Positions 1-63,069 of a stretch of DNA of 63,069 nt are shown piece by piece (within the stretch, counting starts at the first letter, position 1; every line of letters begins with the position of its first letter). The stretch comes from Clostridia bacterium (GTDB lineage: Bacteria > Bacillota > Clostridia > UBA1381). The notes under the pieces were generated by a model. It was not told the origin of the DNA, did not search any database, and saw only the letters and a list, made by a program, of their open reading frames with translations. Location of the stretch: positions 1 through 63,069 of the forward strand of contig JAZNIV010000001.1 in NCBI GenBank assembly GCA_045577675.1, read 5' to 3'. The position numbers and the translations under genes were made by a program.

Positions 1-856
1 TGTCCAAGGAATCATTAAGTATGTCTGTAAAGCTGCTGCTTTTTCTGTAATATGCATCAACCTCTTTACCAAAATAAATCAAAGAGTGTATGTCATCATA
101 TGCAACGCAAATAAAAGAAGAAAAAGGTTTTTCTCCAATCTGACAGGTGTTTTTATAAAAAATTGCCGGAAAATCATCTGATACCCTTACAAACCCATAA
201 GGGATGTTACTATCAGTAAGAACATCTTTTTTATATGCCTTATGCTTCATACTGTCTTTTGTGACTCCAAGTTCTCCATCTAATGATGAAACGTGCAGAT
301 ATCCCCAGTTAATTCTATAATCATCTCCGCTCACTTCCAACATATTTCTTTCGCCTCTTCCGCACCAGACTGATCTGTCGGTTCGTCCGAAAAGCACCTC
401 TTCATCAGGCTTATTTACTGCCATAAGAGATGAAAAATCAATATATACAGAACAATTATGCGTTTTTGAATCCAGTGATTTTATATTGTATGAAATGTAT
501 GAAACCGGTCTGCTCATAAGCTCAAGGTCGGTAAGTATTAACGGCGTTACAAAGCAAATCTCTAATTCAATCTGACCATCAGAAAATGTATATTTTGTTT
601 TCAAGGGTGTGACCTGCAAGTCAGTCTGTTCTATTGGCTTCGGACCGCATGAATTATAATATGGGTTATGCTTTAGTTTACCCATGAAAAGTGTTTGTAC
701 TCCGTCTACCGTTATTATACCTGTCATAGAATGCTGTGATCCGGTCCAATGCCTCGTTTGATCGCCGTAAAGAGTATCACTCATTGACCATACGCTGAAA
801 AATGGGTCGCAGGTTATAAGCGGATATGCCGGATATCTGCAATGGTTATTATTCAT
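1..856 (-). CDS. Glutaminase-A-like (DUF4964/DUF5127-type N-terminus) putative glycoside hydrolase. Only the N-terminal ~285 aa are present; the gene continues past the left window edge
   Basis: Not in the supplied ORF track because it is open to the window edge. My own minus-strand translation from the ATG at 856-854 reads MNNNHCRYPAYPLITCDPFFSVWSMSDTLYGDQTRHWTGSQHSMTGIITVDGVQTLFMGK... and the frame stays open to base 2. The YPLxTxDPFFSxWS..TRHWTG..VDG pattern is typical of the glutaminase A (GtaA)-like family N-terminus. Confidence 0.75.
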   Translation of the reverse strand, partial: MNNNHCRYPAYPLITCDPFFSVWSMSDTLYGDQTRHWTGSQHSMTGIITVDGVQTLFMGKLKHNPYYNSCGPKPIEQTDLQVTPLKTKYTFSDGQIELEICFVTPLILTDLELMSRPVSYISYNIKSLDSKTHNCSVYIDFSSLMAVNKPDEEVLFGRTDRSVWCGRGERNMLEVSGDDYRINWGYLHVSSLDGELGVTKDSMKHKAYKKDVLTDSNIPYGFVRVSDDFPAIFYKNTCQIGEKPFSSFICVAYDDIHSLIYFGKEVDAYYRKSSSFTDILNDSLD

Positions 857-1481
857 ATAAATCCTTGTATGATATATTTAGTCCTAAAATATATCAATAC
901 GCTCCTTTCTTTTAAACTTTTATGATATAATAAATATGAACACTGTGGAATTTTTATATTAATCTATAGCTTTGATTATTTAATTGAGTGTATATTTAAT
1001 TTTCAAAAAGCACTTTAAAGAATGCTTTGTTTGCCATGCACTTCTTTAGCTATATAATTTTTTTTAAATTTTCATTTTCTATTGACAAATCATAGTTACT
1101 CTCCTTTGTAATCATTAAGTTTTAGTATTGAAATCTATTACAGAATTGAACGAAAAAATATGTAGTTTTGCTATTATTTTCCATTAGACATTAATTATTA
1201 ACCAATATCAACTCAACTGTAGCGCATAACTTTTTAACGTTCCGCTTATAGGTCATATAAATAATTTATAAAAATAACAAATATAGAAAATATTTGCTGC
1301 ATCTGCTACTTGAGCGATGCTATACTCTCCGCTTCTTAACGGGTCACAAGATTGTTTCGGGAGGTATTTTGTATATGTGATGCGTAGAAGCTTTTTGTTT
1401 TTTTAAGCCATTATTAATATTTTTTTGATTTTCTTTATTGATTATTCTCATATTATATATTTGTCAAAAAACTTCCCAGAT

Positions 1482-1514
1482 AAAAAGCGGAAACCATTTA
1501 TTTCCGCTTTTTAT
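1482..1514 (-). terminator. Rho-independent terminator after the 953-aa hydrolase gene (symmetric, could act in both directions)
   Basis: Stem AGCGGAAA (1486-1493) / TTTCCGCT (1501-1508), flanked by an A-run and a T-run, about 45 nt beyond the stop at 1557. Confidence 0.7.
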
Positions 1515-1556
1515 ACCTTTAAATTATGTCTATGCTGTAGCCAATACGCATTAACG

Positions 1557-4418
1557 TTACTCCATCATATCATTTTTATACACCTGTAGCGAACAAAGAG
1601 GAAAAATAGTGTCTAAACTATCCCATAAAAACAGCCTTACAGTATCAAATTTTATACTCGAATCAGAGCTTGAAACATCATACGAATTTATCGCGTTACC
1701 ATCATATGTATCACTTGCTGTTGTAATATCAACTAAATTGTCATCCAAATATCTTGCACATATCACAGTATATATATCATCAATATTTATATTACCTACA
1801 CCAAAATCAATTTCGGCAGTAAGCTTTGAAGCATCAATGGAATTAATCCTTAAAGAACTAAGATTCACAATTCCATTTCGAAGCGACATTGTAATAGGAA
1901 TTTTCTCTTGTTCTATTGTATATTTGTACCTGTCACCATCTTCGCTTATAACATACGCATCCACTGCATCTTCACCGAAAACAGAAGCTTCAAAACTATA
2001 TGCGCCATTAGCTTGTGTCACAGACTGATCAAAAAATTTCATATAGTTTTCCATTCCCACGCCAAACATGGCATTTACCGGTAAAACAGTAAAAGCTACT
2101 CTCTTTCCGGCACATGCAGACACGATATTTCCCTCAACACTAATTGTCAGATCATCTTTTGTGCCAACAATAGGTTCTCCTGATACAGCATATATCGGTG
2201 CATCTGTTACCTTAATTACATTTCCTTCTACAACATCGTCAGCAGAAATCATGTTTCCTAACATATCATAATACGTCAGATTTTCATCATCAAAACAGCT
2301 TAGAGGCACACCATCTGATTCATTTGTTCTTGGAGTCCAAAGCATATAGACCTTTCTACCCGGTATTCCGGTAAATTTGCTGACATATGCTCCTATATAA
2401 TTTTCATTTTCTGTCGGTTTAATAACACTTTGAACTCCTGTACTTCCGGCAGTCAATCTGTTTAGTGCCGCAACTGCAAGATATCCATATTTAGCTGCAT
2501 ATGGCACATCTTCGTCCTTCCAGCATCTAAGAAGCCCAAAGTTTGATTCCAATGCATTTTTATCGGCCCCATCATTAATCAGATTATATATAAACATAAT
2601 CGAATCCGGATCAAACTCTTTTATGCATGCATACTGCCGTATAAGAAGTTTCGCTGCTTCATACTCACTTCCGACAACAGTAGTATTGTTTGTTGAATTA
2701 CGCGGAGCTGACGAGTATCCCATTTCTGTGAACCATCTTTTTGAAATTGTTAGTCCATTATTATTGTAAATCTTGTCAAATGCTGTTATGCGATCAACAA
2801 TAGGGGTAGAAATCTCATTAGTATCTGTAAACACACCTTCCGGAGCTTCATAATTCTTAGGAAGATGATATGTATGAAGAGTTGTTGCGTCCAATTTCGT
2901 GCCAAGCGTTTTCATTTTTTGCAACCCTGAATTAATAAGTGTTGATATGTTCCCCTTATTATCCACTACAGTCGTTGCCAATCCACCTACAGGCATATCA
3001 GGATTAACTTCGCGCACCGCCTTACATACTTGATTTGCTATTTCCCCCCAGCGTTCTCCTATTTTTTTATATTTATCTGCATCTGACGATATGTCAACAC
3101 CATCTAAATATTTTATAAACTCCGGTTCATTTTCAATCTCTATCATTTTTACAGCTTTTTGCGTAATCGATTCATTCATATATGACCGTACATACTCGTA
3201 AAGTTTATTGCTGCTAATAATATCCTTTGATGCAAGCGTTGATCTGGACTGATCAGCTTCTATAAGAGGATCAAGCATGGAATTTCCTGTGTCAATAATG
3301 GACAGCACATTAATACCATTTTCATATGCCGCATTATATGTATTCTGAACTTTTTTGGGCAATGTTCTCTTGCCGTATTCTTGTTCATAACCCTCCCAAG
3401 AAAATCCTTCTCGTAAATTTCCTATTCCTGCTTTGCTCATTAACGCTGTTCCGATATTCGGGTCACCTCTTAGCGTTACAAAATGAGCATTAACCCCCAA
3501 AGAAGCATTTTTTCTCTCATTAAGCATACATTTCGAAAATTCTAAATTTATGACCGTATGAATCTTCTTTTCACTGTTTGTTTCACCTGTAAATTCTATT
3601 TCCAGTTCGTATAATCCATATTCCGCCACTTCAAATTTCAAAGTGTCAAAATATACCTTTTTGGCAGCAAGATTGCGTACAAAACTATCACTAATAGTCG
3701 GATTTTCCTCTCTTATACAATCGGAGTCAAGTTTATATATACGATAATCCACTATAAATTTTGCTGCTGTTTCATCATTGTTTTTATAGGCTACCGATAT
3801 AGTTATAGGCTCCCCTGTAAAAAAGATGTTTCCATCATTTTCCGAAGTGATTTCATGTGTCAGCATACTGTAAGTATCATCTGTACTCACCTTAATATGT
3901 TGGATTGTTACAGGCACAGTTGAAAAACAATAGTTATCACTGCTTTTATATGATGTTACAATAAAATCTACCAACTCAGACCAGTTTCCATCCATAGATT
4001 GATTAAATAATGCTCCATAAATTTCAAAAACATGTGTTTGAGTTTTTCCTGTATCATTAAGAAATACACTTTCACAATACTTCGTCTTTGAGCCCGACCC
4101 TGCCTTATACTGCAATGTAAACCAACCATAGCCGCTGTCAACATAAGAAATCTCCACTTTATAATTCTTATATGACACATTCTCACCGCCAAGCCTTACA
4201 CCCAGTCTATACTTGTTGTCAGAAGGCACATCCGCATTAAGGATATAACCCCCATTCTTAGTATCCTGGTTTGCATCTGTAAAAATTTGTTCTATTGCAG
4301 ATGAAGGGGTTGTAAGATCGATATCTGCTATTATATTGTCAGTGTTTGATGCAAATCCGTGCATTGGCAATAAATTAAGTAATAAAATTGTCACCAAAAA
4401 TAAAGATAATTTTTTCAT
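1557..4418 (-). CDS. Secreted clan GH-A (beta/alpha)8 glycoside hydrolase with N-terminal CBM-like and Ig-like modules (family not assignable by eye)
   Basis: 953-aa ORF. Signal peptide MKKLSLFLVTILLLNLLPMHGFA. IEIENEPEF (acid/base NEP) and WFTEMGYSS (nucleophile Glu) signatures. Module order is paralogous to 10914-14360. Confidence 0.8.
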   Translation of the reverse strand: MKKLSLFLVTILLLNLLPMHGFASNTDNIIADIDLTTPSSAIEQIFTDANQDTKNGGYILNADVPSDNKYRLGVRLGGENVSYKNYKVEISYVDSGYGWFTLQYKAGSGSKTKYCESVFLNDTGKTQTHVFEIYGALFNQSMDGNWSELVDFIVTSYKSSDNYCFSTVPVTIQHIKVSTDDTYSMLTHEITSENDGNIFFTGEPITISVAYKNNDETAAKFIVDYRIYKLDSDCIREENPTISDSFVRNLAAKKVYFDTLKFEVAEYGLYELEIEFTGETNSEKKIHTVINLEFSKCMLNERKNASLGVNAHFVTLRGDPNIGTALMSKAGIGNLREGFSWEGYEQEYGKRTLPKKVQNTYNAAYENGINVLSIIDTGNSMLDPLIEADQSRSTLASKDIISSNKLYEYVRSYMNESITQKAVKMIEIENEPEFIKYLDGVDISSDADKYKKIGERWGEIANQVCKAVREVNPDMPVGGLATTVVDNKGNISTLINSGLQKMKTLGTKLDATTLHTYHLPKNYEAPEGVFTDTNEISTPIVDRITAFDKIYNNNGLTISKRWFTEMGYSSAPRNSTNNTTVVGSEYEAAKLLIRQYACIKEFDPDSIMFIYNLINDGADKNALESNFGLLRCWKDEDVPYAAKYGYLAVAALNRLTAGSTGVQSVIKPTENENYIGAYVSKFTGIPGRKVYMLWTPRTNESDGVPLSCFDDENLTYYDMLGNMISADDVVEGNVIKVTDAPIYAVSGEPIVGTKDDLTISVEGNIVSACAGKRVAFTVLPVNAMFGVGMENYMKFFDQSVTQANGAYSFEASVFGEDAVDAYVISEDGDRYKYTIEQEKIPITMSLRNGIVNLSSLRINSIDASKLTAEIDFGVGNINIDDIYTVICARYLDDNLVDITTASDTYDGNAINSYDVSSSDSSIKFDTVRLFLWDSLDTIFPLCSLQVYKNDMME

Positions 4419-4486
4419 GATGTACGCCTTTCTTAAAAGGTTTCTGTATTATATTTGTACTTTTTATATCTACTCCTGTTACTGTT

Positions 4487-7300
4487 TTAATTAATTATAT
4501 ATATTGCACGTGTTGTTTCATAGTTAGAAAATCTCATTATTCGCGAACAAGCAGTTCCGGCTGATCTATATTCCCTCACATCATCTGTCGTTCCTTCACG
4601 CACCTTGCCCATGTCACTGTCATATACTACACATGATAGTCCTTCCAAATAATAACACTCGTCATAATTCAGCCTTTTATGCTTATCATATGATGGAATT
4701 TCATAGCTCCACTTTACTGTGCTTCCATTTTTTTCGGTTACATATCCAAGAGTCAACTGTATTAATGGATTGAAATATGTATAATTTGCAGTATCGTAAC
4801 CATCATACCACCACTTCGGAGTATTCGGATTAGTACCTTTATTCAAGAAAACATTATCGTCAACATCATAAATCTTTAACACATCGACAAGCTCTCCTGT
4901 TTCTGTATTATAATTTCCCTTAATTATATCTCCTGCTTTTACATTGGAAAGATAGTTCTCGTTTTTTACATAAAAACTTACAGCAACCCCGTTTACAAAA
5001 CCCTCTACTTTTTTCACAATTTCATCATCTATGTTCAATGTAGTTAAAATCTTTGATACGACAATTGGATATTCATACTGAGTATATACAGGATTTGTCA
5101 CTAATAGAATATCACAAAATTCGTTTTCATCATTATAGTTATATCCTTCCACCATATACGACCTACCAGACCAAAGGGTAAAATTATTTATACTGTAATC
5201 TGACTCCTGCGGCATCAATCCTCCCCCTCCAGCAGGAGAAGATGCACTTACTCGAGTCCTGTCTGAATCATACAATAAGTATCCGTTTTCATCAATATAT
5301 GGTACTAAAATCGTGAGTGTATTATTTTTTGAATAAACCATATTTAAATCAAACCTGTATAATCCATCTGTACCATTAATATACTGACAGAGTTTCTTTG
5401 GATGTGATGAGGGGATCTGTGTCAATGTGTTTCTTGCATCCTCTTCCGGAGAAACATAAGCGGTGTCAAGCATTTTAATGTCCCCTTCATCATTTAATTC
5501 ATACAGAACAACCTGTGGCTTAACGCAGGGATTATTAACAGTATTCCACGGATTACTTAAATCATAAATCCCTGTCGTTCCTGGAATAGAATCTATTGCT
5601 ATAAGCAACCCAATACATCCCTTATAGAATACTCCATCTATTTTACCCTTATCTGCAAAATTAAATGTTGTTATTTCCTCCGCATCAGTAAACATTTTAA
5701 GTTTTATCATTTCGTTTTCAGAGTCAATAAAAACCTTCAGAATATATCCTACATTTTTTCCTTTTTGGTTTTCTGCTTCTATATAAGCAATCCTGTCAAA
5801 GCAGTCAATATAAAAATTATAATTTTGTCCAACTGATACTCTTTTTTCATATTTTTCATAACAAACAGGTTCAACAACATAATTATTGCCGTCATCCAAG
5901 GTATAAGAAATCTCACCGTCGTTATCATATCTATTCTTTACAACTCCGGTTACTATAAGCTCGGATGCTTTAACTGTTATCATAACATTATGTTCTGATG
6001 CAGCTATACTCAAAGGGGTATTTATATTAATATCATTTAATTCAATCGGTTCATTATCCGAATTAACAATCTTTACATATTGGTAATCCGTCAAATTTAT
6101 CATATTATCCGAATTAAGCTTATTGTAAATTATATTTTTATCAATATCTTTATTCCCAAGTACATACGAAGTATAGCTATCAATTACAACTATATCATAA
6201 TCATCATCTGATTTTCTTACAGTAATACTTCCTCTTCTTTGGTTGACATCAAAATCAGAGACAAGACTTTCAATACTTTTCAATGTAGGATAACCATTGT
6301 ATATAACCAATGCATTTTTTCCAATATTTACAGTTCTTAATTGGCCCTGCTGTTCATTTTTATAATATGTCAACTTATAAGTGGACGGATCGAAACTTTT
6401 AATTAATTTACTGTCAATAGTAATAACATTTTTGTCTATCCCTTTTTTACTTTTTCCGGCATATATTATTTTCCCTTCGCTTGAATGTCCACTTTGCGAC
6501 TCCTCATATACTATTTCTGCTTCTCCACAAAAAAGACTATCAAGATTCACACCCTTTTCAAGAGTATATTTTCCTCCATCAATAATCGCTGTATCAGCTC
6601 CAGCACCGTATGATTTATCCATTGTTTTTCCAAATACCGCATTAACAACACCCTTATTTTCCTTTAATCCACAGTAAATAGAAAACAATGTATCATCTGA
6701 AACATTATAAACAAAGCTTCCGCCTTTTTGTCCTTCTATCCTGTATATTCCGATAGAAAAAACGTTGTATAATAATTCCAGTGCCATTCCTTTTTTTAAC
6801 TCATTATTTACACCCGAAACAGGTGTCAGGTCCAAATAGGAAATGGTATCAATATATCCTTGCGGAAATCCGCCTCTCATCATTGCATAATCACCATATC
6901 CCGCAGCCGTAAGCAAAATTTTGCTTGCCTCCCCATAAGTAATGTTATCGTCCGGTCTAAATTTACCATCTTCGGCTGATGATATGTAATTAAGATCATA
7001 AAGAGCATTTATTGAATTATATGCCCAATGTGAATATGGTACATCTTTAAAATACATTTTTGTTTTATCAACCGGCTCTGCATGCAGTAAACGCGCCACC
7101 CAATCTGCAAACTCAGCCCTACTTATTCCAGCAGAAGTGTCAACTTCCCCATTATCATTCAATTCAATAATGTCCAAATATTTTAAAACCGCCAGAACTT
7201 TATCACTAATTTCATAGCTCTGTTCCTGCGCTGAAACATTAATTAACAACATCTGCAAAAACAAAACTGCACATAACAGCAAACTAAGTATTTTTTTCAC
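4487..7300 (-). CDS. Cell-surface protein with N-terminal S-layer-homology (SLH) repeats; function of the remaining ~750 aa unknown
   Basis: 937-aa ORF. Signal peptide MKKILSLLLCAVLFLQMLLINVSAQE. SLH-type segments ISRAEFADWVARLL and FKDVPYSHWAYNSINALYDLNYISS..GKFRPDDNITYGEASKILL. Confidence 0.75.
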   Translation of the reverse strand: MKKILSLLLCAVLFLQMLLINVSAQEQSYEISDKVLAVLKYLDIIELNDNGEVDTSAGISRAEFADWVARLLHAEPVDKTKMYFKDVPYSHWAYNSINALYDLNYISSAEDGKFRPDDNITYGEASKILLTAAGYGDYAMMRGGFPQGYIDTISYLDLTPVSGVNNELKKGMALELLYNVFSIGIYRIEGQKGGSFVYNVSDDTLFSIYCGLKENKGVVNAVFGKTMDKSYGAGADTAIIDGGKYTLEKGVNLDSLFCGEAEIVYEESQSGHSSEGKIIYAGKSKKGIDKNVITIDSKLIKSFDPSTYKLTYYKNEQQGQLRTVNIGKNALVIYNGYPTLKSIESLVSDFDVNQRRGSITVRKSDDDYDIVVIDSYTSYVLGNKDIDKNIIYNKLNSDNMINLTDYQYVKIVNSDNEPIELNDININTPLSIAASEHNVMITVKASELIVTGVVKNRYDNDGEISYTLDDGNNYVVEPVCYEKYEKRVSVGQNYNFYIDCFDRIAYIEAENQKGKNVGYILKVFIDSENEMIKLKMFTDAEEITTFNFADKGKIDGVFYKGCIGLLIAIDSIPGTTGIYDLSNPWNTVNNPCVKPQVVLYELNDEGDIKMLDTAYVSPEEDARNTLTQIPSSHPKKLCQYINGTDGLYRFDLNMVYSKNNTLTILVPYIDENGYLLYDSDRTRVSASSPAGGGGLMPQESDYSINNFTLWSGRSYMVEGYNYNDENEFCDILLVTNPVYTQYEYPIVVSKILTTLNIDDEIVKKVEGFVNGVAVSFYVKNENYLSNVKAGDIIKGNYNTETGELVDVLKIYDVDDNVFLNKGTNPNTPKWWYDGYDTANYTYFNPLIQLTLGYVTEKNGSTVKWSYEIPSYDKHKRLNYDECYYLEGLSCVVYDSDMGKVREGTTDDVREYRSAGTACSRIMRFSNYETTRAIYIIN

Positions 7301-7395
7301 AATTTAATCCTCACTTTCTATAACAATACACAGTATCGTGAAACAATATTTTCAACAATATCAAACATTATTTTTAATACCTTATATCATGTTAA

Positions 7396-10300
7396 TCATC
7401 GTTCGTATTGTAAAGTATTAAATAATATTTTCGCAGCCTCTGCCCTTGTTGCATTGTCAAGAGGATGAAATTCTCCATCATCATAGCCGGTTATAATTCC
7501 GGCACTGTATAGTGATGATACCGCCTCAGATGCATAATCACAAATCAATTCTGAATCCACAAATTTAATATCCGGTTTATTATCTGGCAGTTCAATATCA
7601 CACACCTTGCATGCATTGTAAATCATGACTGCCAAGTCCTGCCTTGTAATATCTTTTCCTGTACCGAACAGACTTGCATCCACACCGTTTATGATTCCAC
7701 TGTAATAAGCGCGTGCAACATATTTATAATACCAGTCTGATATTTTTACATCTTCAAAACTCATATTTTCACCTATTGTATTTAAACGAAATGCTTCTAC
7801 AAGCATTTTTACAAACTCCTCCCGCAAAACATTATTCATTGGCACAAATGTATTATCCGTACGTCCAGATATAATGCCGCGGCGATAAAGATCGTTAATG
7901 GCATCGTGCGCCCATGGTACACTTTCAATGTCATCAAATATACTTATACTCTCATTGTCATTAATGTTTGAAATCACAGGGAATACCACACCCGATAATT
8001 TTTTATCGGCAGATTGTGTGTTTTTTGAAGTATATGAACCACCCGAACCGCCCGATCCGCTTCCATTGCCTGTGTTACCGTTGCCTGACCCTTCGTTTTT
8101 CAGCTCTTTTATCTCTTCTTCAAGGGCTTCAACACTGTAAAATATTTTTCCGTTGATTGATCTCACAATATCATTCGATAAAGTATCTATACCCAAATAC
8201 TCAACTACATCCTTTATCATTTGTGTGTCGCCCGAATAGGATATTGCAGATAAACAAACCGCCTCTTTAAGCAGCTCTTCGTATATTTCAATCGAATCTG
8301 CCGATTTCAACATATTTATGATAAACTTATTTGCCTGATCGTTTTTGCTGAGATAGTATTTCTCATAGTCGCTTCCGCATATACTAATATCATATATTTC
8401 TTCTTGAGCATCACTTACTCGATTCGATTTTATTGCAGAAATGAGATATACTTTATTAAACAGTTCTTGCAGAATCTCATTCGAAATTGCTAGAGTATTA
8501 TTGCTATATTTCTCTACTAAATAATCATACATGATTTCTGAAGCAACTGCGTCATTCTCCACATAATAGTCAGATTTATAGGTAAGACCGGCTATATTTA
8601 CATCTATGGCATTTAATAAAGCTTCGCTACCGCTTTGTTCGACAATAACACTTCTTATTGCTTCTAAAGCAGCGCTGTTTTCTGTTTTATTGACATAGCT
8701 GAAAGGAACCCGCACCACATCTTGGGTGTTATCCTTTAATATAAATGCTGTATATTTACCCGGATCTCCCAGTGTAAAAAATGACACCATATCATTACCA
8801 TTATCCCGCATCAATCCCATATAAGCAAGGTTATTATTAACCGAATTGTCCTCAAGATTAAGTTTTCCCACATTTCCCTTAAATACAAGTACACATGCCT
8901 TGCTGCCATCCACCTTATAGCTGTAAGGCAACACAAACGTATTTTTATCAGCTATTACAATGGAACGGCTGTCAGCAGTTATGTTTTTTGCATCACTTGT
9001 CTTTAATCCGCCGGTATATGTTTCAGCACCGGAAACATATGTACCACTGGTTTTAAATACAAAGCCGACAAATTTCTTCCCCGTACCTGATTTAGCAATC
9101 TCAACTGTTTTTGACACCATTCCATAATCTTCATCATCAAAAACAATAGGTTTGAATTCTGAATCAATCATTCTCTCTGATATTTTCATTTTTCCATTCA
9201 CGGTTTTAGCTTCGGCTATATATTCGGCAACAGACATTAAATATTTATCATCCGGATCGGCATTCTTTTTAAAATTCGCTGAAAATACGGCTTCTTCCCC
9301 TGAAGCATCAATGTCTGAGGATATGAATGCAAAAGTTCCGTCATTTTTAGTCCGGAAATATATGTTCTGATCATCGTTATTCACCAATAGCCTACTGTAC
9401 TTTGAACGCATACCTCTTTTTAAACAAAGTTTATAGTTTTCGTTTGCAACAAGTTCCTCTTTAGGCTTTACGCGTATTCCTCTGTTGTTATTTATCACTT
9501 CAACCGTACATGGAACTATCTCTGTTCCGTTGCTCAACTCTATAATTTCATCTATATTACTCTCATCAAACGCAGAATTACAGATTAATTCAATCGCAGT
9601 GCAACTTGATGGTATTGGAGTATCCATTGTTACCTTTGTCCCATCAGCATCCATTGCAATTGTATTTTTCAGAACAGGCACCTGCACATCTTCTTTAGAA
9701 TACACCTTAATATTATCAAATCTTACATCCATCGGCTCAAGCTGCTTGTCCTGGTATACTCTAAGTCCAAAAAGAGCAATTCCTGCCATTTTATGTGTAT
9801 AAAAATCCTGTTTTGTTGTAGCATTAAATGGTTTTCCGCCATCAACGCTGACTGACAGTGTAGTCTGTGATACACCTATAGGATTCATCTCCAGATGTAC
9901 GCTATGCCACATATCCGGCTCCAAGTTCAAATAGTATTCCTCATCGGTAGGATTCAGTGATGTATCCGTAAATTTTTTTAATTCGTAATTTGTATAATCA
10001 GACGCATATCCAAATTTCGGAGCAACGCAATTAGTATCTGCGTTTTGTGTAATCGGATTTGAACCAATGGTAATATTTGCATCCATCGTATGCGTTGTTC
10101 CGTCCGGCAAAGTTATGTTTCCGCTGAAGTCCAGATCCTCCGCCAGCATACAAATAAAGAATCCGTTTCCGCCGCCGCGATATACATCAAAATCAACGCA
10201 TACCGGCATACCATAAGGAACGCTCTTGTCGAACCCTGTCATAATCCTTTGATGCGTGGTTTCACTCGCCAGTTTTAAAGCGCCGTCACCGCTATATCCC

Positions 10301-10887
10301 TGCACGCCTTGGTCCCGAAACATACCGTCAAGAGATATCTTGCCGCCTGCTCCGTTCTGTCTGTACCAGCCATTCGGAAAAGCAGTACCATTTGCATTAG
10401 AAGTAAAATCATCAAAGTTCTCATCAAAATATTCGTCAATGATAATCTGCATTGTTTTATCATCCGTCATAAATGGAAATATGAGTTCTTCGCTTAGCGC
10501 CGAGTCATCTGCACCTTTGATGCTTGTACCTATTTTCAATTTGTAGCTACTGCCTTTACTCATCAGCTCATGAATTGAAACAATAAGCTCTTTTTTATCA
10601 TCTTCTGCAAGAGTTGTACTTATGTTATTGTTCGTCCCATGTTCTTCATCTATAAGCGTTACCGCGTCAATAATACTTTCCTCATCAAGCTCAGTATTAA
10701 AGAAAAGATGTATTGAATCTGTTGCATACGGAATTACATCAAGTTCATCAGCTACAACCCTTTCAAGCATGCAGCACTCTACCGCAGATACGGATAACTC
10801 CTCTGCCCCCAATGCTATATTCGGCGTTGTAATGCATGAAGAGAAAAAAATTAAAGTTGCTAATAAGAATGTAATATTTTTTTTCAT
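7396..10887 (-). CDS. Secreted multidomain protein with a LamG/concanavalin-like module and three C-terminal SLH repeats
   Basis: 1163-aa ORF with a signal peptide. MDVRFDNIKVY strand typical of LamG-like jelly rolls. Gly/Ser/Asn linker GSGNGNTGNGSGSGGSGGS. SLH repeats FDDIESVPWAHDAINDLYRRGIISG, FEDVKISDWYYKYVARAYYSGIING and FVDSELICDYASEAVSSLYSAGIITGY. Confidence 0.8.
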   Translation of the reverse strand: MKKNITFLLATLIFFSSCITTPNIALGAEELSVSAVECCMLERVVADELDVIPYATDSIHLFFNTELDEESIIDAVTLIDEEHGTNNNISTTLAEDDKKELIVSIHELMSKGSSYKLKIGTSIKGADDSALSEELIFPFMTDDKTMQIIIDEYFDENFDDFTSNANGTAFPNGWYRQNGAGGKISLDGMFRDQGVQGYSGDGALKLASETTHQRIMTGFDKSVPYGMPVCVDFDVYRGGGNGFFICMLAEDLDFSGNITLPDGTTHTMDANITIGSNPITQNADTNCVAPKFGYASDYTNYELKKFTDTSLNPTDEEYYLNLEPDMWHSVHLEMNPIGVSQTTLSVSVDGGKPFNATTKQDFYTHKMAGIALFGLRVYQDKQLEPMDVRFDNIKVYSKEDVQVPVLKNTIAMDADGTKVTMDTPIPSSCTAIELICNSAFDESNIDEIIELSNGTEIVPCTVEVINNNRGIRVKPKEELVANENYKLCLKRGMRSKYSRLLVNNDDQNIYFRTKNDGTFAFISSDIDASGEEAVFSANFKKNADPDDKYLMSVAEYIAEAKTVNGKMKISERMIDSEFKPIVFDDEDYGMVSKTVEIAKSGTGKKFVGFVFKTSGTYVSGAETYTGGLKTSDAKNITADSRSIVIADKNTFVLPYSYKVDGSKACVLVFKGNVGKLNLEDNSVNNNLAYMGLMRDNGNDMVSFFTLGDPGKYTAFILKDNTQDVVRVPFSYVNKTENSAALEAIRSVIVEQSGSEALLNAIDVNIAGLTYKSDYYVENDAVASEIMYDYLVEKYSNNTLAISNEILQELFNKVYLISAIKSNRVSDAQEEIYDISICGSDYEKYYLSKNDQANKFIINMLKSADSIEIYEELLKEAVCLSAISYSGDTQMIKDVVEYLGIDTLSNDIVRSINGKIFYSVEALEEEIKELKNEGSGNGNTGNGSGSGGSGGSYTSKNTQSADKKLSGVVFPVISNINDNESISIFDDIESVPWAHDAINDLYRRGIISGRTDNTFVPMNNVLREEFVKMLVEAFRLNTIGENMSFEDVKISDWYYKYVARAYYSGIINGVDASLFGTGKDITRQDLAVMIYNACKVCDIELPDNKPDIKFVDSELICDYASEAVSSLYSAGIITGYDDGEFHPLDNATRAEAAKILFNTLQYER

Positions 10888-10913
10888 TATTATATATTTC
10901 CTCCATCTTTAAG

Positions 10914-13900
10914 CTACTTTGTCAACTTAAGATATGTAAATAAATCAGTATTCTTTGAGGCTCCTATGCCACTGGCATATTCCATCCAGCCCTTTCGACC
11001 GTCACCGTCATTATCGTTCCATAAAATAGAGAATCCCAGTTCCTGCCCGTCCATTGGCACAAAGTTCTCGTCACCTGTGATGTCACTCCATTTCATACTC
11101 CACTCATATATGGTTTTTTTATTAACATTATCTCGTTTAACAGCGGTCTGCGCACCCTCACAAATTCCGGCCGGTATGCCGTTCTGCGATCTGTATCTAT
11201 ATGTTGCACTGCCATCACCTGTCGGAAGCATAGCAATTCCAAATTCATTGTATTTTTGATTGCCCTGACCTGCTGCTACAAAGCCATCTCCATCGGGTAT
11301 AAACAGTCCGAACTGCAAACCGTCTCCTTTCCATAAATCTTTGGATTCGTTTGTTTGACAATGAATATCATCTGTAACTTCTGAATACAAATATAACCTT
11401 TCCTCGTCCCACATAAGCGAAACTTTTGTACTCAAATCTGAAGTTCCTTTCCATAGCATAGGCATGGATTCACTTGGTTTCTTAAAATTAGCAAGCTTAT
11501 CTGCAAACATCGCCGTATTTTCCGGCCACTCACCTTTTTCCATTTGCCCGTCTACCACCGGCGGATTGGTCGTATAAGTTGCCATTGTGAAGTCAAACTT
11601 GCTATTGTATGAAATCGGTTCTGTTCTGTTATTAATATAAATGTCATATGCGACCGAATACATTCCTTTACGCACAAGGTTAGGTATATCAAAATCAAAA
11701 GCAGCTGTCTTTCCTTTAGGAACGCAGCCTATATCTATCTTGCCCAATGCAGACAAATATTGTGGCGTCTGAAATTCTATATATCCGTACGCAGATTTTG
11801 TACATGAATTATTTTTTACCAAAACAGAGCCAATCCATTCATTATAATTCCCATTGCCTTTAGGCGAGAAAGAAAGCGAAACATCTGCCGCCTTATTAAT
11901 TACGACTGACGGACGCATCTGACATATAATCTGTTCTTCATCCTTTACGTTAATTATAATCTTGCTCTCCATTTCATCAGCTGAACCGGTGAATATTTTT
12001 AATGACGCAGTGCCGTCAACAAATCCCTTATTTTCCTCAACCTCCGCGCCGTCACAGACCTTTTCCACCTCGAGCTTGTACGGGTGTTCTGTATTTGTTT
12101 TCAGGCGAATATCCATTGTATCGCCCGTAGTCACCTCAATCTGCTTTGTTTCAAAATTTATAAGAGAGTCATTGTCTACAACACTAAAGTCCGAAAAATC
12201 GCCAACAATATATCCTACACTCTCATCAAGCATGAATGTAAAAATTCCATTCTTCCCATATACTGTAGTTTTATTTCCATATCTATCATAGTAATCAACG
12301 CTATCCGTACCGAGATTAAGTGTTACCTGTTCAGCTCCCAACACATCCCAAAGCGCAACAACATCCTTGCCAAATTTAGGGCTTTTGAAACGTTTTATGT
12401 GAATGTTATCACCTATGTCATATATACCATTACTCTCAATTTCTCCTCCAAGCATATAATTCATTCCGGCAAAAGCAAGATAAGTCTGACGCGGCACCGC
12501 AACCTTTCCTTCCACGTTATATTTTTCATATGCGGTACCCACCATACCAAAGTTATCCTCACGGTCCTGGTCAATTATACCTCCATCCTCAAAACGAAAT
12601 TCCAGGGATATATCGGCACTGTCAGTTGCTTCATATAATATCGCTGCTCTTGTAACCCAGTTTGCCTGATCATTAAAACTCGTGTTATCGCTGAATGCGG
12701 TAGTGTTTCCATATTCGGTAATCCACACCGGTATGTTTTCCTTGCCATATTCTGCCGCCATATTCTTGTACTTCCAAATCTCATCGACAATATTTGCTTT
12801 CTCCGGAGGCACACCACCGCTGGTATAAGTATGCAGCGTGATTGCGTCGACATAGTCCAGCATACCCTCCTCACATACGGTTTTCATCCAGTAGTTAAGC
12901 CGGTTTTCCATCATAATCATAGTTACCGACAATGAAGCCACTTGTGCATTGGGATTTATTTCTTTTATCAGCGGAGCACATTCCTTTACAAGTCTTGCCA
13001 AATCTTTCGGGGTTGCGCCATTTGTATTAAAATTCCCAATATCGGGTTCATTCCATATTTCATATAAATCACAGCTGTCTTTTAAAAGATTGGTCACATA
13101 AGATACATATCCTTTAAACCCTTCAATCTCTTCATCTGTTATAGGCATATCCCTGCCTTTTTCTGTATATAACGCATTTCCAAAAGCAAATTGCATGATT
13201 GCTTTTAATCCTTTTTTGCGCTGCATCTCTATGACCTTAAAAGGCTTTGTTGACCTTGCGTCAAAACTTCCCTTCGACTTATTTTCTACCGTATCCCACA
13301 TAAGCGCCACTCTGGTGCCCGGCATATTTGCCATATTAATTAAATCCAGGCACTCATCAATGCGTTTGTCTGGATATCTGTCAAGGAAATGAGAAACCCA
13401 TCCGAAACGGCTTCGGATTCCATCGGGGTCGGTTTTTACAATCGCGATTGTGTCTTCTTTAAAAGTTGAATGTACTTTACTGCCGTTTACTTCCGTGTCA
13501 ACGTCGATATAATATGTATACAGTCCGCACCGGTCCGTTTGAATGTCAGAATCAAGATTTTTTTCCTCACCGGCTGCGATCACAATGTTTTCACTTTTTT
13601 GCCACTGCTCGCAGCTGTCTTCATCCACAATTCGGAAAGTCACTGTCGCCTCAAGATCCTGTCCTGACACATTCGTAATTCTATTATGAACAATTTTACT
13701 TTCGTCATACCATCTATAAGTATTTCCGGGCTGATCATTATACGACTCAACATATAACGGATTAGCACCTGGTATTCTTTTTATTCTTATTGCACCTATA
13801 TACACATTGCAGCTTGATGCCGGAAGCATTGTACCCCTCTCACGGGATGAAATTTTAAGATCTCCGACTCCATCAATGCTGTTTGAAAATCCTGCATTAT

Positions 13901-14360
13901 CAAGTGTAAATGACGCAGTCTTCCATGTGCATGAGTTATCTATATATACTTCTTCCGCAATCTGGGCACCATAATCCACACTGTCATACCATACAATAAA
14001 ATATCCCATATCGCGGTCATAATAATCAATTTCTACTTCATATACCGAACCATCAATTTTCGAATTTCCCATACTGTCACTAAGATTAACATACATAGAA
14101 GCCGATGAATCCAAATTTGATGTAAGTTGCCACGCTTCACGTTCCTCCTGCGTAGTTACAGTAACCTTAGGACTCCACCCCATAGAAACCTTATCTATAT
14201 TCTTTTTTTCTACATCTTTGCCCAATACGGCATACGCTATATTTTCCTTATCTGCAATGTCTTCCTTGACAACAGCAGCTGCCGGGGAGACACTCCCCAG
14301 CAGCAGCGAAAATGTCATGAGCAGATTTATAAACAATACAACTCGTTTATTCATAATCAC
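10914..14360 (-). CDS. Secreted clan GH-A glycoside hydrolase with a C-terminal CBM9-like sugar-binding domain
   Basis: 1148-aa ORF with a signal peptide. YEIWNEPDIGNF (acid/base) and WITEYGNT (nucleophile). The C-terminal ~200 aa (VDGQMEKGEWPE..VSLMWDEERLYLYSEVTDD..LWKGDGLQF..ILWNDNDGDG) resemble CBM9/DOMON-like modules. Confidence 0.8.
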   Translation of the reverse strand: MIMNKRVVLFINLLMTFSLLLGSVSPAAAVVKEDIADKENIAYAVLGKDVEKKNIDKVSMGWSPKVTVTTQEEREAWQLTSNLDSSASMYVNLSDSMGNSKIDGSVYEVEIDYYDRDMGYFIVWYDSVDYGAQIAEEVYIDNSCTWKTASFTLDNAGFSNSIDGVGDLKISSRERGTMLPASSCNVYIGAIRIKRIPGANPLYVESYNDQPGNTYRWYDESKIVHNRITNVSGQDLEATVTFRIVDEDSCEQWQKSENIVIAAGEEKNLDSDIQTDRCGLYTYYIDVDTEVNGSKVHSTFKEDTIAIVKTDPDGIRSRFGWVSHFLDRYPDKRIDECLDLINMANMPGTRVALMWDTVENKSKGSFDARSTKPFKVIEMQRKKGLKAIMQFAFGNALYTEKGRDMPITDEEIEGFKGYVSYVTNLLKDSCDLYEIWNEPDIGNFNTNGATPKDLARLVKECAPLIKEINPNAQVASLSVTMIMMENRLNYWMKTVCEEGMLDYVDAITLHTYTSGGVPPEKANIVDEIWKYKNMAAEYGKENIPVWITEYGNTTAFSDNTSFNDQANWVTRAAILYEATDSADISLEFRFEDGGIIDQDREDNFGMVGTAYEKYNVEGKVAVPRQTYLAFAGMNYMLGGEIESNGIYDIGDNIHIKRFKSPKFGKDVVALWDVLGAEQVTLNLGTDSVDYYDRYGNKTTVYGKNGIFTFMLDESVGYIVGDFSDFSVVDNDSLINFETKQIEVTTGDTMDIRLKTNTEHPYKLEVEKVCDGAEVEENKGFVDGTASLKIFTGSADEMESKIIINVKDEEQIICQMRPSVVINKAADVSLSFSPKGNGNYNEWIGSVLVKNNSCTKSAYGYIEFQTPQYLSALGKIDIGCVPKGKTAAFDFDIPNLVRKGMYSVAYDIYINNRTEPISYNSKFDFTMATYTTNPPVVDGQMEKGEWPENTAMFADKLANFKKPSESMPMLWKGTSDLSTKVSLMWDEERLYLYSEVTDDIHCQTNESKDLWKGDGLQFGLFIPDGDGFVAAGQGNQKYNEFGIAMLPTGDGSATYRYRSQNGIPAGICEGAQTAVKRDNVNKKTIYEWSMKWSDITGDENFVPMDGQELGFSILWNDNDGDGRKGWMEYASGIGASKNTDLFTYLKLTK

Positions 14361-14399
14361 TCTCCTGCACTAAACATGTGATATATTTATATGCATACT

Positions 14400-17300
14400 T
14401 TATTTTAATTCAATGTTCTGCACAAGTGGTATGAGCGACGGATATTCCCATGTATAAATTTTACATATTGTTGCTCCTTCAACCGACTCGGGTTTCATAA
14501 CATTGCTAAAGTCAAACCGTCCGCCGGCAGTCGCCTCATATACTCCGCAATCTGATTTTAACAATAGATTATTTGCATTGTAATAGCCTATGACCACAAA
14601 AACATCTTTTGCATCTGATGTTGCATTATAACCTTCGATATTCAGATTAAAATCTCCGTCTATATCCGCATAACGATTAATTACTTTATATATATCCGGT
14701 GATTTTGTTTCTCCAAAATTCGTATTCGCATCAATCTTCTTTTGCAGACTGAATGTATCAACGCCAAAGCCGCCCTCTGATGCTGCTCCCGCAGTAAACG
14801 CTATTCTATAGTCTTTATCTAACTGCGATAATGGATTATCAGCAAATTCAACCATATTGCTTACAAGCAGATGATATTTTGTACCTTCCGTAAGATAGCC
14901 CGGCTTGAAGTAATATGAGCATGTCTTTTTATCATCTGAAAGCTTTATTTCATACGCGCCGTCTTTATTGCTCAAATAGTCGATTTTATCATCATATTCC
15001 TTCATAAGAGCAAGCATGCGTTCGTTAGCAACAGTATCCGATACAGGCGCGGAGAATTTAACGTCAAGCCTCATGGTATTTTCAGGAATAACTGCATTTG
15101 TCGTTCCCAGCAAGTCAGTGCAGGTACCATCAACAGCAACCGCCTTTATTGACTCAACCGCTTCTTTCTGGGAATTTGTTATTTTATTTCCATTATCATC
15201 CAGTTCATATACTCTGAGATCATCAATGTAAAGAGCTGAACGTATATCAGCATAGCTGGCTTTCAGCAATCCCATATAATCAATACCGATACCAACCATT
15301 TCCTTGTTCATGAAATCCTGTGAAGTAATAATTGAGCCGGAATTTCCTCCGTTTATGAATGTAATCTTTGCTTTAGGTGCTCCGTTTTCATCATAATACG
15401 GTTCAACTTTAATTGATACAGGATATAATTTGTCGGTTTCCGTAGGAATACTATCATAAGGAGTTCCCGGATCTTTACCGGATACATATTTAAATTGTCT
15501 GTCTTCCGTAGCCCATGTTGAAACATTATTCAAGGACGTTTTTGTATCAGGTGCAAATACGCCTCTGTTTGCATCCTCCTGTCTTCCGGCAGGCAAATCC
15601 TGAGTAGCAACATATGACGCTACGATATTTCCTGTGATATACGGTATATCTATATTAGCTCCTCCGGAAGATTTTACTCCTCGTTTTGTCGGTGTCATAT
15701 CTGATTCATCAAGCAGACTTATTGCAATGGTTTGCAAACTGTAACGCAGCTGCATATCCATTTCAATCACAAACGATTTGCCCTTTTTAATCGGTCTGTC
15801 AAAATATTTCTGCAAACGAGAAGCATACGGGACTCTCTCGCCAGCATCCCACTTATCTGCCCATAGATATCCCGAAACTGCCAGAAAAGGTCCTGAGGAT
15901 GTACATCCATCGGCTCTTGTTATAGTTGCTCTCCACGGATCAGTTTCATTAACCGCATAAGCACGGACTTGTCCATCAAATCCGTTATATAACTGCGCAT
16001 GACTGTTCGGTTTCCATTCAATGCCCCAGCCCGGATCGGTCCAGCCTCCTGCCGTTTGGAACCATACCTTATCTGTTGACCAATATGCACTGCCATATTT
16101 GTTCAGAGTCATCGGATATGTGTCAAAATCTTCATTCATTACATACGTGCCTGTTTTATAGACTTTAATATTGTCAAACGCTACGTTTCCTGTATTGCCA
16201 CTGCTGTCCTGATGTCTTGAAAGTCTGATTGCAGCAATACCCTTCTGATATTTTGAACGGTTCGGATCCGTCACTGTAATCGGGTCAGAATCGTCAACCT
16301 GTACCTTAAATGTACCCGCTTCAGTATCTACATCCACCTTAACTCTATGCCATGCATTAGGTGATACCACTGCATCTGAAACACGATTAAAAGCTGTAAA
16401 GCTATATCCATTCTGCGAGAAGCAAAGCTTATTATCCGTACTTCCAGCCGGTATGGCTGTAAGAACCTGATAGCTTCGTCCGCTTACATCACCGCTGCGG
16501 ACGTTAGCAACAGCGTCAAAATCCTGCTTTGACACATATCCAAAATTCCATCCGCCGTTTTCATGATATACGTCAAATTCAACAGTAAATTCACCCGTAA
16601 GAGGAGTTGAAGAGGGGAACCAATGCCATAAATTAAGGCTTTCTACGGGCTCTGTTGTGCTGCCTTTCATGTTCAGCGCAGTAGAGTTATCCAGAGTGTT
16701 TGTTACCGCATTTGCTTTTTCCTGATAACTTTTATAAGTATAGCCGTCAGTTAAAAACTTAGCGCTGCCATTAAAATTACTTGTTTTTTCATTGAAGGTC
16801 CAATTAACCGGATATGTACCGTCATAGTCATTGAAATCTTCATTCAAATAATAATATCTGCTTTCGGAATCTTTTACTGCTACGCTAAAATTCATCTTAG
16901 CCGGAACAGCGCCGGAAATCGCGCCTTTGAGAGAATTGCTGAAGCTAATTTCATAAATATCCCCTGAAAGACCCGGTTGTACCATTAGGGCAGCGTCAGT
17001 TCTGCTTGTATATATAAGTGTGGTTTCGACAGTGTTGCCCTGAGCATCCTTGACAATTATATCTCCGTCTCCTATTTCTTTGTTCATATATTCAGAAAAG
17101 GATACATTAATTACGCCATATTCATCGTCAGCAAAGTAATTATATTCAGCTGCTGCCGATACGCTGTCAGAAGCTCCGCTGTACTCATGCGCATAAAAAT
17201 TGTCAAGATATGCAAACGCCGCATTTGGATTAGCATCATCCGTACCGCTGTACGTTCCATCATTTATGGTTTCTTCATTTTTGTCTTTTCCCGGTTCCAA

Positions 17301-18098
17301 TATAGGATAAAGTCCCTTAATACCGTCAGCGTTAAATTGACCGTCCGTCACCTTAGTACCGTCAACGTATATGGTATATGTCTTGTTGTCAAGATCCCAG
17401 AATACATCTGTTTTTATCCATTCACTGTTTGCATATGTTTTTGATGAATACATCGATGAATCCTTCATATCATCATTATGACCGACATCAGTGCTTTTAT
17501 ATACAACTATCTTACCCGGATCTTTAGTATCTAAAATTAGTGAAGACCACGGATTGTTATTTCTAAAAGTGATCAGCGGTTTTTCGTTGCTTGCCTGTCT
17601 CGGATCATATGCATCTTCAGCAGAAGCAGAATCTTTTTCTGTTGTAAACTGAAAAACAACAAACTGCAATACATCTGTATTGTCGCTCTTAAAATCCCAA
17701 CTTGCATGGAGTTTGCCGTCAATCACTGTCTTTCCAAACATTTTGTAAAGAATAGAGCCGCTTTTATTCGCATATGAGCTGCCGACTCCCATCTTTACTC
17801 TGTTATTTCCCGTCACATCTTCTCTTTCATTACCTATCCTGCCCTCAGAACCCGAATACCATCCATTTGGATGATACTTTTGATTCCATCTGTTGTATTG
17901 GCTGGAGTAATCCGAAAAAGTATCAAAAATATTCACTTCGTCTACAGGATCAATCTTATACGCATTTGGCGTTGTAGTCGCAAATGCGGGTACATTTCCG
18001 AGAAAAATGCCCATAGCCAGCGTCATACTCAGAATTTTGGTTAAATTTCTTTTCTTCATAATATACATACCCTTCTTTCTATTTTTTTTATTAAACAC
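14400..18098 (-). CDS. Secreted giant protein with several LamG/concanavalin-like modules; no catalytic motif recognised
   Basis: 1232-aa ORF with a signal peptide (LSMTLAMGIFLGNVPAFA). Repeated domain-terminal strands AYLDNFYAHEY, VAFDNIKVYKTG and LYIDDLRVYEL. The true start is possibly an internal Met (MKKRNL). Confidence 0.7.
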   Translation of the reverse strand: MFNKKNRKKGMYIMKKRNLTKILSMTLAMGIFLGNVPAFATTTPNAYKIDPVDEVNIFDTFSDYSSQYNRWNQKYHPNGWYSGSEGRIGNEREDVTGNNRVKMGVGSSYANKSGSILYKMFGKTVIDGKLHASWDFKSDNTDVLQFVVFQFTTEKDSASAEDAYDPRQASNEKPLITFRNNNPWSSLILDTKDPGKIVVYKSTDVGHNDDMKDSSMYSSKTYANSEWIKTDVFWDLDNKTYTIYVDGTKVTDGQFNADGIKGLYPILEPGKDKNEETINDGTYSGTDDANPNAAFAYLDNFYAHEYSGASDSVSAAAEYNYFADDEYGVINVSFSEYMNKEIGDGDIIVKDAQGNTVETTLIYTSRTDAALMVQPGLSGDIYEISFSNSLKGAISGAVPAKMNFSVAVKDSESRYYYLNEDFNDYDGTYPVNWTFNEKTSNFNGSAKFLTDGYTYKSYQEKANAVTNTLDNSTALNMKGSTTEPVESLNLWHWFPSSTPLTGEFTVEFDVYHENGGWNFGYVSKQDFDAVANVRSGDVSGRSYQVLTAIPAGSTDNKLCFSQNGYSFTAFNRVSDAVVSPNAWHRVKVDVDTEAGTFKVQVDDSDPITVTDPNRSKYQKGIAAIRLSRHQDSSGNTGNVAFDNIKVYKTGTYVMNEDFDTYPMTLNKYGSAYWSTDKVWFQTAGGWTDPGWGIEWKPNSHAQLYNGFDGQVRAYAVNETDPWRATITRADGCTSSGPFLAVSGYLWADKWDAGERVPYASRLQKYFDRPIKKGKSFVIEMDMQLRYSLQTIAISLLDESDMTPTKRGVKSSGGANIDIPYITGNIVASYVATQDLPAGRQEDANRGVFAPDTKTSLNNVSTWATEDRQFKYVSGKDPGTPYDSIPTETDKLYPVSIKVEPYYDENGAPKAKITFINGGNSGSIITSQDFMNKEMVGIGIDYMGLLKASYADIRSALYIDDLRVYELDDNGNKITNSQKEAVESIKAVAVDGTCTDLLGTTNAVIPENTMRLDVKFSAPVSDTVANERMLALMKEYDDKIDYLSNKDGAYEIKLSDDKKTCSYYFKPGYLTEGTKYHLLVSNMVEFADNPLSQLDKDYRIAFTAGAASEGGFGVDTFSLQKKIDANTNFGETKSPDIYKVINRYADIDGDFNLNIEGYNATSDAKDVFVVIGYYNANNLLLKSDCGVYEATAGGRFDFSNVMKPESVEGATICKIYTWEYPSLIPLVQNIELK

Positions 18099-18120
18099 CC
18101 AGCTTGCCTATCCAGTGTCT

Positions 18121-19008
18121 TTAACCCTTAACTGCTCCCGAAAGTCCTCCCAAAATTTTCTTTTGAAGAACTAAAAACGCAATCATTGGCGGAATCATGG
18201 AAAAACACAAAACCATCAAGTGCCGATCAACCGATAGCTGCTCCTTAAGCAGAAATACTCTTACCCCTATCGGCTGCAACTGTATATCCTTAATCATAAG
18301 ATACGGCCAGAAAAATGTTCCCCAATTTCCCATAATACCAAAAATCGCCACTGTAATCATAATGGGTTTGCTCAAAGGCAATACCACCCTTGTAAAAACT
18401 CTAAATTTATTACATCCATCAATTTGTGCCGCCTCAATTAAGGACACCGATATCCCGTCAAAAAAATTCTTAAAAAGCAACGTATAATATGCGTTGGCAC
18501 CGGCCATAATCCACATCGGCCAATATGTATTTGAAAGATTAATATGTATTAACGGCATATCCACAAATGTCATGAATTTCGGCGCAATGCTAAGCGTAGA
18601 TGGAATCATCATCGTCCAGAGGACAAGCGTTTTTACAAAGGTACTACCCTTTGGCTTAAGTCTTGAAAGCACATATCCCGCAAGTCCGTTGCTTGCAAGC
18701 ATAAAACCCACGGCAACCACCGTCATATAAATCGTGACAAGGTACGTATTTCCAAAGTTCGAAAAAAACCACACCTCCTTTATCTTATCAAATGATATTT
18801 TCTTGGGAAATACACTGGGTGGAATTTGTAGAAATTCCTGCGTATCCTTAAATGCAGATAGCAACATCCAACAAAGCGGTACAATAAAGATAAGGCTAAA
18901 AAGCAGTAAAAATATCAATATCATTATATATACCGTTCTTCCCTTGGCGGTTTTTAATTCTATCGGCAGGATAAAACCCGTTCTGTTAATTTCTTTTTTA
19001 TTTTTCAA
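18121..19008 (-). CDS. Carbohydrate ABC transporter permease (MalG/CUT1-like)
   Basis: 295-aa ORF, multi-TM. EAA loop IEAAQIDGCNKFRVFTRVVLPLSKP. Confidence 0.9.
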   Translation of the reverse strand: MKNKKEINRTGFILPIELKTAKGRTVYIMILIFLLLFSLIFIVPLCWMLLSAFKDTQEFLQIPPSVFPKKISFDKIKEVWFFSNFGNTYLVTIYMTVVAVGFMLASNGLAGYVLSRLKPKGSTFVKTLVLWTMMIPSTLSIAPKFMTFVDMPLIHINLSNTYWPMWIMAGANAYYTLLFKNFFDGISVSLIEAAQIDGCNKFRVFTRVVLPLSKPIMITVAIFGIMGNWGTFFWPYLMIKDIQLQPIGVRVFLLKEQLSVDRHLMVLCFSMIPPMIAFLVLQKKILGGLSGAVKG

Positions 19009-19025
19009 CGTGAACTATCCCCTTT

Positions 19026-19946
19026 CTACAATGTATTATCAGTTTTCTTTTCAAGCCAAAAATAGATCAATGTAAATAATATCAGCACAAGAAACATAAT
19101 CATATTTGTAGCCAGAGAATTACCTACTTTAAAATCTTGAAACGCATATTTATATGACAATAGTCCAAGAGACATCGATGCGTTATTGGGTCCCCCGCCC
19201 GTCATTGCAAGCGGTTGCTCAAATATTTGAAAAATATTTATTACCTGCCCAACAAAATTTATGAGAAGTACTCCTGAAATCTGCGGAAGTGTAACACTCC
19301 ATATTCTCCTGATAAATCCCGCACCGTCAAGAAGCGCTGCCTCATATAAGTCGCGATTTATATTTTGTAATGCAGAATAATACACAAGCATTGTCCCGCC
19401 CATACCGCACCATGTGCAAGTAATGACTATAAGCATAATAGTTATATCAGCATTCTGCAACCACGCCATGGGTTCCATCCCCAATTTAAGCATAAGCATA
19501 TTTAAGAGGCCGGTTGCATTCGGAAAATATATGTAATACCACAAAAGCGATACCGCTACTGATGGCACCATTGCAGGAAAATACGTTGCAAACTTAAAAT
19601 ATCCGCTTCCTCTTTTTACCTCATTTAAAAGAATGGCTATCAAAATCGGAATCCAATATCCTATTACTATAGACCAAAATACATATTTAAATGTATTTAG
19701 CAAAGTTTGAACAAAATCCGTGTTTGTAAATACCTGCACATAATTTTGTAATCCAACAAACTTTCCAACAACATAACCGTTCATATCAAAAAACGACCAA
19801 ATTATACCTTTAAAGGTAGGCAACCATATCGTGATAAGTGCAAAAAGCAAAAACGGAAAAATAAGCAACCATGAGAGCGTATCTCGCTTGAACGTACTTT
19901 TAATTTTGTCCATCCTGCTCCTTTGTTTTTTTGCCGTACTCTTCAT
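19026..19946 (-). CDS. Carbohydrate ABC transporter permease (MalF/CUT1-like)
   Basis: 306-aa ORF, multi-TM. EAA loop YEAALLDGAGFIRRIWSVTLPQISG. Confidence 0.9.
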   Translation of the reverse strand: MKSTAKKQRSRMDKIKSTFKRDTLSWLLIFPFLLFALITIWLPTFKGIIWSFFDMNGYVVGKFVGLQNYVQVFTNTDFVQTLLNTFKYVFWSIVIGYWIPILIAILLNEVKRGSGYFKFATYFPAMVPSVAVSLLWYYIYFPNATGLLNMLMLKLGMEPMAWLQNADITIMLIVITCTWCGMGGTMLVYYSALQNINRDLYEAALLDGAGFIRRIWSVTLPQISGVLLINFVGQVINIFQIFEQPLAMTGGGPNNASMSLGLLSYKYAFQDFKVGNSLATNMIMFLVLILFTLIYFWLEKKTDNTL

Positions 19947-19960
19947 TACACCCTCCGCAA

Positions 19961-21349
19961 TTAATATGAAACATTATCCAAATAATTTTTCTGGAAATCA
20001 CTCGCTGCACTTGCAGCAAGCTGCTTAAGATCAATATTTTCATTCGTAAGTATAGACTGTATACAGTTGTCCAATATACTATAAAGCTGCTGACAATTTA
20101 TAGGTTCTTCCGCTTTTATCTGAACATTCTCCATATCAAAATATTCTTTATAATAATCAACATTAACGTTTGCGTACTTTTTCATCACGCTGTCCTTAAA
20201 ATCATTCATGCCGCCGCTTTTATAAATCTTAAATGGTTCTCTTTCAATTACAACATAGTTTTGCTCATTATCATTTTTGCATGTTTCCTCAACACTCTTT
20301 TCAGCCGCATCGGTTCTGTTTGGCGTATGCCCCATAGCTTCTGCCCATTTGAATACTGCATCAATTTGACCCTCTGATGCATATTTCGGCACCATGTAAA
20401 GATTTCCACCCATTAATGCGTATTGACCTTTGGGGCCGGCAGGAATTTTACCTATAGACACATCATCTTTATCCATGCCGTATTCAGAAACAAGAGCTCC
20501 AAACACATCCGAGGGAGCTATATACAACGCACCTTGACCTCCGGCGAGCATTTTTTGAGCCTCTTTACCATCAATAAGCGCATTGTCACTTAACGCATCA
20601 TATTTCCATTTCAAATCATAGACAAACTGTAGCGCATCAACAAATTCCTGGCTGTTAAATTTTGCAACCCACTTACCATTTTCTTTTTCCATAAAGTCTA
20701 CACCATATGCCCACGCAATCGACATGAAATTCCATCCACCGTGATTCTTCATTGTCGGCAAAATAAACCCGGCTTTACCGGTTTTTTCTTTTATCTTACC
20801 TGCAAGAACGGCAAGTTCATCAAGTGTCTTTGGATAGGGTATTGTACCGTCATCATTTAAAAGTCCGGCCTCCTTGAACACCTTCCTGTTTCCGACAAGC
20901 CCCATTGCGTACATATTAATCGGAATCATGTATATCTTTCCATCCTTCTGCAAAATATTCAGCATTTGGTCATTAAGATTATCTGTATATCCATATTCCT
21001 TCATTTTATCAGTAAGATCAGCTGCATAGCCCGCATCTATAACTTTGTCAATCTCAGTGTATGGGATTCTAAACACTGTCGGGAGCTGATTGCCGGCAGC
21101 TTTCGGCAAAAACGAATCAATGGTGAAACTCCACGTATCTCTCTCAACATTGATGTTAGGATATGAACTCATGTAGTCAGCACGGATACCCTCCCATTGC
21201 TCATACAATGACGGATTGGCATTTTTATCCGGCCAGTTGCCTACCGTTATTTCAATTTTATCTGTGTCCTTTGTTGTTTTCTCACCAGAGCATCCTGTTA
21301 TTGACGCCCCTATGGCTAACGCCATTATTAAACATACGATTTTTTTCAT
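19961..21349 (-). CDS. Extracellular sugar-binding lipoprotein of the ABC transporter
   Basis: 462-aa ORF. Lipobox ALAIGASITGCSGEK. Size and position immediately upstream of the two permeases fit this role. Confidence 0.85.
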   Translation of the reverse strand: MKKIVCLIMALAIGASITGCSGEKTTKDTDKIEITVGNWPDKNANPSLYEQWEGIRADYMSSYPNINVERDTWSFTIDSFLPKAAGNQLPTVFRIPYTEIDKVIDAGYAADLTDKMKEYGYTDNLNDQMLNILQKDGKIYMIPINMYAMGLVGNRKVFKEAGLLNDDGTIPYPKTLDELAVLAGKIKEKTGKAGFILPTMKNHGGWNFMSIAWAYGVDFMEKENGKWVAKFNSQEFVDALQFVYDLKWKYDALSDNALIDGKEAQKMLAGGQGALYIAPSDVFGALVSEYGMDKDDVSIGKIPAGPKGQYALMGGNLYMVPKYASEGQIDAVFKWAEAMGHTPNRTDAAEKSVEETCKNDNEQNYVVIEREPFKIYKSGGMNDFKDSVMKKYANVNVDYYKEYFDMENVQIKAEEPINCQQLYSILDNCIQSILTNENIDLKQLAASAASDFQKNYLDNVSY

Positions 21350-21451
21350 TGCAATCTACCTTTCTATTTTTTATATAAATAGTATAACATGCCCAAAAAA
21401 TAATATCAATATAACAAAAATGACTACAAAGTGGACAAAAATTACATACAA

Positions 21452-21482
21452 CAAAAAAAGCATAGAAATAATTCCATGCTTT
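21452..21482 (-). terminator. Weak intrinsic terminator/attenuator between the 727-aa gene and the binding-protein gene
   Basis: A/T-extended hairpin AAAGCATAG..CCATGCTTT with one mismatch. On the minus strand it is followed by a T7 run. Confidence 0.4.
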
Positions 21483-21512
21483 TTATTACTTCACAATATA
21501 TTTATACTATTT

Positions 21513-23696
21513 TCACCGATTATCACCGATAAAAATGATTTCACAGGATTTTCCGTTTTTAAAAACGATTTTCTTCCCCGTCAGGCTTGAATATAGTATT
21601 TCAACATCGTTGTCGATGGTAATATATACAGCATCATTACATATCTCTGCCTTACAGCCATAGCAAAGCATTTCATTATCTTCTTCTGCTATAAATGCCT
21701 TGTTCAGTACCGTTTCTTCCATACACTTGAAAATCTCATGTACATCGTTATCGCATACACCACCCTGATTTTCAATCATTATTGTTTTATCTTCAAGAAA
21801 CAGGGGACAAGAATTATAGCCACCGACAACAGGATTATCTTTTGACGCACGATACCAATCTGAAATCATCGGAATATACTGTTCACTTATAACAGAATCT
21901 ATGTATTTTCCCTGACATCCGGTATATGGCAACTTTACACTATTATATGCGTCAACAACAGCTTTTTCTGTATTCTTTACAAAAATTTCCGTTTTTAAAT
22001 GCGGTTCGCATACAAAACTCCATCTCAAATTCCCCTCCGCATTCATAAGCTGCAAGCATGCACCCAGACCATTTTCAAATTCTTTTAAATATATTGCTTT
22101 TCCTGTAAGCAAATAAAGATAATATTTCGCATATATAGTCCATGCTGTCCAACCATGGGGACTATTAAGCATATTACCTTTATAGTTCACATCATACTGT
22201 GCTTCCCAATAGCGTATACTCGCACCATTCATTCTTGTATCCGGAATGTTATTCTGTTCAAGACACCTATGTTTATTTATCATATATTCTGCAGCACGGA
22301 CATATTTTTTTCTTTCATTTTTCGGAAGTTCCAGCGCAAAGTATGCCAGCTGCAATGCCGCACATGAAATCATTCCATCTTCAAAAGTCATTTCTCCTTC
22401 TGTTTCCAGATTGTCAAGACGCTCCGCTAAATCATCAATAGCTTTTTTTACTGATTCGTAATGTTCCTTTCCTTTTTCTTTAAAATAATTTTCTGACCTT
22501 TTAAGTTCAGCGTGATATAACTCCATCAGAGATTTTGCCGGATATATAACGCAAGTGTAATGAGTATTTTTCCTATAATATCCTCCGTCCTGTTTTTGCT
22601 TTTCGACAAGCAAATCCCCATACATAGAAGCAAGCTTTAAGTATTCAAGCTCCCCTTCCGCTTCATATCTGTCCACCAAAAGACTAATAAAGCTGGAAAT
22701 GTTTTGTATTCTCTCCGGTATAACCTTCGGTCTTGCAGAATTAAAATCAAAAATCAAAGGCATTATTTCATCAAACATAGCGTTGATAGTGTTATCAAAC
22801 TCAGCATCGGGATAATGTTTCATTGCAAGATATCCCGAAAAAAATCCATACCAGCTCTCACAATGTGTTGTTGCCTTAGGTGGTTTGAACACTACATTTT
22901 CCCGAGCCTTTTCAAGATACCATTTATAATCATTTCTCACATAATATAACGCCTGTGTTTCATGGTCGTTCTCATCCCTTACATTCAATTTATACAGACC
23001 GACTTTGTCTGTATTTTTAGCTATCTCACCATCCGGCCCTATAATAATATCATCATATTTTTTTTCAGATATTATTCTATATGTTATTTTTTCTCCTATG
23101 CCCAATGTATATTTAGAGGATACAACAATCGGAATGCCGATTAAATGATTGATTTTGGCAAAAACATTTTTTTCATTCAATCCCGGCAACAAATATATAT
23201 TCAGCACGCGCTTTTCGCCCGGTTCTAAATATGATGCTTCTTTTGCGACTCTATCCGGCAGAGGAGGCTCACATATAACATCAAAATTAACATTCTCTAT
23301 TCTATGTCCATAGTTTCCTGTTTCAAGTATATTATAATCAAAACTATATCCTGCCGCTGAACTTCCGCAACATATTCCGGTCACATCACCATCTGGCGAC
23401 ATAAAAAAGCCATACATATGTGTCTTTTCAAAACGAAGCATCGTTGGAAACATTTTTTGATTCCATTCCGGATAACTTTCCATATATGTATCTATTCCAA
23501 GTTTGACAGATATTTTTTGAGGCTTATATCTGCAATCATTCCGATTAAACAATTCAACCCGAATAGATATACATTCATCAGTTTCATTCACATCCAATGA
23601 CATCTCAACATTATCATATATTGCTTTTGAATCCAGCAAAATTTCCTTTTCATCTTTTTTTATAAAAAGTTGTGGCATTCTTTTTAACACTTTCAT
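21513..23696 (-). CDS. Cytoplasmic protein of unknown function (possibly an alpha/alpha-toroid glycan-processing enzyme)
   Basis: 727-aa ORF with no signal peptide, lying within the sugar operon. I recognise no motif confidently. Confidence 0.5.
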   Translation of the reverse strand: MKVLKRMPQLFIKKDEKEILLDSKAIYDNVEMSLDVNETDECISIRVELFNRNDCRYKPQKISVKLGIDTYMESYPEWNQKMFPTMLRFEKTHMYGFFMSPDGDVTGICCGSSAAGYSFDYNILETGNYGHRIENVNFDVICEPPLPDRVAKEASYLEPGEKRVLNIYLLPGLNEKNVFAKINHLIGIPIVVSSKYTLGIGEKITYRIISEKKYDDIIIGPDGEIAKNTDKVGLYKLNVRDENDHETQALYYVRNDYKWYLEKARENVVFKPPKATTHCESWYGFFSGYLAMKHYPDAEFDNTINAMFDEIMPLIFDFNSARPKVIPERIQNISSFISLLVDRYEAEGELEYLKLASMYGDLLVEKQKQDGGYYRKNTHYTCVIYPAKSLMELYHAELKRSENYFKEKGKEHYESVKKAIDDLAERLDNLETEGEMTFEDGMISCAALQLAYFALELPKNERKKYVRAAEYMINKHRCLEQNNIPDTRMNGASIRYWEAQYDVNYKGNMLNSPHGWTAWTIYAKYYLYLLTGKAIYLKEFENGLGACLQLMNAEGNLRWSFVCEPHLKTEIFVKNTEKAVVDAYNSVKLPYTGCQGKYIDSVISEQYIPMISDWYRASKDNPVVGGYNSCPLFLEDKTIMIENQGGVCDNDVHEIFKCMEETVLNKAFIAEEDNEMLCYGCKAEICNDAVYITIDNDVEILYSSLTGKKIVFKNGKSCEIIFIGDNR

Positions 23697-23768
23697 TATT
23701 ACAACCTCTACCCTCCGTTATAATTTTACCTTTTCTATGATTTTCTGTATTTTTCCGAATTACAGTAA

Positions 23769-25406
23769 CTAAATATTAATTCCTTTGCCATTTGAATATT
23801 TTACTACTTCTTTATCTTTCGTCTGTTTATAGCTTTCCATAAATTCTAACTGCAAATGCTTCTTTGTTACAAATTCATCATATGCCTCTTTGATTTTGCT
23901 TACAGCATATTTAAGCTGCTCATCCGTATCGCATATCAGATCTTCTCTTCCCAGCCAATCATCCTGATTGCTCCCATTCAGAAAGTGGGAATAAAAATAA
24001 AAGCTCGGTCTGCCGCCGTATGCAATGAATTTTTTTCGGCTTTTCTCCTCCTTAACCGTATAATTCACCGTTGTCGTGGATGGGTTTGATAAAATTATGC
24101 CGTGATATACCAACTGCCAAAACGGTATTTCTTCATCAAATAAATTGCCTGTATCGCCTTCAAAAGTTACATACAAAGCATAATCAAGGTATGGTGCGGC
24201 AAAATCAAACGCGCCTTCCGAGGCAAAGCCTCCAAATAATTCGTGCGACAATCCGCCTATCTTCGCATATAGCTTCTCCGTATCCTGTTCGGTTGCCGGA
24301 TGATTTTTATCATAACATCTTCTAAGCGGCACAACACTCATAACGTCAATATAATGAAGTCCCGAAAATCCGAGTTTCGCTGCCTTGGGAAGTTCCTCTT
24401 TTGCAATTTCATATGCTTTTACAGGGCATAAATCATACATCGTACCGCCGCTCCACGCCAAATCATTTACCGCAAAGCTTCCGTCTGCCTTTTTTACAAC
24501 CATATCGTCTTTGGAAAACCCTTCCGATATATTGTACCAGTCTGTGCTGTTTGTATGGCATACAATCTGATAACCATTATCCTTTGCATATCCTATCAGC
24601 TCTTTTAGTTTTTCTTCTCCGCCAAGCTTTTCCTCAACCGGGAACATTTGCGGCCAGCGTCCGTCATGTCCGCTTTTATTCCATCCGACAAGACATATTT
24701 CCGCCTTATCTACTCCCTGCTTTTTTAGCTCGTCAATTATATCCTTTACTCTGTCAAATGTACACGCAACGTGCATTTCCGGCTCATTTTCAATCGTCTG
24801 TTCCAACACTGTAGGCGGCGCCGGTTTCCAGCCCATTCTGATACGGATTTCAACCGATTCTGCCGCATATGAAAGCGCAGGGTTATCCTTCATACGTTCC
24901 CTTATCGGCACACATGCGCCGCGGTCAAGCTGATATTTTCTGTATTCCCGTGCCATATCATTGTAATCTGCATTGTTATCAAGTCTGTGTATTTCCAACG
25001 ATATATCCTCATACGGTTTGTTTTTGTCAAGAACAAATCTCAGCGCCAGAAAATATTTATTGTTATTAACTCCTACGCGAACATGAAAGCAGTTTTTCAT
25101 TCCTGTTACAATTATCAGCGCTGCATATTCCTGCTTTTTGATGCCTGCTATCGGCATGAGATTTTGCTTTAAAACCAGCTCCTCATCTTCTTTTTTATCA
25201 AACCGGCAAAGATAACTGCCCACCTTATTAACATCTGCAATTACATAATATCCTTCTTCACCGGCGTTTGCCGCAAAGGCATCCATATTTATTTCAACAA
25301 ATTCAATACCCTTTTCTATTTTATTCTTTGGAATTGTTATTCTGCAAATTTCCCCGTTGTCATTCACAATCGGCTCATATATTTTTCCGCTATTATCTAA
25401 AATCAT
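23769..25406 (-). CDS. Cytoplasmic putative TIM-barrel glycoside hydrolase (tentatively DUF5696-like)
   Basis: 545-aa ORF. The segment LVGWNKSGHDGRWPQMFPVEEKLGGEEKLKELIGYAKDNGYQIVCHTN looks like a glycosidase barrel. Its start overlaps the upstream reductase-like gene by 14 nt. Confidence 0.45.
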   Translation of the reverse strand: MILDNSGKIYEPIVNDNGEICRITIPKNKIEKGIEFVEINMDAFAANAGEEGYYVIADVNKVGSYLCRFDKKEDEELVLKQNLMPIAGIKKQEYAALIIVTGMKNCFHVRVGVNNNKYFLALRFVLDKNKPYEDISLEIHRLDNNADYNDMAREYRKYQLDRGACVPIRERMKDNPALSYAAESVEIRIRMGWKPAPPTVLEQTIENEPEMHVACTFDRVKDIIDELKKQGVDKAEICLVGWNKSGHDGRWPQMFPVEEKLGGEEKLKELIGYAKDNGYQIVCHTNSTDWYNISEGFSKDDMVVKKADGSFAVNDLAWSGGTMYDLCPVKAYEIAKEELPKAAKLGFSGLHYIDVMSVVPLRRCYDKNHPATEQDTEKLYAKIGGLSHELFGGFASEGAFDFAAPYLDYALYVTFEGDTGNLFDEEIPFWQLVYHGIILSNPSTTTVNYTVKEEKSRKKFIAYGGRPSFYFYSHFLNGSNQDDWLGREDLICDTDEQLKYAVSKIKEAYDEFVTKKHLQLEFMESYKQTKDKEVVKYSNGKGINI

Positions 25407-26328
25407 CTACAGAAAACCTCCACACTTCACGCTTACGAAACGGCGTTTTAAATTTTCTTTTCAAGACGCCTTTTTCCTCCAAATGTACATAGCATTCCAC
25501 ATCACAGGCACGTCCGCATATCGAACATTGATAAGCATGCTGTGCCGGCGGATAAAAATATATTTTATCAAGAATTTTTCTTGCTGTTTCAGGCGTCACC
25601 TTTGCCTCGCCTGCAATAATCTCCAGTCTGTTATCAAAGCCGTCGAATGCTTCCGGCGGCATAAACGGATTTTTGGTTCCGTTAGCTCCGTTATAATAGA
25701 CAGCACACTGCCACGGGTCGACATTTCCGTTTTCATCAATCGCTCCACCCGGACATGCCTTAATGCATTTTCCGCATTTATCGCATAGATGCGGTGATAC
25801 CTCCTCTGTCGGCTCAATTTCCGCGTCGGTTAAAATAAAGCAATAGCGCACCATCGGTCCGAAGTCATCGGTTAAAAGTGAATTATCAAGTCCTTTTTCA
25901 CCCAATCCGCACTTTAGTGCTGTATCCAAAAAATCAATCTGCGCCTCGGATTTTCTGTTTCTGTATACTGCGTCATACGCAACCTCTGGGTTAGTACTGT
26001 TATCCTCTGCCATAATCTGCTGATGCCGCCTTTGCGGCAGGGCAAGAAATCCGTTTTCCTCCAGCATCATGGCAACCTTCAGCTGCGCCATCGGCATGAT
26101 GGTTTCCTCCATGTTTTCGATAGCCATTGTCGTATACTGATAGTACGTACTGCCTTCCTCAATTCCTCTGTATATTCCGCGCAAAATTCTGAAAGCAAGT
26201 CCTATAACCGTTTTTGTTTCCGGCATAATTTTAAAAATCGGATTATCCTTTGAAAATTTTTCAGCCGGAGCAAAACCGATAATATCCGCTCCGTTTTCCT
26301 TTGCAAGCTGTATTATCCTGTCCTTCAC
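25393..26328 (-). CDS. QueG/reductive-dehalogenase-superfamily-like Fe-S protein, paralogue 1
   Basis: 311-aa ORF. N-terminus LAKENGADIIGFAPA, then CGLGEKG, CDKCGKCIKACPGGAI, WQCAVYYNG..NPFMP and a second cluster CSICGRACDVEC. No signal or Tat peptide. Confidence 0.65.
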   Translation of the reverse strand: MKDRIIQLAKENGADIIGFAPAEKFSKDNPIFKIMPETKTVIGLAFRILRGIYRGIEEGSTYYQYTTMAIENMEETIMPMAQLKVAMMLEENGFLALPQRRHQQIMAEDNSTNPEVAYDAVYRNRKSEAQIDFLDTALKCGLGEKGLDNSLLTDDFGPMVRYCFILTDAEIEPTEEVSPHLCDKCGKCIKACPGGAIDENGNVDPWQCAVYYNGANGTKNPFMPPEAFDGFDNRLEIIAGEAKVTPETARKILDKIYFYPPAQHAYQCSICGRACDVECYVHLEEKGVLKRKFKTPFRKREVWRFSVDDFR

Positions 26329-26329
26329 C

Positions 26330-27232
26330 TTAAAACTCCCCTTTCAGATGCCTGTAGCAGGCAATATCGCACTTTCTTCCGCACAGACACGGCGCGTATC
26401 CCCACTGTGTATTCGGCAGAAAATTCATTTCCTTGTATATTTCTCTTGCCGATTCTGCGTCAAAATGCTTTTCTCCGCTTAATATCTTCTCACGCTCCGG
26501 ATTGTCTTTTAAAAATTCATCGGTAACAAACGGGTTTGATTTATGTGCGCCTTTGTAATAAACCGCGCACTGCCATGTATCAAGACCGTTTTCGCTGACC
26601 GCATTTCCCGGGCAGGCCTTTATACATTCTCCGCACTTGTCGCATATCGCCTCCGAAAGCGGCTCGTCACATTCCAGCGGTGCGTCGGTAATGATAAAGC
26701 AATACCTCATAAACGGTCCGTATTCACGGTTTATTATCTTCCCGTTTAATCCAACATCGCCTAATCCGCAGGCTTTTGCCGCCTTTCCGAAATCGATGAT
26801 TACATCCGGCACAGGCTTTCCCGGTCCTACCGCTTCAGCATGAATAAGCTCATACGTATCTAATACTTCGGGATTTGTGGTCTTATCACCCTTAATTCTC
26901 AAATTTGGTATCGCCTTTTGCAGACAGGCGTCATAACCCTCATTTTCTATCATTCCGCCTATTTTTAAGAGGAAAATTTCTGCCATTTCCTCATCTTCAT
27001 ATTTAACCCCTATAGTAGTATATGTATAATATTGATTTCCTCTGTCCATAGCCTTGTATAGGGCTTTCGGCACTAAAAAGCCAAACCCGATAATACATTT
27101 TGCATCCGGCAAAATCATTTTGGGATCTCTCTGCGGATTTTCTTCATCATATATGTTTCCGATACGACATACCGTCGCACCGAGTTCTTTCGCTTTTTTC
27201 TTTATGATCTCACTTGTCAGCATATTTTTCAC
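26330..27232 (-). CDS. QueG/reductive-dehalogenase-superfamily-like Fe-S protein, paralogue 2
   Basis: 300-aa ORF. KAKELGATVCRIGN, CGLGDVG, CDKCGECIKACPGNAV, WQCAVYYKG..NPFV and CLCGRKCDIAC. Confidence 0.65.
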   Translation of the reverse strand: MKNMLTSEIIKKKAKELGATVCRIGNIYDEENPQRDPKMILPDAKCIIGFGFLVPKALYKAMDRGNQYYTYTTIGVKYEDEEMAEIFLLKIGGMIENEGYDACLQKAIPNLRIKGDKTTNPEVLDTYELIHAEAVGPGKPVPDVIIDFGKAAKACGLGDVGLNGKIINREYGPFMRYCFIITDAPLECDEPLSEAICDKCGECIKACPGNAVSENGLDTWQCAVYYKGAHKSNPFVTDEFLKDNPEREKILSGEKHFDAESAREIYKEMNFLPNTQWGYAPCLCGRKCDIACYRHLKGEF

Positions 27233-27737
27233 CCTTTCTTTTCATGGATCGACAAATAATAATTGATGCAATAATTGATAATTCTGTCAAAAATTCGTTT
27301 ATAACTGTTGCAATAGAGTTGTAATGTATACCGTAAGTCAGCATACCTACCGATGCAAAAAATGCAAACGCTCTTGTAATGGTAATTTTTTTACTTCCGA
27401 AAGCTATTGTTGTCAATACTGAACTGACCGCCGGAACAATACTGTAAATACCCTTCCATGTCATCAGCGACGCCAACACAAACATAATGGAAAATACAAC
27501 GCACCACAGTTTGCTTTTTGCCCATTTTCTATCATAATGGTAAAACACAATCTCACGAAATATAGCAACAGATGTTGTTGCCGCCGCCGAGTAACTGAAT
27601 ATCATAAAATGATGCGCAGCCCAAAGAACATCGGTTGTAAGCTTTAGAATAAGTCTGTTTTTTCGCCGGCGCTGCCAATATATTATTGTTGATATCACCA
27701 TTGCAGCAAAGCCGATTAGCTGACCCACATTTTCCAT
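27210..27737 (-). CDS. YgjV-family (PnuC/SWEET-clan-like) inner-membrane protein
   Basis: The ORF track gives 193 aa. I prefer the start at MENVGQLIGFAAMVISTIIYWQRRRKN (ATG at 27737), directly after the cupin stop at 27739. Hydrophobic segments and the basic loop resemble E. coli YgjV. Confidence 0.6.
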   Translation of the reverse strand: MENVGQLIGFAAMVISTIIYWQRRRKNRLILKLTTDVLWAAHHFMIFSYSAAATTSVAIFREIVFYHYDRKWAKSKLWCVVFSIMFVLASLMTWKGIYSIVPAVSSVLTTIAFGSKKITITRAFAFFASVGMLTYGIHYNSIATVINEFLTELSIIASIIICRSMKRKGEKYADK

Positions 27738-27738
27738 G

Positions 27739-28065
27739 TTACACGCTCTTTTTCTCTGTATTACCCTTATTCGTGCTGCTGTTTTCCACAACCATAACAG
27801 TTGCGTCCTGACTTACCGTTATATGATGCCACTCACCTTTTGGAATGTTATACAGCTTGCATTTTTCCATGGTAACTCTTTCATTTTCGGTATATAGCGT
27901 AGCCTCGCCGGAAAGAAGCGCAAATGCCTCGTCTGTTTCAAGATGACGTTCAAGCTGTTTAAATTCCGAAAATCTTTCACTGTATCTTAAAAATCCGATT
28001 TTCCAGCCTTCAAACTGCATCATTACCTTAAAATCTTCACCGGAAAATTCGTATTTTTCTATCAT
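27739..28065 (-). CDS. Small cupin-fold protein (WbuC-like)
   Basis: 108-aa ORF. LERHLETDEAFALLSGEATLY..IPKGEWHHITV pattern. Its start overlaps the upstream stop by 4 nt. Confidence 0.6.
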   Translation of the reverse strand: MIEKYEFSGEDFKVMMQFEGWKIGFLRYSERFSEFKQLERHLETDEAFALLSGEATLYTENERVTMEKCKLYNIPKGEWHHITVSQDATVMVVENSSTNKGNTEKKSV

Positions 28066-29141
28066 CTGTCAAGCCTCCACGCTTTTTTGGTTCTTAGCGG
28101 CTTTTTAAATCTGTTCTCCATACAGCCGCCTTTCTTTTCCAGTATCGAAACACAGGCTCTTATGCAGCCGCCGCACTTTGCCATGTTATATCCGACCCAA
28201 CTTGGGAAATATTTTTGAAGTGCCGTATAAACTTTCATAATTTCCTGCTCATTTGCAACATCGGTTACACCCTCCATCAGGTCGAGCGCACCGTTTTCGT
28301 TTTTATCCCAGACCTCTTTGGGGACAAAAGGATTATAATATCTGCCGGCATGCGTATAAAAGGCATAGCAGCGCCACATATCAATATCGCCCCATTCGAG
28401 GATTTTACCATCAAGATTTACTGTGACCGTTTTGCCCGAATTAATAGCGGGAATACAGCCGCCCGGACATTCACGAACACAGGCACCGCACCTTCTGCAA
28501 AGGGGCTTACCGGAATACATCTCGTCATACTCCAGTACAGCGTCGGTAAAAATGAATGCCACTCTCTGCAGCGGTCCGAATTCCGGCGTCAAAAGCATTT
28601 TGCTCCATCCTATTTCGCCCAGTCCGCAGGCAACTGCTGCAATTCTGAACTGAAACTGTAAATCCGGCGCAACGCCGCCCTCACGCGCCGGTCTTGTGAA
28701 CTGTACACTGCGATGATGCGCCGTAGAGGTTTTTGCATTCTCATTAACTTCAATCTGCTCCTCCGGAGAAAGGGTGTTTCCCGGTGAACCGTCCATATCG
28801 GATACAACTCCTCTTGCTCCGGTATTACGATAAACAAAAGCCTCATAACCCTCGTCCTCGATTACCTTTCCGACATGATACAAAACTGCCGGAGCAAAGA
28901 TTTCATTAATTCCGCCGTATGCCATGGAAGGGTACTGATAAAACTGTGTTCCTTCTTCAATTCCCCTTTGCACTCCTCTCGGTATACGGAAAACAAATCC
29001 GATGCAGCTTTTAGCCTCCGGGAATAAAAACTGAGGATTCATCTCGTCCGGTGCACCGTCAAATCTTGACATAGGCGCAATTCCGCACGCGTCCGCTCCT
29101 GCTGCCAGTGCGGCCTCCTTAATCATTTTGCTTGTAAGCAT
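28062..29141 (-). CDS. QueG/reductive-dehalogenase-superfamily-like Fe-S protein, paralogue 3
   Basis: 359-aa ORF. AALAAGADACGIAPM, CGLGEIG, CRRCGACVRECPGGCI, WRCYAFYTH..NPFVP and CGGCIRAC. Confidence 0.65.
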   Translation of the reverse strand: MLTSKMIKEAALAAGADACGIAPMSRFDGAPDEMNPQFLFPEAKSCIGFVFRIPRGVQRGIEEGTQFYQYPSMAYGGINEIFAPAVLYHVGKVIEDEGYEAFVYRNTGARGVVSDMDGSPGNTLSPEEQIEVNENAKTSTAHHRSVQFTRPAREGGVAPDLQFQFRIAAVACGLGEIGWSKMLLTPEFGPLQRVAFIFTDAVLEYDEMYSGKPLCRRCGACVRECPGGCIPAINSGKTVTVNLDGKILEWGDIDMWRCYAFYTHAGRYYNPFVPKEVWDKNENGALDLMEGVTDVANEQEIMKVYTALQKYFPSWVGYNMAKCGGCIRACVSILEKKGGCMENRFKKPLRTKKAWRLDR

Positions 29142-29162
29142 TTTATCACCTTTCCTTTATCA

Positions 29163-30146
29163 TCACGGGCATCTCGCAATTCCCTGCGCCCACAGGCATG
29201 CGCCGCATGTGGGCTTTTCATTGAACATGCAATCCCTTTCATTGCTTAACCTATCGTCACAACCGTCACATAGTGTGCAGTCAGGAAATTCAAATTTGTG
29301 TACCTTATCCCTGAATTTTGTATACTCTGCACTATCCCATATCGTCTTTAGGGAATCTTTACATACATTCCCAAAGCTGTGACAAAGAACCCTTCTTTTT
29401 TCCTCAAAAAGATATGTATCACTGCTATGCAGCAGCTGCATACATGGGCATACATCCCCATTCCATTTAATAAAGCATTCATTTCCTTCTATAAACGGGC
29501 AAAAATCATGATATATCTCACTCTTATCACGTACCCTGGATCTTTTTCCAACCGGATATCCGGCATCATATACAGAATTTTCTCTGCTGATCGGATATGA
29601 CGGTACGCAATAGCTTAAATTTATTTCATCAGCGGAAAATCTGTCTGCAAAAACATTTATTTTTTCCGCCTCGGCAATATTATCGTCCATCATAACAAAT
29701 GTAAAGCCGAGTTTACAGCCATTCCTCTTTTTTGTAAAATAAGAAATATTTTTACACAGCGAGTCGAACATTGCGCCACGCTGAATTTTTTCATAGCTTT
29801 CCCTGTCAAAACCGTCCACTGATATCCACAGTTCGTCCAGCCCGTAATTTAGCAGCATATCCGTCATTCTTTCGTCAAGTAAAAAAGCATTTGTCAAAAT
29901 TACCGCAGTTTTTCCCGCCTGCTTAACTTCATAAACCATTTTACAAATATCGTTATGTACAAGCGGCTCCCCCATTCCTGCAAACATAACGGTCTGCAGG
30001 TTCGGCAGTTCCCCAATTGATTTCAAGGTTTTTTCAAATACTTCCCTGCTCATGTCCCCCTGCGGCTCATTTATCCAGCTTTGTCGGAAACACATTTTAC
30101 AGTTTAGATTGCACCGTGATGTCGCTTCAATATATAACTTATCCAT
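29163..30146 (-). CDS. Radical SAM enzyme with a SPASM-like C-terminal Cys-rich domain
   Basis: 327-aa ORF. CNLNCKMC (CxxxCxxC) at residues 12-19. The C-terminus has CPCMQ, CTLCDGCDDR and CGACLWAQGIARCP. Confidence 0.85.
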   Translation of the reverse strand: MDKLYIEATSRCNLNCKMCFRQSWINEPQGDMSREVFEKTLKSIGELPNLQTVMFAGMGEPLVHNDICKMVYEVKQAGKTAVILTNAFLLDERMTDMLLNYGLDELWISVDGFDRESYEKIQRGAMFDSLCKNISYFTKKRNGCKLGFTFVMMDDNIAEAEKINVFADRFSADEINLSYCVPSYPISRENSVYDAGYPVGKRSRVRDKSEIYHDFCPFIEGNECFIKWNGDVCPCMQLLHSSDTYLFEEKRRVLCHSFGNVCKDSLKTIWDSAEYTKFRDKVHKFEFPDCTLCDGCDDRLSNERDCMFNEKPTCGACLWAQGIARCP

Positions 30147-31170
30147 TTACATCCATCAGCTCTGACAAATCAATCAGCGCATTTTTATAATTTTCGCTGC
30201 ACTTATTGCAGGAAGTACAATTTTTATCGCAGAACAAATAGTCGTTTTTGAGCTTAGAGTTGTCAATCACAAACGGGTATATTCTTCCGGCATGATTGGG
30301 TTCTAAAATCTCCAGGATATTCCCGGTACACCTTCTGTTTACATAGCTTTTTAAAATAAGCAATGGCTTATCGGAAACTCTTGTTGCAAGCTTCATAGAA
30401 TCAAAATACGGCTCATACAAATTCACATCCTCCGGTCTTATGAAATTTGTATCGCGTATAAGTGAAATCCGCTTTTGGGGATTTTCCAGATATTCATGGC
30501 AAATGCCGAAAAAGTCATAGCAGTTATCCTTTTTTGCCATTTCACTTTCATGAGCAACAAGATTATCATGAAAAGTATGTGCCGAACAATGGTTAAGACA
30601 TCCGCTGTTTGCAAGAATATGCAGTGTTTTTCCGTTATCATAACACCATTTTTTGAGTTCCTTTATTTTGCCGAAATCACGGTTATATTCTCTCTGCATA
30701 TAATATCCGTCAAAATAATCCGCCAGATAATCCATTCCCTGTATGCTGCCAATCTCCATATTTACTGATGCACGCACACTTATATTTTTAAAATTGTTTT
30801 TTATAAACTTGGCAATAACCGGCGATGTGGTCGTAACGGAAGACAAATTGAAATTTTCCTTTATGTAGTCTATTGTATCGCCTATTTTGTTAAAGAAGTA
30901 TCGCGAAAGGCTGTCCGCTCCGTAGCAGTTACCGTTAAACAGCAGATTAAAAGCTATTCCGCTGTCATTTAGCACTTTAAGGTCGCATATTTGCTGTTCC
31001 ATTGCCTCCCACGGTGTGAGCTGCTGTGTCTGTAAATTCCGTCCATTCGGGAAATCGCCCCACGAAAAGTAAACTTCTTTGATGTTCTCCCTGCACCTGA
31101 TTATTTCATCAATAAACGAGCCGTCAGACAGCATTTGATAACCGACAGAATATTTCAATTTACTCACCAC
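30139..31170 (-). CDS. Uncharacterised protein with a Cys-rich C-terminus, translationally coupled to the radical SAM gene (a U32-like barrel is only a guess)
   Basis: 343-aa ORF. SGCLNHCSAHTFH and C-terminal CDKNCTSCNKC. 8-nt overlap with 29163-30146. Confidence 0.5.
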   Translation of the reverse strand: MVSKLKYSVGYQMLSDGSFIDEIIRCRENIKEVYFSWGDFPNGRNLQTQQLTPWEAMEQQICDLKVLNDSGIAFNLLFNGNCYGADSLSRYFFNKIGDTIDYIKENFNLSSVTTTSPVIAKFIKNNFKNISVRASVNMEIGSIQGMDYLADYFDGYYMQREYNRDFGKIKELKKWCYDNGKTLHILANSGCLNHCSAHTFHDNLVAHESEMAKKDNCYDFFGICHEYLENPQKRISLIRDTNFIRPEDVNLYEPYFDSMKLATRVSDKPLLILKSYVNRRCTGNILEILEPNHAGRIYPFVIDNSKLKNDYLFCDKNCTSCNKCSENYKNALIDLSELMDVNG

Positions 31171-31188
31171 ACTTTTTTACATTTACAT

Positions 31189-31211
31189 ATTGATTTTATC
31201 ATAAAATCGAT
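31189..31211. promoter_or_regulatory. Candidate operator palindrome in the divergent promoter region
   Basis: ATTGATTTTAT-C-ATAAAATCGAT, 10 of 11 arm positions complementary, between the divergently transcribed Fe-S operon and the AraC gene. The direct repeat TTTACATTTACA lies just upstream. Confidence 0.3.
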
Positions 31212-31270
31212 TTATAATAAATGTAGCAAACAAACATAAAAATACCAAAAACAAACATGGAGGTAATATT

Positions 31271-32119
31271 ATGCTGCTCTCCGCCATAAATCCTTTTATA
31301 CGTTTTGCGCAGCCGATAACCATTGAATGTATAGACAGCCACACAATTTCATATGATTCGCGGCTGTTTTACGTTCTCAGCGGCACGTGTACACTATCTA
31401 TTTCGGATAAGGATTACCAGTTAAAACCCGGCACACTTTTACTTTGGAAAAGCGCTACACCATACAAATTTTCTATCAACAGTAATATCAGCTTAATTTC
31501 CGTTAATTTTGACTATACACAAGAAAATATGCAAAAGAAAGATAGCCTTTCGCCTGTACTTCAGGAGAATTTTGAAGAGAAAAAGCTGCTGGAGAAAATA
31601 TATTTTTCTGATTTTAATATTTTGAACACGCCGATAATATTACAAAATATGCAGCATTTTGAAACAAAAATAAACTTAATTGTAAATGAATTTTCAATGA
31701 AGAAGCTGGGCTATGACGTTGTTTGCTCTGCGGTCCTAAAGGAGCTTATAGTTGAATCCGCACGTATTGCGCTTATTAATATTCCCGAAAATTCATGGAA
31801 AATTGAGAAAGCTGTACAATACATAGAACAGCACTATAACCACGAGATATCAAATGCAGAATTAGCTGCCTTTGTCGGCTACCACCCATACCATCTGAAC
31901 AGGCTTATGAAAAGCACAACCGGCATGACGCTGCACCAGTATATGCTAAACGTCAGAATTGAAAAGGCAAAGAGCGCCCTGCTTAATACCAATATGTCCA
32001 TTGCGGAAATTGCAGAATTGTGCGGATTTAAAAATTCGTATCACTTTTCCAATACCTTTAAAAGCAAAACACACTTTACGCCGTCGTCCTGGCGTAATAC
32101 AAGAAAAAGTATTTTATAA
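31271..32119 (+). CDS. AraC-family transcriptional regulator (cupin sensor plus C-terminal HTH)
   Basis: 282-aa ORF with a GGAGG RBS 8 nt upstream. C-terminal AraC HTH (ISNAELAAFVGYHPYHLNRLMK..IAEIAELCGFKNSYHFSNTFK). Confidence 0.9.
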   Translation: MLLSAINPFIRFAQPITIECIDSHTISYDSRLFYVLSGTCTLSISDKDYQLKPGTLLLWKSATPYKFSINSNISLISVNFDYTQENMQKKDSLSPVLQENFEEKKLLEKIYFSDFNILNTPIILQNMQHFETKINLIVNEFSMKKLGYDVVCSAVLKELIVESARIALINIPENSWKIEKAVQYIEQHYNHEISNAELAAFVGYHPYHLNRLMKSTTGMTLHQYMLNVRIEKAKSALLNTNMSIAEIAELCGFKNSYHFSNTFKSKTHFTPSSWRNTRKSIL

Positions 32120-32196
32120 TCAACTCCAGAGTTCTGAAAATCCCCATGCCAGCAGATATTTTTATGCTAATCCTTCATCAAAAATATAAATGCGCA

Positions 32197-32237
32197 GTAA
32201 CCCCGGTTGCCAAAATAGCTGACAACACAGGGGTTAC
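32197..32237. terminator. Possible bidirectional terminator between convergent genes
   Basis: GTAACCCC / GGGGTTAC 8-bp stem with a ~25-nt loop, between the AraC stop and the kinase stop. Confidence 0.35.
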
Positions 32238-32246
32238 CTAACAATT

Positions 32247-33992
32247 TCAGTACTTTTTTATATTCTTGCCGATTTTAAATCTTACCACCGTCCCCTGTCC
32301 AATCTCCGAACGAAATTCAAAATCATAATCACATCCATAGTATATTGAAAGCCGCCTATCAATATTATAAAGACCATATCCGCCATTAGAGCTGTTGCTT
32401 TTAGGAAATTTTGAATCTCCATCCCATTTGATTCCGACCCCATTATCTGATATTTCAAATATAATGCTCTCATCCTCCTCATAGCCTTTTATAACAATTA
32501 ATCCTTTGTAATCTATATTGTCAAAGCCGTGCTTTATGGAATTTTCCACAATCGGCTGGAGAACAACCTTTACCATATCATAGTCCACAATATTATTATC
32601 TATCTCATATCTAACATCAAACAAATCCGGAAATCTTTCCTTTTCAATTTGCAAATAGCATTTTAAATGTTCAAGTTCTTCATAAACCTTTACTATATTC
32701 TTTCCATTATGAAGTCCCAATCGCAAGAATTTTGCAAGATTAATAATCATATCATCAATTTCATATTCATCATTCTCCTTTGCTTTCCAGCTTATCGCAT
32801 CAAGAGTATTGTACAGAAAATGAGGATTAATTTGAGATTGCAGAAGGTTTATTTCCGTCACCCTCTGTTTTTCATTTTTAATATTAATTTCTTTTATCAG
32901 CTCATAAATCTTTGTACACATTATATTAAACTTCTCGTAGAGAAGACTAACTTCATTTTCATTCTTTATTTCATTTATGTCTTCTTCAAATTTTTTTTCA
33001 AAATTAATTTTTTCCATACGATCTGCAAGTATGACAATATCCCTTGATAAGCACCGCGACAACAACCCTGCCATCATAATTGCCAAAAGTATAATCACAA
33101 CCATTCCTGCAATAATCCCCAAAATTATACTATTCATCGTTTTAAAAAGCCACGCATCACAAATAATTCCTGTTATTTTAAAGTCATTTGTTATCAACGA
33201 TATATCTGTACTATAGTTGACAATTTTATAATCATTTTTTTTCCCTGTTTTGTATCCGATAAATTCTTCCGGCAAATACAACTTCTTTCCAATAATATTC
33301 TTCCCGTCAATATTATTTCCAAAGCAATTAATGATTATATCGTCAATCGAAATAAAAAAATAATTCTGTGATACATTCTGATTTGAAGCTGACAATCCAT
33401 CTCCAAAACTCGAACTGTTGACATAGAAAATAGCTTCGCCATATTTTATCCCTGTAGAATAATTATATATTGTTCTACCCAACGCACAATAATATTTTCC
33501 ATCATAAGTAATCACACTATCGGCTAAAAGCATCTGATATGATGAAAATTTTGCAAGATATTCATCATTTATTTGCATTTTAATATTCTCATCCCCAAAA
33601 TGATATTTACTCCCATCGTATGCAATAAAGTCCATAGCCAAAACAACGCTGTCTTTTGTTATTATTTTATTAAACATGTCGGACAGTTCACTATGCTTTT
33701 GTTCATATGGCATATCCTGTATGGAAATGGAATATATATCGTCTTCTGACTGCATAATTTGTGAAATTGAATAAATTCTGTTAAGCACAAGAGAAATATT
33801 ATCGCTTATACCATCAAAAATTGTTTCAGTATACTCCTGGCATTCATCTTCTATTGTCATTTTAGTATACAAATATAATGCAACAGTCCCCATAACTATA
33901 GCAATTGATGAACAAAACACGATCAACACCATGAAAGCGTGTCTAATATGTATTTTTGAAAAAATAGCTTTTATATGTGTTATATATTTCAT
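32247..33992 (-). CDS. Sensor histidine kinase, YesM/LytS type
   Basis: 581-aa ORF with two TM segments flanking a ~250-aa extracytoplasmic domain. QSQINPHFLYNTLDAI (His_kinase) and a C-terminal HATPase (DNGVGI..GGYGLYNI). Confidence 0.9.
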   Translation of the reverse strand: MKYITHIKAIFSKIHIRHAFMVLIVFCSSIAIVMGTVALYLYTKMTIEDECQEYTETIFDGISDNISLVLNRIYSISQIMQSEDDIYSISIQDMPYEQKHSELSDMFNKIITKDSVVLAMDFIAYDGSKYHFGDENIKMQINDEYLAKFSSYQMLLADSVITYDGKYYCALGRTIYNYSTGIKYGEAIFYVNSSSFGDGLSASNQNVSQNYFFISIDDIIINCFGNNIDGKNIIGKKLYLPEEFIGYKTGKKNDYKIVNYSTDISLITNDFKITGIICDAWLFKTMNSIILGIIAGMVVIILLAIMMAGLLSRCLSRDIVILADRMEKINFEKKFEEDINEIKNENEVSLLYEKFNIMCTKIYELIKEINIKNEKQRVTEINLLQSQINPHFLYNTLDAISWKAKENDEYEIDDMIINLAKFLRLGLHNGKNIVKVYEELEHLKCYLQIEKERFPDLFDVRYEIDNNIVDYDMVKVVLQPIVENSIKHGFDNIDYKGLIVIKGYEEDESIIFEISDNGVGIKWDGDSKFPKSNSSNGGYGLYNIDRRLSIYYGCDYDFEFRSEIGQGTVVRFKIGKNIKKY

Positions 33993-33994
33993 AT

Positions 33995-34882
33995 TTATTT
34001 ATCAATCTTTATTATAAATTCATTCATATCAATGCATAATTGTGATAATAACCTGTCTATATATTTTAAATACTTGTTGATAACATAAATTGAGACAACA
34101 AACAAAAATGCATCAGCAAGCATTATAATCAAAAAAAATTTCAATGCTTTAATATATATATTAATTCGCGAAAAACAAACATTAATTGTTATTTCATCAC
34201 TAAATGGATAAGAATATTTAATATAATAAAATCCATGTTTTTCCTTCGGCATTTTTACTATATTATCTATTGTCTTTACTTTATTACCAACAAGAATATT
34301 ATGTTGATTTTTGTCATTCATATAGATATATGCATTCTCATTCTGCTTATTATAAAAGTTATCCATTGATATCTCGAGCAATAACATACTGCAAATTTTT
34401 CCTTCGCTGTCTAGAATGGGCATACTTAATATTGCACAATTATAAATATCGTCAAATAAGTGCCATTTTGACAGGCTGCCATTATCTCTTTTCTCTCCCG
34501 ACTCAATATATTTTCGATATATATTATCTGAATTTGGTTCATACATATATGCATAGTTCTCTTCTTTAATAATATAATCAACAATGCTTGCATCTACTGA
34601 CATTATATTCTGCATTTGTGCACCTACGCTGAGCGTTCTATTACTAATCGCATCACCCAAACTGCCATTACCGCAATATATCGCCACATTTTCTTCTATC
34701 ATCTTAAGGTGCGAAGAAATATACATTGATACCTGTGTGCCCTCATCCTCTTGCTTGTTCCGAAAATCTTTGTCAGTAATATACAAATACATACTCAATA
34801 CTGTTATAATATGAATTATCAATATAAACAACACCGTTACAGTCAGTGTCCTTCTAAAATGTAAATATAATTTATTAAACAC
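33995..34882 (-). CDS. Membrane protein resembling the sensor half of a YesM-type kinase; no kinase domain
   Basis: 295-aa ORF. TM1 LTVTVLFILIIHIITVLSMYLYI, a ~200-aa extracytoplasmic region, TM2 FFLIIMLADAFLFVVSIYVI and a short tail. Lies between the response-regulator and kinase genes. Confidence 0.6.
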   Translation of the reverse strand: MFNKLYLHFRRTLTVTVLFILIIHIITVLSMYLYITDKDFRNKQEDEGTQVSMYISSHLKMIEENVAIYCGNGSLGDAISNRTLSVGAQMQNIMSVDASIVDYIIKEENYAYMYEPNSDNIYRKYIESGEKRDNGSLSKWHLFDDIYNCAILSMPILDSEGKICSMLLLEISMDNFYNKQNENAYIYMNDKNQHNILVGNKVKTIDNIVKMPKEKHGFYYIKYSYPFSDEITINVCFSRINIYIKALKFFLIIMLADAFLFVVSIYVINKYLKYIDRLLSQLCIDMNEFIIKIDK

Positions 34883-34887
34883 TCACT

Positions 34888-36432
34888 TTATCCCCCATAT
34901 TCAGAAGGTGTACATCCTGTTATTTTTTTAAACACTTTAGAGAAATATTTTGGATCTTGATAGCCTACCATAGAGCTTATCTCCTGAATTTGATATCTTT
35001 TGCTCTTTATAAGGTCAATCGCCATGTTTACTCTGTAATTTGTAATATATCCATTTATCGTTTGTCCGGTTTCTTTTTTAAATATACGCATTAAATACGC
35101 GCAGTCCAAATGCAAATAATCAGCAATCTGTTCCACGCTTATAGATAGCGCATAATGCCGCATGATATATATTTGCGCTTCACATACATGTTTTGAATAT
35201 TTACCGGAGAATTGCGCTTCAGAATGAGAAAAAATACATTCCACAGTTTTTATCAAATAATCGCGCATTTGCGATAACATCTCCAATTTGTTTACTTCTG
35301 CAATAGGACGAGGAATTTTTCCAAAAATCCAGACCGCCTGTGCATCATCCTTTGTTGCCAGATGTATAATCTGCAAAGCAAGCTCGGAAACAAAATCCTT
35401 TAAGCTGTCAATTTCCACATATTCAAATTTTTGTATAGTTTCAAAATGTTCATTGATAATCCGATTTACCTTTTCTCTTTCAAGGTTGCGAATTCCGTTT
35501 AATACTTCCGTAATTTTTTCAGAACTCATAAAGACACCTGCACTCGTTGCTTTTTCTGTTACCTCGCCCTTTTTTCCGCTATAATAAATAACACTTCCAT
35601 AACCCTTTATTGCTTTTTGAGACACCGCAAAAAGCGATTGCATCCATGCCTCGTTTATTTTGCATAAATCTTCAAACAACCGGCTGATTCCCATAACAAT
35701 CTGTACATCAAGCTCATTGACTATGTTGTTTTTTATCTGATTAATTATTTGACATATATTGGTCTGAGTTCTGGTATTTTGACAAAATATTAAAACTGCA
35801 ATACTTTTCTTTTGTATTCTGCAAAAGAAGACATTATATTGATATGATAATCGTTTCATTAATTCATGACTTGTTCGCTCATAAATATCATACTCTTCAT
35901 CAAACTTATTAATTTTTATCTGCATTGTTATAACAAAATAAGGCTCATTACTTAGCGAAATATCATATTTATTACATAACGCATCAATAACATTTTGATC
36001 TACGTTCTCCATATTCAATATTTCATACAAAAACTGCTGAAAAATAAGCATATTGTTTTTATAAATTTGGATCTTTACCTTTTCCAACACTTTCTCGAGT
36101 TCAGCCATATTTATGGGCTTTAAAAGATACGAAAACGCTCCATTGTCCATGGCTTTTTTTATATATTCAAAATTCGGATATCCTGTTAAAATAATTATTT
36201 GTATATTAGGATTAATGGATTTTATTTCAATCAAAAATGATAAGCCGTCTTTTACTTTCATAGATATGTCAGTTATGACAACATCAGGATTAAAAATCTT
36301 AGATTTCTCTAATGCCTCCTGACCATTTCTTGCCCTTGCAACAACACAAAATCCTCTGTCTTCCCATGGAAAAAGCCTTTCAAGACCATTTAAAACAGCT
36401 ATTTCATCATCTACCAGCATTATTTTCAGCAT
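34888..36432 (-). CDS. Response regulator with an AraC-type HTH output (YesN-like)
   Basis: 514-aa ORF. Receiver domain (MLVDDE..DVVITDISM) and C-terminal AraC HTH (VEQIADYLHLDCAYLMRIFK..YQDPKYFSKVFKK). Confidence 0.9.
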   Translation of the reverse strand: MLKIMLVDDEIAVLNGLERLFPWEDRGFCVVARARNGQEALEKSKIFNPDVVITDISMKVKDGLSFLIEIKSINPNIQIIILTGYPNFEYIKKAMDNGAFSYLLKPINMAELEKVLEKVKIQIYKNNMLIFQQFLYEILNMENVDQNVIDALCNKYDISLSNEPYFVITMQIKINKFDEEYDIYERTSHELMKRLSYQYNVFFCRIQKKSIAVLIFCQNTRTQTNICQIINQIKNNIVNELDVQIVMGISRLFEDLCKINEAWMQSLFAVSQKAIKGYGSVIYYSGKKGEVTEKATSAGVFMSSEKITEVLNGIRNLEREKVNRIINEHFETIQKFEYVEIDSLKDFVSELALQIIHLATKDDAQAVWIFGKIPRPIAEVNKLEMLSQMRDYLIKTVECIFSHSEAQFSGKYSKHVCEAQIYIMRHYALSISVEQIADYLHLDCAYLMRIFKKETGQTINGYITNYRVNMAIDLIKSKRYQIQEISSMVGYQDPKYFSKVFKKITGCTPSEYGG

Positions 36433-36781
36433 AATCCCCTCTCCTATATTCCACTAACAATATATAACCAAGCCTAGTTAAACATTTGCTTATTATATGA
36501 ATAATACACATCTATAATACTGCCTTTTCTCATAAGCAATTTTATAAAATATAATATGATTCATAAAACTGCCGGTAAATACTGCCAAGACCATATAGTG
36601 CTACCCTCATTTATATTGGTAGTGTATCATAGATTAAAATTACTGTCAAGGTATTCCAAAAGTTTACAAATATAGCACAAATTTCACTATAAAATATTTA
36701 TAAGTGTTAAGAGACATTTTAATATTTAATCGAAATATTTGAAATGCGTTTAGTATTTACCTTGATTGTGATATAATTTAA

Positions 36782-36853
36782 ATGACTCATTTTGAGAATC
36801 TTCAGTCCTGTTTTCGCAACTAACAGTATACTAGAGAATTCTCAATGAGTCAT
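36782..36853. repeat. Long imperfect inverted repeat (16 bp with a 2-nt bulge, ~38-nt loop)
   Basis: ATGACTCATTttGAGAAT (36782-36799) pairs with ATTCTCAATGAGTCAT (36838-36853). Preceded by an extended -10 element TGATATAAT (36769-36777). Confidence 0.6.
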
Positions 36854-36931
36854 CTATTTGGGACATTTATTTTATAACTTATTCTTTATAACCTGTAATA
36901 AAATTTCTAAATTCTTCGTATCAGGGCAAAA

Positions 36932-37126
36932 TCAAGAAAATAAAGTACATCCTATTTCTTTATATTGCTGTATTTTTTTTATCATTGCGGTTTCCGGTAC
37001 TTGAAAATATGTTGACATACAGGAAAGACACATATATTTCTGTGCACCTCTATTAACAAGTTTTTTAAACAAAGCGATTTCATCTTTTGTAAGTGCTCTG
37101 TCGCATTTCATGCAATTATACATCAA
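36932..37126 (-). CDS. Small zinc-ribbon-like protein
   Basis: 64-aa ORF with CMKC..(25 aa)..CLSC. Overlaps the end of the GH27 gene; the start is probably the ATG at 37123. Confidence 0.55.
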   Translation of the reverse strand: MMYNCMKCDRALTKDEIALFKKLVNRGAQKYMCLSCMSTYFQVPETAMIKKIQQYKEIGCTLFS

Positions 37127-38243
37127 TCAATTTCCCTCTCAAAATATGGCAAGTATGTTCTTTGGTTTCAGCAGAATAAAAATCTCTTATTACCCCTAAT
37201 TTTTCTCCTGTAACTACATCATGCATATCAAGTCCCTTGCCTGAAGTATATGGTATTCCCAAATCAACAAACGGAATAGTTAAATGGGTTTTGGAGTCAC
37301 TGTAATTATAAAACGCAAGAACATATTCATTATCAGAAAGAATCTTGAACAAGATTCTGTTTCCCCCTGGAGCTTCAATCATTATCGGAGGTCTGCACTC
37401 CGCATCTTGATTAATTGAAATCAGTTCTTTATTCTGCATCAATTCTTTACAATACCCGTCAATTTTTCTTATATCTCCCCCCATAATAAGAGGTGCGCTA
37501 TATAGACACCATAATGAGAACTGCATAAGATATTCTTCATCGGTACATACACACTCTTCCATACCTACAAGCCCTTTTCCGTACATACCGACAGTAAGCA
37601 TGTCTATGTCATTGTAGCAACCCGGACCGGACATTGAAAAATTATTCTCCTGCTTTAAAATAATATCTTTGAATGAATTAAAATTATCAAATATATCACC
37701 TGTCGAACGATATGTATGTGCTCCTATTGAACGCATCCAGTTCCATGATTCATAATGTCCCCAATTACAAGCAGCCAATAATATTTCTCTTCCGCACGAA
37801 CGCAATGCCATGCTCATTGTAAGATATGCGTTTTTGCTGTTTCCGCATGCGGGGAAATTACAGAAATCATATTTCAAGTAATCGATTTCCCATTGCGCAA
37901 ATGTCATTGCATCCTCATATTCATGACCATAGCTTGACGGAAATCTCGCGCAGGTCAAAATTCCGGCACACGAATACATTCCGAATTTAAGTCCCTTTGA
38001 ATGAATATAATCCGCAATGTATTTCATTCCATGAGGAAATTTTTCCGGATCGGGTACAAGATGCCCATCCTTATCTCTTTGTCTTAATGCCCAACAGTCG
38101 TCAATGATTACATACTCATATCCCAACTCCTTATAGCCTTTTTCAACTATAGCATCGGCCGTTTCCATAATCAGTTTTTCGTTAATATCTTTTCCAAAGG
38201 TATTCCAAGAATTCCATCCCATAGGCGGTCTGTTTGCTAACAT
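37116..38243 (-). CDS. Alpha-galactosidase, glycoside hydrolase family 27
   Basis: 375-aa ORF. PPMGWNSWNTF, YEYVIIDDCW and IDYLKYDFC are GH27 hallmarks. Confidence 0.9.
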   Translation of the reverse strand: MLANRPPMGWNSWNTFGKDINEKLIMETADAIVEKGYKELGYEYVIIDDCWALRQRDKDGHLVPDPEKFPHGMKYIADYIHSKGLKFGMYSCAGILTCARFPSSYGHEYEDAMTFAQWEIDYLKYDFCNFPACGNSKNAYLTMSMALRSCGREILLAACNWGHYESWNWMRSIGAHTYRSTGDIFDNFNSFKDIILKQENNFSMSGPGCYNDIDMLTVGMYGKGLVGMEECVCTDEEYLMQFSLWCLYSAPLIMGGDIRKIDGYCKELMQNKELISINQDAECRPPIMIEAPGGNRILFKILSDNEYVLAFYNYSDSKTHLTIPFVDLGIPYTSGKGLDMHDVVTGEKLGVIRDFYSAETKEHTCHILRGKLIDV

Positions 38244-38462
38244 AATTTTCCTCCTTTATCGGTTTTACACAAAATTAGAATAGTTTACACCGATATTTAT
38301 TTTTTTTATATACAACTGCATTATATATCTCATCATAATGAATGTAAACGTAATTTTATTACTTTTTGGTGTAATAATATTGCCTTTTAAACAAAATATA
38401 TTTATATAATAAACATTGTGATCTAAAAGTCAAATATTTTATTACATATATACTAATGGAAA

Positions 38463-40679
38463 TTAATATATATCGCTTAAGAATCTGTCAACCACCAACT
38501 GTCTAAACTGTGGCGAGAGACTCGCAAAATATGCGGTAAAACCTGTTACACGGACCACCAAATCCGGGTATAAATCAGGATTTTCGTTTGCCGCCATAAG
38601 CTTCTCTCCGTCTAACACATTTATATTTATCAGTGTTCCGCCCTGTTTAAAGTGTCCTTCAATCAGCGACATTACGGCATTTATTCCAGCATCATCGCAT
38701 TTCACATGCGGATCGTATTCTATCTGCAGAGGCGCAGTATTTCCATATCCGCACTGCACTCCTGCAATACCGTTTGACTGTGCCGTCGGCGCTCCGTCCT
38801 GCCTGAAATGAGGATTCGGATTTGCACCGTGGGATATAGGCTCCCCATCCTTTCTGCCGTTCGGTGTCGGGCCTACAGCTTTACCATATTCTATTGTTCT
38901 CGCCCAGCTAAACCAACCCGGTATTAACTGCCTTCCTTCAGGCATTTTCTGTTGCTTAACCGTCTGCGACCATGTTTTTGTAAGTCTTACTGCCCACCTG
39001 TCGGCATCTGTTCCGCCATGACAATACTTTGGTGTGGAATTTAATATAAGACGGGTTCTTTCATCAGAAAAATTTTTGTCAAGCGCCTCATACATTTCGT
39101 CCCACGAAAGTACTTTCTCCTCCTCAACTCTGAGTTTCAACGCCGCAAATGAATCCGCAACAACCGCAAGACCAGCTCCGTCTACACCGATGGTATAAAG
39201 CTGTGCACATTGGGATATATCTTCGCCCTTTTCTATAGAGTTATTCATCATCAGATTCATTACAAGCTCAGGTGTGACCTCCCATTGATGATCAAGATGA
39301 AGATTTATCCCACAAGCTGTAACATCAACCGCCCGTTTCAAATGCTTTACAAATAATTCATACAATCTTTCGGTTGAACATTTCTCTTCGTTTCTCATTT
39401 CCTTAAGAGCAACCTCAAAAACCTTTGCTATATTTATCTTGACGGTATCATTCATAGGAAATTCCTTGCCCGGAACACACATCCAGTTGCAGCCTACAGC
39501 TATTCTTTCCCTTGCTGTTTTTTTGTCTATGCCGTTACGCATATACCCCTCTGCAAGTGCTTTATCATTACAAAATCTTGGCCATGCGTTTTTGTTTTTA
39601 ATAAGATAATATACTGCTTGGCGCAAAAATTTCTTATCACAGTTTTCATGTACTCTAACTGTCAGATTACATGATATATTTATACTGTCCGCCGCTTCCA
39701 GAATCAGATATGAGAGATGATTTGTCATATCATTGTCATTTTCATCTACGCCGGAAAGCTGATAGTAGTGCGGATCTATAAGAAGCAGATTTGCAATCAG
39801 AAATTTTGCTGTTTCGTCATCTAAAATTCCTGATTTCACATCATGTTCGTAATAAGGATACAGCAGAACATCCATTTGAAAACCCGCACCGTCACGAGTA
39901 TAAATCCTTGAAGCACAGTTAAAATATGCCGTCCATTGACAAACCTCATGGAAAGTTTTTGGTGCGCCAAACTTAATATTTTCGTTTACATCAAGCATTT
40001 TTTGAAGTGATTTTTTTATTTCCGGACGCTTTTCGTCCTTTAGCAGTCTTTTAATTTCATCAATATGTCTTTGAATAAAATCAATTATGGCAAGAACAAC
40101 CTTTTCCTCAGCGTCATAAAAATCCTTTTTATCGGGATTTATCTGCCTGTATTTTCTTATTTTTTCAAGAAATCCTCCAAATCCGAGTTCAAATCCTATT
40201 CTGTAATCGCAGGCAAAATGTGCATCACTATCAATCCCCGTCTGTATATTATATTTCTCCTGATCAGGCTTCAGCTCATCATACGGGAAACGCTGCTCAT
40301 CCCAGCGTTTGCTCCACTGTGCAGTTGAGGTGTTCATAAGCTCTGCAATTTTAGGATTCTTCTTAAGCCAATCAGGCATATAATGTAAATCTCCCCTGTA
40401 GTTTACAAGCATATCACGCCATCTTCCGCATAACATTTCCATAGAATCAACATATGCCGGATGAGCATTTATAACTCTTACAAAATTTTCACTCATACCG
40501 TCATATCCGTAAAAGCTGCCGTTTGAGCTGTTATACCATGGCTCTACTTCATAATCCTCCGGTATAGGCACTGTTCCGAAGTCATCAAGATCAGTATATC
40601 CGTTTTGTTTGCGTTTTTCCAGTGTATGACGGATTTTTGTCTTCCTCATCAGCCTCAGTCTGTCAGCGTATGAAAGCAT
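38463..40679 (-). CDS. Glycyl radical enzyme (PFL-like fold), divergent and short, substrate unknown
   Basis: 738-aa ORF. C-terminal glycyl motif VVRVTGFTAYFASLSPQF (Gly713, 38541-38543). Thiyl loop AVGCNWMCVPGKE (Cys397, 39489-39491). Confidence 0.85.
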   Translation of the reverse strand: MLSYADRLRLMRKTKIRHTLEKRKQNGYTDLDDFGTVPIPEDYEVEPWYNSSNGSFYGYDGMSENFVRVINAHPAYVDSMEMLCGRWRDMLVNYRGDLHYMPDWLKKNPKIAELMNTSTAQWSKRWDEQRFPYDELKPDQEKYNIQTGIDSDAHFACDYRIGFELGFGGFLEKIRKYRQINPDKKDFYDAEEKVVLAIIDFIQRHIDEIKRLLKDEKRPEIKKSLQKMLDVNENIKFGAPKTFHEVCQWTAYFNCASRIYTRDGAGFQMDVLLYPYYEHDVKSGILDDETAKFLIANLLLIDPHYYQLSGVDENDNDMTNHLSYLILEAADSINISCNLTVRVHENCDKKFLRQAVYYLIKNKNAWPRFCNDKALAEGYMRNGIDKKTARERIAVGCNWMCVPGKEFPMNDTVKINIAKVFEVALKEMRNEEKCSTERLYELFVKHLKRAVDVTACGINLHLDHQWEVTPELVMNLMMNNSIEKGEDISQCAQLYTIGVDGAGLAVVADSFAALKLRVEEEKVLSWDEMYEALDKNFSDERTRLILNSTPKYCHGGTDADRWAVRLTKTWSQTVKQQKMPEGRQLIPGWFSWARTIEYGKAVGPTPNGRKDGEPISHGANPNPHFRQDGAPTAQSNGIAGVQCGYGNTAPLQIEYDPHVKCDDAGINAVMSLIEGHFKQGGTLININVLDGEKLMAANENPDLYPDLVVRVTGFTAYFASLSPQFRQLVVDRFLSDIY

Positions 40680-41451
40680 ATTTTTTCAGTTCCTCCATAT
40701 ATCCCTTTGACGGAATTTCAAATTTATTGATTGTCCTTCCCAATGCAGCGCGTTTCTGCTCACCCAGCGGGTGATACGGCAAAAGCTCATATCGGACAAC
40801 ATTGTCCAATTTCTTGACAAAAGCAGATATTTCCTCAATACCCTGCTCAATCCTGGGAATAACCGGCGTTCTTATAATAACAGGTATACCCAACATACTA
40901 ACCTTTACTATGTTTTTCTTTATTTGCTCATTGCTGGCGCCGGTATATTGTCGATGTATTCTATCATCCCATATTTTCAAATCAGCCATTATGAAATCGA
41001 GATTGTTAAAAATCCCTTCATTATAGTATATCAGCGAGGTTTCTATGGCACAGCCAATGCCGTTTTCCCTGCATTTTAAAATAATTTCTTTGAGAAAATC
41101 CGCCTGCGCCAACGGTTCACCTCCTGAAAAGGTCACGCCGCCTTTACTCCCGTAATAATCTTTATCCTGCATAATCTCACTAAGTAATTCGTTCGCGTCG
41201 TATTCCTTTCCGCAAGTTACTCTTGCGCCGGAATAACAGCCTTTATCACACATATTACAGCCAATACACTTCTCTGGATAATACATAATTTCTTTTTCAA
41301 ATGATATACACTCCGGATTATGACACCATTTGCAGTTCAGCGGACAGCCTTTAAAAAATACCGTGGTTCTTACTCCGTATCCATCGTCAACCGATGACCT
41401 CTGAATATCGGCTATGAGTGCTTTACTCATAAATATATTCCTCTTTACCAC
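40663..41451 (-). CDS. Glycyl-radical-enzyme activating enzyme (radical SAM)
   Basis: 262-aa ORF. CPLNCKWCHNPE plus a ferredoxin-like insert CIGCNMCDKGC. Overlaps the GRE start by 17 nt. The likely real start is MSKAL at 41430. Confidence 0.9.
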   Translation of the reverse strand: MVKRNIFMSKALIADIQRSSVDDGYGVRTTVFFKGCPLNCKWCHNPECISFEKEIMYYPEKCIGCNMCDKGCYSGARVTCGKEYDANELLSEIMQDKDYYGSKGGVTFSGGEPLAQADFLKEIILKCRENGIGCAIETSLIYYNEGIFNNLDFIMADLKIWDDRIHRQYTGASNEQIKKNIVKVSMLGIPVIIRTPVIPRIEQGIEEISAFVKKLDNVVRYELLPYHPLGEQKRAALGRTINKFEIPSKGYMEELKKYAFIR

Positions 41452-42535
41452 TTGAAGAACTTTTTATAGCAGCATCCATAATTGCCATTATTTCCATATT
41501 CTTTTCAAGCGTAAGCATGCTGTGAACATTTTCTCCGGATCTTATACAGCTTGCAATATGCCATGGCATATTCCTATATTTATCATCCCATTTTATCTGT
41601 GGTATTGCTATCTCATTACCATACGCATCATATGCTTTGACATCCGGATCATTCTCTGCTCCGCCAGTACATACAACAACGCCTTCACTGCATATTACCA
41701 TAGGACCTGACGGTATAACAGCTCTCGGTGTTGTCCATGTTCCCTCTATAACAGACATTCTGTCGTCATATTTTACAATTGCCGCAAAATTATCCTCTGT
41801 ATCGCCAAAGGGTGTGTTTAAGTTCGCGCCATAAGACATTACACTCTTTTCACCATCTCCGAGCAACCATTTTGAAAACAGGCAACCGTAGCAGCTTATA
41901 TCAAGGAATACGCCTCCGCCGCGGGAAAGCTTATGCCACCATGTTTTTGAGCGTTGCTCATCTGTCATTTCCTCCGCATTTTCAGATACTCCCCTGTGCT
42001 TTGCGCCCTTTCCGAGAGGGCCGGTATGACCGTTTATGTACCTAAGTTTTATCGGTTTGCCGACAACGCCCGAATCCACAGCTTCTTTTAATCTGTGCAT
42101 ATACTCGCGCCATATAACAGGCCAATTAACTACTGCCTTAATACTATACTTTTGGACAGATTCCTGTATTTTCTTTGCTTCCTTATAGCTTATAGCTATC
42201 GGCTTCTCAATACACACATTCACATTCCGTTTTGCACATTCCTCAACGACCTCCGGCTTCTGCACATTTTCCGTAAGGATAAACGCAATATCCGGCTTAA
42301 GTTCGTCAAGCATTTTTTTGTAATCATCATATATATTTTTGCAATAATTGTTCTTTACATTTTCCATGTTCCAAACCGGCGTGTACCTCAAATCCGGTAT
42401 CTGCTCAACGTCTGATTTTACGTCTGCTGCACCTGCAAGCACAAAATCAGGCTGTTCGCTTATATAGAGTGCAATCTCATTTACATGCATATGTGAAAAT
42501 CCAATTATAACCGCTTTTATCATATTAATCTCCAT
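41423..42535 (-). CDS. Gfo/Idh/MocA-family NAD(P)-dependent oxidoreductase
   Basis: 370-aa ORF. N-terminal Rossmann start MIKAVIIGFSHMH and the EKP motif CIEKPIA. Confidence 0.8.
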   Translation of the reverse strand: MEINMIKAVIIGFSHMHVNEIALYISEQPDFVLAGAADVKSDVEQIPDLRYTPVWNMENVKNNYCKNIYDDYKKMLDELKPDIAFILTENVQKPEVVEECAKRNVNVCIEKPIAISYKEAKKIQESVQKYSIKAVVNWPVIWREYMHRLKEAVDSGVVGKPIKLRYINGHTGPLGKGAKHRGVSENAEEMTDEQRSKTWWHKLSRGGGVFLDISCYGCLFSKWLLGDGEKSVMSYGANLNTPFGDTEDNFAAIVKYDDRMSVIEGTWTTPRAVIPSGPMVICSEGVVVCTGGAENDPDVKAYDAYGNEIAIPQIKWDDKYRNMPWHIASCIRSGENVHSMLTLEKNMEIMAIMDAAIKSSSSGKEEYIYE

Positions 42536-42555
42536 TTTATTCTTTATATAAAACT

Positions 42556-43635
42556 CTATCGTAAATCGGCTGAGTAAACCTCTTTACCAAGTTCTGCCGA
42601 TTTATAAGCCAGCTCGATAATCTCTGCAACATTTACTGTTTCCTCCGGCTTAATATCCGGCTCTGCCTCTCCCTTTAACACTCTGCTTAAATTATCTGCT
42701 ATATAGATATGTCCCGGGAAAACAGAATCATAAGGGCACTTAACGAGCTGAAGCTGTTCTGCCCCTGTTTCTCCGTAATAAATTTTACCTTCCGGCAACT
42801 CAATACCGCTTTTGTGACTAAGCAGTCTTATATCCGATGTTTCCGGCATATTTGCCGCCCACGCAGCCTTAAAGCTTACTTTTGCACCATTTTCAAATGT
42901 AATCATTCCGCATGAAAAATCCTCAACGTCCATTTCCTTAGGATTAAATCTGCGCTGATTATGTACTTCTCCGGTTAAAGCTCCGCTGCCCTTAAGAGAA
43001 CCTATTTCATCAACAAAATTCTGCATTATCGACGCATTAACAGACTTTACCTTTGGATTTCCCATAAGCCATACAAGAGCGTCGATCATATGTACTCCTA
43101 TATCTACAAGCGCACCACCGCAACTTATTTTCTTTATGTGGAAAGTACCCCATGTAGGTATTCCTCTCCTTCTTGTTCTTGAAAGCTCCCCGTAGTAAAT
43201 ATTATCCATTCCGCCGCCGTCAATAAACTTCTTTGCTGCGAGCCGCTCAGGAGTATATCTCATGCTCTGGCATGCCATTAGAACCTTTCCGTTTTTCTCA
43301 GCATAATCAAACATCTCCTGGGCATCCTTCTTTGAAAAGGCAAGCGGCTTTTCGCACAAAACATTTGCTCCGTGCCGTAATGCTTCAAGCGTATATTCCT
43401 TATGGAAGCAATTCGGAACACACACCGATACTACCTCAGGCTTAAGTTCCTCAAGCATCCTTTGTGCATCAGTATACCAATGCTGTATATTGTGCCTTTG
43501 TGCCGTATCGCGTGCCGCATTTTCATTTACATCGCATACCCCTACTATTTCATAGTCCTCCGGAAACATTCTATATGCCGGAATATGTGCGCTGTTTGCA
43601 ATCATGCCGCAGCTTATAATACATACCTTAAACAT
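42556..43635 (-). CDS. Gfo/Idh/MocA-family NAD(P)-dependent oxidoreductase
   Basis: The track ORF extends to 43734. I prefer the ATG at 43635 (MFKVCIISCGMIANSAH), which is preceded by AAGGAGG. It has the motif CEKPLA. Confidence 0.8.
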   Translation of the reverse strand: MFKVCIISCGMIANSAHIPAYRMFPEDYEIVGVCDVNENAARDTAQRHNIQHWYTDAQRMLEELKPEVVSVCVPNCFHKEYTLEALRHGANVLCEKPLAFSKKDAQEMFDYAEKNGKVLMACQSMRYTPERLAAKKFIDGGGMDNIYYGELSRTRRRGIPTWGTFHIKKISCGGALVDIGVHMIDALVWLMGNPKVKSVNASIMQNFVDEIGSLKGSGALTGEVHNQRRFNPKEMDVEDFSCGMITFENGAKVSFKAAWAANMPETSDIRLLSHKSGIELPEGKIYYGETGAEQLQLVKCPYDSVFPGHIYIADNLSRVLKGEAEPDIKPEETVNVAEIIELAYKSAELGKEVYSADLR

Positions 43636-44386
43636 CACATACCTCCTTAAGGAAACCAAAGGTTTCTTCATCCGGCTTTGTTGCTCTGTATTCAAGTCCG
43701 ATATATCCGTCATACTGCATTTTGTTGATTTCATTTAAAATACTTACATAATCAACAATTCCTGTTCCGGGCTCGTGTCTTCCGGGAGCATCCGCAACAT
43801 GAAAATGACCTATTAATGATATATTTTTCCTTATTTGCTCAATGGAAAAATCACCTGTCATATTCTGATGGTAAATATCATAAAGCATCTTGATATTCGG
43901 GCAATCCGCTTTCCTTATAAGCTCAAATACAGGCTCTGCATAAGGCATTGAATATCCGACGCGGTCGGTGCAGTTGAGCGGTTCTATAACGAGCGTTATG
44001 TTCTGCTTCTCTATAATCGGTTTTGCCGCCTCAAGACATTTTAAAATATTTTCCTCGTTATACTCTGCATTTTCTCCTATAAGAACAATCATTGCTTTTG
44101 CGTTAAGCCTCTTATAAACCGGAATACTTTCCTCCAGTGCATTCAGAAAATCCTCTGTCCTTCCGTCATTCAATATTCCCCGCGACAAGTCAAATGACAA
44201 ACTCTCATTGCTGCTGTCAATATTGAATACTGACACATTCATGCCGCTTTGGACAATTTTGTCTATATCCTTATTTGTCCACTTCCAGAATTCTATTGTA
44301 TCTATACCGGATTTTTTCACCTTTTCCGGGCGGGCATAAAAATCACAGTATGAGAACATCATATCAATGCATACACTCAACTTCAT
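43628..44386 (-). CDS. Xylose-isomerase-like TIM-barrel protein (sugar phosphate isomerase/epimerase or hydroxypyruvate-isomerase-like)
   Basis: 252-aa ORF. IEFW, LVIEPLN, HFHVADAPGRHEPGTG and GLEY are typical metal/barrel motifs of this family. Confidence 0.75.
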   Translation of the reverse strand: MKLSVCIDMMFSYCDFYARPEKVKKSGIDTIEFWKWTNKDIDKIVQSGMNVSVFNIDSSNESLSFDLSRGILNDGRTEDFLNALEESIPVYKRLNAKAMIVLIGENAEYNEENILKCLEAAKPIIEKQNITLVIEPLNCTDRVGYSMPYAEPVFELIRKADCPNIKMLYDIYHQNMTGDFSIEQIRKNISLIGHFHVADAPGRHEPGTGIVDYVSILNEINKMQYDGYIGLEYRATKPDEETFGFLKEVCDV

Positions 44387-45665
44387 AATACTTACTCATA
44401 TCCTCATAATTAGCCTTAAGCTCATAGGTTATTTTTTGCCAATCCTCCGGAGCATTTCCCATATCGGGAATATCCAAAAGCTCACCGCCTTTTAACGCAG
44501 ACTCATGAGCCACCAGACCGGGAATCATATATCTTGCACTATCCCATGCATTATTCGGCGGTAATTTGCCCGTCATAACCGCACGCACAAAATCGTCAAC
44601 AAGAAACGGGTGAGAATTATAATGACTAAACTTTGGTGTATTTCGCATTGTCTTAGGGAGTCTGCTCCTATCCTGAATAGGTGCAAATCCCTCAATATAT
44701 TTTACTGAAATAGGATCATGAGCCATATCCATTGTTCCGTTTTTTAAATCCTCATTATATTCTATAGTGTTAACAAGCGGTCCCACATCTTCTATATACG
44801 GATTCTCTCCGCTTGCAACACCTCTTTGATATGTATGGTTTGTAACCGAGCACTCATACGCTCCTTTATCGCCATAAAAACAGGTAATATATGATGATGG
44901 CTTATTGATTCCGACCCTTCTGAATTCATTAATACGCACTACACCTCCGCCCGACATTTGAAAAAGTGCTGTTTCATTGCTGAACGGATTTGACCAGTTG
45001 TTTTTATCCTCACCATAGATATTATCCTCATGATTATCGCGTAAACCCATGCATGATACCTTTGTTGCGTACTCATTAATTGCAGAAAAAATCATAGATA
45101 TCGAATGTGTAGGGTAAAACATCGGCGGAATTCCTGCCACTCTCTGCCATTTATCTCCGCCCGAACGCTTGAAATCATCATACATCTCACATATGTCATG
45201 GTAATACTGCGACTCACCATAAACAAATCGTCCCATTTCTCCTGATTTGTATTTTTCGCGGCAATATATTGCACAGGGATAATAATAACAGGTTTCACCC
45301 ATCATATATATAAGTCTTGTCTTTTGTACAAGTTCTACAATTTCTTTTATTTCCTCAATCGTACACCCTATCGGAACAGCGCTGTAAACATTCTTCCCTC
45401 TTTTCAGTGCCTCGATAATCATTGGCCCGTGCAAATGTCTTTGAGTAAAAATCGCAATACTGTCCAGATCAGGCGCTTTGTCAAGCATTTCCTCAAAAGA
45501 AGAAAATCCCCTTTTGATACTATGTTTCTTCATTGATGCTTCTACTCTACTTTTGTCAAGATCTGCAAGAACAACCTCTTCAACATCCGGATGAATATTA
45601 AACAATCTTATAAAATCGTCCGAAAATTTTCCAATACCAACTATCCCTATCTTCATTGCTAACAA
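44364..45665 (-). CDS. Gfo/Idh/MocA-family oxidoreductase (long form)
   Basis: 433-aa ORF with the N-terminal Rossmann start MKIGIVGIGKFSDDF. Overlaps the downstream gene by 23 nt. Confidence 0.75.
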   Translation of the reverse strand: MLAMKIGIVGIGKFSDDFIRLFNIHPDVEEVVLADLDKSRVEASMKKHSIKRGFSSFEEMLDKAPDLDSIAIFTQRHLHGPMIIEALKRGKNVYSAVPIGCTIEEIKEIVELVQKTRLIYMMGETCYYYPCAIYCREKYKSGEMGRFVYGESQYYHDICEMYDDFKRSGGDKWQRVAGIPPMFYPTHSISMIFSAINEYATKVSCMGLRDNHEDNIYGEDKNNWSNPFSNETALFQMSGGGVVRINEFRRVGINKPSSYITCFYGDKGAYECSVTNHTYQRGVASGENPYIEDVGPLVNTIEYNEDLKNGTMDMAHDPISVKYIEGFAPIQDRSRLPKTMRNTPKFSHYNSHPFLVDDFVRAVMTGKLPPNNAWDSARYMIPGLVAHESALKGGELLDIPDMGNAPEDWQKITYELKANYEDMSKYYEVECMH

Positions 45666-45782
45666 CTTCCCTCTTTGCTGATATAATATAGTTTTTATAT
45701 TTTTATTATATCTTCAATATTTATTTTTTCAATGGAGAAAATAATCCATTTATTGTACAATACGCTCATACTTTTATGCAAA

Positions 45783-45819
45783 CAAAAAAACAGGACTCAA
45801 GTATTTGTCCTGTTTTTTA
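45783..45819 (-). terminator. Intrinsic terminator overlapping the 3' end of the AraC gene
   Basis: AAAAAACAGGAC / GTCCTGTTTTTT 12-bp stem with a 10-nt loop. On the minus strand it is followed by a T-run. Confidence 0.6.
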
Positions 45820-46606
45820 GCTCACCCGGAGTAATTCCTATGAAATGTTTAAACAATTTATGAAAATAGTTTATATCCGGAATATTAACTGCTTCCGCCG
45901 CTTCTCTGACATTATATTCTCCTGTTTCAATCAATGTAACCGCTTTTTTTATCCTAAGATAGTTTCTGTATGTAACAGGAGGCATACTCTTGTATCTTGC
46001 AAATAATTTTCTGAAATTACTCTCACTTGTGTTACACATTGCAGCCAACTCTGTAACTCCTATATCCTCTAAATAATGATTTTCAAGATGCACAATTCCT
46101 TTATAAATTATACTGTTTTTATTTTTTATTCTTTTATATGTTATATCGCAAAACAACCTATGCATAATCTTATAAACACCGGAAAGAACTTCAAGTTCGT
46201 ATCCCAGTTCACCTTTGTTCCATACATCAAGTAAGCCGGCAAACATCTCAAAATAAACACCATATTTGTCTTTTGCCGCAATACATATTTTATTTGGAAA
46301 TCGCACATAAAAATCGTCATGATTGAAATTAACCGATATGTATTTTCCTTTTTCTGATATATTCCATTCAGATGTATATGTTATGTCTTTAGGAAGATAC
46401 AGAATATCACCTTTTCCAGCAATAATCTGTTCCTTTGTGCCTTTATTAAAAATAATTTTCCCTGATTGCACATAGAAAAATCTTGAAAACATTTTTTCAT
46501 TCTTTCTGCATATATATGTTGATGGAGGAACAACCTCTCCAGAGTACACCCCAAATTTGTAGCTTATTGAGTCAAATTCGTTTATCTTAATTCCAAAATC
46601 ATTCAT
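45797..46606 (-). CDS. AraC-family transcriptional regulator (cupin plus HTH)
   Basis: 269-aa ORF with a C-terminal AraC HTH (VTELAAMCNTSESNFRKLFA..IPDINYFHKLFKH). Confidence 0.9.
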   Translation of the reverse strand: MNDFGIKINEFDSISYKFGVYSGEVVPPSTYICRKNEKMFSRFFYVQSGKIIFNKGTKEQIIAGKGDILYLPKDITYTSEWNISEKGKYISVNFNHDDFYVRFPNKICIAAKDKYGVYFEMFAGLLDVWNKGELGYELEVLSGVYKIMHRLFCDITYKRIKNKNSIIYKGIVHLENHYLEDIGVTELAAMCNTSESNFRKLFARYKSMPPVTYRNYLRIKKAVTLIETGEYNVREAAEAVNIPDINYFHKLFKHFIGITPGELKNRTNT

Positions 46607-46805
46607 AAATATATCTCCTGATATCCCTTATTTATTTTTCATTATTCTTTTATTCTAAATACTAAAATCTCAATCAGAAAAGCCGAGCATGAGTTCTTTT
46701 AACCTAACTGCAATATATCATAAATCACTATGATATGTCAAGGGCATTCTTAATGTAAAAAACTCCTGGAAACAGGTATGCTGCCCATTCCCAAGAGGTT
46801 TATCA

Positions 46806-47204
46806 TTATGCTGCAAATTTGCTCCTTCCTTTAGAAAGAATTTGTCTGCACGCAATTTCAAATTCACTAAGTTTTACAAAGTTATTCTGTCCGCCGGTAT
46901 AATCATGTGTATTTTTTGCCTCACGCACAAGAACATTGTTATACCAGTTTTTGTCATATCTCACATCACCGATACTGAAATACATACACCGGTTGTCCTC
47001 GCTGCATATAAAGCCGGAAATCTCATAATACCCTCTGATAAAAACTTTCAGCATATATCCGCTGTCCTTAAGCTGGGCATTGATTTCTGACCGTATATTT
47101 ATTGCAAATTTCACATAATCCTTTGCCGGTCTGTTCTCAATCGGTTCAAAGTTATAGTTGTGCCACTTTTCAATATTTTTTGTCTTATACATTTCTTCCT
47201 CCAT
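46806..47204 (-). CDS. Hypothetical protein (mobile element)
   Basis: 132-aa ORF. The likely start is the second Met (47192) behind GGAGG. Ends in ...SKFAA. Confidence 0.6.
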   Translation of the reverse strand: MEEEMYKTKNIEKWHNYNFEPIENRPAKDYVKFAINIRSEINAQLKDSGYMLKVFIRGYYEISGFICSEDNRCMYFSIGDVRYDKNWYNNVLVREAKNTHDYTGGQNNFVKLSEFEIACRQILSKGRSKFAA

Positions 47205-48012
47205 TCTTTACATACCACTCATCAAGTATTTTCCACAGCATTGTTTCACACTGTTTCAATGTGTATTCTTTTGGGAAATAACCCTTGAGCCGTTTTTGGT
47301 TTATCGAAATATTCTTTTCCTTTACAGTCTCATCAAGAATTTGATGCAGTGCCACTGTGTCCAGCCTTTCATTCTCCGCCAGTTCGCGTATGCTGTGCGC
47401 TTGTTTGTAGTTCACCGTACATTCCTCCGCTTCAATATGGTTATTTACCATATACTGCGGTCGAATCTTCAAAAAGGACAGCTCAACGCCGCCGGTTAGG
47501 GATATGATTTTTTTATCCACCTTATCAAGGAGCTGAAAAATCAAATTTGTCAGTCTGATATATCTGCGCGCATTTCTGCCGCTTATATCGTTTTGTATTC
47601 CCAATTCCTCCTCGCTCCACTTCTGGACATCATGTCCGGAAGTGCGCTGCCCCTGATGCTTAAGTGCCTCATATTTCAATCGATAAGCGTAGGCTTTTTC
47701 GCTCGGCAGAAGATTTTCTCTTTGTATATTGCTGTCCACAAGCAAAATTGCCGCTTCATCATCATCCAGCCGATACACAAATGCCGGTATCTCATCAAGT
47801 CCGGCAAGCTCGCACGCGCGTTTTCGCCTATGCCCCGATATGATTTCATACTTTCCGTTTTCTATCGGACGCACTAAAATGGGTATCAGCACACCATACT
47901 TTCCGATACTGTCCGCAAGCTCATACATTTCCTCATCATCGCATACATGATACGGATGTTCGGAAAAGCCCTCCAGCTTACCTATTTTTATTAATTCCGC
48001 TTTCTTATCCAT
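47185..48012 (-). CDS. ParB-like N-terminal-domain (nuclease/partition) protein
   Basis: The track ORF extends to 48048. I prefer the ATG at 48012 (MDKKAELIKIG), preceded by GGAGG. ParB box GHRRKRACELAG. Confidence 0.8.
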   Translation of the reverse strand: MDKKAELIKIGKLEGFSEHPYHVCDDEEMYELADSIGKYGVLIPILVRPIENGKYEIISGHRRKRACELAGLDEIPAFVYRLDDDEAAILLVDSNIQRENLLPSEKAYAYRLKYEALKHQGQRTSGHDVQKWSEEELGIQNDISGRNARRYIRLTNLIFQLLDKVDKKIISLTGGVELSFLKIRPQYMVNNHIEAEECTVNYKQAHSIRELAENERLDTVALHQILDETVKEKNISINQKRLKGYFPKEYTLKQCETMLWKILDEWYVKNGGRNV

Positions 48013-48081
48013 TACTACCTCCAAATATACGCAGCAAGAGGACACCAAACGGTATCCTCTTGCTGTAAATTCAAGACTTTT

Positions 48082-49062
48082 TTACGCCGCCAAACCATAA
48101 AGCTTCGAGCCCTGCACATTCAATTTCAGCTGGTCTCGCATACCCTCAAGCAGCGTAAAGTTTTCGTCTATTCCTGATAAATTCTGTTTTAAAAGACTTT
48201 CGTACTCTTTCTTTTTCCTCTGCAGTTCTTCGATTTTCAGCGACCAGCGGTCCAGTATACGCTGTGAGCTGTTACCGTTTCGTATGAGCCTTGAAATATT
48301 TTTCTGATATTCCTCAATCTCGCGGCCCATATCAAAATAGAACTCATGCGCCATTTTCTTCCTCTGTGTTTCATCGTCAGCTACATACATCGAATTTGAG
48401 CTGATATATTTTGCATTTCTGCCATCCGCATAAACAAACAGATTTTCCTTTGCCAGCAGTTCAAAAAAGGTTTCAAGAAGGTCTATCTTATGCATATAGT
48501 CCTTTGGCACAAAATAGTGATGGCCTTTGGCTGAAATGCTGATTGCATGCAGTGACGCCATATACTTTTCAACCATATTTTCAATGCTGCTGTTGGAAAC
48601 GCAATCACGATAAAGGGAAAAACGATTGTTTGCCTCATCAAAATATTGAATAACCCTGCTGTCACGGCAAAGGTCATAACCTGAAAGCTGCATTATACCC
48701 ATTTCCTTATCAAGCGTAATATTAGCAAGCTTTCGGTAATTATTTGTACTGTTCATCAGTGTTTCTTCAACAAGTTCGCGCGACAGAATATTGTTGTCAC
48801 CGCGTTTGTTATCGCGGCAATAAATTTTGAGCACTTCATTTCCCTCCTGCTCAATCCTGTCATAAATATTGCTTGTTGCACTTTTGAACGCGTCCGTGAT
48901 CGACCCTTTTTCTGAGACACTAACGGGGAATCCTATCTGTTCGCATATTTCCTTTACTCTTTCCGTTTTCACAATAAGTCTTGGGAAAGAATAATACATA
49001 TACTTTCCCATAATCTCCGACTGCTGACCGTTCTCTGTGTTAATAATCATAAATTTAGACAT
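48082..49062 (-). CDS. Hypothetical protein with a C-terminal coiled coil (mobile element)
   Basis: 326-aa ORF, ends in ...LYGLAA. No motif recognised. Confidence 0.6.
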   Translation of the reverse strand: MSKFMIINTENGQQSEIMGKYMYYSFPRLIVKTERVKEICEQIGFPVSVSEKGSITDAFKSATSNIYDRIEQEGNEVLKIYCRDNKRGDNNILSRELVEETLMNSTNNYRKLANITLDKEMGIMQLSGYDLCRDSRVIQYFDEANNRFSLYRDCVSNSSIENMVEKYMASLHAISISAKGHHYFVPKDYMHKIDLLETFFELLAKENLFVYADGRNAKYISSNSMYVADDETQRKKMAHEFYFDMGREIEEYQKNISRLIRNGNSSQRILDRWSLKIEELQRKKKEYESLLKQNLSGIDENFTLLEGMRDQLKLNVQGSKLYGLAA

Positions 49063-49081
49063 ATGTTTTCTCCTCTCAAAT

Positions 49082-50143
49082 CTATGCTGCTCTTAGCCGC
49101 AGTTTTTTTGCAGCCATATAGTCGTCTATGCCGTTATAGCGCGGGTTCCAGTTATATTCTGTATACTCCACACCCATATCAGCAAGACAATCTTTTATTC
49201 TTTCGACAGCAGCTTGTACATTTACGTTTTTTCGTTTATCCATATCAAGAACAAGATTTACCCTTTTAATATCCATATCAGATATCGTTCCGGCAAGGTG
49301 GTCTACTGCATTCACTCCGGGAACTGCAAGAAACAGCTTGCCGCCTGACAGCACACTTGAAATATCGCCTTTCATCGGTCCCTCAGTCAGATATGCTGTT
49401 TTTGAAGATGTGTCTCCGACAACATGAACCCAGCTTTTTACACCTGTTCCTCCCGGATAACCGTTGGTCGAAAACCAGCGAAATTTCTTACCTTCGCCGC
49501 TTGCCGGATCGAGCCGAACCTGCAAGCCTTGAATGTACCCATCCTTATCGCACACCGGTATCAGGATTCCGCCGTATTTGTTGATATACATTTTCCGGCA
49601 GCCGTCTTTATCCCGGTAAAAGCCCGGGATACCGTCAAGATCGTGCTTTTTTTCCAGCTCCTTTATCACCCTTTCCCGATATACGGACTCCATCGGCATA
49701 CTTTTATACATAAACCTATAGATCTCGTTAAAGGTCAGTCCCCTGTTAATAAGATTGTTATAGTGTTTGGGATGAAGTTTTAACATATTTAATAGGTCAT
49801 AATAAACATTGTGCCGCTCTTTAAGACTTCTTATCGGTTTTTCAGGTTCCGGACAGACAGCAGGTATCGGCTCGTCATTATAAAGCCGCTTTAAAGTTTC
49901 ATAAGTCTCTTTATTACTCAGTCCGTAAATCTTGGCATAAAGCGAAACGCTGTTGCCCTTTTCATTACACCGAAAGCAGTGGAACTGCTCCTTTGCTCGA
50001 TTGAGTCCGAGATGGTATTTGCTGTCGCCGCAGAAGGGGCATCTCGCCTTAAACTCTGCACTGCGGCTTTCATACTGATACAGCTTTATACCGCAGCGCT
50101 TCGCAACCTCAATAATATCAAAGCTCATATATTCACACATCAT
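49082..50143 (-). CDS. DNA primase-like protein (CHC2 zinc finger plus Toprim-like domain)
   Basis: 353-aa ORF. CPFCGDSKYHLGLNRAKEQFHCFRCNEKGN aligns with the DnaG zinc finger. Toprim-like TEGPMKGD and VLDMDK. ATGA overlap with the upstream gene. Confidence 0.8.
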   Translation of the reverse strand: MMCEYMSFDIIEVAKRCGIKLYQYESRSAEFKARCPFCGDSKYHLGLNRAKEQFHCFRCNEKGNSVSLYAKIYGLSNKETYETLKRLYNDEPIPAVCPEPEKPIRSLKERHNVYYDLLNMLKLHPKHYNNLINRGLTFNEIYRFMYKSMPMESVYRERVIKELEKKHDLDGIPGFYRDKDGCRKMYINKYGGILIPVCDKDGYIQGLQVRLDPASGEGKKFRWFSTNGYPGGTGVKSWVHVVGDTSSKTAYLTEGPMKGDISSVLSGGKLFLAVPGVNAVDHLAGTISDMDIKRVNLVLDMDKRKNVNVQAAVERIKDCLADMGVEYTEYNWNPRYNGIDDYMAAKKLRLRAA

Positions 50144-51861
50144 GCTGCCTCCTTCATCTGCTGTCCGGTTTTTGCCTGCACAGTCAGCGGCATACGTTTT
50201 GCAAATGCAAGTATGACTTGATTGGACATAGCATCAAGACCTGCTGTGATACTCTCTGCATTATCTATGTAGGTCGGATAACAAAGGCCGGTGAGGTTCT
50301 GTAAAAGCTTAGACACCTCCAGTCCCGCCTTGATTTTCTCTGAGTTTGATATCCAGCGATAGTCCTTGCCGTCATAGGTGAAACGGAACGTATCCTTGAT
50401 TTCGCCCGTGGATTTAACCACCTCAAAAAGCCGTATTGCCGCGTGATTCATTTTGAGCTTTGACAAGGTGATTTCGGCACGTTTTGCTTCATACTCCTGC
50501 AATGCAGCAATGATTTTTTGAAGCCCGGAAATCTGTTCAAAAAGCGCTGTATGCTGATTCTCCAACTTTTCAATCGTCTGCATTTCCTTCTCCGTATTGC
50601 ACATAGCCTCAACTTTCGCAGAATAAATTTCTATCTGCTTTTGCAGTTCTGAAAGTTCTTTGTACTCTTGTTCGGAAAGATTTCCACGGCTGATTTTGCT
50701 GTCTTGTGCGTCTGCATTTTTCAAACTGTCGATCTCTGACTGAACTTTTTTAATATCGTCCGCCTTATACTTCTCAAAAACAGCCATGCTCTGCCTATCC
50801 ATTTCTTCAAGCTTTCTGACAGCTTCTCTGGCAAGCTGTCCCTCCTCCCGCACTGCAAGAACGTCTTTTTTGAACGCAGCGATTATCTCCCTGATATTAT
50901 CCTCGGTAATCACTGTACGGCAGGTAGGACATACTTTGCCCACCTTGAGATTTGCAGCCTGTGCCTCGTATGATTTATATTTCTGCGCCAGAACATTGAG
51001 CTCCGTTTTTGCCTTCATAAGCTCTTTTGTGTACTTTGACTCATAGCCTTTTGCCTTTATCTCGGCAAGCTTTTGATAAAGCTCCTGTATTTGGAAAGCG
51101 TTTCCGGTCTGGGGTTTTGCTTTCATCGCTTCTATATCAATTCCCCGGTACTGTTTTTCCTCCAGTTCATTTTTACGGTTTACAAGACTTTCAAATTCCT
51201 TGATAACGGAGTCAATAGTATTCTCCGCCTCTGAAAACCGTTTTTTGAGTGCGTCTATCTGCCCTTCCAGATGAAGTGCATTTTCATTCAGCTCACGAAT
51301 TTCTCTCCGCTTATCCTTTATACACACTTCAGGTTCGGCAAAATCCTCCGCCTCCAGCAAAGTTTTAGAGATTTCACTCAAGCGGTCAAGTATCTCATTT
51401 TTCGGAATACCCGGCATGAGTTTTTGCAGAAATTCTTTTCCGTCGCCCGCCAGCTTTTCAATAAAATACAATGGGTTAAGAATTGACAGAAAGACATTTT
51501 TCTCCGCAAACACCGATGCCATATCCACCTGACGCATACTGTGCCCGTCAAGCATCGCTGATGACTCGGAGCCTGATTTTGTACGCAAAAGATTGTGTAC
51601 CTCTCCGTTTTCATCGGCAAAACACACCTCGACCGACATTTTATCAGCATTTGGATTTTTCAGCCTGTCACATGAATTCTCACCCCAAAAGGGTGTTCCG
51701 CAGAATGCAAAGCTTATCGCGTCGGCAATAGTAGTCTTTCCTTCGCCGTTTGCGCCTATAATATATGTCACCTTATTCATATCCGCTTCATATGGCTCTA
51801 AAAAACGTTTGAAACCCTCCATTTTCACTTTTAAAATAGTAATTTCTTTAATTTTGTCCAT
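50140..51861 (-). CDS. Rad50/SbcC-like AAA ATPase with a coiled coil and a CxxC hook
   Basis: The track ORF extends to 51891. The likely start is MDKIKEITILKV (51861) behind GAGGAGG. Walker A GANGEGKTT, mid-coil VCPTCRTV and C-terminal YIDNAES. Confidence 0.75.
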   Translation of the reverse strand: MDKIKEITILKVKMEGFKRFLEPYEADMNKVTYIIGANGEGKTTIADAISFAFCGTPFWGENSCDRLKNPNADKMSVEVCFADENGEVHNLLRTKSGSESSAMLDGHSMRQVDMASVFAEKNVFLSILNPLYFIEKLAGDGKEFLQKLMPGIPKNEILDRLSEISKTLLEAEDFAEPEVCIKDKRREIRELNENALHLEGQIDALKKRFSEAENTIDSVIKEFESLVNRKNELEEKQYRGIDIEAMKAKPQTGNAFQIQELYQKLAEIKAKGYESKYTKELMKAKTELNVLAQKYKSYEAQAANLKVGKVCPTCRTVITEDNIREIIAAFKKDVLAVREEGQLAREAVRKLEEMDRQSMAVFEKYKADDIKKVQSEIDSLKNADAQDSKISRGNLSEQEYKELSELQKQIEIYSAKVEAMCNTEKEMQTIEKLENQHTALFEQISGLQKIIAALQEYEAKRAEITLSKLKMNHAAIRLFEVVKSTGEIKDTFRFTYDGKDYRWISNSEKIKAGLEVSKLLQNLTGLCYPTYIDNAESITAGLDAMSNQVILAFAKRMPLTVQAKTGQQMKEAA

Positions 51862-51896
51862 AAGCTTCCTCCTCTTAAAATATGATTGCACCGTTA

Positions 51897-52667
51897 TTAA
51901 GCTGCTATATCATAACCCGTTATTATGTTATATGCTCCGGCTTGATTTTTTCCCTTTCGTATCCGCACATTCGTAATTCGTGTACCGTTTTGAAGCCGAT
52001 TGTCCACGCCTTGCATATATGCCTTATAGCGCGTCCCATCGCGGCTTAGTATCAGTGCGCTGTTTTCATCACGCACCTCAACTGCATTTACTTCAAATAC
52101 AGGATGATCTTCTGTCGTTTTAGACTTCGTATTATCTGTCTGTTTTGGTTTGTCGGACGCTGCGTTTGAGAATAGTTTATCAACCGTTTTATTATATATC
52201 TCTGTCAGCTTTTGCTGTCCGCTGTCGGTAATATAGTAGGTTCGTCCCCACTGCTTAACCGATACATTTTCTGCATTGAATTTATACAGATAGCGTCCGA
52301 TATTCCATTTGACAGCACATCTTTTGAAGGAGTCAGACAGTCCGCCCTTGACAGGCTCATGCTCTGTATTCTCTGCACCGTCGGTTTTGCCTATCCATTC
52401 CTTCAGGTCTTCATCATAGATATATATGGTACAAAGCTGCGCATATATCGGCTTGCCTTGATCGTCTATGCCTTTCCATTCACGGTAGTCGTCCTTCCAT
52501 CGGTTTTGACCAACTACCGCGTCAAGCCTGTCGGCAATCGCGCGTGCATCCAGGTATGGTACTGCTATTCCGGTCAATTTTTCCTTATTGATATTCTGCA
52601 GCCGCCACTTTACATCGCTTGACGGAAACGGTTTGCCAAATTCCTCGAAATATTTGTTCTCAGCCAT
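51897..52667 (-). CDS. Rad52/Sak-like single-strand annealing protein
   Basis: 256-aa ORF. FPSSDVKWRLQN..VPYLDARAIADRLDAVVGQNRWKDDY resembles the Rad52/22 family N-terminus. Confidence 0.65.
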   Translation of the reverse strand: MAENKYFEEFGKPFPSSDVKWRLQNINKEKLTGIAVPYLDARAIADRLDAVVGQNRWKDDYREWKGIDDQGKPIYAQLCTIYIYDEDLKEWIGKTDGAENTEHEPVKGGLSDSFKRCAVKWNIGRYLYKFNAENVSVKQWGRTYYITDSGQQKLTEIYNKTVDKLFSNAASDKPKQTDNTKSKTTEDHPVFEVNAVEVRDENSALILSRDGTRYKAYMQGVDNRLQNGTRITNVRIRKGKNQAGAYNIITGYDIAA

Positions 52668-52676
52668 AATTTCCTC

Positions 52677-53339
52677 CTACTTCCGGTTTATAAAATCCTG
52701 CAAAGTTTGTCCGTTGGGAATAAGCACATCGGAGTAATAGAAATCCGGTTCTTTTTCCTTTAAAAATTCGAGCATCGTACGGTATTCCATATTAAGACGT
52801 GTATTCTGCGGCGTATAGTAGTCGTTGTTATCCGGCATTGTAAAAATATAATACGGCATGTTTTCCAACTGCCACAGATACTTCACCGGCGGCAGCGCAT
52901 TACTGCCGATACACATGCTGAAATCCATAACATTTGAAAAAGGATATTTATACAGCCTTGTATCTTCCTTTAAAATTCCCATATCCGCCACCGTAACCTT
53001 AACAGATTCTACCTTCCCGTATCTGTCAAGCCAAAAGCCGTAGATAAGCCTCGGTATCGGAAAGTCCGTATACCCGGTTCTTTCATAAACCAAATTCATT
53101 CTCCTTGCTTTTAATTCCAGCGCAACAAACCGCCTTAATGTATTGGTTTCCCTATATGCAACACAGCCATCCGGCAGGACTCCGGTTTTGCACTCGGTCA
53201 TCTCCGATGACTTATTTAATATATCGCAAAAAGTATTCATATCAATAACCTTATGCTTCTTCCGCCGTCCCGCAGTATAGTCAACCTCAACATTCAGATC
53301 ATCGTTTACACAAAAATTCATTCCTATCAAATCATTCAT
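52677..53339 (-). CDS. Putative prokaryotic E2/UBC-like protein
   Basis: 220-aa ORF. Flap-plus-Cys motif YPFSNVMDFSMC(143)IGSN at about 52905-52943, similar to HPN[IV]..G.IC of E2 enzymes and to prokaryotic E2 families linked to E1/JAB. Confidence 0.45.
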   Translation of the reverse strand: MNDLIGMNFCVNDDLNVEVDYTAGRRKKHKVIDMNTFCDILNKSSEMTECKTGVLPDGCVAYRETNTLRRFVALELKARRMNLVYERTGYTDFPIPRLIYGFWLDRYGKVESVKVTVADMGILKEDTRLYKYPFSNVMDFSMCIGSNALPPVKYLWQLENMPYYIFTMPDNNDYYTPQNTRLNMEYRTMLEFLKEKEPDFYYSDVLIPNGQTLQDFINRK

Positions 53340-53947
53340 AATGCTGCCTCCAATGTTTCCGGCATATCAGCGTATTGCATTTTAAGTTCACGAAGTTTTC
53401 TTGTATATGCGTCAAAAATCGTTATCAATGCGATAACCACACCCGTCAAATTGCAGCAGCCCATGTTATAATCCAGATATATATGTATTGAGCTGGCATA
53501 TTTATGATTGATTTTTGTCCGCATATAACACCCCATTCCACCGCATATATAGCAATCAGTATTATAAAGCCATCTTTTAACAAAATCCGCCATTTCGCAC
53601 CTTTTCATTCGGTACTCCTTGCCGGATATTTGTCTATTTTTGTAGAGTTGGTACAGTCTGCGGTAATATTCGGTCATATCGGTACTTGAAAAGAAAAACT
53701 CGCTGTACAAAGCTTCGGAATCTTCATCAAAATTCCCGTTTTCATCCCGCATATATATTACCTTTTCCTTTACAAACTCCGCCGCATCATATAAATGTTC
53801 CATTTCTGTTTCATAATAGCTTTCAATATCTGCATCAAGCTGCGCATACGCTTTGGCAACACTTATCCCGCCTGCATCGTATGCCTCCTTCATAGCCTGG
53901 AGGATATTAAAAAAGGCGCTAATATCCGTGCTGCATAATTTTTCCAT
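53336..53947 (-). CDS. Hypothetical protein (mobile element)
   Basis: 203-aa ORF with an ATGA overlap with the E2-like gene. Cys-rich patch CYICGGMGC..GCCN. Confidence 0.6.
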   Translation of the reverse strand: MEKLCSTDISAFFNILQAMKEAYDAGGISVAKAYAQLDADIESYYETEMEHLYDAAEFVKEKVIYMRDENGNFDEDSEALYSEFFFSSTDMTEYYRRLYQLYKNRQISGKEYRMKRCEMADFVKRWLYNTDCYICGGMGCYMRTKINHKYASSIHIYLDYNMGCCNLTGVVIALITIFDAYTRKLRELKMQYADMPETLEAAL

Positions 53948-53956
53948 AACTGCCTC

Positions 53957-54265
53957 CTAATAGTATGTTCGTTTACCCGAAAAGATACCTTCGGCTCTGC
54001 GTATAATGTCAAACAGCTTACCGGCAGAATCCAGTTTCGGACAGATCGTTTCCTCAAAATACTCCATATAGTCCTGCAGGTCATCGCAGGTGAATTTTAA
54101 AAAATCCAAATCACCCACTTTGAAATCCTTGTCATTTACCATTTGTACTATAATGGTATCGTGCAGATACCGGAATCCCTTACTGTATTCCCTTTCTTTT
54201 TTAGGTCTACTCCTCAGCTTCACTATGCTGTCGTAGAAGCTCTGTTTATTTAATTCCATTTCCAT
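53957..54265 (-). CDS. Hypothetical protein (mobile element)
   Basis: 102-aa ORF with AAAGGAG 9 nt upstream of the ATG. Confidence 0.6.
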   Translation of the reverse strand: MEMELNKQSFYDSIVKLRSRPKKEREYSKGFRYLHDTIIVQMVNDKDFKVGDLDFLKFTCDDLQDYMEYFEETICPKLDSAGKLFDIIRRAEGIFSGKRTYY

Positions 54266-54279
54266 TACATTTTCTCCTT

Positions 54280-55638
54280 TTAAGACAATCTTTTCACTCC
54301 GTCAGCAGTCAAAATATTAAAAATCATTTTATTGACCTTGGTTTCTGTCAGCGTGTTGTTCTCGTGATCAAACCACTTTTTTGTATTCTTTACCACTCTG
54401 CCCTTTATAACGTGCGGATGGTCGCAGTCCATGTACCCATTTATCAATCCGCTTCCGCCTATCAATCCGACCTGTCCTACCGAAAGCGGCAGAAGCGGTC
54501 GCTTTTCTACAGCGTCAATGCGGCTTTGCTCAAACAACATATCAATAGATTTTGACCCGGCAAGCTGTCTTTTAAGTTCTCCCACATTAAATTCGGTACC
54601 CTTAAAGACCTCTACCTTCTTTTCCCTATCAGGAATACGGTAGGTAAGCGGTTTCAACTCCGATATAAACGGTATTTTTTCCGGCAGCATCGCATACTGC
54701 GAAAGTATTTGAGCCTGTTCGCTTCCGTCAGCTTTTGTCTTTTTTACACCGATTATTGCAATCTGTTTGAATTTTGAAAATTCCTTATCCATAAAGCGGA
54801 ATACCGAAATATTTTCGAAATTATCACAGATGATACGGCATATATCCCCTGTCAGGCGGTAGTATGGAATAACATAGATCATAATCCCGTCTGTCATAAG
54901 CTGATGAATGCTCTCGACCAGAAAGCGTTTTTCATGACGCGCTCTGCCATTTTCATTTATAACCGACAGATACGGCGGATTTAAAAACAACACATGAAAC
55001 GCTTCCGAACTGATATGCGAATAGAAATAGCTGCCAAACCCCACGCGGTCAAGGCGCGTTTCCGCTTCCTCTGCACGGCTTCTGTCAAGTTCAATACCAT
55101 ACGTAACAGCATTTTCCTGCATCGCCAGCATATTAAGCGCCAAACCGCAGCCGCAGCACGGGTCAAGCATATTGATTTTCTCTTTCGGGAACGTCAGACC
55201 GGCTTTAATCAGCTTGATATGCTCCAAGTCGGTCGGATAATATCCGAGCCGGATATTATTCATCAAGCGCCCGACTTTTGATGCGTCTGTCGTCTGTTCC
55301 GGTATCAATCCGCGCATATGCCGAACTGCTGCTATCAATTGTGTATAATCCGGCGTCATAAGGTTGAATTTCCTGACGGCCGGATACAGCTTTGCAGCAA
55401 ACTCAGCTCCGTCCTGAATATCGCATTCGCAAAAAAGAAGCCTTAGCGCCTGTACATTTTCCGTCAGTCCGGCTTTCATGCTTTCAAGCTCTTTATATAC
55501 CTCCTGCGCGCTTTTCAGATTATTTCTCCCGCGATATACCTCTATCGCATTACGCTTCACAGGCATCGCTTCAAGCATACCGTCGAGGCTCCTGCCAAGC
55601 TCTGCAAATCTTTCGAGCACATAATAACTTTCTGACAT
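54280..55638 (-). CDS. N6-adenine DNA methyltransferase (orphan; no cognate nuclease seen)
   Basis: 452-aa ORF. Motif I LDPCCGCGLAL, GIELD, and motif IV FLNPPY (residues 218-223). Confidence 0.75.
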   Translation of the reverse strand: MSESYYVLERFAELGRSLDGMLEAMPVKRNAIEVYRGRNNLKSAQEVYKELESMKAGLTENVQALRLLFCECDIQDGAEFAAKLYPAVRKFNLMTPDYTQLIAAVRHMRGLIPEQTTDASKVGRLMNNIRLGYYPTDLEHIKLIKAGLTFPKEKINMLDPCCGCGLALNMLAMQENAVTYGIELDRSRAEEAETRLDRVGFGSYFYSHISSEAFHVLFLNPPYLSVINENGRARHEKRFLVESIHQLMTDGIMIYVIPYYRLTGDICRIICDNFENISVFRFMDKEFSKFKQIAIIGVKKTKADGSEQAQILSQYAMLPEKIPFISELKPLTYRIPDREKKVEVFKGTEFNVGELKRQLAGSKSIDMLFEQSRIDAVEKRPLLPLSVGQVGLIGGSGLINGYMDCDHPHVIKGRVVKNTKKWFDHENNTLTETKVNKMIFNILTADGVKRLS

Positions 55639-55821
55639 TTACGCAGCCCTCCTGAGCTCCTGATATATATTTCTCTCAACTCTGCGTATATGTCTGGCTC
55701 GCTGCAGGTGCGGTTTTCCGTCGGCGCCGATCGTCTCAACGCTTTCCGTCACCGTTGTGACCGTTTTATCCATTGTCATAACAACCTCTTTGTTTTGGGT
55801 AAATATCATATTTTCTCTCAT
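55639..55821 (-). CDS. Small protein downstream of E1 (60 aa); role unknown, weak Ubl candidate
   Basis: The track ORF extends to 55872. I prefer MRENMIFTQNK.. (ATG at 55821) behind AAGGAG. Ends in ...ELRRAA. Its stop abuts the methyltransferase ATG. Confidence 0.45.
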   Translation of the reverse strand: MRENMIFTQNKEVVMTMDKTVTTVTESVETIGADGKPHLQRARHIRRVERNIYQELRRAA

Positions 55822-55864
55822 TTTTATTAACTCCTTTTTTAGAAATCTTTTCAGACTCATCTTA

Positions 55865-56584
55865 CTACGCAATTTTTTTCATCAGGTTTTTTCTTGCGGA
55901 AAACGCCACTCTCATGTTTTGCAAATTGCCCTCAATCAACAGGTAATACAGCATTGACACAATTGCCGCTGAAGCCATAACATTAGCAGCAATCGACTGC
56001 GGTGCGGATATACTGTGTTCAGCACAGGAAAGTTCGGACGGAAATTTTTCAATATCTGTTAAAATATCCGGATAAATACGTGCGGCCGGCTTTGAAACAA
56101 CGCGCCCGTAACGCTTTGCTCCGCATACAACCTGTCCTGTAAATTCACCGTTTCCGGAGTCGATGTAAATAAGGTTATCCATCGTGTTAAAAACATTATT
56201 GCACATTATTCTTGAACGGTTATTATCCACAGCACCAATCAGTATTCCGATAGGCTCTAAATCCCCGCTGCCTGTTTTCATACTCAGCAATTCACGCAAG
56301 CGTTCTTCGTCTTCAATATATTCGGGAACATATTCTGTTTCAATGCCGAACACACCCGAATACCTTGCCGCCATAACATTTGCTTTATTTTTGCCAACAT
56401 CATTGCCTGCAAAATTCTGTCGTATCAGATTTTTCTTTTCTACTGTGTCACCGTCTGCAATAACAATGCGTATATCCCGTTCAGACGCATATGCTATTCT
56501 GTAAAGATGCGGAATAACATATCCGCCCGTTCCGCCTGCACCTATAATAACAATATTTACAGGTCTGTCCATCTCCAGCTTCAT
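55865..56584 (-). CDS. ThiF/MoeB-type E1-like adenylyltransferase (adenylation domain only)
   Basis: 239-aa ORF. VIIGAGGTGGY, IADGDTVEKKNLIRQNF, DVGKNKA, GAVDNNRSR and IDSGNGEFTGQV. Confidence 0.85.
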   Translation of the reverse strand: MKLEMDRPVNIVIIGAGGTGGYVIPHLYRIAYASERDIRIVIADGDTVEKKNLIRQNFAGNDVGKNKANVMAARYSGVFGIETEYVPEYIEDEERLRELLSMKTGSGDLEPIGILIGAVDNNRSRIMCNNVFNTMDNLIYIDSGNGEFTGQVVCGAKRYGRVVSKPAARIYPDILTDIEKFPSELSCAEHSISAPQSIAANVMASAAIVSMLYYLLIEGNLQNMRVAFSARKNLMKKIA

Positions 56585-57888
56585 AACTGCTCCTCCTTAT
56601 GCTCGCCAACAATCGAAACAGCATCAAGCCAATAATCCGGAAAGGTATTTTTCCGCATTTCAAAAACCTCTGACGGATCTATTTCAACGAACTTGCCTCC
56701 CACCGAAATTCTTGTTCTGATCTGCGGGAAAAATTTATCCAGTCTGCCGATTACTGTATATATACGCGTTGCCTTTTCATCATCATTATCTATTTTAGAA
56801 AAGAATGCGCTCATTCTGTTATGCGAATGAATTTCCATGACAAGCGTGTATTCATCCTCAGGCAAATCCGGTAAAGCAGCCGATATTTCTGTCCCTGTAA
56901 CTCTCTGCTCAGGAACATACACCTCATATCTATGCCGCTGCTCCGACCAGTAAACCGCCGCCATCGCCTCTACTGCATAATCCTCGGTCACATAGCTTTT
57001 GAAGAAAGCGATTATCTGCTTCAAGATACACTCCGGTATCTTCGGCAAAGCCGGGATAAACCCGGCTCTTACCTTTTGATATACGTCTGCTTTTTGCGCT
57101 TTTGCAATAAACGCTCCTGCCTTCGTGTTTCTCACCTCATAAATGTTCCCATCATCAGACGGAACATAGCAAATCGCCTTTTTCTTTCCTATAGCGTCGG
57201 CAAGGCTTGTATATGCACCTTTGTATTCCGCCGCAAATCCTTTTTTCTTTGCAGCAACACAAGGCGTTATCTTGCATACAATATCCTCTTCCTTGCCGGT
57301 CTTTTTCTTGGCAAGACCATCAGTAAATTCTTTTGACTTTTCTATGTCCTTTTTAATGCTCGCAATGGTTGTTTTTTTCGGCTCTGAAATCTGCTTTGAT
57401 ACAGTACCGTACTCCACCTTCCATTTAACTGCCTGCGCATCGTCAAGCTCCGGGAAATCGTCCGACTTCTCGTATCTTAACTTATCAAAGGTAATTGAGG
57501 GATCTGCTATCTCCTCATTCGCCTTTCCGTAAACAAATACCGGCAGCTTATCCTTTAGGCTGCTCTTGATCTCTTCTGCTTTTTTCTCCTTTGCCGCGGC
57601 AACTGCTGCTTCAAAGGGATTATCGTCCTGCTCTGCGGAATTTTCTTCGGCAGCAGGCTTCGCCTCCGATATATCGGTTTGTAGGTCATTTATTTCCTCC
57701 TTCACAGGTTCAGGTGTTAATTCGGATTTGCTATTCTCCGGCGTTTTTTCCGGCTGTACGGTTTCTTTGACTTCTGATGAAAATATACTTTCCGCACCTC
57801 CGAACAAATCGTCTGCCATATCAAATCCGCTTCCCAAATCCAAATCTCCGCTTTCTCCGAAAATGTTCAAATTGTCTTTCTCCAACAT
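56581..57888 (-). CDS. JAB/JAMM metallopeptidase with an acidic low-complexity N-terminus
   Basis: 435-aa ORF. Exact HxHx7SxxD motif EIHSHNRMSAFFSKID (56788-56829). The N-terminal ~110 aa are rich in D/E/P/S. 4-nt overlap with the E1 gene. Confidence 0.85.
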   Translation of the reverse strand: MLEKDNLNIFGESGDLDLGSGFDMADDLFGGAESIFSSEVKETVQPEKTPENSKSELTPEPVKEEINDLQTDISEAKPAAEENSAEQDDNPFEAAVAAAKEKKAEEIKSSLKDKLPVFVYGKANEEIADPSITFDKLRYEKSDDFPELDDAQAVKWKVEYGTVSKQISEPKKTTIASIKKDIEKSKEFTDGLAKKKTGKEEDIVCKITPCVAAKKKGFAAEYKGAYTSLADAIGKKKAICYVPSDDGNIYEVRNTKAGAFIAKAQKADVYQKVRAGFIPALPKIPECILKQIIAFFKSYVTEDYAVEAMAAVYWSEQRHRYEVYVPEQRVTGTEISAALPDLPEDEYTLVMEIHSHNRMSAFFSKIDNDDEKATRIYTVIGRLDKFFPQIRTRISVGGKFVEIDPSEVFEMRKNTFPDYWLDAVSIVGEHKEEQL

Positions 57889-57950
57889 AAATTTCTCCTC
57901 CGTTTTTTTTACTTGTTTTTTGTGTCCCTATCGCTGAAGATATCACCTCC

Positions 57951-58283
57951 CTATGCTGCCATATCGCAAAGTGATACGGGCATTGGTGATATATGTGAAA
58001 GCCGATAATTACACCGGCTGAGTTTTTGACATATTTCCTCGCTCATATCCCTGTCGTCGGGAATGATATCGGCAAATGCGAGCGTATCGGTAATCATATA
58101 ATCAAGACTCAGTACGTGCCCTTCACGTTTCTTCTTCGCATAATAACAGGACAGAGCCGAACGCATATGGTTTTTTGCGATTGTTTCAAAGCTGTAAGCC
58201 TTCAAATCCTCACGCTCGTCGTACTCCTTGACTGCACGCAGAAACCGAAACACTACCACATCATAAAACTCTTCCTTCGGCAA
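57951..58283 (-). pseudogene. Sigma-70 region-2-like protein fragment, apparently 5'-truncated by the IS
   Basis: FYDVVVFRFLRAVKEYDEREDLKAYSFETIAKNHMRSAL resembles sigma region 2.1-2.3. The frame stays open upstream into the IS end, the track start is a TTG, and no region-4 HTH is present. Confidence 0.4.
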
Positions 58284-58288
58284 ATGCG

Positions 58289-59757
58289 AGTCTGTGAAAG
58301 AATTTCTGTAAATAGTAGAAAAGCAAGGTCTTCTATGATAAAATAAAAATCATAGGAGGCCTTAAATTATGGCAAAAGAGAAGAAAACAGTACACAAAGT
58401 ACAAATGACCGAAGGGAAAAGAAACATTATCCGTCAGTTGATTGAGGAGTATGATATCGAAACAGCTACAGATATCCAAGATGCTCTCAAAGACCTTTTA
58501 GGCGGAACTATCAAGGAAATGATGGAAGCAGAAATGGATAATCACCTTGGCTATGAGAAATCAGAACGCTCCGACAGTGATGATTATCGTAATGGGTACA
58601 AATCAAAACGAATTAACAGTTCTTATGGTAATATGGATATTCAAGTGCCACAAGACCGAAAATCAACCTTTGAACCTCAAATAGTGAAAAAACGTCAGAA
58701 AGACATCTCCGACATTGACCAGAAGATAATATCTATGTATGCCAAAGGCATGACAACCAGACAGATAGCAGATATTATAGACGATATATATGGCTTTGAA
58801 CCATCTGAAGGTTTTATCTCTGATGTAACAGATAAGATACTTCCACAGATAGAAGACTGGCAAAACAGACCACTCGACGAAGTTTATCCAATCGTCTATA
58901 TAGATGCAATACACTATTCTGTTCGTGATGAAGGTGTTATCCGCAAGCTTGCTGCTTATGTAATTCTTGGTATTAATACAAGCGGTATGAAGGAAGTATT
59001 GACTATTAATGTCGGTGACAATGAAAGCTCTAAATACTGGCTTTCTATCCTTAACGAATTGAAAAACAGAGGAGTCAAAGATATCCTTGTTCTCTGCGCT
59101 GACGGACTTACCGGTATAAAAGAAGCAATCGGTGCAGCATTCCCTAAAACAGAATATCAACGCTGTATAGTGCATCAAGTCAGAAACACTCTTAAATATG
59201 TGCCGGACAAAGACAGAAAAGCCTTTGCAACTGATTTGAAAACAATATACCAAGCTACAGATGAGAGAAAGGCATTGGAAGCCTTAGAGAGAGTTACAGC
59301 GAAATGGACACCGAAATATCCCAACACTATGAAACGTTGGAAGGATAACTGGGATTCCATTTCACCAATATTCAAATTCTCAACCACCGTCAGGAAGGTA
59401 ATTTACACAACAAATGCTATTGAAAGCCTGAATGCCACATACCGCAAGTTGAACCGCCAAAGAAGCGTATTCCCGAGCGACACGGCTCTTTTGAAGGCTC
59501 TATATCTTTCAACTTTTGAAGCAACGAAAAAATGGACTGTAACCATCCGAAACTGGGGGCAGGTTTACGATGAACTAAGCATCATGTATGAAGGCAGATT
59601 GCCTGAATAATTAAAAAAACACGTCAAAAGGTGGTATGGATTTTACACTTCCTCTTGACGTGCCTAAAATTTCGTGGTATACATAAATATAGTCGATAGA
59701 TTATTTTGCGGCTTAATTAATCAAGTAATTATCATAGAAGATCTGTATTTACAGACT
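58289..59757 (+). mobile_element. IS256-family insertion sequence
   Basis: Imperfect terminal inverted repeats: left AGTCTGT..TCTGTAAATA..TCTTCTATGATAA, right (reverse complement) AGTCTGTAAATACAGATCTTCTATGATAA. They enclose a single Mutator-type transposase gene. Confidence 0.8.
58369..59610 (+). CDS. IS256-family (Mutator-type) transposase
   Basis: 413-aa ORF with a GGAGG RBS. CADGLTGIKEAIGAAFPKTEYQRCIVHQVRN is the family signature. Confidence 0.95.
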   Translation: MAKEKKTVHKVQMTEGKRNIIRQLIEEYDIETATDIQDALKDLLGGTIKEMMEAEMDNHLGYEKSERSDSDDYRNGYKSKRINSSYGNMDIQVPQDRKSTFEPQIVKKRQKDISDIDQKIISMYAKGMTTRQIADIIDDIYGFEPSEGFISDVTDKILPQIEDWQNRPLDEVYPIVYIDAIHYSVRDEGVIRKLAAYVILGINTSGMKEVLTINVGDNESSKYWLSILNELKNRGVKDILVLCADGLTGIKEAIGAAFPKTEYQRCIVHQVRNTLKYVPDKDRKAFATDLKTIYQATDERKALEALERVTAKWTPKYPNTMKRWKDNWDSISPIFKFSTTVRKVIYTTNAIESLNATYRKLNRQRSVFPSDTALLKALYLSTFEATKKWTVTIRNWGQVYDELSIMYEGRLPE

Positions 59758-60282
59758 TTATTTCATACTCTCGGTAATAGCAATAGAACTGTGGGCTAGT
59801 AGGGTTGAAATTAAGGCTATGTCATTTCCTGATATATGGTAGATTTCTGTGGCATACATTTTTCTAAAAGAATGTGTACCAACTCTTTCAAGACCTAAAT
59901 AGTCACAAACTCTTTTCAGGTGCTTTGATACACCTCTACTGCTGATATTAAACAATTTACTATCTGGTTTTATGCCATTTTCTAATGCATAGGTTTGCAT
60001 ATATGTATATATTTCTGGTGATATGGTAAATGTTCTTACTTTCTTTGTTTTCTGCTCTCTGAAATTATTAAAATGGTATCTGTTACCATCTTTGACAAAA
60101 TCACAAAGCCTTATAGAAAGGGTGTCATTTATTCTTAAACCTGTATTTGCTTGGACTACAAAAACACTTGCTATCTGCTTATTGGGATAGCATTTCCCTT
60201 TTTCATCCTCAAACCCAAAAGTTATTGTTTCTATGATTTTTTCATATTCAGATTTTTCTAATGGTCTGCATTTTTTATTCAT
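59758..60282 (-). pseudogene. Tyrosine recombinase/integrase catalytic-domain fragment that ends before the catalytic Tyr
   Basis: 174-aa ORF. TGLRINDTL (Arg), HSFRKMYAT (HxxR) and LLAHSSIAIT (His), then ...ESMK-stop. The stop codon directly abuts the IS right end at 59757. Confidence 0.65.
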
Positions 60283-60377
60283 AAAATCTATTCCTCCTAA
60301 CTAACTATTTTTCACTATTTTGTTCCTAAAAAATTAAGGGATAGTTCCTTTAATTTGTATATTTTAAGGGTATGTAT

Positions 60378-60405
60378 GAAAAACCCTTATATTTAGGGGT
60401 TTTTC
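60378..60405 (-). terminator. Intrinsic terminator after the 136-aa gene
   Basis: GAAAAACCC / GGGTTTTTC stem with a 10-nt loop and T-runs on both sides. Confidence 0.6.
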
Positions 60406-60442
60406 ATTTCCTAAAATATATCTTTTAGGAACTTTTATCTGA

Positions 60443-60853
60443 TTAAATATTATAACTGTCTAACATACTGCCTTTATCAAGAACATAAGTACAATCTAAT
60501 TCTTCAACCTTTTTCATTGTTATTGTCTTATCTTTTAATACCAAAGAATGATAGTTATGTATGCAAGTTTGAATACTGCCACCTTGTTCTGAATATACCA
60601 ACTGTTTTTTATCCCTATCAAACACCAGAAAAATGTTATCTGTAACCATATAATCTTCAGTATCTTCTTCATAAGTCATAAGGTCTGCATAGTGTATGTT
60701 TATATTGAGTTCTGGTAAATGATAAAAACTTGTAGGGCAATATATCTGATACTCATTTTCACTTTCTTCAATTACTTTACCACCCATAATATCACCAATT
60801 ATTTCTACTACTTCTCCAAGTTCATTATAAAGTTCTCTAACCTTGAATGCCAT
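60443..60853 (-). CDS. Hypothetical protein
   Basis: 136-aa ORF that overlaps the upstream gene by 17 nt. No motif recognised. Confidence 0.55.
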   Translation of the reverse strand: MAFKVRELYNELGEVVEIIGDIMGGKVIEESENEYQIYCPTSFYHLPELNINIHYADLMTYEEDTEDYMVTDNIFLVFDRDKKQLVYSEQGGSIQTCIHNYHSLVLKDKTITMKKVEELDCTYVLDKGSMLDSYNI

Positions 60854-61397
60854 AATCAGTACCCCCTTGTTTATTTATATATCTGTAAAGTGTAGTTTTG
60901 CTTATTCCTGAAATTGCTGTAATCTGTTCTACTGTCAGATTACCACTTTTATATAGTTCAATAGCCTTTTGTATATCTTTTTCTTTTGGTGGTCTGCCAA
61001 CCCTACCTTCTGCAACTGCTTTTTGATATGCAATCTGTTTTTTCTTTTCAAGCAAATGTTTATGTAGTTCCAGATATGCTTTCAGATTATTATAAAAATC
61101 TTCCCCAGAAAGAAAAGGCTCAATGCAACTGCATAATGAAATCTTTTTGTTTTTCAGCATTATAAATACCTTTATTAAATCTTCCATACTGTCAGCCAAA
61201 TCTTCAACTGACCTGACAACCAATCTGTCTTCTGGCTGAATAAGATTAAATAATTCATTCAGTTCTGTTCTTTCATTCCCATCCATATCAAAGAAAATAT
61301 TATTATCTTCTATTTCCATTTGTTCTATAAGGCTGAAAAGAGGTTGATTATTTCTCTTTTCTTCTCTATTGTTTTCTAAAACATAAGCCCATAACAT
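60837..61397 (-). CDS. Serine-recombinase (resolvase) homologue lacking the catalytic residues but retaining the C-terminal HTH; probably a DNA-binding regulator
   Basis: 186-aa ORF. WAYVLEN replaces YARVSTxxQ (Ser to Leu). VEDLAD replaces LDRLGR (both Arg lost). The C-terminus GRPPKEKDIQKAIELYKSGNLTVEQITAISGISKTTLYRYINK is a resolvase HTH_7-type motif. Confidence 0.65.
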   Translation of the reverse strand: MLWAYVLENNREEKRNNQPLFSLIEQMEIEDNNIFFDMDGNERTELNELFNLIQPEDRLVVRSVEDLADSMEDLIKVFIMLKNKKISLCSCIEPFLSGEDFYNNLKAYLELHKHLLEKKKQIAYQKAVAEGRVGRPPKEKDIQKAIELYKSGNLTVEQITAISGISKTTLYRYINKQGGTDYGIQG

Positions 61398-61667
61398 ATA
61401 ACCAACCCCTTTCCATAATCTATATAATTTTGAAACTGCTCAAAACCCTATAGGATAAATTAACTATTCAAAAGTGTCAGAAATAAGTGTTGAAAATAAT
61501 TCAACTTTTTTCCAACCCTATAATTTTTGGTAGTAAAAATAACTATAAAAGGTATGTTTAAAAATGAGTAAATTATAAAAATAAATTAAAAGTGTTGTCT
61601 ACAAATATTCCTATTATCTCTATAAGGTTTTGAAACAGTACCAAAATCTATAACATATTGGCAATCA

Positions 61668-61979
61668 TTATTTATAGGTGATTACTTCTATGTCATATAC
61701 TTTTTTTAACTTATCTACAAACAGTAGATATTCTTCTTCATTATCTGCTATATGTTTAGGTGAATAAATAAGTAAATACTGAAAATCTTTATATTCTTTT
61801 AATCTTTTCACTTCTCTTAAAATGTCCTTAACACCACCAAAGGTCACAATGCAATCTAATATTTTAATATTTGGATTTACACATTTTGTGGTAATCATTG
61901 AAACCTGATAAGCCAGAGATTTTATACTTTTCTTATCTGATTTGGTTTTAACAGCCATTACTGAATACTTCATTTCCAT
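61668..61979 (-). CDS. Hypothetical protein (faint resemblance to a degenerate resolvase catalytic domain)
   Basis: The track ORF extends to 62030. I prefer MEMKYSVMAV.. (ATG at 61979), right after the upstream stop at 61981. YLLIYSPKHIADNEEEYLLFVDKLKKVYDIEVI recalls the resolvase beta-alpha core. Confidence 0.45.
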   Translation of the reverse strand: MEMKYSVMAVKTKSDKKSIKSLAYQVSMITTKCVNPNIKILDCIVTFGGVKDILREVKRLKEYKDFQYLLIYSPKHIADNEEEYLLFVDKLKKVYDIEVITYK

Positions 61980-61980
61980 A

Positions 61981-62190
61981 TTATTCAACCCCTTCCATAT
62001 CTTCAAAGTCTGCAATATTATCACAGTCATTTGTGTACCATTTAAAATCTAACAATTCATCATATAATGTTAATTTCTGGTTTTTACTGTCAATCTCAAA
62101 ATAAATACTACTACTTTGATTTCTCATCTTCTCTAAAAACTCTACTGCATATTTGGGTATCCTGAAACTAATATTAACTTCTGTTCTCAC
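61981..62190 (-). CDS. Small protein, possibly a ribbon-helix-helix DNA-binding protein
   Basis: The track ORF extends to 62253. A GTG at 62190 is preceded by AAGAGGGGG at 8 nt. The N-terminus RTEVNISFRIPKYAVEFLEKM fits a strand-helix RHH start. Confidence 0.35.
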   Translation of the reverse strand: MRTEVNISFRIPKYAVEFLEKMRNQSSSIYFEIDSKNQKLTLYDELLDFKWYTNDCDNIADFEDMEGVE

Positions 62191-62508
62191 AACTATAACC
62201 CCCTCTTGCTTTGTGGGGTAAGTAACAGAGCCTTGCAGATTGTACCCTTTCAAACCTTGTCATAGACAGTTTAAGTAGCCAACCCTTCCCAGAATGATTA
62301 CTTACCCTCTTATAAGAATATATATCTATTTGTCCATAAAAGTTCTTTTATGTCTTGAAAAAGGTATTTATGTATGTTTTTCTTTTATATATGTTAAAAA
62401 TCACTTTTTGCCAAATAACCTTTTTGAAACATCACTATCAAAATTAAAATATTTTCCCCATAAAGCATTAAGAATATATTTTTAATATCTTCTTTTAAGA
62501 ATGGTTTT

Positions 62509-62533
62509 ATGAAGTAGGTATAACCTACTTCAT
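62509..62533. repeat. Perfect hairpin with an 11-bp stem and an ATA loop
   Basis: ATGAAGTAGGT-ATA-ACCTACTTCAT. Confidence 0.9.
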
Positions 62534-62545
62534 ATCTTAATTAAG

Positions 62546-62576
62546 GTATATATAGGTGCATAGCACCTATATATAC
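62546..62576. repeat. Perfect hairpin with a 14-bp stem and an ATA loop
   Basis: GTATATATAGGTGC-ATA-GCACCTATATATAC. Confidence 0.9.
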
Positions 62577-62644
62577 TACTAACTATATTACAAACCTTAA
62601 AATCACCCATAAACATTGAAATAACAAACTTTTATAAAAATCAG

Positions 62645-62682
62645 GGTGGGGTTTCCCCATTAAAAAGGTGGGAGTTCCCCAT
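62645..62682. repeat. Tandem direct repeat of a 16-nt unit containing a GGGG-N3-CCCC mini-palindrome
   Basis: GGTGGGGTTTCCCCAT (62645-62660) and GGTGGGAGTTCCCCAT (62667-62682), 22-nt period. Confidence 0.85.
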
Positions 62683-62736
62683 AATTTTTTACAATTAGTT
62701 GATATTACTGACTGTATCTATATTTTTTGAAAACAG

Positions 62737-62765
62737 TTGACTTAAGTTAGAATTAATTATATAAT
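62737..62765 (+). promoter_or_regulatory. Near-consensus sigma-A promoter
   Basis: TTGACT (62737-62742), 17-nt spacer, TATAAT (62760-62765). Confidence 0.6.
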
Positions 62766-62771
62766 ACTATC

Positions 62772-62880
62772 AAACAAGGTTCATTCTATGTCTTGGGGCA
62801 AACCCAGATATAATACAAAAGGCAAAATAAAATATCAAATGAGCCTTGTGAACGAAAGTTCACAAGGCTCATTTTCTTTT
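62772..62880 (+). ncRNA. Candidate small RNA of about 100 nt, or a leader with an attenuator
   Basis: Bounded by the consensus promoter and a strong intrinsic terminator. No credible RBS or ORF inside. Contains GGGGCAAACCC, which shares the GGGCAAA word with the downstream repeats. Confidence 0.45.
62839..62880 (+). terminator. Strong rho-independent terminator
   Basis: 15-bp stem ATGAGCCTTGTGAAC-GAAA-GTTCACAAGGCTCAT followed by TTTCTTTT. Confidence 0.85.
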
Positions 62881-62903
62881 ATGGAGTTGAAATAGGCTAA
62901 CCT

Positions 62904-63069
62904 TGTTGAGTATGTTGAATATGGCATAAAAAGGGCATTTGTTGGCATTTGTGCAGGGCAGATTAGGGCAAAATTGAGCCATATTGAGCCAATAAAAATG
63001 AATATTGAGCAAAGGGCAAATTATAAATCAGTTTGCCCCCAAAATTAAAAATGGCTTTGCCCTTTAACA
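62904..63069. repeat. Iteron-like cluster of short phased repeats, running off the window
   Basis: TGTTGA x2 (62904, 62913). GGCATTTGT x2, 10 bp apart (62934, 62944). GGGCA x3 direct (62956, 62966, 63014) and TTTGCCC x2 inverted (63032, 63056). ATTGAGC x3 (62973, 62983, 63004), the first two 10 bp apart. Confidence 0.7.

Follow-up and report, generated by a model that had tools for sequence, protein, structure and literature searches.

A conserved four-gene cassette of a U32-like protein and three QueG/RdhA-fold paralogues beside sugar-degrading genes of gut and rumen bacteria

The window analyzed here, the whole 63,069-nt stretch of contig JAZNIV010000001.1 from a Clostridia bacterium (GCA_045577675.1), contains a block at 25393-31170 in which every ORF lies on the minus strand. 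The features of the block and its surroundings are as follows.

31271..32119, plus strand: divergent AraC-family regulator, cupin sensor domain and HTH_18 (Pfam HTH_18 79.9 bits, HTH_AraC 73.5 bits, N-terminal Cupin_2/AraC_binding)
30139..31170, minus strand: U32L, 343 aa, core cassette gene 1 (AF2 model and Foldseek)
29163..30146, minus strand: radical SAM/SPASM protein (CNLNCKMC), optional accessory (Radical_SAM 64.6 bits, SPASM 49.5 bits)
28062..29141, minus strand: RdA, 359-aa QueG/RdhA-fold paralogue, 8 Cys (TIGR02486 36.9 bits, TIGR00276 24.2 bits, far below cut-off)
27739..28065, minus strand: cupin, 108 aa, optional, between RdA and RdB (Cupin_2 26.7 bits, WbuC-type cupin 21.5 bits)
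27210..27791, minus strand: Imp-YgjV family membrane protein, rare accessory (PF10688 78.3 bits)
26330..27232, minus strand: RdB, ~297-300-aa QueG/RdhA-fold paralogue, 8 Cys (QueG model 49.5 bits, RDH 48.8 bits)
25393..26328, minus strand: RdC, 311-aa QueG/RdhA-fold paralogue, 8 Cys (QueG model 40 bits, RDH 38.3 bits)
23769..25406, minus strand: GH129/GH101-like glycosidase (DUF5696/DUF6259), cytoplasmic (DUF5696 152 bits)
21513..23696, minus strand: 727-aa protein, family unassigned, before the terminator-like hairpin
21455..21484, minus strand: terminator-like hairpin, 13-bp stem and T run (consensus scan)
21409-21381, minus strand: promoter-like site ahead of ABC-transporter genes (consensus scan)

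An earlier sequence-only reading had given the same ORF positions, motifs, and gene junctions, together with the YgjV-like, radical SAM, SPASM, and AraC assignments that the domain searches now bear out. From the coordinates, U32L overlaps the radical SAM gene by 8 nt, 21 nt separate the latter from RdA, RdA overlaps the cupin gene by 4 nt, RdB and RdC are 1 nt apart, and RdC overlaps the DUF5696 gene by 14 nt. Two starts probably need adjusting: that of RdB to 27223 rather than 27232, because orthologues of this 300-aa ORF have 297 aa, and that of YgjV, for which the TTG at 27791, the first start of the ORF, probably lies too far upstream and the Met of MENVGQ (~27737) is the likelier choice. 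Gene spacing and the consensus terminator scan predict that the cassette genes are co-transcribed; the hairpin at 21484-21455, the only strong terminator-like hairpin of the region in that scan, is probably the end of the operon, and its last gene is probably that of the 727-aa protein, which has no Pfam match and no meaningful PDB match. The hairpin also suggests that the ABC importer genes are transcribed separately. The higher G+C that had been taken as a hint of foreign composition is borne out as a mild difference: at the gene level, GC amounts to 0.43-0.48 in the reductase genes, 0.38-0.41 in the other block genes, and 0.379 in the window, and GC3 ranges over 0.35-0.47 in the block (YgjV lies at 0.35, the rest at 0.39-0.47) and 0.26-0.42 in flanking chromosomal genes, where only one permease gene exceeds 0.38. 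The block is only weakly foreign in composition, and a foreign origin is not shown by this difference.

RdA, RdB, and RdC are mutual paralogues, as proposed, with pairwise identities of 37-39% (39% for RdC and RdB) and 64 invariant columns, and their translations contain AKE(N/L)GA.., CGLG(E/D).G, CxxCxxCxxxCPG, W(Q/R)C..(Y/F)Y...NPF, and second Cys motifs. Their N-termini have no RR motif or hydrophobic stretch, in agreement with the claimed lack of signal or Tat peptides. A profile built from 48 family members matches QueG (1.1e-15), PceA (2.1e-15), and NpRdhA (3e-8) in three colinear segments that extend beyond the Fe-S motif, and RdB alone finds QueG in a phmmer search of the PDB (3e-8). 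In a Foldseek search of the PDB with the AF2 model of RdB (pLDDT 80.7), the best 46 matches were exclusively QueG, PceA, or NpRdhA (E 4e-9 to 4e-6), followed by the B12 chaperones CblC and CblD. The predicted fold matches QueG/RdhA over the whole domain, with TM-scores of just 0.42-0.50 and with the presumed active-site loops modeled at low confidence. The three are thus true QueG/RdhA-fold proteins and not generic ferredoxins, as the superfamily assignment made from motif order had implied. This is the fold of class-III cobalamin enzymes; given its relationship to the fold of flavin-binding nitroreductases, the Rd proteins may use another cofactor or none at all.

All three paralogues fall far under the curated QueG and RDH cut-offs (24-50 bits against 200 for the QueG model) and constitute a new, uncharacterized family. 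Their 4+1+3 cysteine topology is that of QueG, C-x2-C-x2-C-x3-C ... C ... C-x2-C-x3-C (PMC4646009, PMC5175355), and the eight Cys of each predict two [4Fe-4S] clusters per protein. Some database entries call cassette homologues "epoxyqueuosine reductase," and QueG is indeed the best-scoring named model; that these are ordinary QueG enzymes of tRNA queuosine synthesis is nevertheless very improbable in view of the low scores. Also against it, the C-terminal HEAT-like tRNA-binding domain of QueG has no counterpart in them (~110 residues of QueG find no match), the D-Y-H motif of QueG, with the Tyr common to QueG and RdhAs, is not conserved at the aligned position, and three co-inherited copies lie inside carbohydrate loci with a sugar-type regulator.

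The 343-aa U32L protein, counted here as the fourth Fe-S protein of the cassette, had been mentioned only in passing. It has no match in Pfam or NCBIfam, and the best Foldseek match of its AF2 model (pLDDT 88.7) is the U32 peptidase Mk0906 (5d88; E=4e-10, TMt 0.71), all other matches being generic TIM barrels with E values of at least 4e-5. One family member, P0467, passes the Pfam Peptidase_U32 cut-off (25.3 against 22.4 bits), and a search with the U32L profile recovered no U32 structure by sequence. On the modeled fold, U32L is a U32-like TIM-barrel protein of the U32 superfamily. Its homologues number 3374 at 90% clustering and form 1486 clusters at 50%. Cys82, Cys176, Cys191, Cys195, and Cys224 are invariant, and a C-terminal CxxxCxxCxxC is confined to a long subfamily. 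In spacing, the invariant C176-x14-C191-x3-C195 is similar to the C-x15-C-x3-C portion of the motif of U32 oxidases (PMC11574389).

More than 550 species of gut and rumen bacteria carry the cassette, which almost always adjoins genes for sugar degradation, and no published description of it was found in a literature search. Among 82 non-redundant loci taken from MAGs of Clostridia and Lentisphaerae, 68 have U32L, RdA, RdB, and RdC together, usually accompanied by a divergent AraC gene; their order recurs in Clostridia and Lentisphaerae/Victivallales, stop/start codon overlaps are frequent, and a homologous AraC gene adjoins the cassette in 62 of the 82 loci. A radical SAM homologue adjoins the cassette in only ~10-13 of the 82 loci, a cupin homologue stands between RdA and RdB in 25, and YgjV lies inside the cassette in 6. 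Because each is found in a minority of loci, these three are not obligatory maturase or importer parts, and the proposed unit of three reductases, radical SAM protein, cupin, and YgjV gives way to a predicted functional core of U32L, RdA, RdB, and RdC in fixed order, with the other genes optional. The best NCBIfam model for the radical SAM protein is TIGR04317, a radical SAM maturase of tungsten-cofactor oxidoreductase, at 261.6 bits where the cut-off is 380. The Imp-YgjV match of the membrane protein is above the Pfam cut-off. The cupin, borderline by Pfam (Cupin_2 cut-off 27.2 bits), does belong to a family conserved in those 25 related loci. The four core genes are not inseparable, since some loci (L025, L057, L079) have U32L without Rd genes and one (L090) has RdABC without adjacent U32L; loci holding only one or two of RdA, RdB, and RdC are almost all truncated contigs.

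By sequence, RdA, RdB, and RdC form three ancient orthologous groups and are not recent duplicates. Across 59 shared species, mean identity falls from 81% in RdA through 66% in RdB and 63% in RdC to 57% in U32L, and in RdA 42% of positions, including loops outside the Fe-S domain, are at least 97% invariant. Counted from the CGLG glycine, RdA has an Asp at -13 and an Arg at -7 in 64/64 orthologues, which correspond to Asp (-14) and Arg (-7) of E. coli QueG; the B. subtilis equivalents are Asp134 and Arg141, the -14 Asp is catalytic, and Arg141 sits under the corrin (PMC5175355). Position -13 is also acidic in RdB (Asp in 57 orthologues, Glu in 6) and RdC (Glu in 65/65), and position -7 is variable in RdC; the invariant Arg belongs to RdA only. 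RdA is thereby a candidate for the catalytic subunit and may bind a corrinoid.

The sequence-only reading came close to describing three independent monomeric reductases, acting on different substrates or successive intermediates and matured by the radical SAM/SPASM protein. With eight Cys and an acidic -13 residue, all three could be active, QueG itself is a monomer (PMC5175355), and the radical SAM gene overlaps U32L in the window. We consider this quite unlikely, as the three groups are inherited together and in the same order in different phyla, most loci lack the radical SAM gene, and Arg(-7) is kept by RdA only. RdB-RdC fusions are also known, one (P0241, 630 aa) full-length and in frame, although the fusion proteins derive from metagenome assemblies and some have an internal deletion. 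Fusions and overlapping genes suggest that the three form a hetero-oligomer, which we favor over parallel enzymes because the groups are kept together and sometimes fused.

A second alternative places catalysis in U32L. The U32 proteins UbiU/UbiV, TrhP, and RlhA are O2-independent hydroxylases/oxidases, and U32L could act likewise on a sugar or aglycone, with RdA, RdB, and RdC having lost corrinoid binding and serving as a six-cluster electron-transfer or scaffold complex. Its U32 fold, the partly U32-oxidase-like spacing of its cysteines (PMC11574389), its constant place as gene 1, often overlapping RdA, the lack of conservation of the canonical QueG/RdhA Tyr in the Rd proteins, and the finding of no cobalamin riboswitch or B12 gene within the window all fit. 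We regard it as rather unlikely: U32L shows the lowest conservation among the four proteins, and so strong a constraint on RdA would be surprising if it did no more than relay electrons; RdA retains Asp and Arg at the QueG-like positions; one locus pairs RdABC with a glycosidase and no adjacent U32L; and the U32L profile does not recover U32 structures.

The glycan association noted in the window recurs across phyla. Downstream of the cassette here are, among others, genes for the GH129/GH101-like protein, for two ABC permeases, and for SLH proteins; several large neighbors have no family match. The DUF5696 protein matches GH129 alpha-N-acetylgalactosaminidase (5wzn, E=4.7e-13), 3,6-anhydro-D-galactosidase (5opq, 1.9e-8), and GH101 (4e-4) in the PDB, and its homologues adjoin or sit inside the cassette in 17/82 loci (inside in four). 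A Gfo/Idh/MocA sugar oxidoreductase of ~427 aa (best PDB match DgpA, 5e-18) adjoins it in 14. These are the commonest enzyme partners and never occur together among 47 complete loci. Further neighbors include GH78, GH3, GH95, CE4, sulfatase, ABC sugar permeases, and AraC or LacI regulators. Given the QueG/RdhA kinship and these neighbors, the cassette probably performs a reduction step in anaerobic carbohydrate breakdown; the partner glycosidase families are heterogeneous, and hence no substrate can be named.

Instead of a sugar, the substrate might be the aromatic or phenolic aglycone of plant glycosides from the diet, undergoing, for example, reductive dehydroxylation or demethoxylation. Such chemistry would parallel that of RdhA enzymes, whose substrates are substituted phenols, and of U32 oxidases, which work on aromatic rings. 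The hosts are anaerobes of herbivore and human gut, and some loci carry GH78 rhamnosidase, GH3, DgpA-like Gfo/Idh/MocA, and AP_endonuc_2 genes, typical of flavonoid O-/C-glycoside deglycosylation. This is unlikely, however, because the window and many other loci have a GH129-like enzyme, oligosaccharide ABC importers, and SLH-anchored GH5/CBM9 proteins, a typical polysaccharide-use set, because Lentisphaerae loci have sulfatase and LacI, and because no aromatic-compound genes were seen.

Our preferred reading, to which we assign a rough probability of 45%, is a four-protein cytoplasmic Fe-S redox module carrying out RdA-centered reductive C-O cleavage on a carbohydrate-derived molecule. The analysis shows the folds, the cysteine patterns, the conserved gene order, the fusions, the gradient of conservation, and the carbohydrate gene context; complex formation, corrinoid binding, the direction and type of chemistry, and the substrate class are inferred. 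The module at 25393-31170 would be regulated by the divergent AraC protein, and its four core proteins would act as a single hetero-oligomer. A co-encoded glycoside-cleaving enzyme, here the GH129-like DUF5696 protein and in other genomes a DgpA/GH109-like Gfo/Idh/MocA enzyme, would free the substrate intracellularly, possibly a small sugar, cyclitol, or aglycone. Electrons of low potential, ferredoxin being their probable source, would travel via the RdB and RdC clusters to RdA, which probably holds a base-off corrinoid. There a conserved carboxylate would protonate the oxygen leaving group, as in QueG, and the reduced cofactor would break the C-O bond reductively in a two-electron step (deoxygenation or ring opening). 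Against this reading weigh the absence of a cobalamin riboswitch or B12 gene from the window, the unconserved D-Y-H motif, the low TM-scores, and the lack of an electron-donor gene in the cassette. U32L may contribute substrate binding, activation, or further conversion, and the radical SAM/SPASM protein, small cupin, and YgjV would be lineage-specific accessories. The U32L protein of one locus, L014, carries a fused beta-helix domain weakly similar to GH110.

The sequence-only reading had described a block of Fe-S reductase genes on the minus strand; all of the open reading frames that it named are present there and run over the positions it had assigned, each motif that it quoted was found in the translations, and the gene junctions calculated from ORF coordinates tally with its account. 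The four core genes, together with the junctions that involve them, are the following:

30139-31170, minus strand: U32L, U32-superfamily-like protein, 343 aa
28062-29141, minus strand: RdA, QueG/RdhA-like paralogue, 359 aa
26330-27232, minus strand: RdB, QueG/RdhA-like paralogue, 300 aa
25393-26328, minus strand: RdC, QueG/RdhA-like paralogue, 311 aa
U32L/rSAM junction: 8-nt overlap
rSAM/RdA junction: 21-nt gap
RdA/cupin junction: 4-nt overlap
RdB/RdC junction: 1-nt gap
RdC/DUF5696 junction: 14-nt overlap

Because its orthologues are 297 aa long, RdB probably starts at 27223; the YgjV start probably lies near 27737. Alignment bore out the mutual paralogy of RdA, RdB, and RdC, with 37-39% pairwise identity and 64 invariant columns. 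The AF2 model of RdB (pLDDT 80.7, pTM 0.81) fits a nitroreductase-like B12-binding core with a bacterial ferredoxin domain fold, and when it was compared with the PDB by Foldseek, the top 46 matches were QueG, PceA, or NpRdhA only (E values of 4e-9 to 4e-6, probability 1.00, with a TMq of just 0.42-0.50 to the top matches), the B12 chaperones CblC and CblD ranking next. A 48-member family profile searched against the PDB matched QueG (E=1.1e-15), PceA (2.1e-15), and NpRdhA (3e-8) over three colinear segments, namely the N-terminal AKxxGADxVG strand, the PKxxLPxAKS strand, and the GLG stretch with the first cluster. Given these segments and the whole-fold match, the likeness to QueG/RdhA extends beyond generic ferredoxin motifs; a likeness confined to such motifs would have undone the original assignment. 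Eight Cys are invariant in 9/9 paralogues from three distant genomes and throughout the 48-sequence alignment, in the 4+1+3 topology (CxxCxxCxxxC, then one C, then three more) that serves two [4Fe-4S] clusters in QueG (PMC4646009, PMC5175355); the last three are spaced Cx3Cx3C in the Rd proteins versus Cx2Cx3C in QueG (PMC4646009). RdA, RdB, and RdC are genuine QueG/RdhA-fold proteins that are neither QueG nor RdhA.

QueG (PDB 5d08 and 5d6s) is their best match in both sequence and fold, and the Rd proteins share with it an alpha-beta-alpha core at the N-terminus with a two-cluster ferredoxin domain after it, as well as a cytoplasmic location without a Tat signal. They differ from it in being only 14-16% identical in structural alignments and in scoring 40.0 (RdC), 49.5 (RdB), and 24.2 (RdA) bits, over ~75 matched residues, against a cut-off of 200 for the QueG equivalog model TIGR00276. 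The C-terminal HEAT-like tRNA-binding domain of QueG, as defined in PMC5175355, has no counterpart in the 300-359-aa Rd proteins, leaving ~110 E. coli QueG residues unmatched. The Rd proteins are also three co-inherited paralogues with a U32-like partner, under AraC/LacI control and in carbohydrate loci. A housekeeping QueG identity was considered and rejected, given the score far below cut-off, the missing tRNA-binding domain, and the carbohydrate-locus context. The reductive dehalogenases (PceA, 4uqu/8q4h, and the catabolic NpRdhA, 4ras) likewise agree with the Rd proteins in fold and in how the clusters are arranged (profile E=2e-15; Foldseek E ~1e-7), and RdA resembles PceA in carrying an insertion between its two Fe-S motifs. 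However, the TIGR02486 (RDH) scores were 38.3 (RdC), 48.8 (RdB), and 36.9 (RdA) bits against a cut-off of 160.35, again over ~75 residues; the Rd translations have no RR motif or hydrophobic N-terminus, so no Tat signal was seen; neither a small membrane anchor (RdhB) nor an NAD(P)H module adjoins them, and no such reductase module is fused to them; and an organohalide context is absent.

U32L gave no match, PF01136 included, in Pfam (E<=0.1) or NCBIfam, but its AF2 model (pLDDT 88.7) has the U32-type (beta/alpha)8 barrel and was matched by Foldseek in the PDB to the U32 peptidase Mk0906 (5d88) with E=4.2e-10 and TMt 0.71, five orders ahead of the next TIM barrel. This barrel is shared with the U32 oxidases UbiU/UbiV, TrhP, and RlhA. 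Five Cys are invariant in the family (C82, C176, C191, C195, and C224), and the spacing C176-x14-C191-x3-C195 is near the C-x15-C-x3-C of the oxidase motif CX6CX15CX3C, which ligates a [4Fe-4S] cluster (PMC11574389); the first Cys pair of that motif is out of place in U32L, there being no Cys 6 residues from C176. The C-terminal CxxxCxxCxxC motif pointed out in the sequence-only reading does exist and is an extra feature of many family members relative to U32 proteins, but it is confined to a longer U32L subfamily. At the sequence level, the U32L family profile reached no U32 chain in the PDB, and the single U32L sequence aligned to solved U32 structures with E=0.27. In the profile search for representatives, the best 150 matches were taken, all with E<1e-34, and one homologous protein, P0467 (E=2e-40 in an exhaustive search with the U32L-family profile), passes the Pfam Peptidase_U32 cut-off of 22.4 bits with a score of 25.3. 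The proposed link of U32L to U32 rests on the modeled fold, the motifs, and this one bridging family member. Substrates of the known U32 oxidases are quinone precursors or RNA bases, and these enzymes are not known to be partnered with QueG-like proteins.

Homologues are numerous (2218 for RdB, 3374 for U32L, and 3948 for the Rd profile), and when each GTDB species was represented by a single genome, at least 552 loci were recovered. The best 80 of these all come from MAGs obtained from the guts of humans, ruminants, and other animals, with hosts in the Oscillospiraceae, Lachnospiraceae, Christensenellaceae, Acutalibacteraceae, other Clostridia, and Lentisphaerae/Victivallales. Synteny counts were taken over 82 non-redundant loci. 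Across these the order U32L-RdA-RdB-RdC is kept, with all four genes in 68/82, and RdA, RdB, and RdC form three orthologous groups that are kept between phyla and are not recent duplicates. A divergent AraC gene stands beside 62 of the 82 loci, with LacI in its place in Lentisphaerae. Stop/start overlaps between U32L and RdA and between RdB and RdC are common among the loci, and in one homologue of 630 aa, P0241, the whole of RdB and RdC is joined in frame; shorter fusions occur too. We consider it probable that U32L-RdABC is one co-functioning module, and the fusions and overlaps would suit a single hetero-oligomer. The homologues carry the database names 'hypothetical protein', '4Fe-4S binding protein', 'ferredoxin', 'epoxyqueuosine reductase', and 'collagenase-like protease'. 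Two variant arrangements were also seen. One related locus (L090, 2718-19126) has RdA-RdB-RdC-DUF5696 with no U32-like gene adjoining, and its neighbors encode a bona fide GH129 (PF11308), GH95, a CE4 deacetylase, an IlvD/EDD-type dehydratase, a DHDPS-type aldolase, and SLH proteins. In another (L036, 10001-11973; also P0246, P0253, and P0305), a U32-like gene is followed by a single Rd-like protein of ~343-350 aa, not three, which is 34-36% identical to RdB, and then by two family-less proteins of 664 and 690 aa.

The sequence-only reading had treated the radical SAM/SPASM, cupin, and YgjV genes as parts of the unit, whereas each is missing from most cassettes; they are therefore optional, and we rejected them as core components. 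The cupin occurs in 25/82 non-redundant loci, always between RdA and RdB, the rSAM/SPASM gene in ~10-13/82, and YgjV in 6/82, and window relatives at 88% identity have U32L-RdA-RdB-RdC-DUF5696 with all three absent. The family assignments themselves fared better: YgjV scored 78 bits, above the Pfam cut-off; the rSAM protein carries CNLNCKMC at residues 12-19 (a CxxxCxxC motif) and both of its domains were upheld (PF04055, 64.6 bits; SPASM PF13186, 49.5 bits; both above cut-off); only the cupin was borderline, at 26.7 bits versus 27.2. The rSAM protein resembles over its full length the maturase families TIGR04317 (tungsten-cofactor oxidoreductase) and TIGR04311, but at 261.6 and 190.8 bits it falls below their cut-offs of 380 and 400, no gene of the aldehyde:ferredoxin oxidoreductase (AOR) family was found among the scanned window genes, and only a minority of cassettes have the rSAM gene.

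At the downstream end of the window's cassette, RdC overlaps the gene for a cytoplasmic DUF5696/DUF6259 protein (23769-25406, minus strand), whose matches in the PDB are a GH129 alpha-N-acetylgalactosaminidase (E=5e-13), a GH129 3,6-anhydro-D-galactosidase (2e-8), and GH101. A 727-aa protein gene comes next, followed by the sole strong terminator-like hairpin (21484-21455) and then by a promoter-like site before the ABC-transporter genes, so the importer genes may be transcribed as a unit of their own; farther downstream come SLH-anchored proteins and a GH5-like/CBM9 protein. No Pfam match was obtained for the 727-aa protein (21513-23696) or for the products of 14400-18098 (1232 aa) and 1557-4418 (953 aa), nor any PDB sequence match for the first two, and in this glycan-utilization context all three may represent unrecognized carbohydrate-active families.

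The link to a glycan operon, which the sequence-only reading had drawn from this one locus, recurs in related loci. Two enzymes are the most frequent neighbors: DUF5696 accompanies the cassette in 17/82 loci, in four of which (L027, L029, L043, and L084) it is located inside it, and a ~427-aa Gfo/Idh/MocA protein, with best PDB matches to the C-glycoside 3-oxidase DgpA (5e-18) and GH109 (3e-9), is found in 14/82. Further neighbors include an FAD oxidoreductase (PF12831), GH78, GH3, GH95, GH129 proper, CE4, a sulfatase, and a glycyl-radical-enzyme block. Given these recurrent glycosidase and sugar-enzyme neighbors, the tie of the cassette to glycan genes is general across genomes. DUF5696 and the Gfo/Idh/MocA protein are mutually exclusive in the 47 loci called complete by ORF clustering, and we read them as alternative front-end glycoside-cleaving enzymes. 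The closest solved relatives of the DUF5696 partner are GH129 enzymes (NagBb alpha-N-acetylgalactosaminidase and ZgGH129 3,6-anhydro-D-galactosidase) and those of its alternative are DgpA/GH109-type enzymes, but the likeness is distant and covers part of the length, so that specificities are not transferable; neither QueG-like nor U32-like proteins are known to us from any GH129, GH109, or DgpA pathway. With partner families this diverse, no substrate can be named, although one derived from carbohydrate is favored. In one Candidatus Ornithomonoglobus MAG (L014, 2766-5924), U32L is fused to a ~710-aa beta-helix-like domain with weak likeness to GH110 alpha-1,3-galactosidase (E=2e-4), with a DUF5696 gene and an AraC gene upstream.

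Conservation within the cassette is graded: in a shared set of 59 species, orthologs are on average 81% identical for RdA, 66% for RdB, 63% for RdC, and 57% for U32L, and 42% of RdA positions are at least 97% invariant, its private insertions included. The stretch before CGLG in E. coli QueG, which is well aligned, is FVDSAPILERPLAEKAGLG; on this alignment its Asp and Arg correspond to Asp134 of B. subtilis QueG, a mobile-loop residue that serves as catalytic acid, and to Arg141, situated 4 A below the corrin (PMC5175355). Counted from the CGLG glycine, position -13 is Asp and position -7 is Arg in 64/64 RdA orthologues; in RdB the former is Asp or Glu and the latter Gly or Asn, and in RdC the former is Glu and the latter varies. 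An acidic residue at the catalytic-Asp position is thus a likeness of the Rd proteins to QueG, and in RdA the under-corrin Arg is another. In the RdB model, residues 109-131 form a low-confidence loop just upstream of the -13 acidic residue, reminiscent of the mobile loop that bears Asp134. Since Asp(-13) and Arg(-7) are kept together in RdA, these residues single it out as the likeliest corrinoid-bearing active subunit, and we regard the chances that RdA does hold a corrinoid as evenly balanced.

An active-site Tyr above the corrin is common to QueG, PceA, and NpRdhA. The D-Y-H motif of QueG is not kept at the aligned position in the Rd proteins, where the Tyr of E. coli QueG (aligned by MAFFT at ~20% identity, an alignment that is unreliable there) faces N/D/E; slightly before this position, by a few residues, comes an invariant Tyr within a Q(F/Y)YxY loop that is of low confidence in the model. 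The apparent lack of the canonical Tyr would suit a different division of labor, the main rival, in which catalysis falls to U32L, in the manner of the U32 O2-independent hydroxylases, and RdABC are corrinoid-free electron carriers, and so would the result of an Rfam scan of the whole window at gathering thresholds, which found no B12 riboswitch or other RNA. Against this stands the extreme conservation of RdA, and we judge a U32L catalyst with corrinoid-free RdABC to be quite unlikely. We instead favor, with a probability of roughly 45%, a composite mechanism centered on RdA, in which the four proteins would form one cytoplasmic complex with at least seven [4Fe-4S] sites, electrons from ferredoxin would pass to RdA, and a reduced corrinoid there would act with the conserved carboxylate in a two-electron reductive C-O cleavage by analogy with QueG. 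The substrate would be a carbohydrate-derived small molecule released by the partner glycosidase, which U32L would bind or convert further. Within this mechanism, reductive C-O cleavage as the reaction, drawn from the QueG analogy, is put forward tentatively.

No published account of the U32L-RdABC cassette was found in the literature searched, which excluded most subscription-journal papers. Both folds are already known, and the cassette is therefore not categorically new; what appears new is that QueG/RdhA-fold proteins are triplicated in a seemingly heteromeric assembly, that this assembly is coupled to a U32-like protein, and that it is steadily placed in carbohydrate loci. To our knowledge, the class-III cobalamin/Fe-S fold has just two established reaction types, the reduction of organohalides and that of epoxyqueuosine, and U32 Fe-S proteins have RNA-base and quinone hydroxylation alone. 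Here the two folds are locked together in a cassette of at least 552 species-level genomes, the best 80 loci belonging to uncultured gut/rumen Clostridia and Lentisphaerae, under sugar-type regulators and beside glycosidases, and annotated as 'hypothetical' or wrongly as 'QueG'. If the cassette reduces a carbohydrate-derived substrate, a missing redox step in anaerobic glycan/glycoside breakdown would be uncovered, a B12-dependent trait would be added to gut ecology, and a fold known only as single catalytic subunits would have a natural heteromeric form. A more specific and rather doubtful proposal is that U32L-RdABC is an unrecognized multi-subunit corrinoid/Fe-S system for O2-independent reductive C-O cleavage of a free sugar or cyclitol, by deoxygenation or by opening of a cyclic ether (anhydro/epoxy), which would take QueG-type Co(I) chemistry beyond the tRNA epoxide to substrates supplied by GH129-like or GH109/DgpA-like enzymes; if so, it would constitute a new widespread branch of gut/rumen anaerobic glycan catabolism and a new physiological demand for vitamin B12. 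Even read conservatively, the result puts right a recurring mis-annotation and delimits a testable unit of four genes.

The hint in the sequence-only reading that the block is compositionally foreign proved weak. Gene-level GC is 0.43-0.48 in RdA, RdB, and RdC, and GC3 is 0.35-0.47 over the block from DUF5696 to AraC (YgjV alone being below 0.39), mildly raised relative to the 0.26-0.42 of the flanking chromosomal genes, among which a single permease gene exceeds 0.38; since both measures overlap the rest of the window, foreign origin from composition was set aside as evidence. GC values akin to those of the cassette block also occur in the mobile-element-like region at 47-57 kb (47185-57888; GC3 0.45-0.49), which encodes ParB, DUF6744, CHC2 primase/DUF3854, an AAA ATPase, a Rad52-like protein, and a DUF6094 methyltransferase. 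Between the cassette AraC gene and a GH27 gene lies a sugar-type two-component system (32247-36432) of markedly low GC (0.28-0.32), made up of a His_kinase/HATPase sensor and a response regulator whose output domain is of the AraC type, together with a 295-aa protein that had no confident family match. Beyond it, a second candidate sugar/cyclitol pathway is encoded on the minus strand (37116-46606), where the GH27 alpha-galactosidase is joined by a glycyl radical enzyme of 738 aa and the corresponding activase, three Gfo/Idh/MocA oxidoreductases, a xylose-isomerase-like protein (AP_endonuc_2), and an AraC regulator. Glycyl radical enzymes adjoin the cassette in 4 loci, and in one distant locus (L007) a similar GRE/Gfo/AP_endonuc_2/PMI block lies directly upstream of it.

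Follow-up and report, generated by a model that had tools for sequence, protein, structure and literature searches.

A clade of glycyl radical enzymes with tryptophan in place of the catalytic glutamate, encoded beside sugar-type dehydrogenases in Clostridia

An operon in which an oxygen-sensitive glycyl radical enzyme (GRE) lacking the usual catalytic glutamate is encoded with several sugar-type dehydrogenases raises the question of what reaction such an enzyme carries out, and on what substrate. The window, a 63,069-nucleotide stretch of contig JAZNIV010000001.1 from a Clostridia bacterium, contains this operon on the minus strand: an AraC gene is followed by the genes for Gfo1, a TIM-barrel protein, Gfo2, Gfo3, an activase and the 738-aa GRE (Table 1). 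The original prediction, made from the DNA letters alone, had located all of these ORFs correctly, including the AraC gene at the head of the cluster, the 252-aa xylose-isomerase-like barrel (now matched to PF01261) and a GH27 gene exactly 219 nt past the GRE stop codon; the GRE length, Gly713 and the VGC(397)NW loop were likewise confirmed from the coordinates and Pfam domains. Other details required revision. The overlaps of 8–29 nt described for the upstream genes hold for most junctions (23 nt for Gfo1/TIM barrel, 8 nt for TIM barrel/Gfo2, 8 or 29 nt for Gfo3/activase), but Gfo2 and Gfo3 are separated by a gap of 20–32 nt. All three Gfo/Idh/MocA ORFs are present, at 433, 359 and 370 aa; the predicted Gfo2 start at 43635 (Met34) is supported by an AAGGAGG ribosome-binding site and the N-termini of orthologues, while Gfo3 may alternatively begin at 42523 (366 aa). 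The activase does overlap the GRE start, by 17 nt, but the 262 aa originally assigned to it are probably 255, since ATG 41430 has a good ribosome-binding site and yields the same length as the 255-aa Qingrenia orthologue.

Table 1. Features of the GRE operon and its immediate surroundings, in coordinates of the window
Feature	Coordinates	Strand	Remarks
AraC-family regulator, 269 aa	45797..46606	-	HTH_18 and HTH_AraC domains; cassette head
Gfo1, 433 aa	44364..45665	-	Gfo/Idh/MocA fold; optional "feeder" component
Xylose-isomerase-like TIM barrel, 252 aa, Hyi/OtnI-like	43628..44386	-	PF01261, E=2.5e-30; optional component
Gfo2, 359 aa from Met34	42556..43635	-	Homologue of DgpA-like pyranoside 3-dehydrogenase
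Gfo3, 366 aa	41423..42523	-	Divergent Gfo/Idh/MocA; GxxHxH replaces GxGxxG; constant GRE partner
Radical SAM GRE activase, 255 aa (probable start)	40663..41430	-	ORF reaches GTG 41451
GRE, 738 aa, C-x-W clade member	38463..40679	-	Pfam PFL-like and Gly_radical
Cys loop VGC(397)NW(399)	39483..39497	-	Predicted thiyl-radical Cys; invariant Trp replaces CXE Glu
Gly loop VRVTG(713)FTAYF	38526..38555	-	Predicted glycyl radical site
GH27 alpha-galactosidase-like gene	37116..38243	-	Melibiase_2, E=9e-72; outside conserved system

The GRE matches the Pfam PFL-like (E=1.1e-92) and Gly_radical (E=1.6e-12) domains, and its C-terminus, ...VVRVTGFTAYFASLSPQFRQLVVDR, contains Gly713 (codon 38541–38543). In alignments to glycerol dehydratase (GDH), PflD and PFL2, Cys397 (codon 39489–39491) occupies the position of the catalytic cysteine (GDH C433), Trp399 stands at the position of the CXE glutamate (GDH E435), and the adjacent Cys-Cys pair of the PFL type is absent. 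Only PFL and TdcE have that pair, and neither can do without it, while all known GRE eliminases and isomerases retain CXE. The alignments confirm an enzyme with neither hallmark, as originally proposed. H154 and D411 are conserved and align with GDH H164 and D447; any functional roles of Trp399, Asp411 and His154 are putative and based on alignment. Positions matching the GDH pocket carry aromatic or polar residues (PGWFSW, RDGAGFQ), and an Arg cluster like that of sulfonate-binding GREs was not seen among them. An AF2 model (pLDDT 92.3, pTM 0.92) was matched by Foldseek to GRE eliminases and isomerases with TM scores of 0.78–0.84. The neighboring activase carries CPLNCKWCHNPE and CIGCNMCDKGC, corresponding to CX3CX2C plus one CX2CX2CX3C motif, contains Radical_SAM and Fer4_12 domains, and passes TIGR02494 (253 bits, cut-off 174). 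As read from these motifs, the GRE has a predicted glycyl site (G713), a thiyl cysteine (C397) and a dedicated activase.

Comparison with characterised families placed the enzyme outside every one of them, as had been suspected. It scores far below all NCBIfam cut-offs (265 versus 678 bits for the broad PFL2-3 subfamily) and is only 18–22% identical to all solved GREs, none of which is clearly closest; by profile, the nearest are PflD (428 bits) and glycerol dehydratase (423 bits). In a neighbor-joining tree of the 88 nearest full-length representatives, the 24 GREs with a C-x-W loop are monophyletic. Across 33 members of the clade, with identities as low as 24%, C397, W399 and G713 never vary. 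None of the members reaches the cut-off of an NCBIfam model, and no C-x-W GRE is described in a 2026 review. The C-x-W clade is a distinct, uncharacterised GRE lineage. Nor is the enzyme an orphan, as it had first been called: it has more than 120 homologues at 79–100% identity, and 71 loci were found in reference (species-representative) genomes, all of them Clostridia, whose sources are digesters and the guts of herbivores, humans and birds. Its short length, correctly observed, is a trait of the family (735–746 aa) and not a truncation. Among more distant relatives, one at 45% identity is encoded with Gfo2-like, Gfo3-like and activase genes along with CUT1 permeases, a LacI regulator and a PF12831 flavoprotein; one at 50% has an RbsB-like ABC transporter and a NagC/Mlc-like ROK regulator nearby, and one at 30% a SIS protein and a CUT1 sugar ABC transporter.

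The neighborhoods of these loci define which genes travel with the GRE. The activase adjoins it in 62 of 66 loci and Gfo3 lies directly upstream of the activase in 56; a Gfo2-like gene is present in 48, Gfo1 in 15 and the TIM barrel in 16 (up to about 30%). Of the loci, 51 are "complete", with at least 5 kb upstream. One or more Gfo-fold genes are present in 49 of these, an HxH-type Gfo in 48 and a DgpA-like Gfo in 42; in eight loci Gfo3 is the sole Gfo-fold gene found near the GRE. The expectation that dehydrogenase genes stay with the GRE across genomes was thus borne out, whereas the proposed set of three Gfo proteins plus a barrel was not supported, since only Gfo3 and a DgpA-like Gfo are near-constant. 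The conserved core is activase, GRE and HxH-type Gfo3, and nearly all cassettes also encode a DgpA-like pyranoside 3-dehydrogenase. The upstream "feeder" modules, which AraC controls, are interchangeable and consist either of Gfo1 and the TIM barrel or of other Gfo pairs; layouts are modular, with both feeder modules fused in some loci and two cassettes in some genomes. At other loci the flanking genes vary (GH30, GH2/35-like proteins, kinases, housekeeping genes).

Gfo3, the constant partner, is a divergent Gfo/Idh/MocA protein. Invariant residues comprise G8, H11, H13, EKP106–108, the GHTGPLGKGAKH loop and GGG..D208..C211-Y212-G213. Its best PDB profile match reaches only 2.7e-13 and leaves the N-terminal loop uncovered; the AF2 model (pLDDT 88) has a Gfo fold with 13–18% identity to all neighbors. 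Among the nearest of these are 1,5-anhydrofructose reductase as well as Thermotoga inositol-cluster proteins, so that they do not tell sugars from cyclitols. Gfo2 matches DgpA over its full length (7xr9, E=1.6e-51; DgpA1 9m3d, 1e-49), with 32% identity over 364 aa and up to 48% for Gfo2-cluster members from other cassettes. For Gfo1, Pfam covers the N-terminal Rossmann domain only, and the PDB matches are weak (best 1.7e-12), GH109 NAD-dependent glycosidases among them. Among NCBIfam models, the TIM barrel scores highest against those for hydroxypyruvate isomerase and 2-oxo-tetronate isomerase, but at 148 and 121 bits, respectively, it stays under both cut-offs; its PDB matches are 3ngf, YgbM, tagatose 3-epimerase, YcjR and TM_0416, with DgpB/C not among them.

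These observations have led us to propose, tentatively and at somewhat less than even confidence, that the operon encodes a functional GRE system which, together with sugar-type NAD(P) dehydrogenases, catabolises a neutral pyranose-like compound anaerobically. A keto-sugar or keto-cyclitol produced by the dehydrogenases is a reasonable suggestion for the substrate of the GRE, because the dehydrogenase genes accompany the GRE gene from genome to genome and the enzyme falls outside the characterised classes. By analogy, its most likely role would be radical C–O cleavage, by ring opening or dehydration, of a dehydrogenase-prepared neutral keto- or anhydro-pyranose, a cyclitol being less likely. 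The DgpA-like enzyme, assisted by the feeder enzymes, would act on a sugar, an anhydro-sugar or a sugar derived from a glycoside, oxidising one of its ring hydroxyls to a ketone. The activase would generate the Gly713 radical and, from it, the Cys397 thiyl radical, which would take a hydrogen from the carbinol carbon adjoining the ketone. The resulting captodatively stabilised ketyl/semidione radical could be acidic enough to dispense with a Glu base, and a spin-centre shift would eject the beta C–O substituent, either opening the ring ether, a step modelled on YbiW/PflD with anhydrohexitol phosphates, or losing a hydroxyl. Cys397 would then return the hydrogen atom to give a deoxy-keto product, which Gfo3 would reduce or oxidise towards central metabolism, and the invariant Trp399 would provide a ring-stacking platform. 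Several points count against this reading: all characterised GREs that cleave C–O, C–N or C–S bonds use the CXE Glu; within the close family, the cassette has no transporter, kinase or aldolase as a conserved companion; and Gfo3, its dinucleotide loop being altered, is only a putative dehydrogenase. The absence of the CXE Glu could instead indicate a different reaction type, such as C–C cleavage or formation, or decarboxylation. A widespread GRE lineage without the usual catalytic glutamate, encoded beside sugar-type dehydrogenases, points to an undescribed anaerobic breakdown of sugar-like compounds and makes the C-x-W system a good target for experiments.

Among the closest precedents are YbiW and PflD, ring-opening GRE isomerases that act on 1,5-anhydroglucitol-6-P and 1,5-anhydromannitol-6-P in "anhydroglycolysis". 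Shared features are gut bacteria, a pyranose-type ring (here as the proposed substrate), an adjacent dedicated activase and, for PflD, the best PDB profile match together with one of the top structural ones (TM 0.84). However, identity to the present GRE is only 18–21%; YbiW and PflD retain CXE, whose Glu deprotonates the C2-OH where Trp stands here; and their substrates are PTS-phosphorylated and then processed by aldolases, whereas this cassette has Gfo/Idh/MocA dehydrogenases and no PTS, kinase or aldolase, and no phosphate-binding Arg cluster was seen at the aligned pocket positions. The B12-independent glycerol/1,2-propanediol dehydratases, which are GRE 1,2-eliminases, give the best single-sequence PDB match (1r8w, E=6.7e-51) and share the fold (TM 0.82) and the His/Asp pair noted above. 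They differ in the Glu-to-Trp exchange and in the Ser282/His281 region, replaced here by Gly-Ala-Gly; in addition, the present GRE is about 50 residues shorter on the N-terminal side, misses the TIGR01774 cut-off and lacks neighboring genes for a microcompartment or an aldehyde dehydrogenase. Several Gfo/Idh/MocA proteins with a TIM-barrel isomerase or epimerase also characterise the oxidative 3-keto-glycoside, levoglucosan and inositol pathways (LgdA/B/C, BT2158/2159, YcjS/R, IolG/E/I, Thermotoga IolG/M/O). The cassette matches the levoglucosan dehydrogenase, BT_2158/2159, IolG and IolO models weakly, all far under curated cut-offs; the barrel is optional here, and none of those pathways has a radical enzyme.

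A cyclitol pathway, raised in the original prediction, is the alternative that survives best, although we consider it unlikely. Stereospecific Gfo dehydrogenases and the TIM barrel would convert inositol isomers and methyl- or deoxy-inositols to a common inosose, which the GRE would dehydrate, relieve of an ether substituent or ring-open in place of IolE/IolD. In inositol networks (IolG/X/W/I), several Gfo paralogues and a xylose-isomerase-like barrel feed one lower module, an architecture that the cassette resembles and with which its modular feeder layout is compatible. Weak matches of the TIM barrel to IolO and TM_0416 point the same way, as do the best single-sequence PDB match of Gfo3 (TM_0414) and its top structural neighbor (TM_0425), both from Thermotoga, and the herbivore hosts, whose diets are cyclitol-rich. 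However, the cassette proteins score far under cut-offs (IolG 87 versus 355, IolE 26 versus 290, IolO 71 versus 300 bits), no IolB, IolC, IolD or IolJ homologue recurs at the loci, and the best-characterised relative of Gfo2 is the glycoside 3-dehydrogenase DgpA, far above IDH (E=1.6e-51 versus 1.5e-15). Known inositol routes run anaerobically without radical chemistry, and no link between a GRE and inositol or inosose was found in the literature.

The resemblance to DgpA suggests a second alternative, in which the DgpA-like enzyme would make a 3-keto-C-glycoside, or a ketone of another hydrolysis-resistant glycoside, and the GRE would substitute for DgpBC in cleaving it to free the aglycone. 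As in the DgpA–DgpBC system of gut Lachnospiraceae, the hosts are gut Clostridia and genomes carry multiple paralogous dehydrogenases, as reported for Catenibacillus; DgpA homologues (32–48% identity) occur in 42 of 51 cassettes. In place of a DgpB/C lyase, the operon has GRE, activase and HxH-type Gfo, and the TIM barrel, unmatched to DgpB/C, is missing from most loci. The lack of conserved sugar-assimilation genes is what deglycosylation would predict, and flavone C-glycosides are abundant in the diets of herbivores and in high-fibre diets. Against this, DgpBC chemistry is itself anaerobic-capable, no plausible radical chemistry could be devised that would free the aglycone from a 3-keto-C-glycoside, and Gfo-less relatives adjoin monosaccharide-type ABC transporters, suggesting free sugars over polyphenol glycosides. 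No dgp–GRE link was found in published literature. We regard this alternative as improbable.

The GH27 gene, on the same strand just downstream of the GRE, had suggested a locus for alpha-galactosides such as galactinol, with GH27 feeding the cassette. A GH27 homologue occurs in none of the 74 other loci, their flanks are heterogeneous, and the gene has its own promoter-like sites inside the 219-nt gap, so that the proposed alpha-galactosyl-cyclitol feedstock is very improbable. The source annotations of homologues (formate acetyltransferase or PFL family protein) and the PFL-like domain would imply an ordinary formate-lyase for pyruvate or 2-ketobutyrate. This reading is effectively refuted by a TIGR01255 score of 81 bits against a cut-off of 994, the missing Cys-Cys pair and a gene context of sugar dehydrogenases instead of pta, ack or focA, with PFL among the weakest PDB matches of the GRE. 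As for regulation, a promoter-like site (46741–46712) and a terminator-like hairpin (46797–46763) lie near the AraC gene, and an 11/12 promoter-like site precedes Gfo1 at 45732–45705. An AraC of the window type is found in 9 loci, while other cassette layouts carry different AraC paralogues, mostly transcribed divergently.

The cassette comprises seven minus-strand genes within 38463-46606, each assignment being backed by both Pfam and NCBIfam. The open reading frames proved to be as originally predicted, as did Gly713, the glycyl residue of the glycyl radical enzyme (GRE), and Cys397, its thiyl residue, within VGCNW. The predicted overlaps of 8-29 nt hold between most genes from Gfo1 to the GRE, at 8-23 nt, but not between Gfo2 and Gfo3 (the second and third of the three Gfo/Idh/MocA genes), which are separated by a gap of 20-32 nt; the shorter starts of Gfo2, Gfo3 and the radical SAM activase agree better with the ribosome-binding sites and with the N-termini of orthologues. 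AraC, Gfo1 and the GH27 gene have strong promoter-like sites ahead of them in a scan that was not above chance overall (46 found versus 41±7.5 expected), and no terminator-like site was found on the coding strand from Gfo1 to the GRE stop, again in scans that did not exceed chance overall.

Genes and radical sites of the GRE cassette
Feature	Position	Strand	Remark
AraC regulator	45797-46606	minus	first gene of cassette
Gfo1	44364-45665	minus	
xylose-isomerase-like TIM barrel	43628-44386	minus	
Gfo2	42556-43635	minus	
Gfo3	41423-42523	minus	
radical SAM activase	40663-41430	minus	ORF reaches 41451
GRE	38463-40679	minus	738 aa
Cys loop	39483-39497	minus	VGCNW, Cys397
glycyl radical site	38526-38555	minus	VRVTGFTAYF, Gly713

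The cassette encodes a complete GRE and activase pair whose coupling to sugar-type dehydrogenases under AraC control is conserved, and it very probably represents a functional, uncharacterised GRE system linked to carbohydrates or cyclitols. The GRE carries a PFL-like domain (PF02901, E=1.1e-92), PF01228 (E=1.6e-12) and the VRVTG(713)F fingerprint, and its invariant Cys397 aligns with the thiyl cysteines of glycerol dehydratase (GDH C433), PflD and PFL2. Its AF2 model (pLDDT 92.3, pTM 0.92) has the ten-stranded beta/alpha barrel fold and matches more than 40 GRE chains in Foldseek at TM 0.78-0.84, all eliminase and isomerase structures lying at only 18-22% identity; this search confirmed the fold, but no solved enzyme was clearly closest. 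The activase, which adjoins the GRE in 62 of 66 loci, passes TIGR02494 (253 bits against a cut-off of 174). It is short (40663-41451, 255-262 aa), with one CX2CX2CX3C auxiliary-cluster motif, CIGCNMCDKGC; non-PFL GRE activases mostly have two such motifs.

No NCBIfam cut-off (June 2026) is reached by the GRE, which scores 264.9 bits against the PFL2/glycerol-dehydratase subfamily model TIGR01774 (cut-off 678.2) and at most 212 bits against all eliminase and isomerase equivalog models, whose cut-offs are at least 1000. Given these scores and the low identity to solved structures, the tight match to a characterised GRE class that the original prediction had named as the outcome against it was not seen. 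In alignments with its closest solved relatives, GDH (E=6.7e-51) and PflD, His154 and Asp411 correspond to GDH His164 and Asp447, while Trp399 falls at the glutamate of the C-x-E (CXE) motif; this motif is missing, the loop reading C397-N-W399. According to a comprehensive June 2026 review, CXE is retained by all C-O, C-N and C-S eliminases and three isomerases (HplG, YbiW, PflD), its glutamate hydrogen-bonding to and deprotonating a substrate hydroxyl, a Cys-Cys pair is confined to PFL and TdcE, and decarboxylases are arranged otherwise. Unlike the eliminases and isomerases (GDH, PD, HypD, CutC, IslA, HpsG, HplG, YbiW, PflD), this GRE has lost CXE. The review does not mention a C-x-W enzyme, and a literature search including bioRxiv from 2023 on found no paper on this GRE family or on any GRE linked to Gfo/Idh/MocA enzymes. 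The alignments suggest aromatic and polar residues at the positions of the GDH pocket (PGWFSW around GDH Tyr640, RDGAGFQ around GDH His281/Ser282), and no arginine cluster such as that of sulfonate-binding GREs is seen at these positions. A second cysteine, Cys401 (39477-39479; GCNWMC), lies four residues past the thiyl cysteine; it is kept in all examined close family members (79-100% identity), gives way to Ala, Ser, Asn or Gly among relatives at 36-53%, and is Cys again in three relatives at ~30% (P0160, P0161, P0206).

The tryptophan marks a lineage, here called the C-x-W clade. In the representatives of 1.84 billion clusters made at 50% identity, all full-length relatives at 36-53% identity carry GC[N/H]W and a further set at ~30% carries GC[F/Q/H/G/P]W; CXE sequences first appear at ~30% identity to the GRE. 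In a neighbour-joining tree of 88 full-length sequences, 24 C-x-W proteins form a single pure clade. Cys397, Trp399, Asp411 and Gly713 are invariant in 33 clade members, down to 24% identity, and Glu406, absent from GDH and PflD in the alignments, is nearly so.

Far from being the orphan first supposed, the GRE has more than 120 homologues of 735-746 aa at 79-100% identity among the 5.8 billion proteins searched. Their records name them just 'PFL family protein' or 'formate acetyltransferase'; one host, the cultured Qingrenia yutianensis of assembly GCA_014385105.1, has the complete cassette. When one genome per species was scanned, 71 GRE loci came up, with identities of 64-82% and without exception in Clostridia (Oscillospiraceae, Lachnospiraceae, Acutalibacteraceae, Ructibacterium, Faecalimonas, Tyzzerella, Acetatifactor). 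They come from digesters and from the guts of ruminants, deer, rabbits, chickens and humans (Hadza, Nepal). GRE identity is 72-82% between several Clostridia families, the cassette's GC content of 0.39-0.41 exceeds that of the 32-38 kb flank (0.31-0.33), and directly upstream of AraC (46806-59610) lies a mobile-element-like block encoding ParB_N, DUF6744, a CHC2 primase with DUF3854, an AAA ATPase and a DUF6094 methyltransferase, followed by an IS256-type (Transposase_mut) transposase. Together these features suggest that the cassette has spread horizontally.

Neighbouring genes were counted by calling and clustering ORFs in all loci, over the 66 loci with the GRE. Gfo3 is present in 56 and the Gfo2-like cluster in 48, and the TIM barrel (16), Gfo1 (15) and the window-type AraC (9) are far less frequent. 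By family HMMs, counted over the 51 loci whose upstream sequence spans 5 kb or more, a Gfo-fold gene of some kind occurs in 49, an HxH-type Gfo (Gfo3 or its paralogues) in 48 and a DgpA-like Gfo in 42; Gfo3 is the sole Gfo-fold gene found near the GRE in eight. The dehydrogenases thus stay with the GRE across genomes, as had been proposed, but the original set of three Gfo proteins plus the barrel does not. Three layouts recur: that of the window (A: AraC, Gfo1, TIM, Gfo2, Gfo3, activase, GRE); the commonest (B: divergent AraC, two other Gfo, Gfo2-like, Gfo3, activase, GRE, often followed by a PF12831 flavoprotein); and a third (C: AraC, Gfo2-like gene, HxH-type Gfo, activase, GRE). From these counts and layouts, the cassettes read as a constant lower module (HxH-type Gfo, activase, GRE) fed by interchangeable dehydrogenase modules. 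Moreover, the A and B upstream modules are fused before one GRE in L009, L011, L035 and L037, and two cassettes that differ in their upstream dehydrogenase modules coexist in some genomes (L017 and L021 of Tyzzerella sp. RGIG4201; L029/L033; L013/L064), which suggests that several feeder routes lead into a single radical step. The flanks, for which ~60 proteins were looked at, are otherwise heterogeneous, and no transporter, kinase or aldolase is conserved near the cassettes across loci.

Gfo2 has all of the Gfo/Idh/MocA N, C and C3 domains in Pfam and is a full-length homologue of DgpA (E=1.6e-51, residues 2-347 of 358, 32% identity), the glycoside 3''-dehydrogenase that serves C-glycoside cleavage in the gut; Gfo2-like proteins of other cassettes reach 48% identity. 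Gfo3 keeps the Gfo fold, EKP and GGG..D..CYG, but its dinucleotide loop is an invariant G-x-x-H-x-H instead of the family GxGxxG/A, and its best PDB profile match is only 2.7e-13. For a structure predicted with database homologues (pLDDT 88), Foldseek confirmed the fold and gave no single nearest characterised enzyme: TM_0425, 1,5-anhydrofructose reductase, GFOR and DgpA2 are similar to much the same degree, with identities of 13-18%. From its sequence, Gfo3 is a putative dehydrogenase of an uncharacterised Gfo/Idh/MocA subfamily. Three paralogous Gfo families (Gfo3 and clusters c4 and c13 in L009-L074) have an invariant (G/S)-x-x-H-x-H in place of GxGxxG and share D-x-x-C-Y-G in the catalytic region, with no close characterised or solved protein. 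The TIM barrel resembles hydroxypyruvate isomerase or 2-oxo-tetronate isomerase, NCBIfam scores and PDB matches ruling it out as an equivalent of IolE or of DgpB/C, and Gfo1 has Rossmann-level matches only, GH109 enzymes included.

A cyclitol pathway is unlikely: Gfo2 is far closer to DgpA than to inositol dehydrogenase (1.5e-15), the cassette proteins fall below the iol equivalog cut-offs of the inositol catabolic cluster (best IolG score 86.9 versus 355, IolE 26 versus 290), and no recurrent IolB, IolC, IolD or IolJ-like neighbour was found across the loci. Radical cleavage of C-glycosides would suit the homology of Gfo2 to DgpA-type 3-dehydrogenases and the result that no DgpB/DgpC-like partner lyase was matched by the TIM barrel or found in the cassettes, but seems improbable. 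The GH27 gene starts 219 nt past the GRE stop, yet none of the other loci among the 66 has one, and the predicted GH27/galactinol element is discarded as barely credible. A PFL reading is equally implausible despite the database annotations: the GRE scores 81 against 994 for TIGR01255 and has a single Cys at the loop tip (GCNW) with no adjacent Cys pair, and membership in PFL, TdcE, the decarboxylases or the succinate synthases is ruled out by motif, scores and context.

For the GRE we propose a specific C-O cleavage, a tentative model with somewhat less than an even chance of being correct. A DgpA-like enzyme would install a ketone on the ring, after which the Cys397 thiyl radical would take a hydrogen from the carbinol next to it; stabilised by the ketone, the substrate radical would no longer need the Glu base. 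The radical would then expel the beta C-O group, through loss of a hydroxyl or through ring-ether opening of the kind known from YbiW and PflD, return of a hydrogen atom would give a deoxy-keto product, and Gfo3 would process this product. The broader proposal is more doubtful: that the C-x-W clade is a new mechanistic GRE class for carbohydrate rings, with an invariant Trp for the catalytic Glu, a ketone first installed by the partner dehydrogenase so that the substrate radical is self-activating, and the HxH-type Gfo3 as an obligatory new partner, by which gut Clostridia open or deoxygenate hydrolysis-resistant sugars. If it were true, targets could include anhydro-sugars, C-glycoside-derived sugars and ether-linked or methylated sugars.

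The surroundings of distant clade members support a carbohydrate-type substrate, since sugar import and sugar regulators recur beside them. A 45% relative with GCNW is accompanied by Gfo2-like (39%) and Gfo3-like (32%) genes, a small cupin and an activase, along with CUT1 permeases, a LacI regulator and a PF12831 flavoprotein; a 50% relative, with no Gfo, by an RbsB-like monosaccharide ABC transporter and a NagC/Mlc-type ROK regulator; and a ~30% relative with GCFWY by a SIS-domain protein, a CUT1 sugar ABC transporter and two URO-D family genes. A 53% relative has only an ordinary housekeeping PfkA (6-phosphofructokinase) beside it, which is uninformative. The same theme would also fit Trp399 acting as a ring-stacking platform. 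In two separate branches (L080, 4861-10624, and the P0125 contig), distant C-x-W GREs have genes of the uroporphyrinogen-decarboxylase family (URO-D, MtaA-like) beside them, in one case together with a CUT1 sugar ABC transporter and a SIS-domain protein; among these GREs, a 42% relative with GCHW adjoins a URO-D gene. These neighbours may hint at methylated-sugar chemistry.

GREs let gut anaerobes reach chemically difficult substrates, and whenever a new class was assigned, as with CutC, HypD, IslA and YbiW/PflD, a pathway relevant to diet or host came to light. The C-x-W clade breaks the CXE rule common to all known C-O, C-N and C-S cleaving GREs, and is found in at least 70 Clostridia species of ruminant, rabbit, bird and high-fibre human guts, consistently tied to DgpA-related sugar dehydrogenases. 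The superfamily and the mode of activation are familiar; what appears to be new is the chemistry at the Cys loop, the set of partners and the substrate. The family is a clearly delimited and widespread target that lends itself to experiments, with Q. yutianensis as the handle, though it is unlikely to startle specialists. Solving its function would bring radical enzymology a further type of reaction or class of substrate and give a function to several hundred proteins mis-annotated as 'formate acetyltransferase' and to an unstudied Gfo/Idh/MocA subfamily; it could also show how microbiota adapted to fibre use a sugar-like compound of plant origin.

A second gene module at 23769-32119 also accompanies the GRE cassettes of some five other loci (L009, L022, L026, L060, L061) and may serve the same substrate family. 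It encodes an AraC regulator, a 343-aa protein without a family match, a radical SAM/SPASM maturase whose match to the 'tungsten cofactor oxidoreductase maturase' stays under the cut-off at 262 bits, three QueG/reductive-dehalogenase-like Fe-S proteins, a YgjV membrane protein and a DUF5696/GH101-like protein. Downstream of GH27 (32247-36432) lies a typical sugar-sensing trio, not conserved with the cassette, of a sensor histidine kinase, a 295-aa protein without a family match and a response regulator with AraC output. Finally, five very large ORFs of 937-1232 aa at 1557-18098, two without any Pfam match, one with GH5-like and CBM9 assignments and two with SLH domains, adjoin a CUT1 ABC transporter.

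Follow-up and report, generated by a model that had tools for sequence, protein, structure and literature searches.

Organization of the module

The window analysed here is a stretch of 63,069 nucleotides from a gut Clostridia bacterium (assembly GCA_045577675.1, contig JAZNIV010000001.1, positions 1 to 63,069). Between positions 46806 and 58283 it carries 14 ORFs, all on the minus strand (Table 1), which make up a PRTRC-like module of about 12 kb found on Clostridia mobile elements. The upstream side of the module is bounded, and truncated, by an IS256/Mutator transposase; in related loci this position is taken by more element genes, coding for DnaN, DUF3268, MoxR-AAA, VWA and SSB. The JAB protein has an acidic disordered N-terminus and a conserved middle domain. 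The ORF at 55639 most likely codes for 60 aa and not 77 aa, since the start of the shorter form is preceded by AAGGAG and its length fits that of the orthologues (60-67 aa).

Table 1. Genes of the module and the adjoining transposase
Position	Strand	Product	C-terminus	Domain matches
46806..47204	-	132-aa protein	SKFAA	no Pfam or NCBIfam match
47185..48048	-	ParB N-terminal-domain protein	GRNV (no AA)	Pfam ParB_N 1.1e-19
48082..49062	-	DUF6744 protein	YGLAA	Pfam DUF6744 1.9e-76
49082..50143	-	primase-like protein	RLRAA	Pfam CHC2 Zn ribbon, DUF3854/Toprim
50140..51891	-	SMC/Rad50-like ATPase, zinc-hook-like motif	MKEAA	Pfam AAA_15, AAA_23, SMC_N, Rad50_zn_hook
51897..52667	-	Rad52-family single-strand annealing protein	YDIAA	Pfam Rad52_Rad22 5e-14
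52677..53339	-	E2-like protein (Prok-E2_D/PRTRC_B-like)	no AA	Pfam Prok-E2_D 4e-4; NCBIfam PRTRC_B 1e-3
53336..53947	-	203-aa protein	LEAAL (one residue beyond AA)	
53957..54265	-	102-aa protein	conserved aromatic end (YY/FF/YF), no AA	
54280..55638	-	DUF6094 methyltransferase	KRLS	Pfam DUF6094 1.7e-104
55639..55821	-	60-aa beta-sheet protein, immediately downstream of ThiF	LRRAA	
55865..56584	-	ThiF/E1-like adenylyltransferase	KKIA	Pfam ThiF 4e-16; NCBIfam PRTRC_ThiF 1.4e-27 (below cut-off)
56581..57888	-	JAB/MPN metallopeptidase	no AA	Pfam Prok-JAB 3e-7; NCBIfam PRTRC_A 8.5e-18
57951..58283	-	110-aa sigma-70-region-like protein	CDMAA	NCBIfam sigma70-ECF 7.5e-3 (weak)
58369..59610	+	IS256/Mutator-family transposase		Pfam Transposase_mut 9.5e-116

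Ala-Ala ends in the window and in related loci

The first-pass annotation had pointed out that half of the proteins of this module end in Ala-Ala, with near-misses at 53336 and 55865, and all of these C-termini were read as described. Ala-Ala ends occur in 7/14 module ORFs and in 0/34 elsewhere in the window, that is, in none of the 28 long ORFs to the left (1-46.6 kb) and none of the 6 to the right of 58.3 kb (Fisher p = 4.7e-5 for the window alone; binomial probability of at least 7 of 14, given p = 0.025, 1.8e-8). The comparison was widened to some 95 related loci, at 35-99% identity, taken from genomes and metagenomes of Clostridia. With identical sequences removed, these loci have 519 module ORFs that are 100 aa or longer; 217 of them (41.8%) end in AA and 57.8% have Ala as the last residue, against AA ends in 4/160 ORFs (2.5%) lying more than 3 kb from the module (Fisher p = 5e-26). 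These counts confirm the observation and make it stronger than could be seen from a single sequence. The flanking host genes do not share such ends, and orthologues keep the terminal AA down to about 35% identity.

Conservation differs between families. The AA end is found in 41/42 unique Rad52 orthologues, in 38/41 unique orthologues of the primase-like protein (2 others end in VA, and the residues upstream are variable), and in 36/47 orthologues of the SMC-like ATPase, the other 11 ending in AG. DUF6744 proteins carry it in 34/45 unique sequences from the loci and in 113/120 homologues from the protein database, where 6 more end in VA. The 101 full-length database homologues of the 60-aa protein comprise 73 with AA, 12 with VA and 6 with IA, and the last residue is Ala in 99 of them. 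AA also ends 7/8 orthologues of the 132-aa protein (mostly xEFAA), 10/20 of the sigma-70-region-like protein and 8/20 of the 203-aa protein, a family of two sub-clusters in which xLEAA or LEVA ends are frequent. In related loci the element-encoded DnaN clamp and several families of no assigned function are tailed too, so that the tagged set includes DnaN, the primase-like protein, SMC/Rad50-like ATPase, Rad52, DUF6744, the sigma-like protein and several small proteins. The 47 ThiF orthologues are mixed (VA 13, AA 11, TA 9, IA 4). AA was never seen on E2 (0/40 orthologues), JAB, ParB (0/7) or the DUF6094 methyltransferase, whose orthologues end in LA (22), LS (14) or LT (3).

Substitutes for AA are tolerated in the order VA > IA, CA, TA, AG, and the terminal position allows less variation than the penultimate one, as the 60-aa family and the existence of AG, CA and TA ends illustrate. 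Upstream of the dipeptide, tail length and residues -3 to -6 vary in six or more families at about 35-100% identity, while the AA or xA end is conserved. Position -3 is aliphatic (or Phe) in 71-100% of the DUF6744, primase, Rad52 and 132-aa families, but E, K or R in others (SMC KEAA, 60-aa GRAA, a 263-aa protein PKAA, a 295-aa protein EEAA); overall it is aliphatic or Phe in 110/220, against a 36% background. AlphaFold2 (AF2) models are available for two tailed proteins. That of the 60-aa protein (pLDDT 86.5) has three long beta strands and a flexible 10-residue tail, with residues 51-60 as coil at pLDDT 60. In that of DUF6744 (pLDDT 88, last block 58) helix is predicted nearly to the C-terminus, and a search for structural neighbours of this model found none.

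The tails could in principle be a by-product of constraints on DNA or translation, such as a GCWGC methylase/restriction site, a Shine-Dalgarno spacer or the context of termination, an explanation that we regard as very improbable. GCAGC is present in 5/7 window tails, whose codon pairs are, as noted earlier, GCAGCA (four times), GCGGCG, GCAGCT and GCTGCG. It had also been noted that overlap with the next gene's Shine-Dalgarno and spacer is confined to two tails, and this holds: the tail at 50140 reads AAG GAG GCA GCA TGA TG, covering the Shine-Dalgarno, spacer and start of the next gene, and that at 55639 reads AGG AGG GCT GCG TAA ATG, covering the Shine-Dalgarno and spacer. However, the other 5/7 precede a separate Shine-Dalgarno, and the E2, JAB and methyltransferase genes are equally tightly coupled, yet have no AA. 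Synonymous-codon diversity already contradicts the explanation, as 16 different Ala-codon pairs and all three stop codons occur among the orthologues, and the most frequent pair (GCGGCA) does not match GCWGC. This diversity indicates that selection acts on the peptide and, since upstream residues and tail lengths vary as well, on its free end. The dipeptide may well serve as a small transferable recognition signal that selection has fixed in ten or more unrelated proteins encoded by the module. We found no published description of conserved AA tails.

The E1/E2/JAB cassette and its relatives

E1, E2 and JAB were found in all sufficiently covered copies of the module, and within the Clostridia module tails were never met apart from this cassette. 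Judging by its motifs, the cassette looks catalytically intact: ThiF keeps GAGGTGG, DGD.VE.KNL.RQNF, VDNN.SR, GQVVCG and ELSCAE, the E2-like motif YPFSNV..F.LC.G.N, including its Cys, is at least 90% conserved, and HSHN...S..D is invariant in JAB. No ubiquitin-like protein (Ubl) was found, and neither the window nor the Clostridia loci gave a match to the PRTRC_C HMM. With regard to a beta-grasp Ubl for conjugation, as in Bil/Bub or SAMP, the only small protein adjoining E1 is the AA-ended 60-aa protein. It was rejected as a beta-grasp protein, since its AF2 fold is a three-stranded beta sheet with no PDB neighbour, and as a member of PRTRC_C (hhalign probability 0.1%).

Homologous cassettes without AA-tailed neighbours occur in Bacillus (pCER270, with Rad52 and DnaN), Cupriavidus (pMOL28), Vibrio cholerae (pW7G), Tunicatimonas and Leptolyngbya, and in these five the neighbours have no A/G terminal signature except for the Ubl. 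In a cyanobacterial cassette, from Pseudanabaena, two neighbours end in LAA. Conversely, AA ends are absent from primase homologues (about 30% identity) that plasmids of Clostridium, Clostridioides and Butyrivibrio carry without a cassette, and from three DUF6744 homologues outside the module; most cassette-less DUF6744 homologues lack them. A link between tail and cassette is therefore possible. The DUF6744 homologue of Moorella phage MTATph1 ends in LLEAA, a single case against an AA background of 3.3%. No ThiF, JAB or E2 homologue was detected in the 174.6 kb scanned of this 176.6-kb genome, and tblastn against the whole record gave no ThiF match.

Discussion

The most likely reading of the tails, to which we would give about an even chance, is that they are ssrA-like (C-motif-1) degrons for ClpXP-type proteases. 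Variants of the ssrA tag of the LVA type stay good ClpXP tags, and native or added Ala tails are known from E. coli RecN (-LAA), an SMC-like repair protein and ClpXP substrate for which PMC5442325 lists references, from Caulobacter CtrA (-AA) and from the RqcH Ala-tails of Firmicutes. On this view, host ClpX, or another AAA+ protease that recognises ssrA or Ala tails, would bind in its axial pore the Ala-Ala carboxylate at the free end of a flexible tail, and would then unfold and degrade the protein. Replication and recombination proteins would then be present only during their synthesis, such as in a pulse that follows transfer or induction, and the untagged E2, JAB, ParB and methyltransferase would persist. 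The last two residues are the only feature common to Rad52, SMC, DnaN, primase and the 60-aa beta sheet, which suits a reader of the tail only. The aliphatic -3 of several families, which resembles the L of LAA, the predicted flexible tails of the 60-aa protein and DUF6744, and the AA of the MTATph1 protein also count in favour of a degron. Against it count the charged -3 of several families, which is less ssrA-like, the constant company of the cassette, the lack of AA on primase homologues and three DUF6744 homologues outside the module, and the firmer terminal residue, which is as reminiscent of the Gly/Ala signature on CBASS CD-NTases as of a ClpX motif.

This last point bears on a second reading, which is possible but which we consider unlikely, namely that the module's own ThiF (E1), Prok-E2_D (E2) and JAB use the -AA (more broadly -A/-G) ends as handles. 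E1 would adenylate the terminal Ala, the acyl group would pass to the E2 cysteine and on to target lysines, and JAB would reverse the process. By analogy, this would be a multi-substrate counterpart, free of any Ubl, of Cap2/Cap3 acting on CD-NTase in type II CBASS. In its favour, no Ubl was found, whereas canonical PRTRC cassettes carry a Gly-ended one. Intact enzymes that accompany the tails, an E2 and a JAB that are never tailed, primase and DUF6744 homologues that mostly lack AA outside cassette-bearing modules, and the LAA ends in Pseudanabaena are all consistent with it. So is the signature of type II CBASS conjugation, in which the operon partner keeps a terminal Gly/Ala while its penultimate residue varies, and an Ala-ended CD-NTase has been shown to be conjugated (PMC10097602). 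However, the penultimate Ala is much more conserved here than in CBASS, and E1 would need to recognise ten or more unrelated proteins from a dipeptide alone, while known E1s, Cap2 included, also bind the body of the substrate. The bare neighbours in the five non-Clostridia cassettes, the Moorella phage protein that keeps AA without a cassette, and a ThiF that is itself frequently -A-ended also argue against it. That the trio has in fact dropped its Ubl and works directly on free Ala-Ala ends, with as many as about ten replication and recombination proteins of the module as substrates, seems to us rather doubtful. Were it true, the proteins could be linked covalently to targets or to each other, or a would-be ClpXP degron could be reversibly capped; in the latter event a single set of enzymes would be a stability switch for the whole replication module.

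If the tail served instead as a docking site for a different reader that recognises free hydrophobic C-termini, or as a signal for conjugative export, the replication proteins would be assembled or delivered together, and we think either role improbable. Equally improbable candidates for such a reader are a PDZ-like or other element domain, the N-domain of JAB and the MoxR/VWA pair among them. The conserved domain of the JAB protein, about 180 aa, is without detectable homologue (the N-domain profile had no match in PDB or Pfam), and related elements carry SSB, MoxR-AAA and VWA, typical of plasmid/ICE establishment regions. On the other hand, the searches detected no domain known to bind a C-terminal AA, the surroundings of the module showed no T4SS genes, and AA is not known as a secretion signal.

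Both a built-in degron and a handle for E1 had been suggested in the first-pass annotation. Its background statements are correct: terminal Ala-Ala is a ClpX determinant (PMC7652416), E1-like enzymes adenylate free C-terminal carboxylates, and the E1/E2 of type II CBASS conjugates the C-terminus of its partner, a terminal Gly or Ala on a non-Ubl protein, which JAB reverses (Jenson et al. 2023, PMC10097602). Conservation in orthologues and the contrast with flanking host genes, two points that it had named as possible refutations, came out in favour of its observation; its interpretation is partly supported, and neither of its two functional readings is provable by sequence. A degron is the more parsimonious of the two, because at least ten unrelated folds have nothing but the last two residues in common, VA is the commonest substitute and related cassettes work without tails.

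Compared with known systems, the module resembles the ssrA tag, whose main ClpX determinant is the terminal Ala-Ala-COO- (Fei et al. 2020, PMC7652416), and native C-motif-1 degrons in having a free Ala-Ala, on a tail predicted to be flexible in the two proteins modelled, independent of fold and often with an aliphatic -3, on DNA-repair and replication proteins of presumably transient level, with VA tolerated. Earlier examples concern individual proteins or tags added during translation, whereas here the tail is encoded in ten or more genes of one module and is family-wide; also unlike ssrA, several families have a charged -3, and dependence on ClpXP is putative.

As in type II CBASS (Cap2/Cap3), the genes for E1, E2 and JAB accompany those of non-Ubl proteins that end in a conserved small residue (Gly/Ala), there is no Ubl in the operon and the enzymes themselves are untailed. 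Unlike CBASS, E1 and E2 are separate small proteins and not a Cap2 fusion, neither a CD-NTase (nucleotidyltransferase) nor an effector was found in the module, the putative substrates are many instead of one, the penultimate residue is conserved too, and the context is mobile-element replication and recombination, not defence. The trio of E1, E2 and JAB is shared with Bil/Bub, but those systems rely on a beta-grasp Ubl whose reactive C-terminal Gly is exposed by JAB (PMC10557695). The module is also like PRTRC (TIGR03733-03741), in that homologues of ThiF, JAB (PRTRC_A) and E2 (PRTRC_B) adjoin a ParB-domain protein on mobile DNA, with scores below the cut-offs (ThiF 96.6 vs 144.75, PRTRC_A 64.6 vs 101.8, PRTRC_B 18.6 vs 131.45 bits) and no NCBIfam match to PRTRC_C, D, E or F in a scan of 10 proteins that took in all the unannotated ones. 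Canonical PRTRC lacks AA tails, and the Clostridia module adds Rad52, SMC, primase, DUF6744 and the DUF6094 methyltransferase.

Gene content and borders of the module

The segment 46806-58283 is filled by 14 co-oriented minus-strand ORFs in the ORF listing, and the proteins of this mobile-element gene block (the module) were annotated by Pfam and NCBIfam. They include ParB_N, DUF6744, Rad52 and DUF6094 methyltransferase proteins, a primase-like protein (CHC2-zinc-ribbon/DUF3854), an SMC/Rad50-like ATPase and a sigma-70-like fragment; four proteins had no Pfam or NCBIfam match. The module also codes for a cassette of an E1-like ThiF protein (PRTRC_ThiF, 1.4e-27, below cut-off), an E2-like Prok-E2_D protein with weak similarity to PRTRC_B, and a JAB peptidase (PRTRC_A, 8.5e-18, below cut-off). 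By these domain matches, the module is a relative, in Clostridia, of the PRTRC cassette, itself uncharacterised, and is fused to a set of genes for replication and recombination.

Within the window, the element has the look of a remnant that was separated from its upstream part. Its GC content (41-45 % at 46.8-58.3 kb, against about 33 % in the left flank, with an AraC regulator and an oxidoreductase, and 29 % in the right flank) fits a horizontal origin. Upstream of the module, related elements have a DnaN clamp with an Ala-Ala end, a DUF3268 zinc-finger protein ending NKAA, a VWA protein together with a MoxR-type AAA ATPase, and SSBs whose tails are of the canonical D-D-x-L-P-F type.

Features of the window and of related or comparison loci
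Feature	Locus	Position	Strand	C-terminus or remark
132-aa protein	window	46806	-	SKFAA
ORF	window	48082	-	YGLAA
ORF	window	49082	-	RLRAA
ORF	window	50140	-	MKEAA
ORF	window	51897	-	YDIAA
ORF	window	53336	-	LEAAL (near-miss)
102-aa protein	window	53957-54265		
60-aa protein	window	55639	-	LRRAA
ORF	window	55865	-	KKIA (near-miss)
Sigma-like protein	window	57951	-	CDMAA
IS256/Mutator-family transposase	window	58369-59610	+	directly upstream of module, severs it from its former upstream part
Truncated tyrosine-recombinase ORF, 174 aa	window	59758-60282	-	after IS256 transposase
Resolvase/HTH_7 ORF	window	60837-61397	-	after tyrosine-recombinase remnant
Upstream genes of related elements	L047	46-5993		
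Upstream genes of related elements	L051	703-4186		
Upstream genes of related elements	L052	353-1543		
Upstream genes of related elements	L064	6801-8009		
PRTRC_C	L044	9138-9362		
PRTRC_C	L113	5373-5576		
PRTRC_C	L114	6337-6558		
Metagenomic module copy	L088	9500-11700		JAB and ThiF ORFs fragmented
Vescimonas fastidiosa pMM35_02	L105	6712-20760		integrative element

C-terminal Ala-Ala in the window and in related loci

Direct reading of stop-codon contexts placed Ala-Ala (AA) at the C-terminus of 7 of the 14 module ORFs and of none of the 34 other long ORFs of the window (Fisher p = 4.7e-5; binomial p ~2e-8 against a background of 2.5 %). The two Ala residues are encoded by GCAGCA in four ORFs and by GCGGCG, GCAGCT and GCTGCG in one each, and only the tails of ORFs 50140 and 55639 overlap the Shine-Dalgarno sequence and spacer of the next gene. 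The first-pass annotation had reported the seven ends and two near-misses, these codon pairs, the lack of such ends on either side of the module and a limit of two tails on what translational coupling could cover, and our results bear out each point. Coupling accounts for the position of two tails at most and was rejected as the cause of the tails in general, as was a host-proteome-wide habit, given the 0/34 in the window and only 4 AA ends among 160 flanking ORFs.

A protein search with DUF6744 gave 120 homologues (56-100 % identity), 113 of them ending in AA and 6 in VA, and the residues before the tail differ (FGAAAA, VFGLAA, GAAMAA, DLPMAA and SQRAAA, among others). A genome scan yielded 42 loci at 35-99 % identity, nearly all from Clostridia MAGs, with 51 further loci from a metagenome scan with JAB and one from a viral scan; their 1274 ORFs were clustered, and the family counts below refer to non-identical sequences. 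AA ends were found on 41.8 % of module ORFs versus 2.5 % of ORFs located over 3 kb from the module (p = 5e-26). Conservation of the terminal dipeptide had been proposed by the first-pass annotation as a check, and AA is indeed retained in orthologues, for example those of Rad52, the primase-like protein and DUF6744.

C-terminal dipeptides of module families in the clustered loci
Family	AA end	Other ends
Rad52	41/42	
Primase-like	38/41	2 VA
SMC-like	36/47	11 AG
DUF6744	34/45	7 CA, 2 VA
60-aa protein	15/19	
132-aa protein	7/8	
Sigma-like	10/20	
263-aa family	11/12	
295-aa family	10/10	
111-aa family	5/5	
Element-encoded DnaN clamp	5/5	

Among 101 full-length homologues of the 60-aa protein encoded next to ThiF, found by profile search, 73 ended in AA, 12 in VA, 6 in IA, 3 in CA and 2 in TA, and Ala was the last residue in 99. 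Of 47 ThiF sequences, at least 37 have an xA end, the methyltransferase family ends in LA, LS or LT, and AA was never seen in the E2, JAB, ParB and 102-aa families of the clustered loci. C-termini throughout the module are unusually constrained in general: the DUF6094 methyltransferases end in [KR]L[A/S/T], and the 102-aa family has its own conserved C-terminus with two aromatic residues (FF, YF, YY, TY). Another module copy, the 15.8-kb 'Bacteriophage sp.' record MT835919 (deposited as unverified phage), has lost or shifted the tail in two families (primase IAAQ, DUF6744 GTAW) and keeps AA on six other proteins.

Because the orthologues encode the tail by 16 synonymous Ala codon pairs and terminate at any of the three stops, selection is, on this codon evidence, directed at the peptide end and not at the DNA. 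The same 16 pairs rule out a DNA motif or the methylation site GCWGC as cause. A tmRNA gene, looked for as the source of a host tag, was absent from the window and from every fetched locus.

Relation of the tails to the cassette

AA tails were absent at the homologous cassettes of B. cereus pCER270, Cupriavidus pMOL28, V. cholerae pW7G, Tunicatimonas and Leptolyngbya, which refutes them as a general trait of PRTRC/ThiF-JAB cassettes; that of pCER270 also bears Rad52, E2, JAB, ThiF and DnaN, yet lacks the tails. A possible exception is Pseudanabaena, where two neighbours of the cassette have LAA ends. No AA end was found on primase homologues of cassette-less Clostridioides, Clostridium and Butyrivibrio plasmids, or on DUF6744 homologues of Brevibacillus, Alicyclobacillus and Bacillus phage 0305phi8-36. 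Moorella phage MTATph1 encodes a DUF6744 homologue with an LLEAA end, on a background of 7 AA ends in 209 ORFs; no ThiF, JAB or E2 homologue occurred in the scanned 174.6 kb of its 176.6-kb genome, and tblastn of the whole record gave no ThiF match. Since cassettes elsewhere and homologues outside the module are mostly without AA, the tail is, by this comparison, a novelty that arose in the lineage of the Clostridia module, and the cassette family as such does not need it.

Side observations were made at several loci. In the metagenomic copy L088, JAB and ThiF are apparent pseudogenes and the AA-tailed genes are undamaged, with sequences almost the same as those of the related locus L078, a decay too recent to inform. 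The integrative element of V. fastidiosa pMM35_02, without ThiF or JAB within 27 kb, has a terminal Ala on 6 of 10 consecutive forward genes (lambda-exonuclease EEAA, RecD RSA, AcrIIA9 VSA, PcfJ TAA, two hypotheticals VA and NA); this single selected example hints that terminal Ala may be more widespread on Oscillospiraceae mobile elements. DUF6744 adjoins the MoxR-AAA/VWA pair on Brevibacillus, Alicyclobacillus and Pseudanabaena plasmids and in phage 0305phi8-36 (L107-L110), with SSB in the three plasmids, DnaN and DUF6094 in Brevibacillus and Alicyclobacillus, and large helicases too. These cross-phyla neighbourhoods suggest an ancient plasmid/jumbo-phage 'establishment/replication' gene set of which the window module is one branch.

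Search for a ubiquitin-like protein

Within the Clostridia lineage the tail was never met without the cassette, and this strict co-occurrence speaks for the tails being handles for the module's own E1/E2/JAB, an explanation that we consider the less likely one. It gains from the lack of a ubiquitin-like protein (Ubl) in the module, from the last residue being the most invariant position and from the existence of AG variants. The catalytic motifs of E1, E2 and JAB are conserved, and the conserved Cys of E2 lies in an LC.G motif near residue 143. Canonical PRTRC cassettes contain PRTRC_C in place of AA tails, and its size, alignment and conserved C-terminal Gly lead us to judge it Ubl-like; the PRTRC_C HMM matched neither the window nor the Clostridia loci. 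The PRTRC_C proteins are small, their conserved Gly (VGxKG) is the last residue or close to it, and that of pMOL28 has five extra residues beyond it, as if JAB processing were needed.

The 60-aa protein was rejected as the missing Ubl: its AF2 model (pLDDT 86.5) has three long beta strands and a flexible 10-residue tail and is not beta-grasp, Foldseek found no PDB neighbour, and hhalign no similarity to PRTRC_C. The JAB protein bears a conserved domain of ~180 aa with no function assigned by homology; the idea that its N-domain is a fused Ubl, cleaved at a 'VRAG' motif, found no support, as the motif lies inside the PRTRC_A-homologous region and the profile had no Ubl match. No function could be inferred from the DUF6744 model (pLDDT 88), which had no meaningful PDB neighbour.

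Discussion

RecN is an SMC-like example of a native ClpXP substrate ending in Ala-Ala. A free terminal Ala is recognised by two known mechanisms, ClpX and the E1/E2 pair of type II CBASS. In the ssrA tag, Ala-Ala-COO- is the dominant determinant for ClpX (PMC7652416), and native proteins and RqcH Ala-tails with this end are ClpXP substrates (PMC7652416, PMC12723719). In type II CBASS, the terminal residue of the CD-NTase, a conserved Gly or Ala, is the site through which E1/E2 conjugates this enzyme, and JAB undoes the linkage; this conservation is found only in operons with Cap2 and Cap3 (PMC10097602). The first-pass annotation had invoked both the ClpXP determinant and the CBASS conjugation, in agreement with PMC7652416 and PMC10097602, respectively.

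We consider it about as likely as not that the AA tails are degrons, and favour this over their being handles: ClpX would read the free Ala-Ala-COO- of the module proteins, and the tails would be native ssrA-like degrons. This is favoured because at least ten unrelated folds have only the dipeptide in common, constraint falls on each of the last two positions, VA is the commonest replacement, the -3 residue is aliphatic in the best-sampled families and related cassettes function without such tails. The two mechanisms may also be combined, with E1/E2 capping a degron. Under either reading, the tail signature makes cassette function directly testable.

Literature searches on PRTRC, DUF6744, DUF6094 and mobile-element Ala-tails turned up no account of the AA-tail feature. 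It is best seen as a putative module-wide deployment of native ssrA-like degrons by a mobile element; if it is that, we know of no earlier mobile element with a common destruction tag across a whole functional module. Degrons would form a post-translational 'regulon' under which the enzymes of replication and recombination are present only briefly, with a bearing on the establishment of ICEs and plasmids in gut Clostridia. There is a minority chance that the tails represent a new Ubl-less multi-substrate conjugation system. As E1 handles, they would give the long uncharacterised PRTRC-like cassettes a substrate and extend the Cap2/Cap3 principle of non-Ubl conjugation via a terminal Ala, for which the CBASS precedent is one defence enzyme only, to a multi-protein DNA-processing machine.
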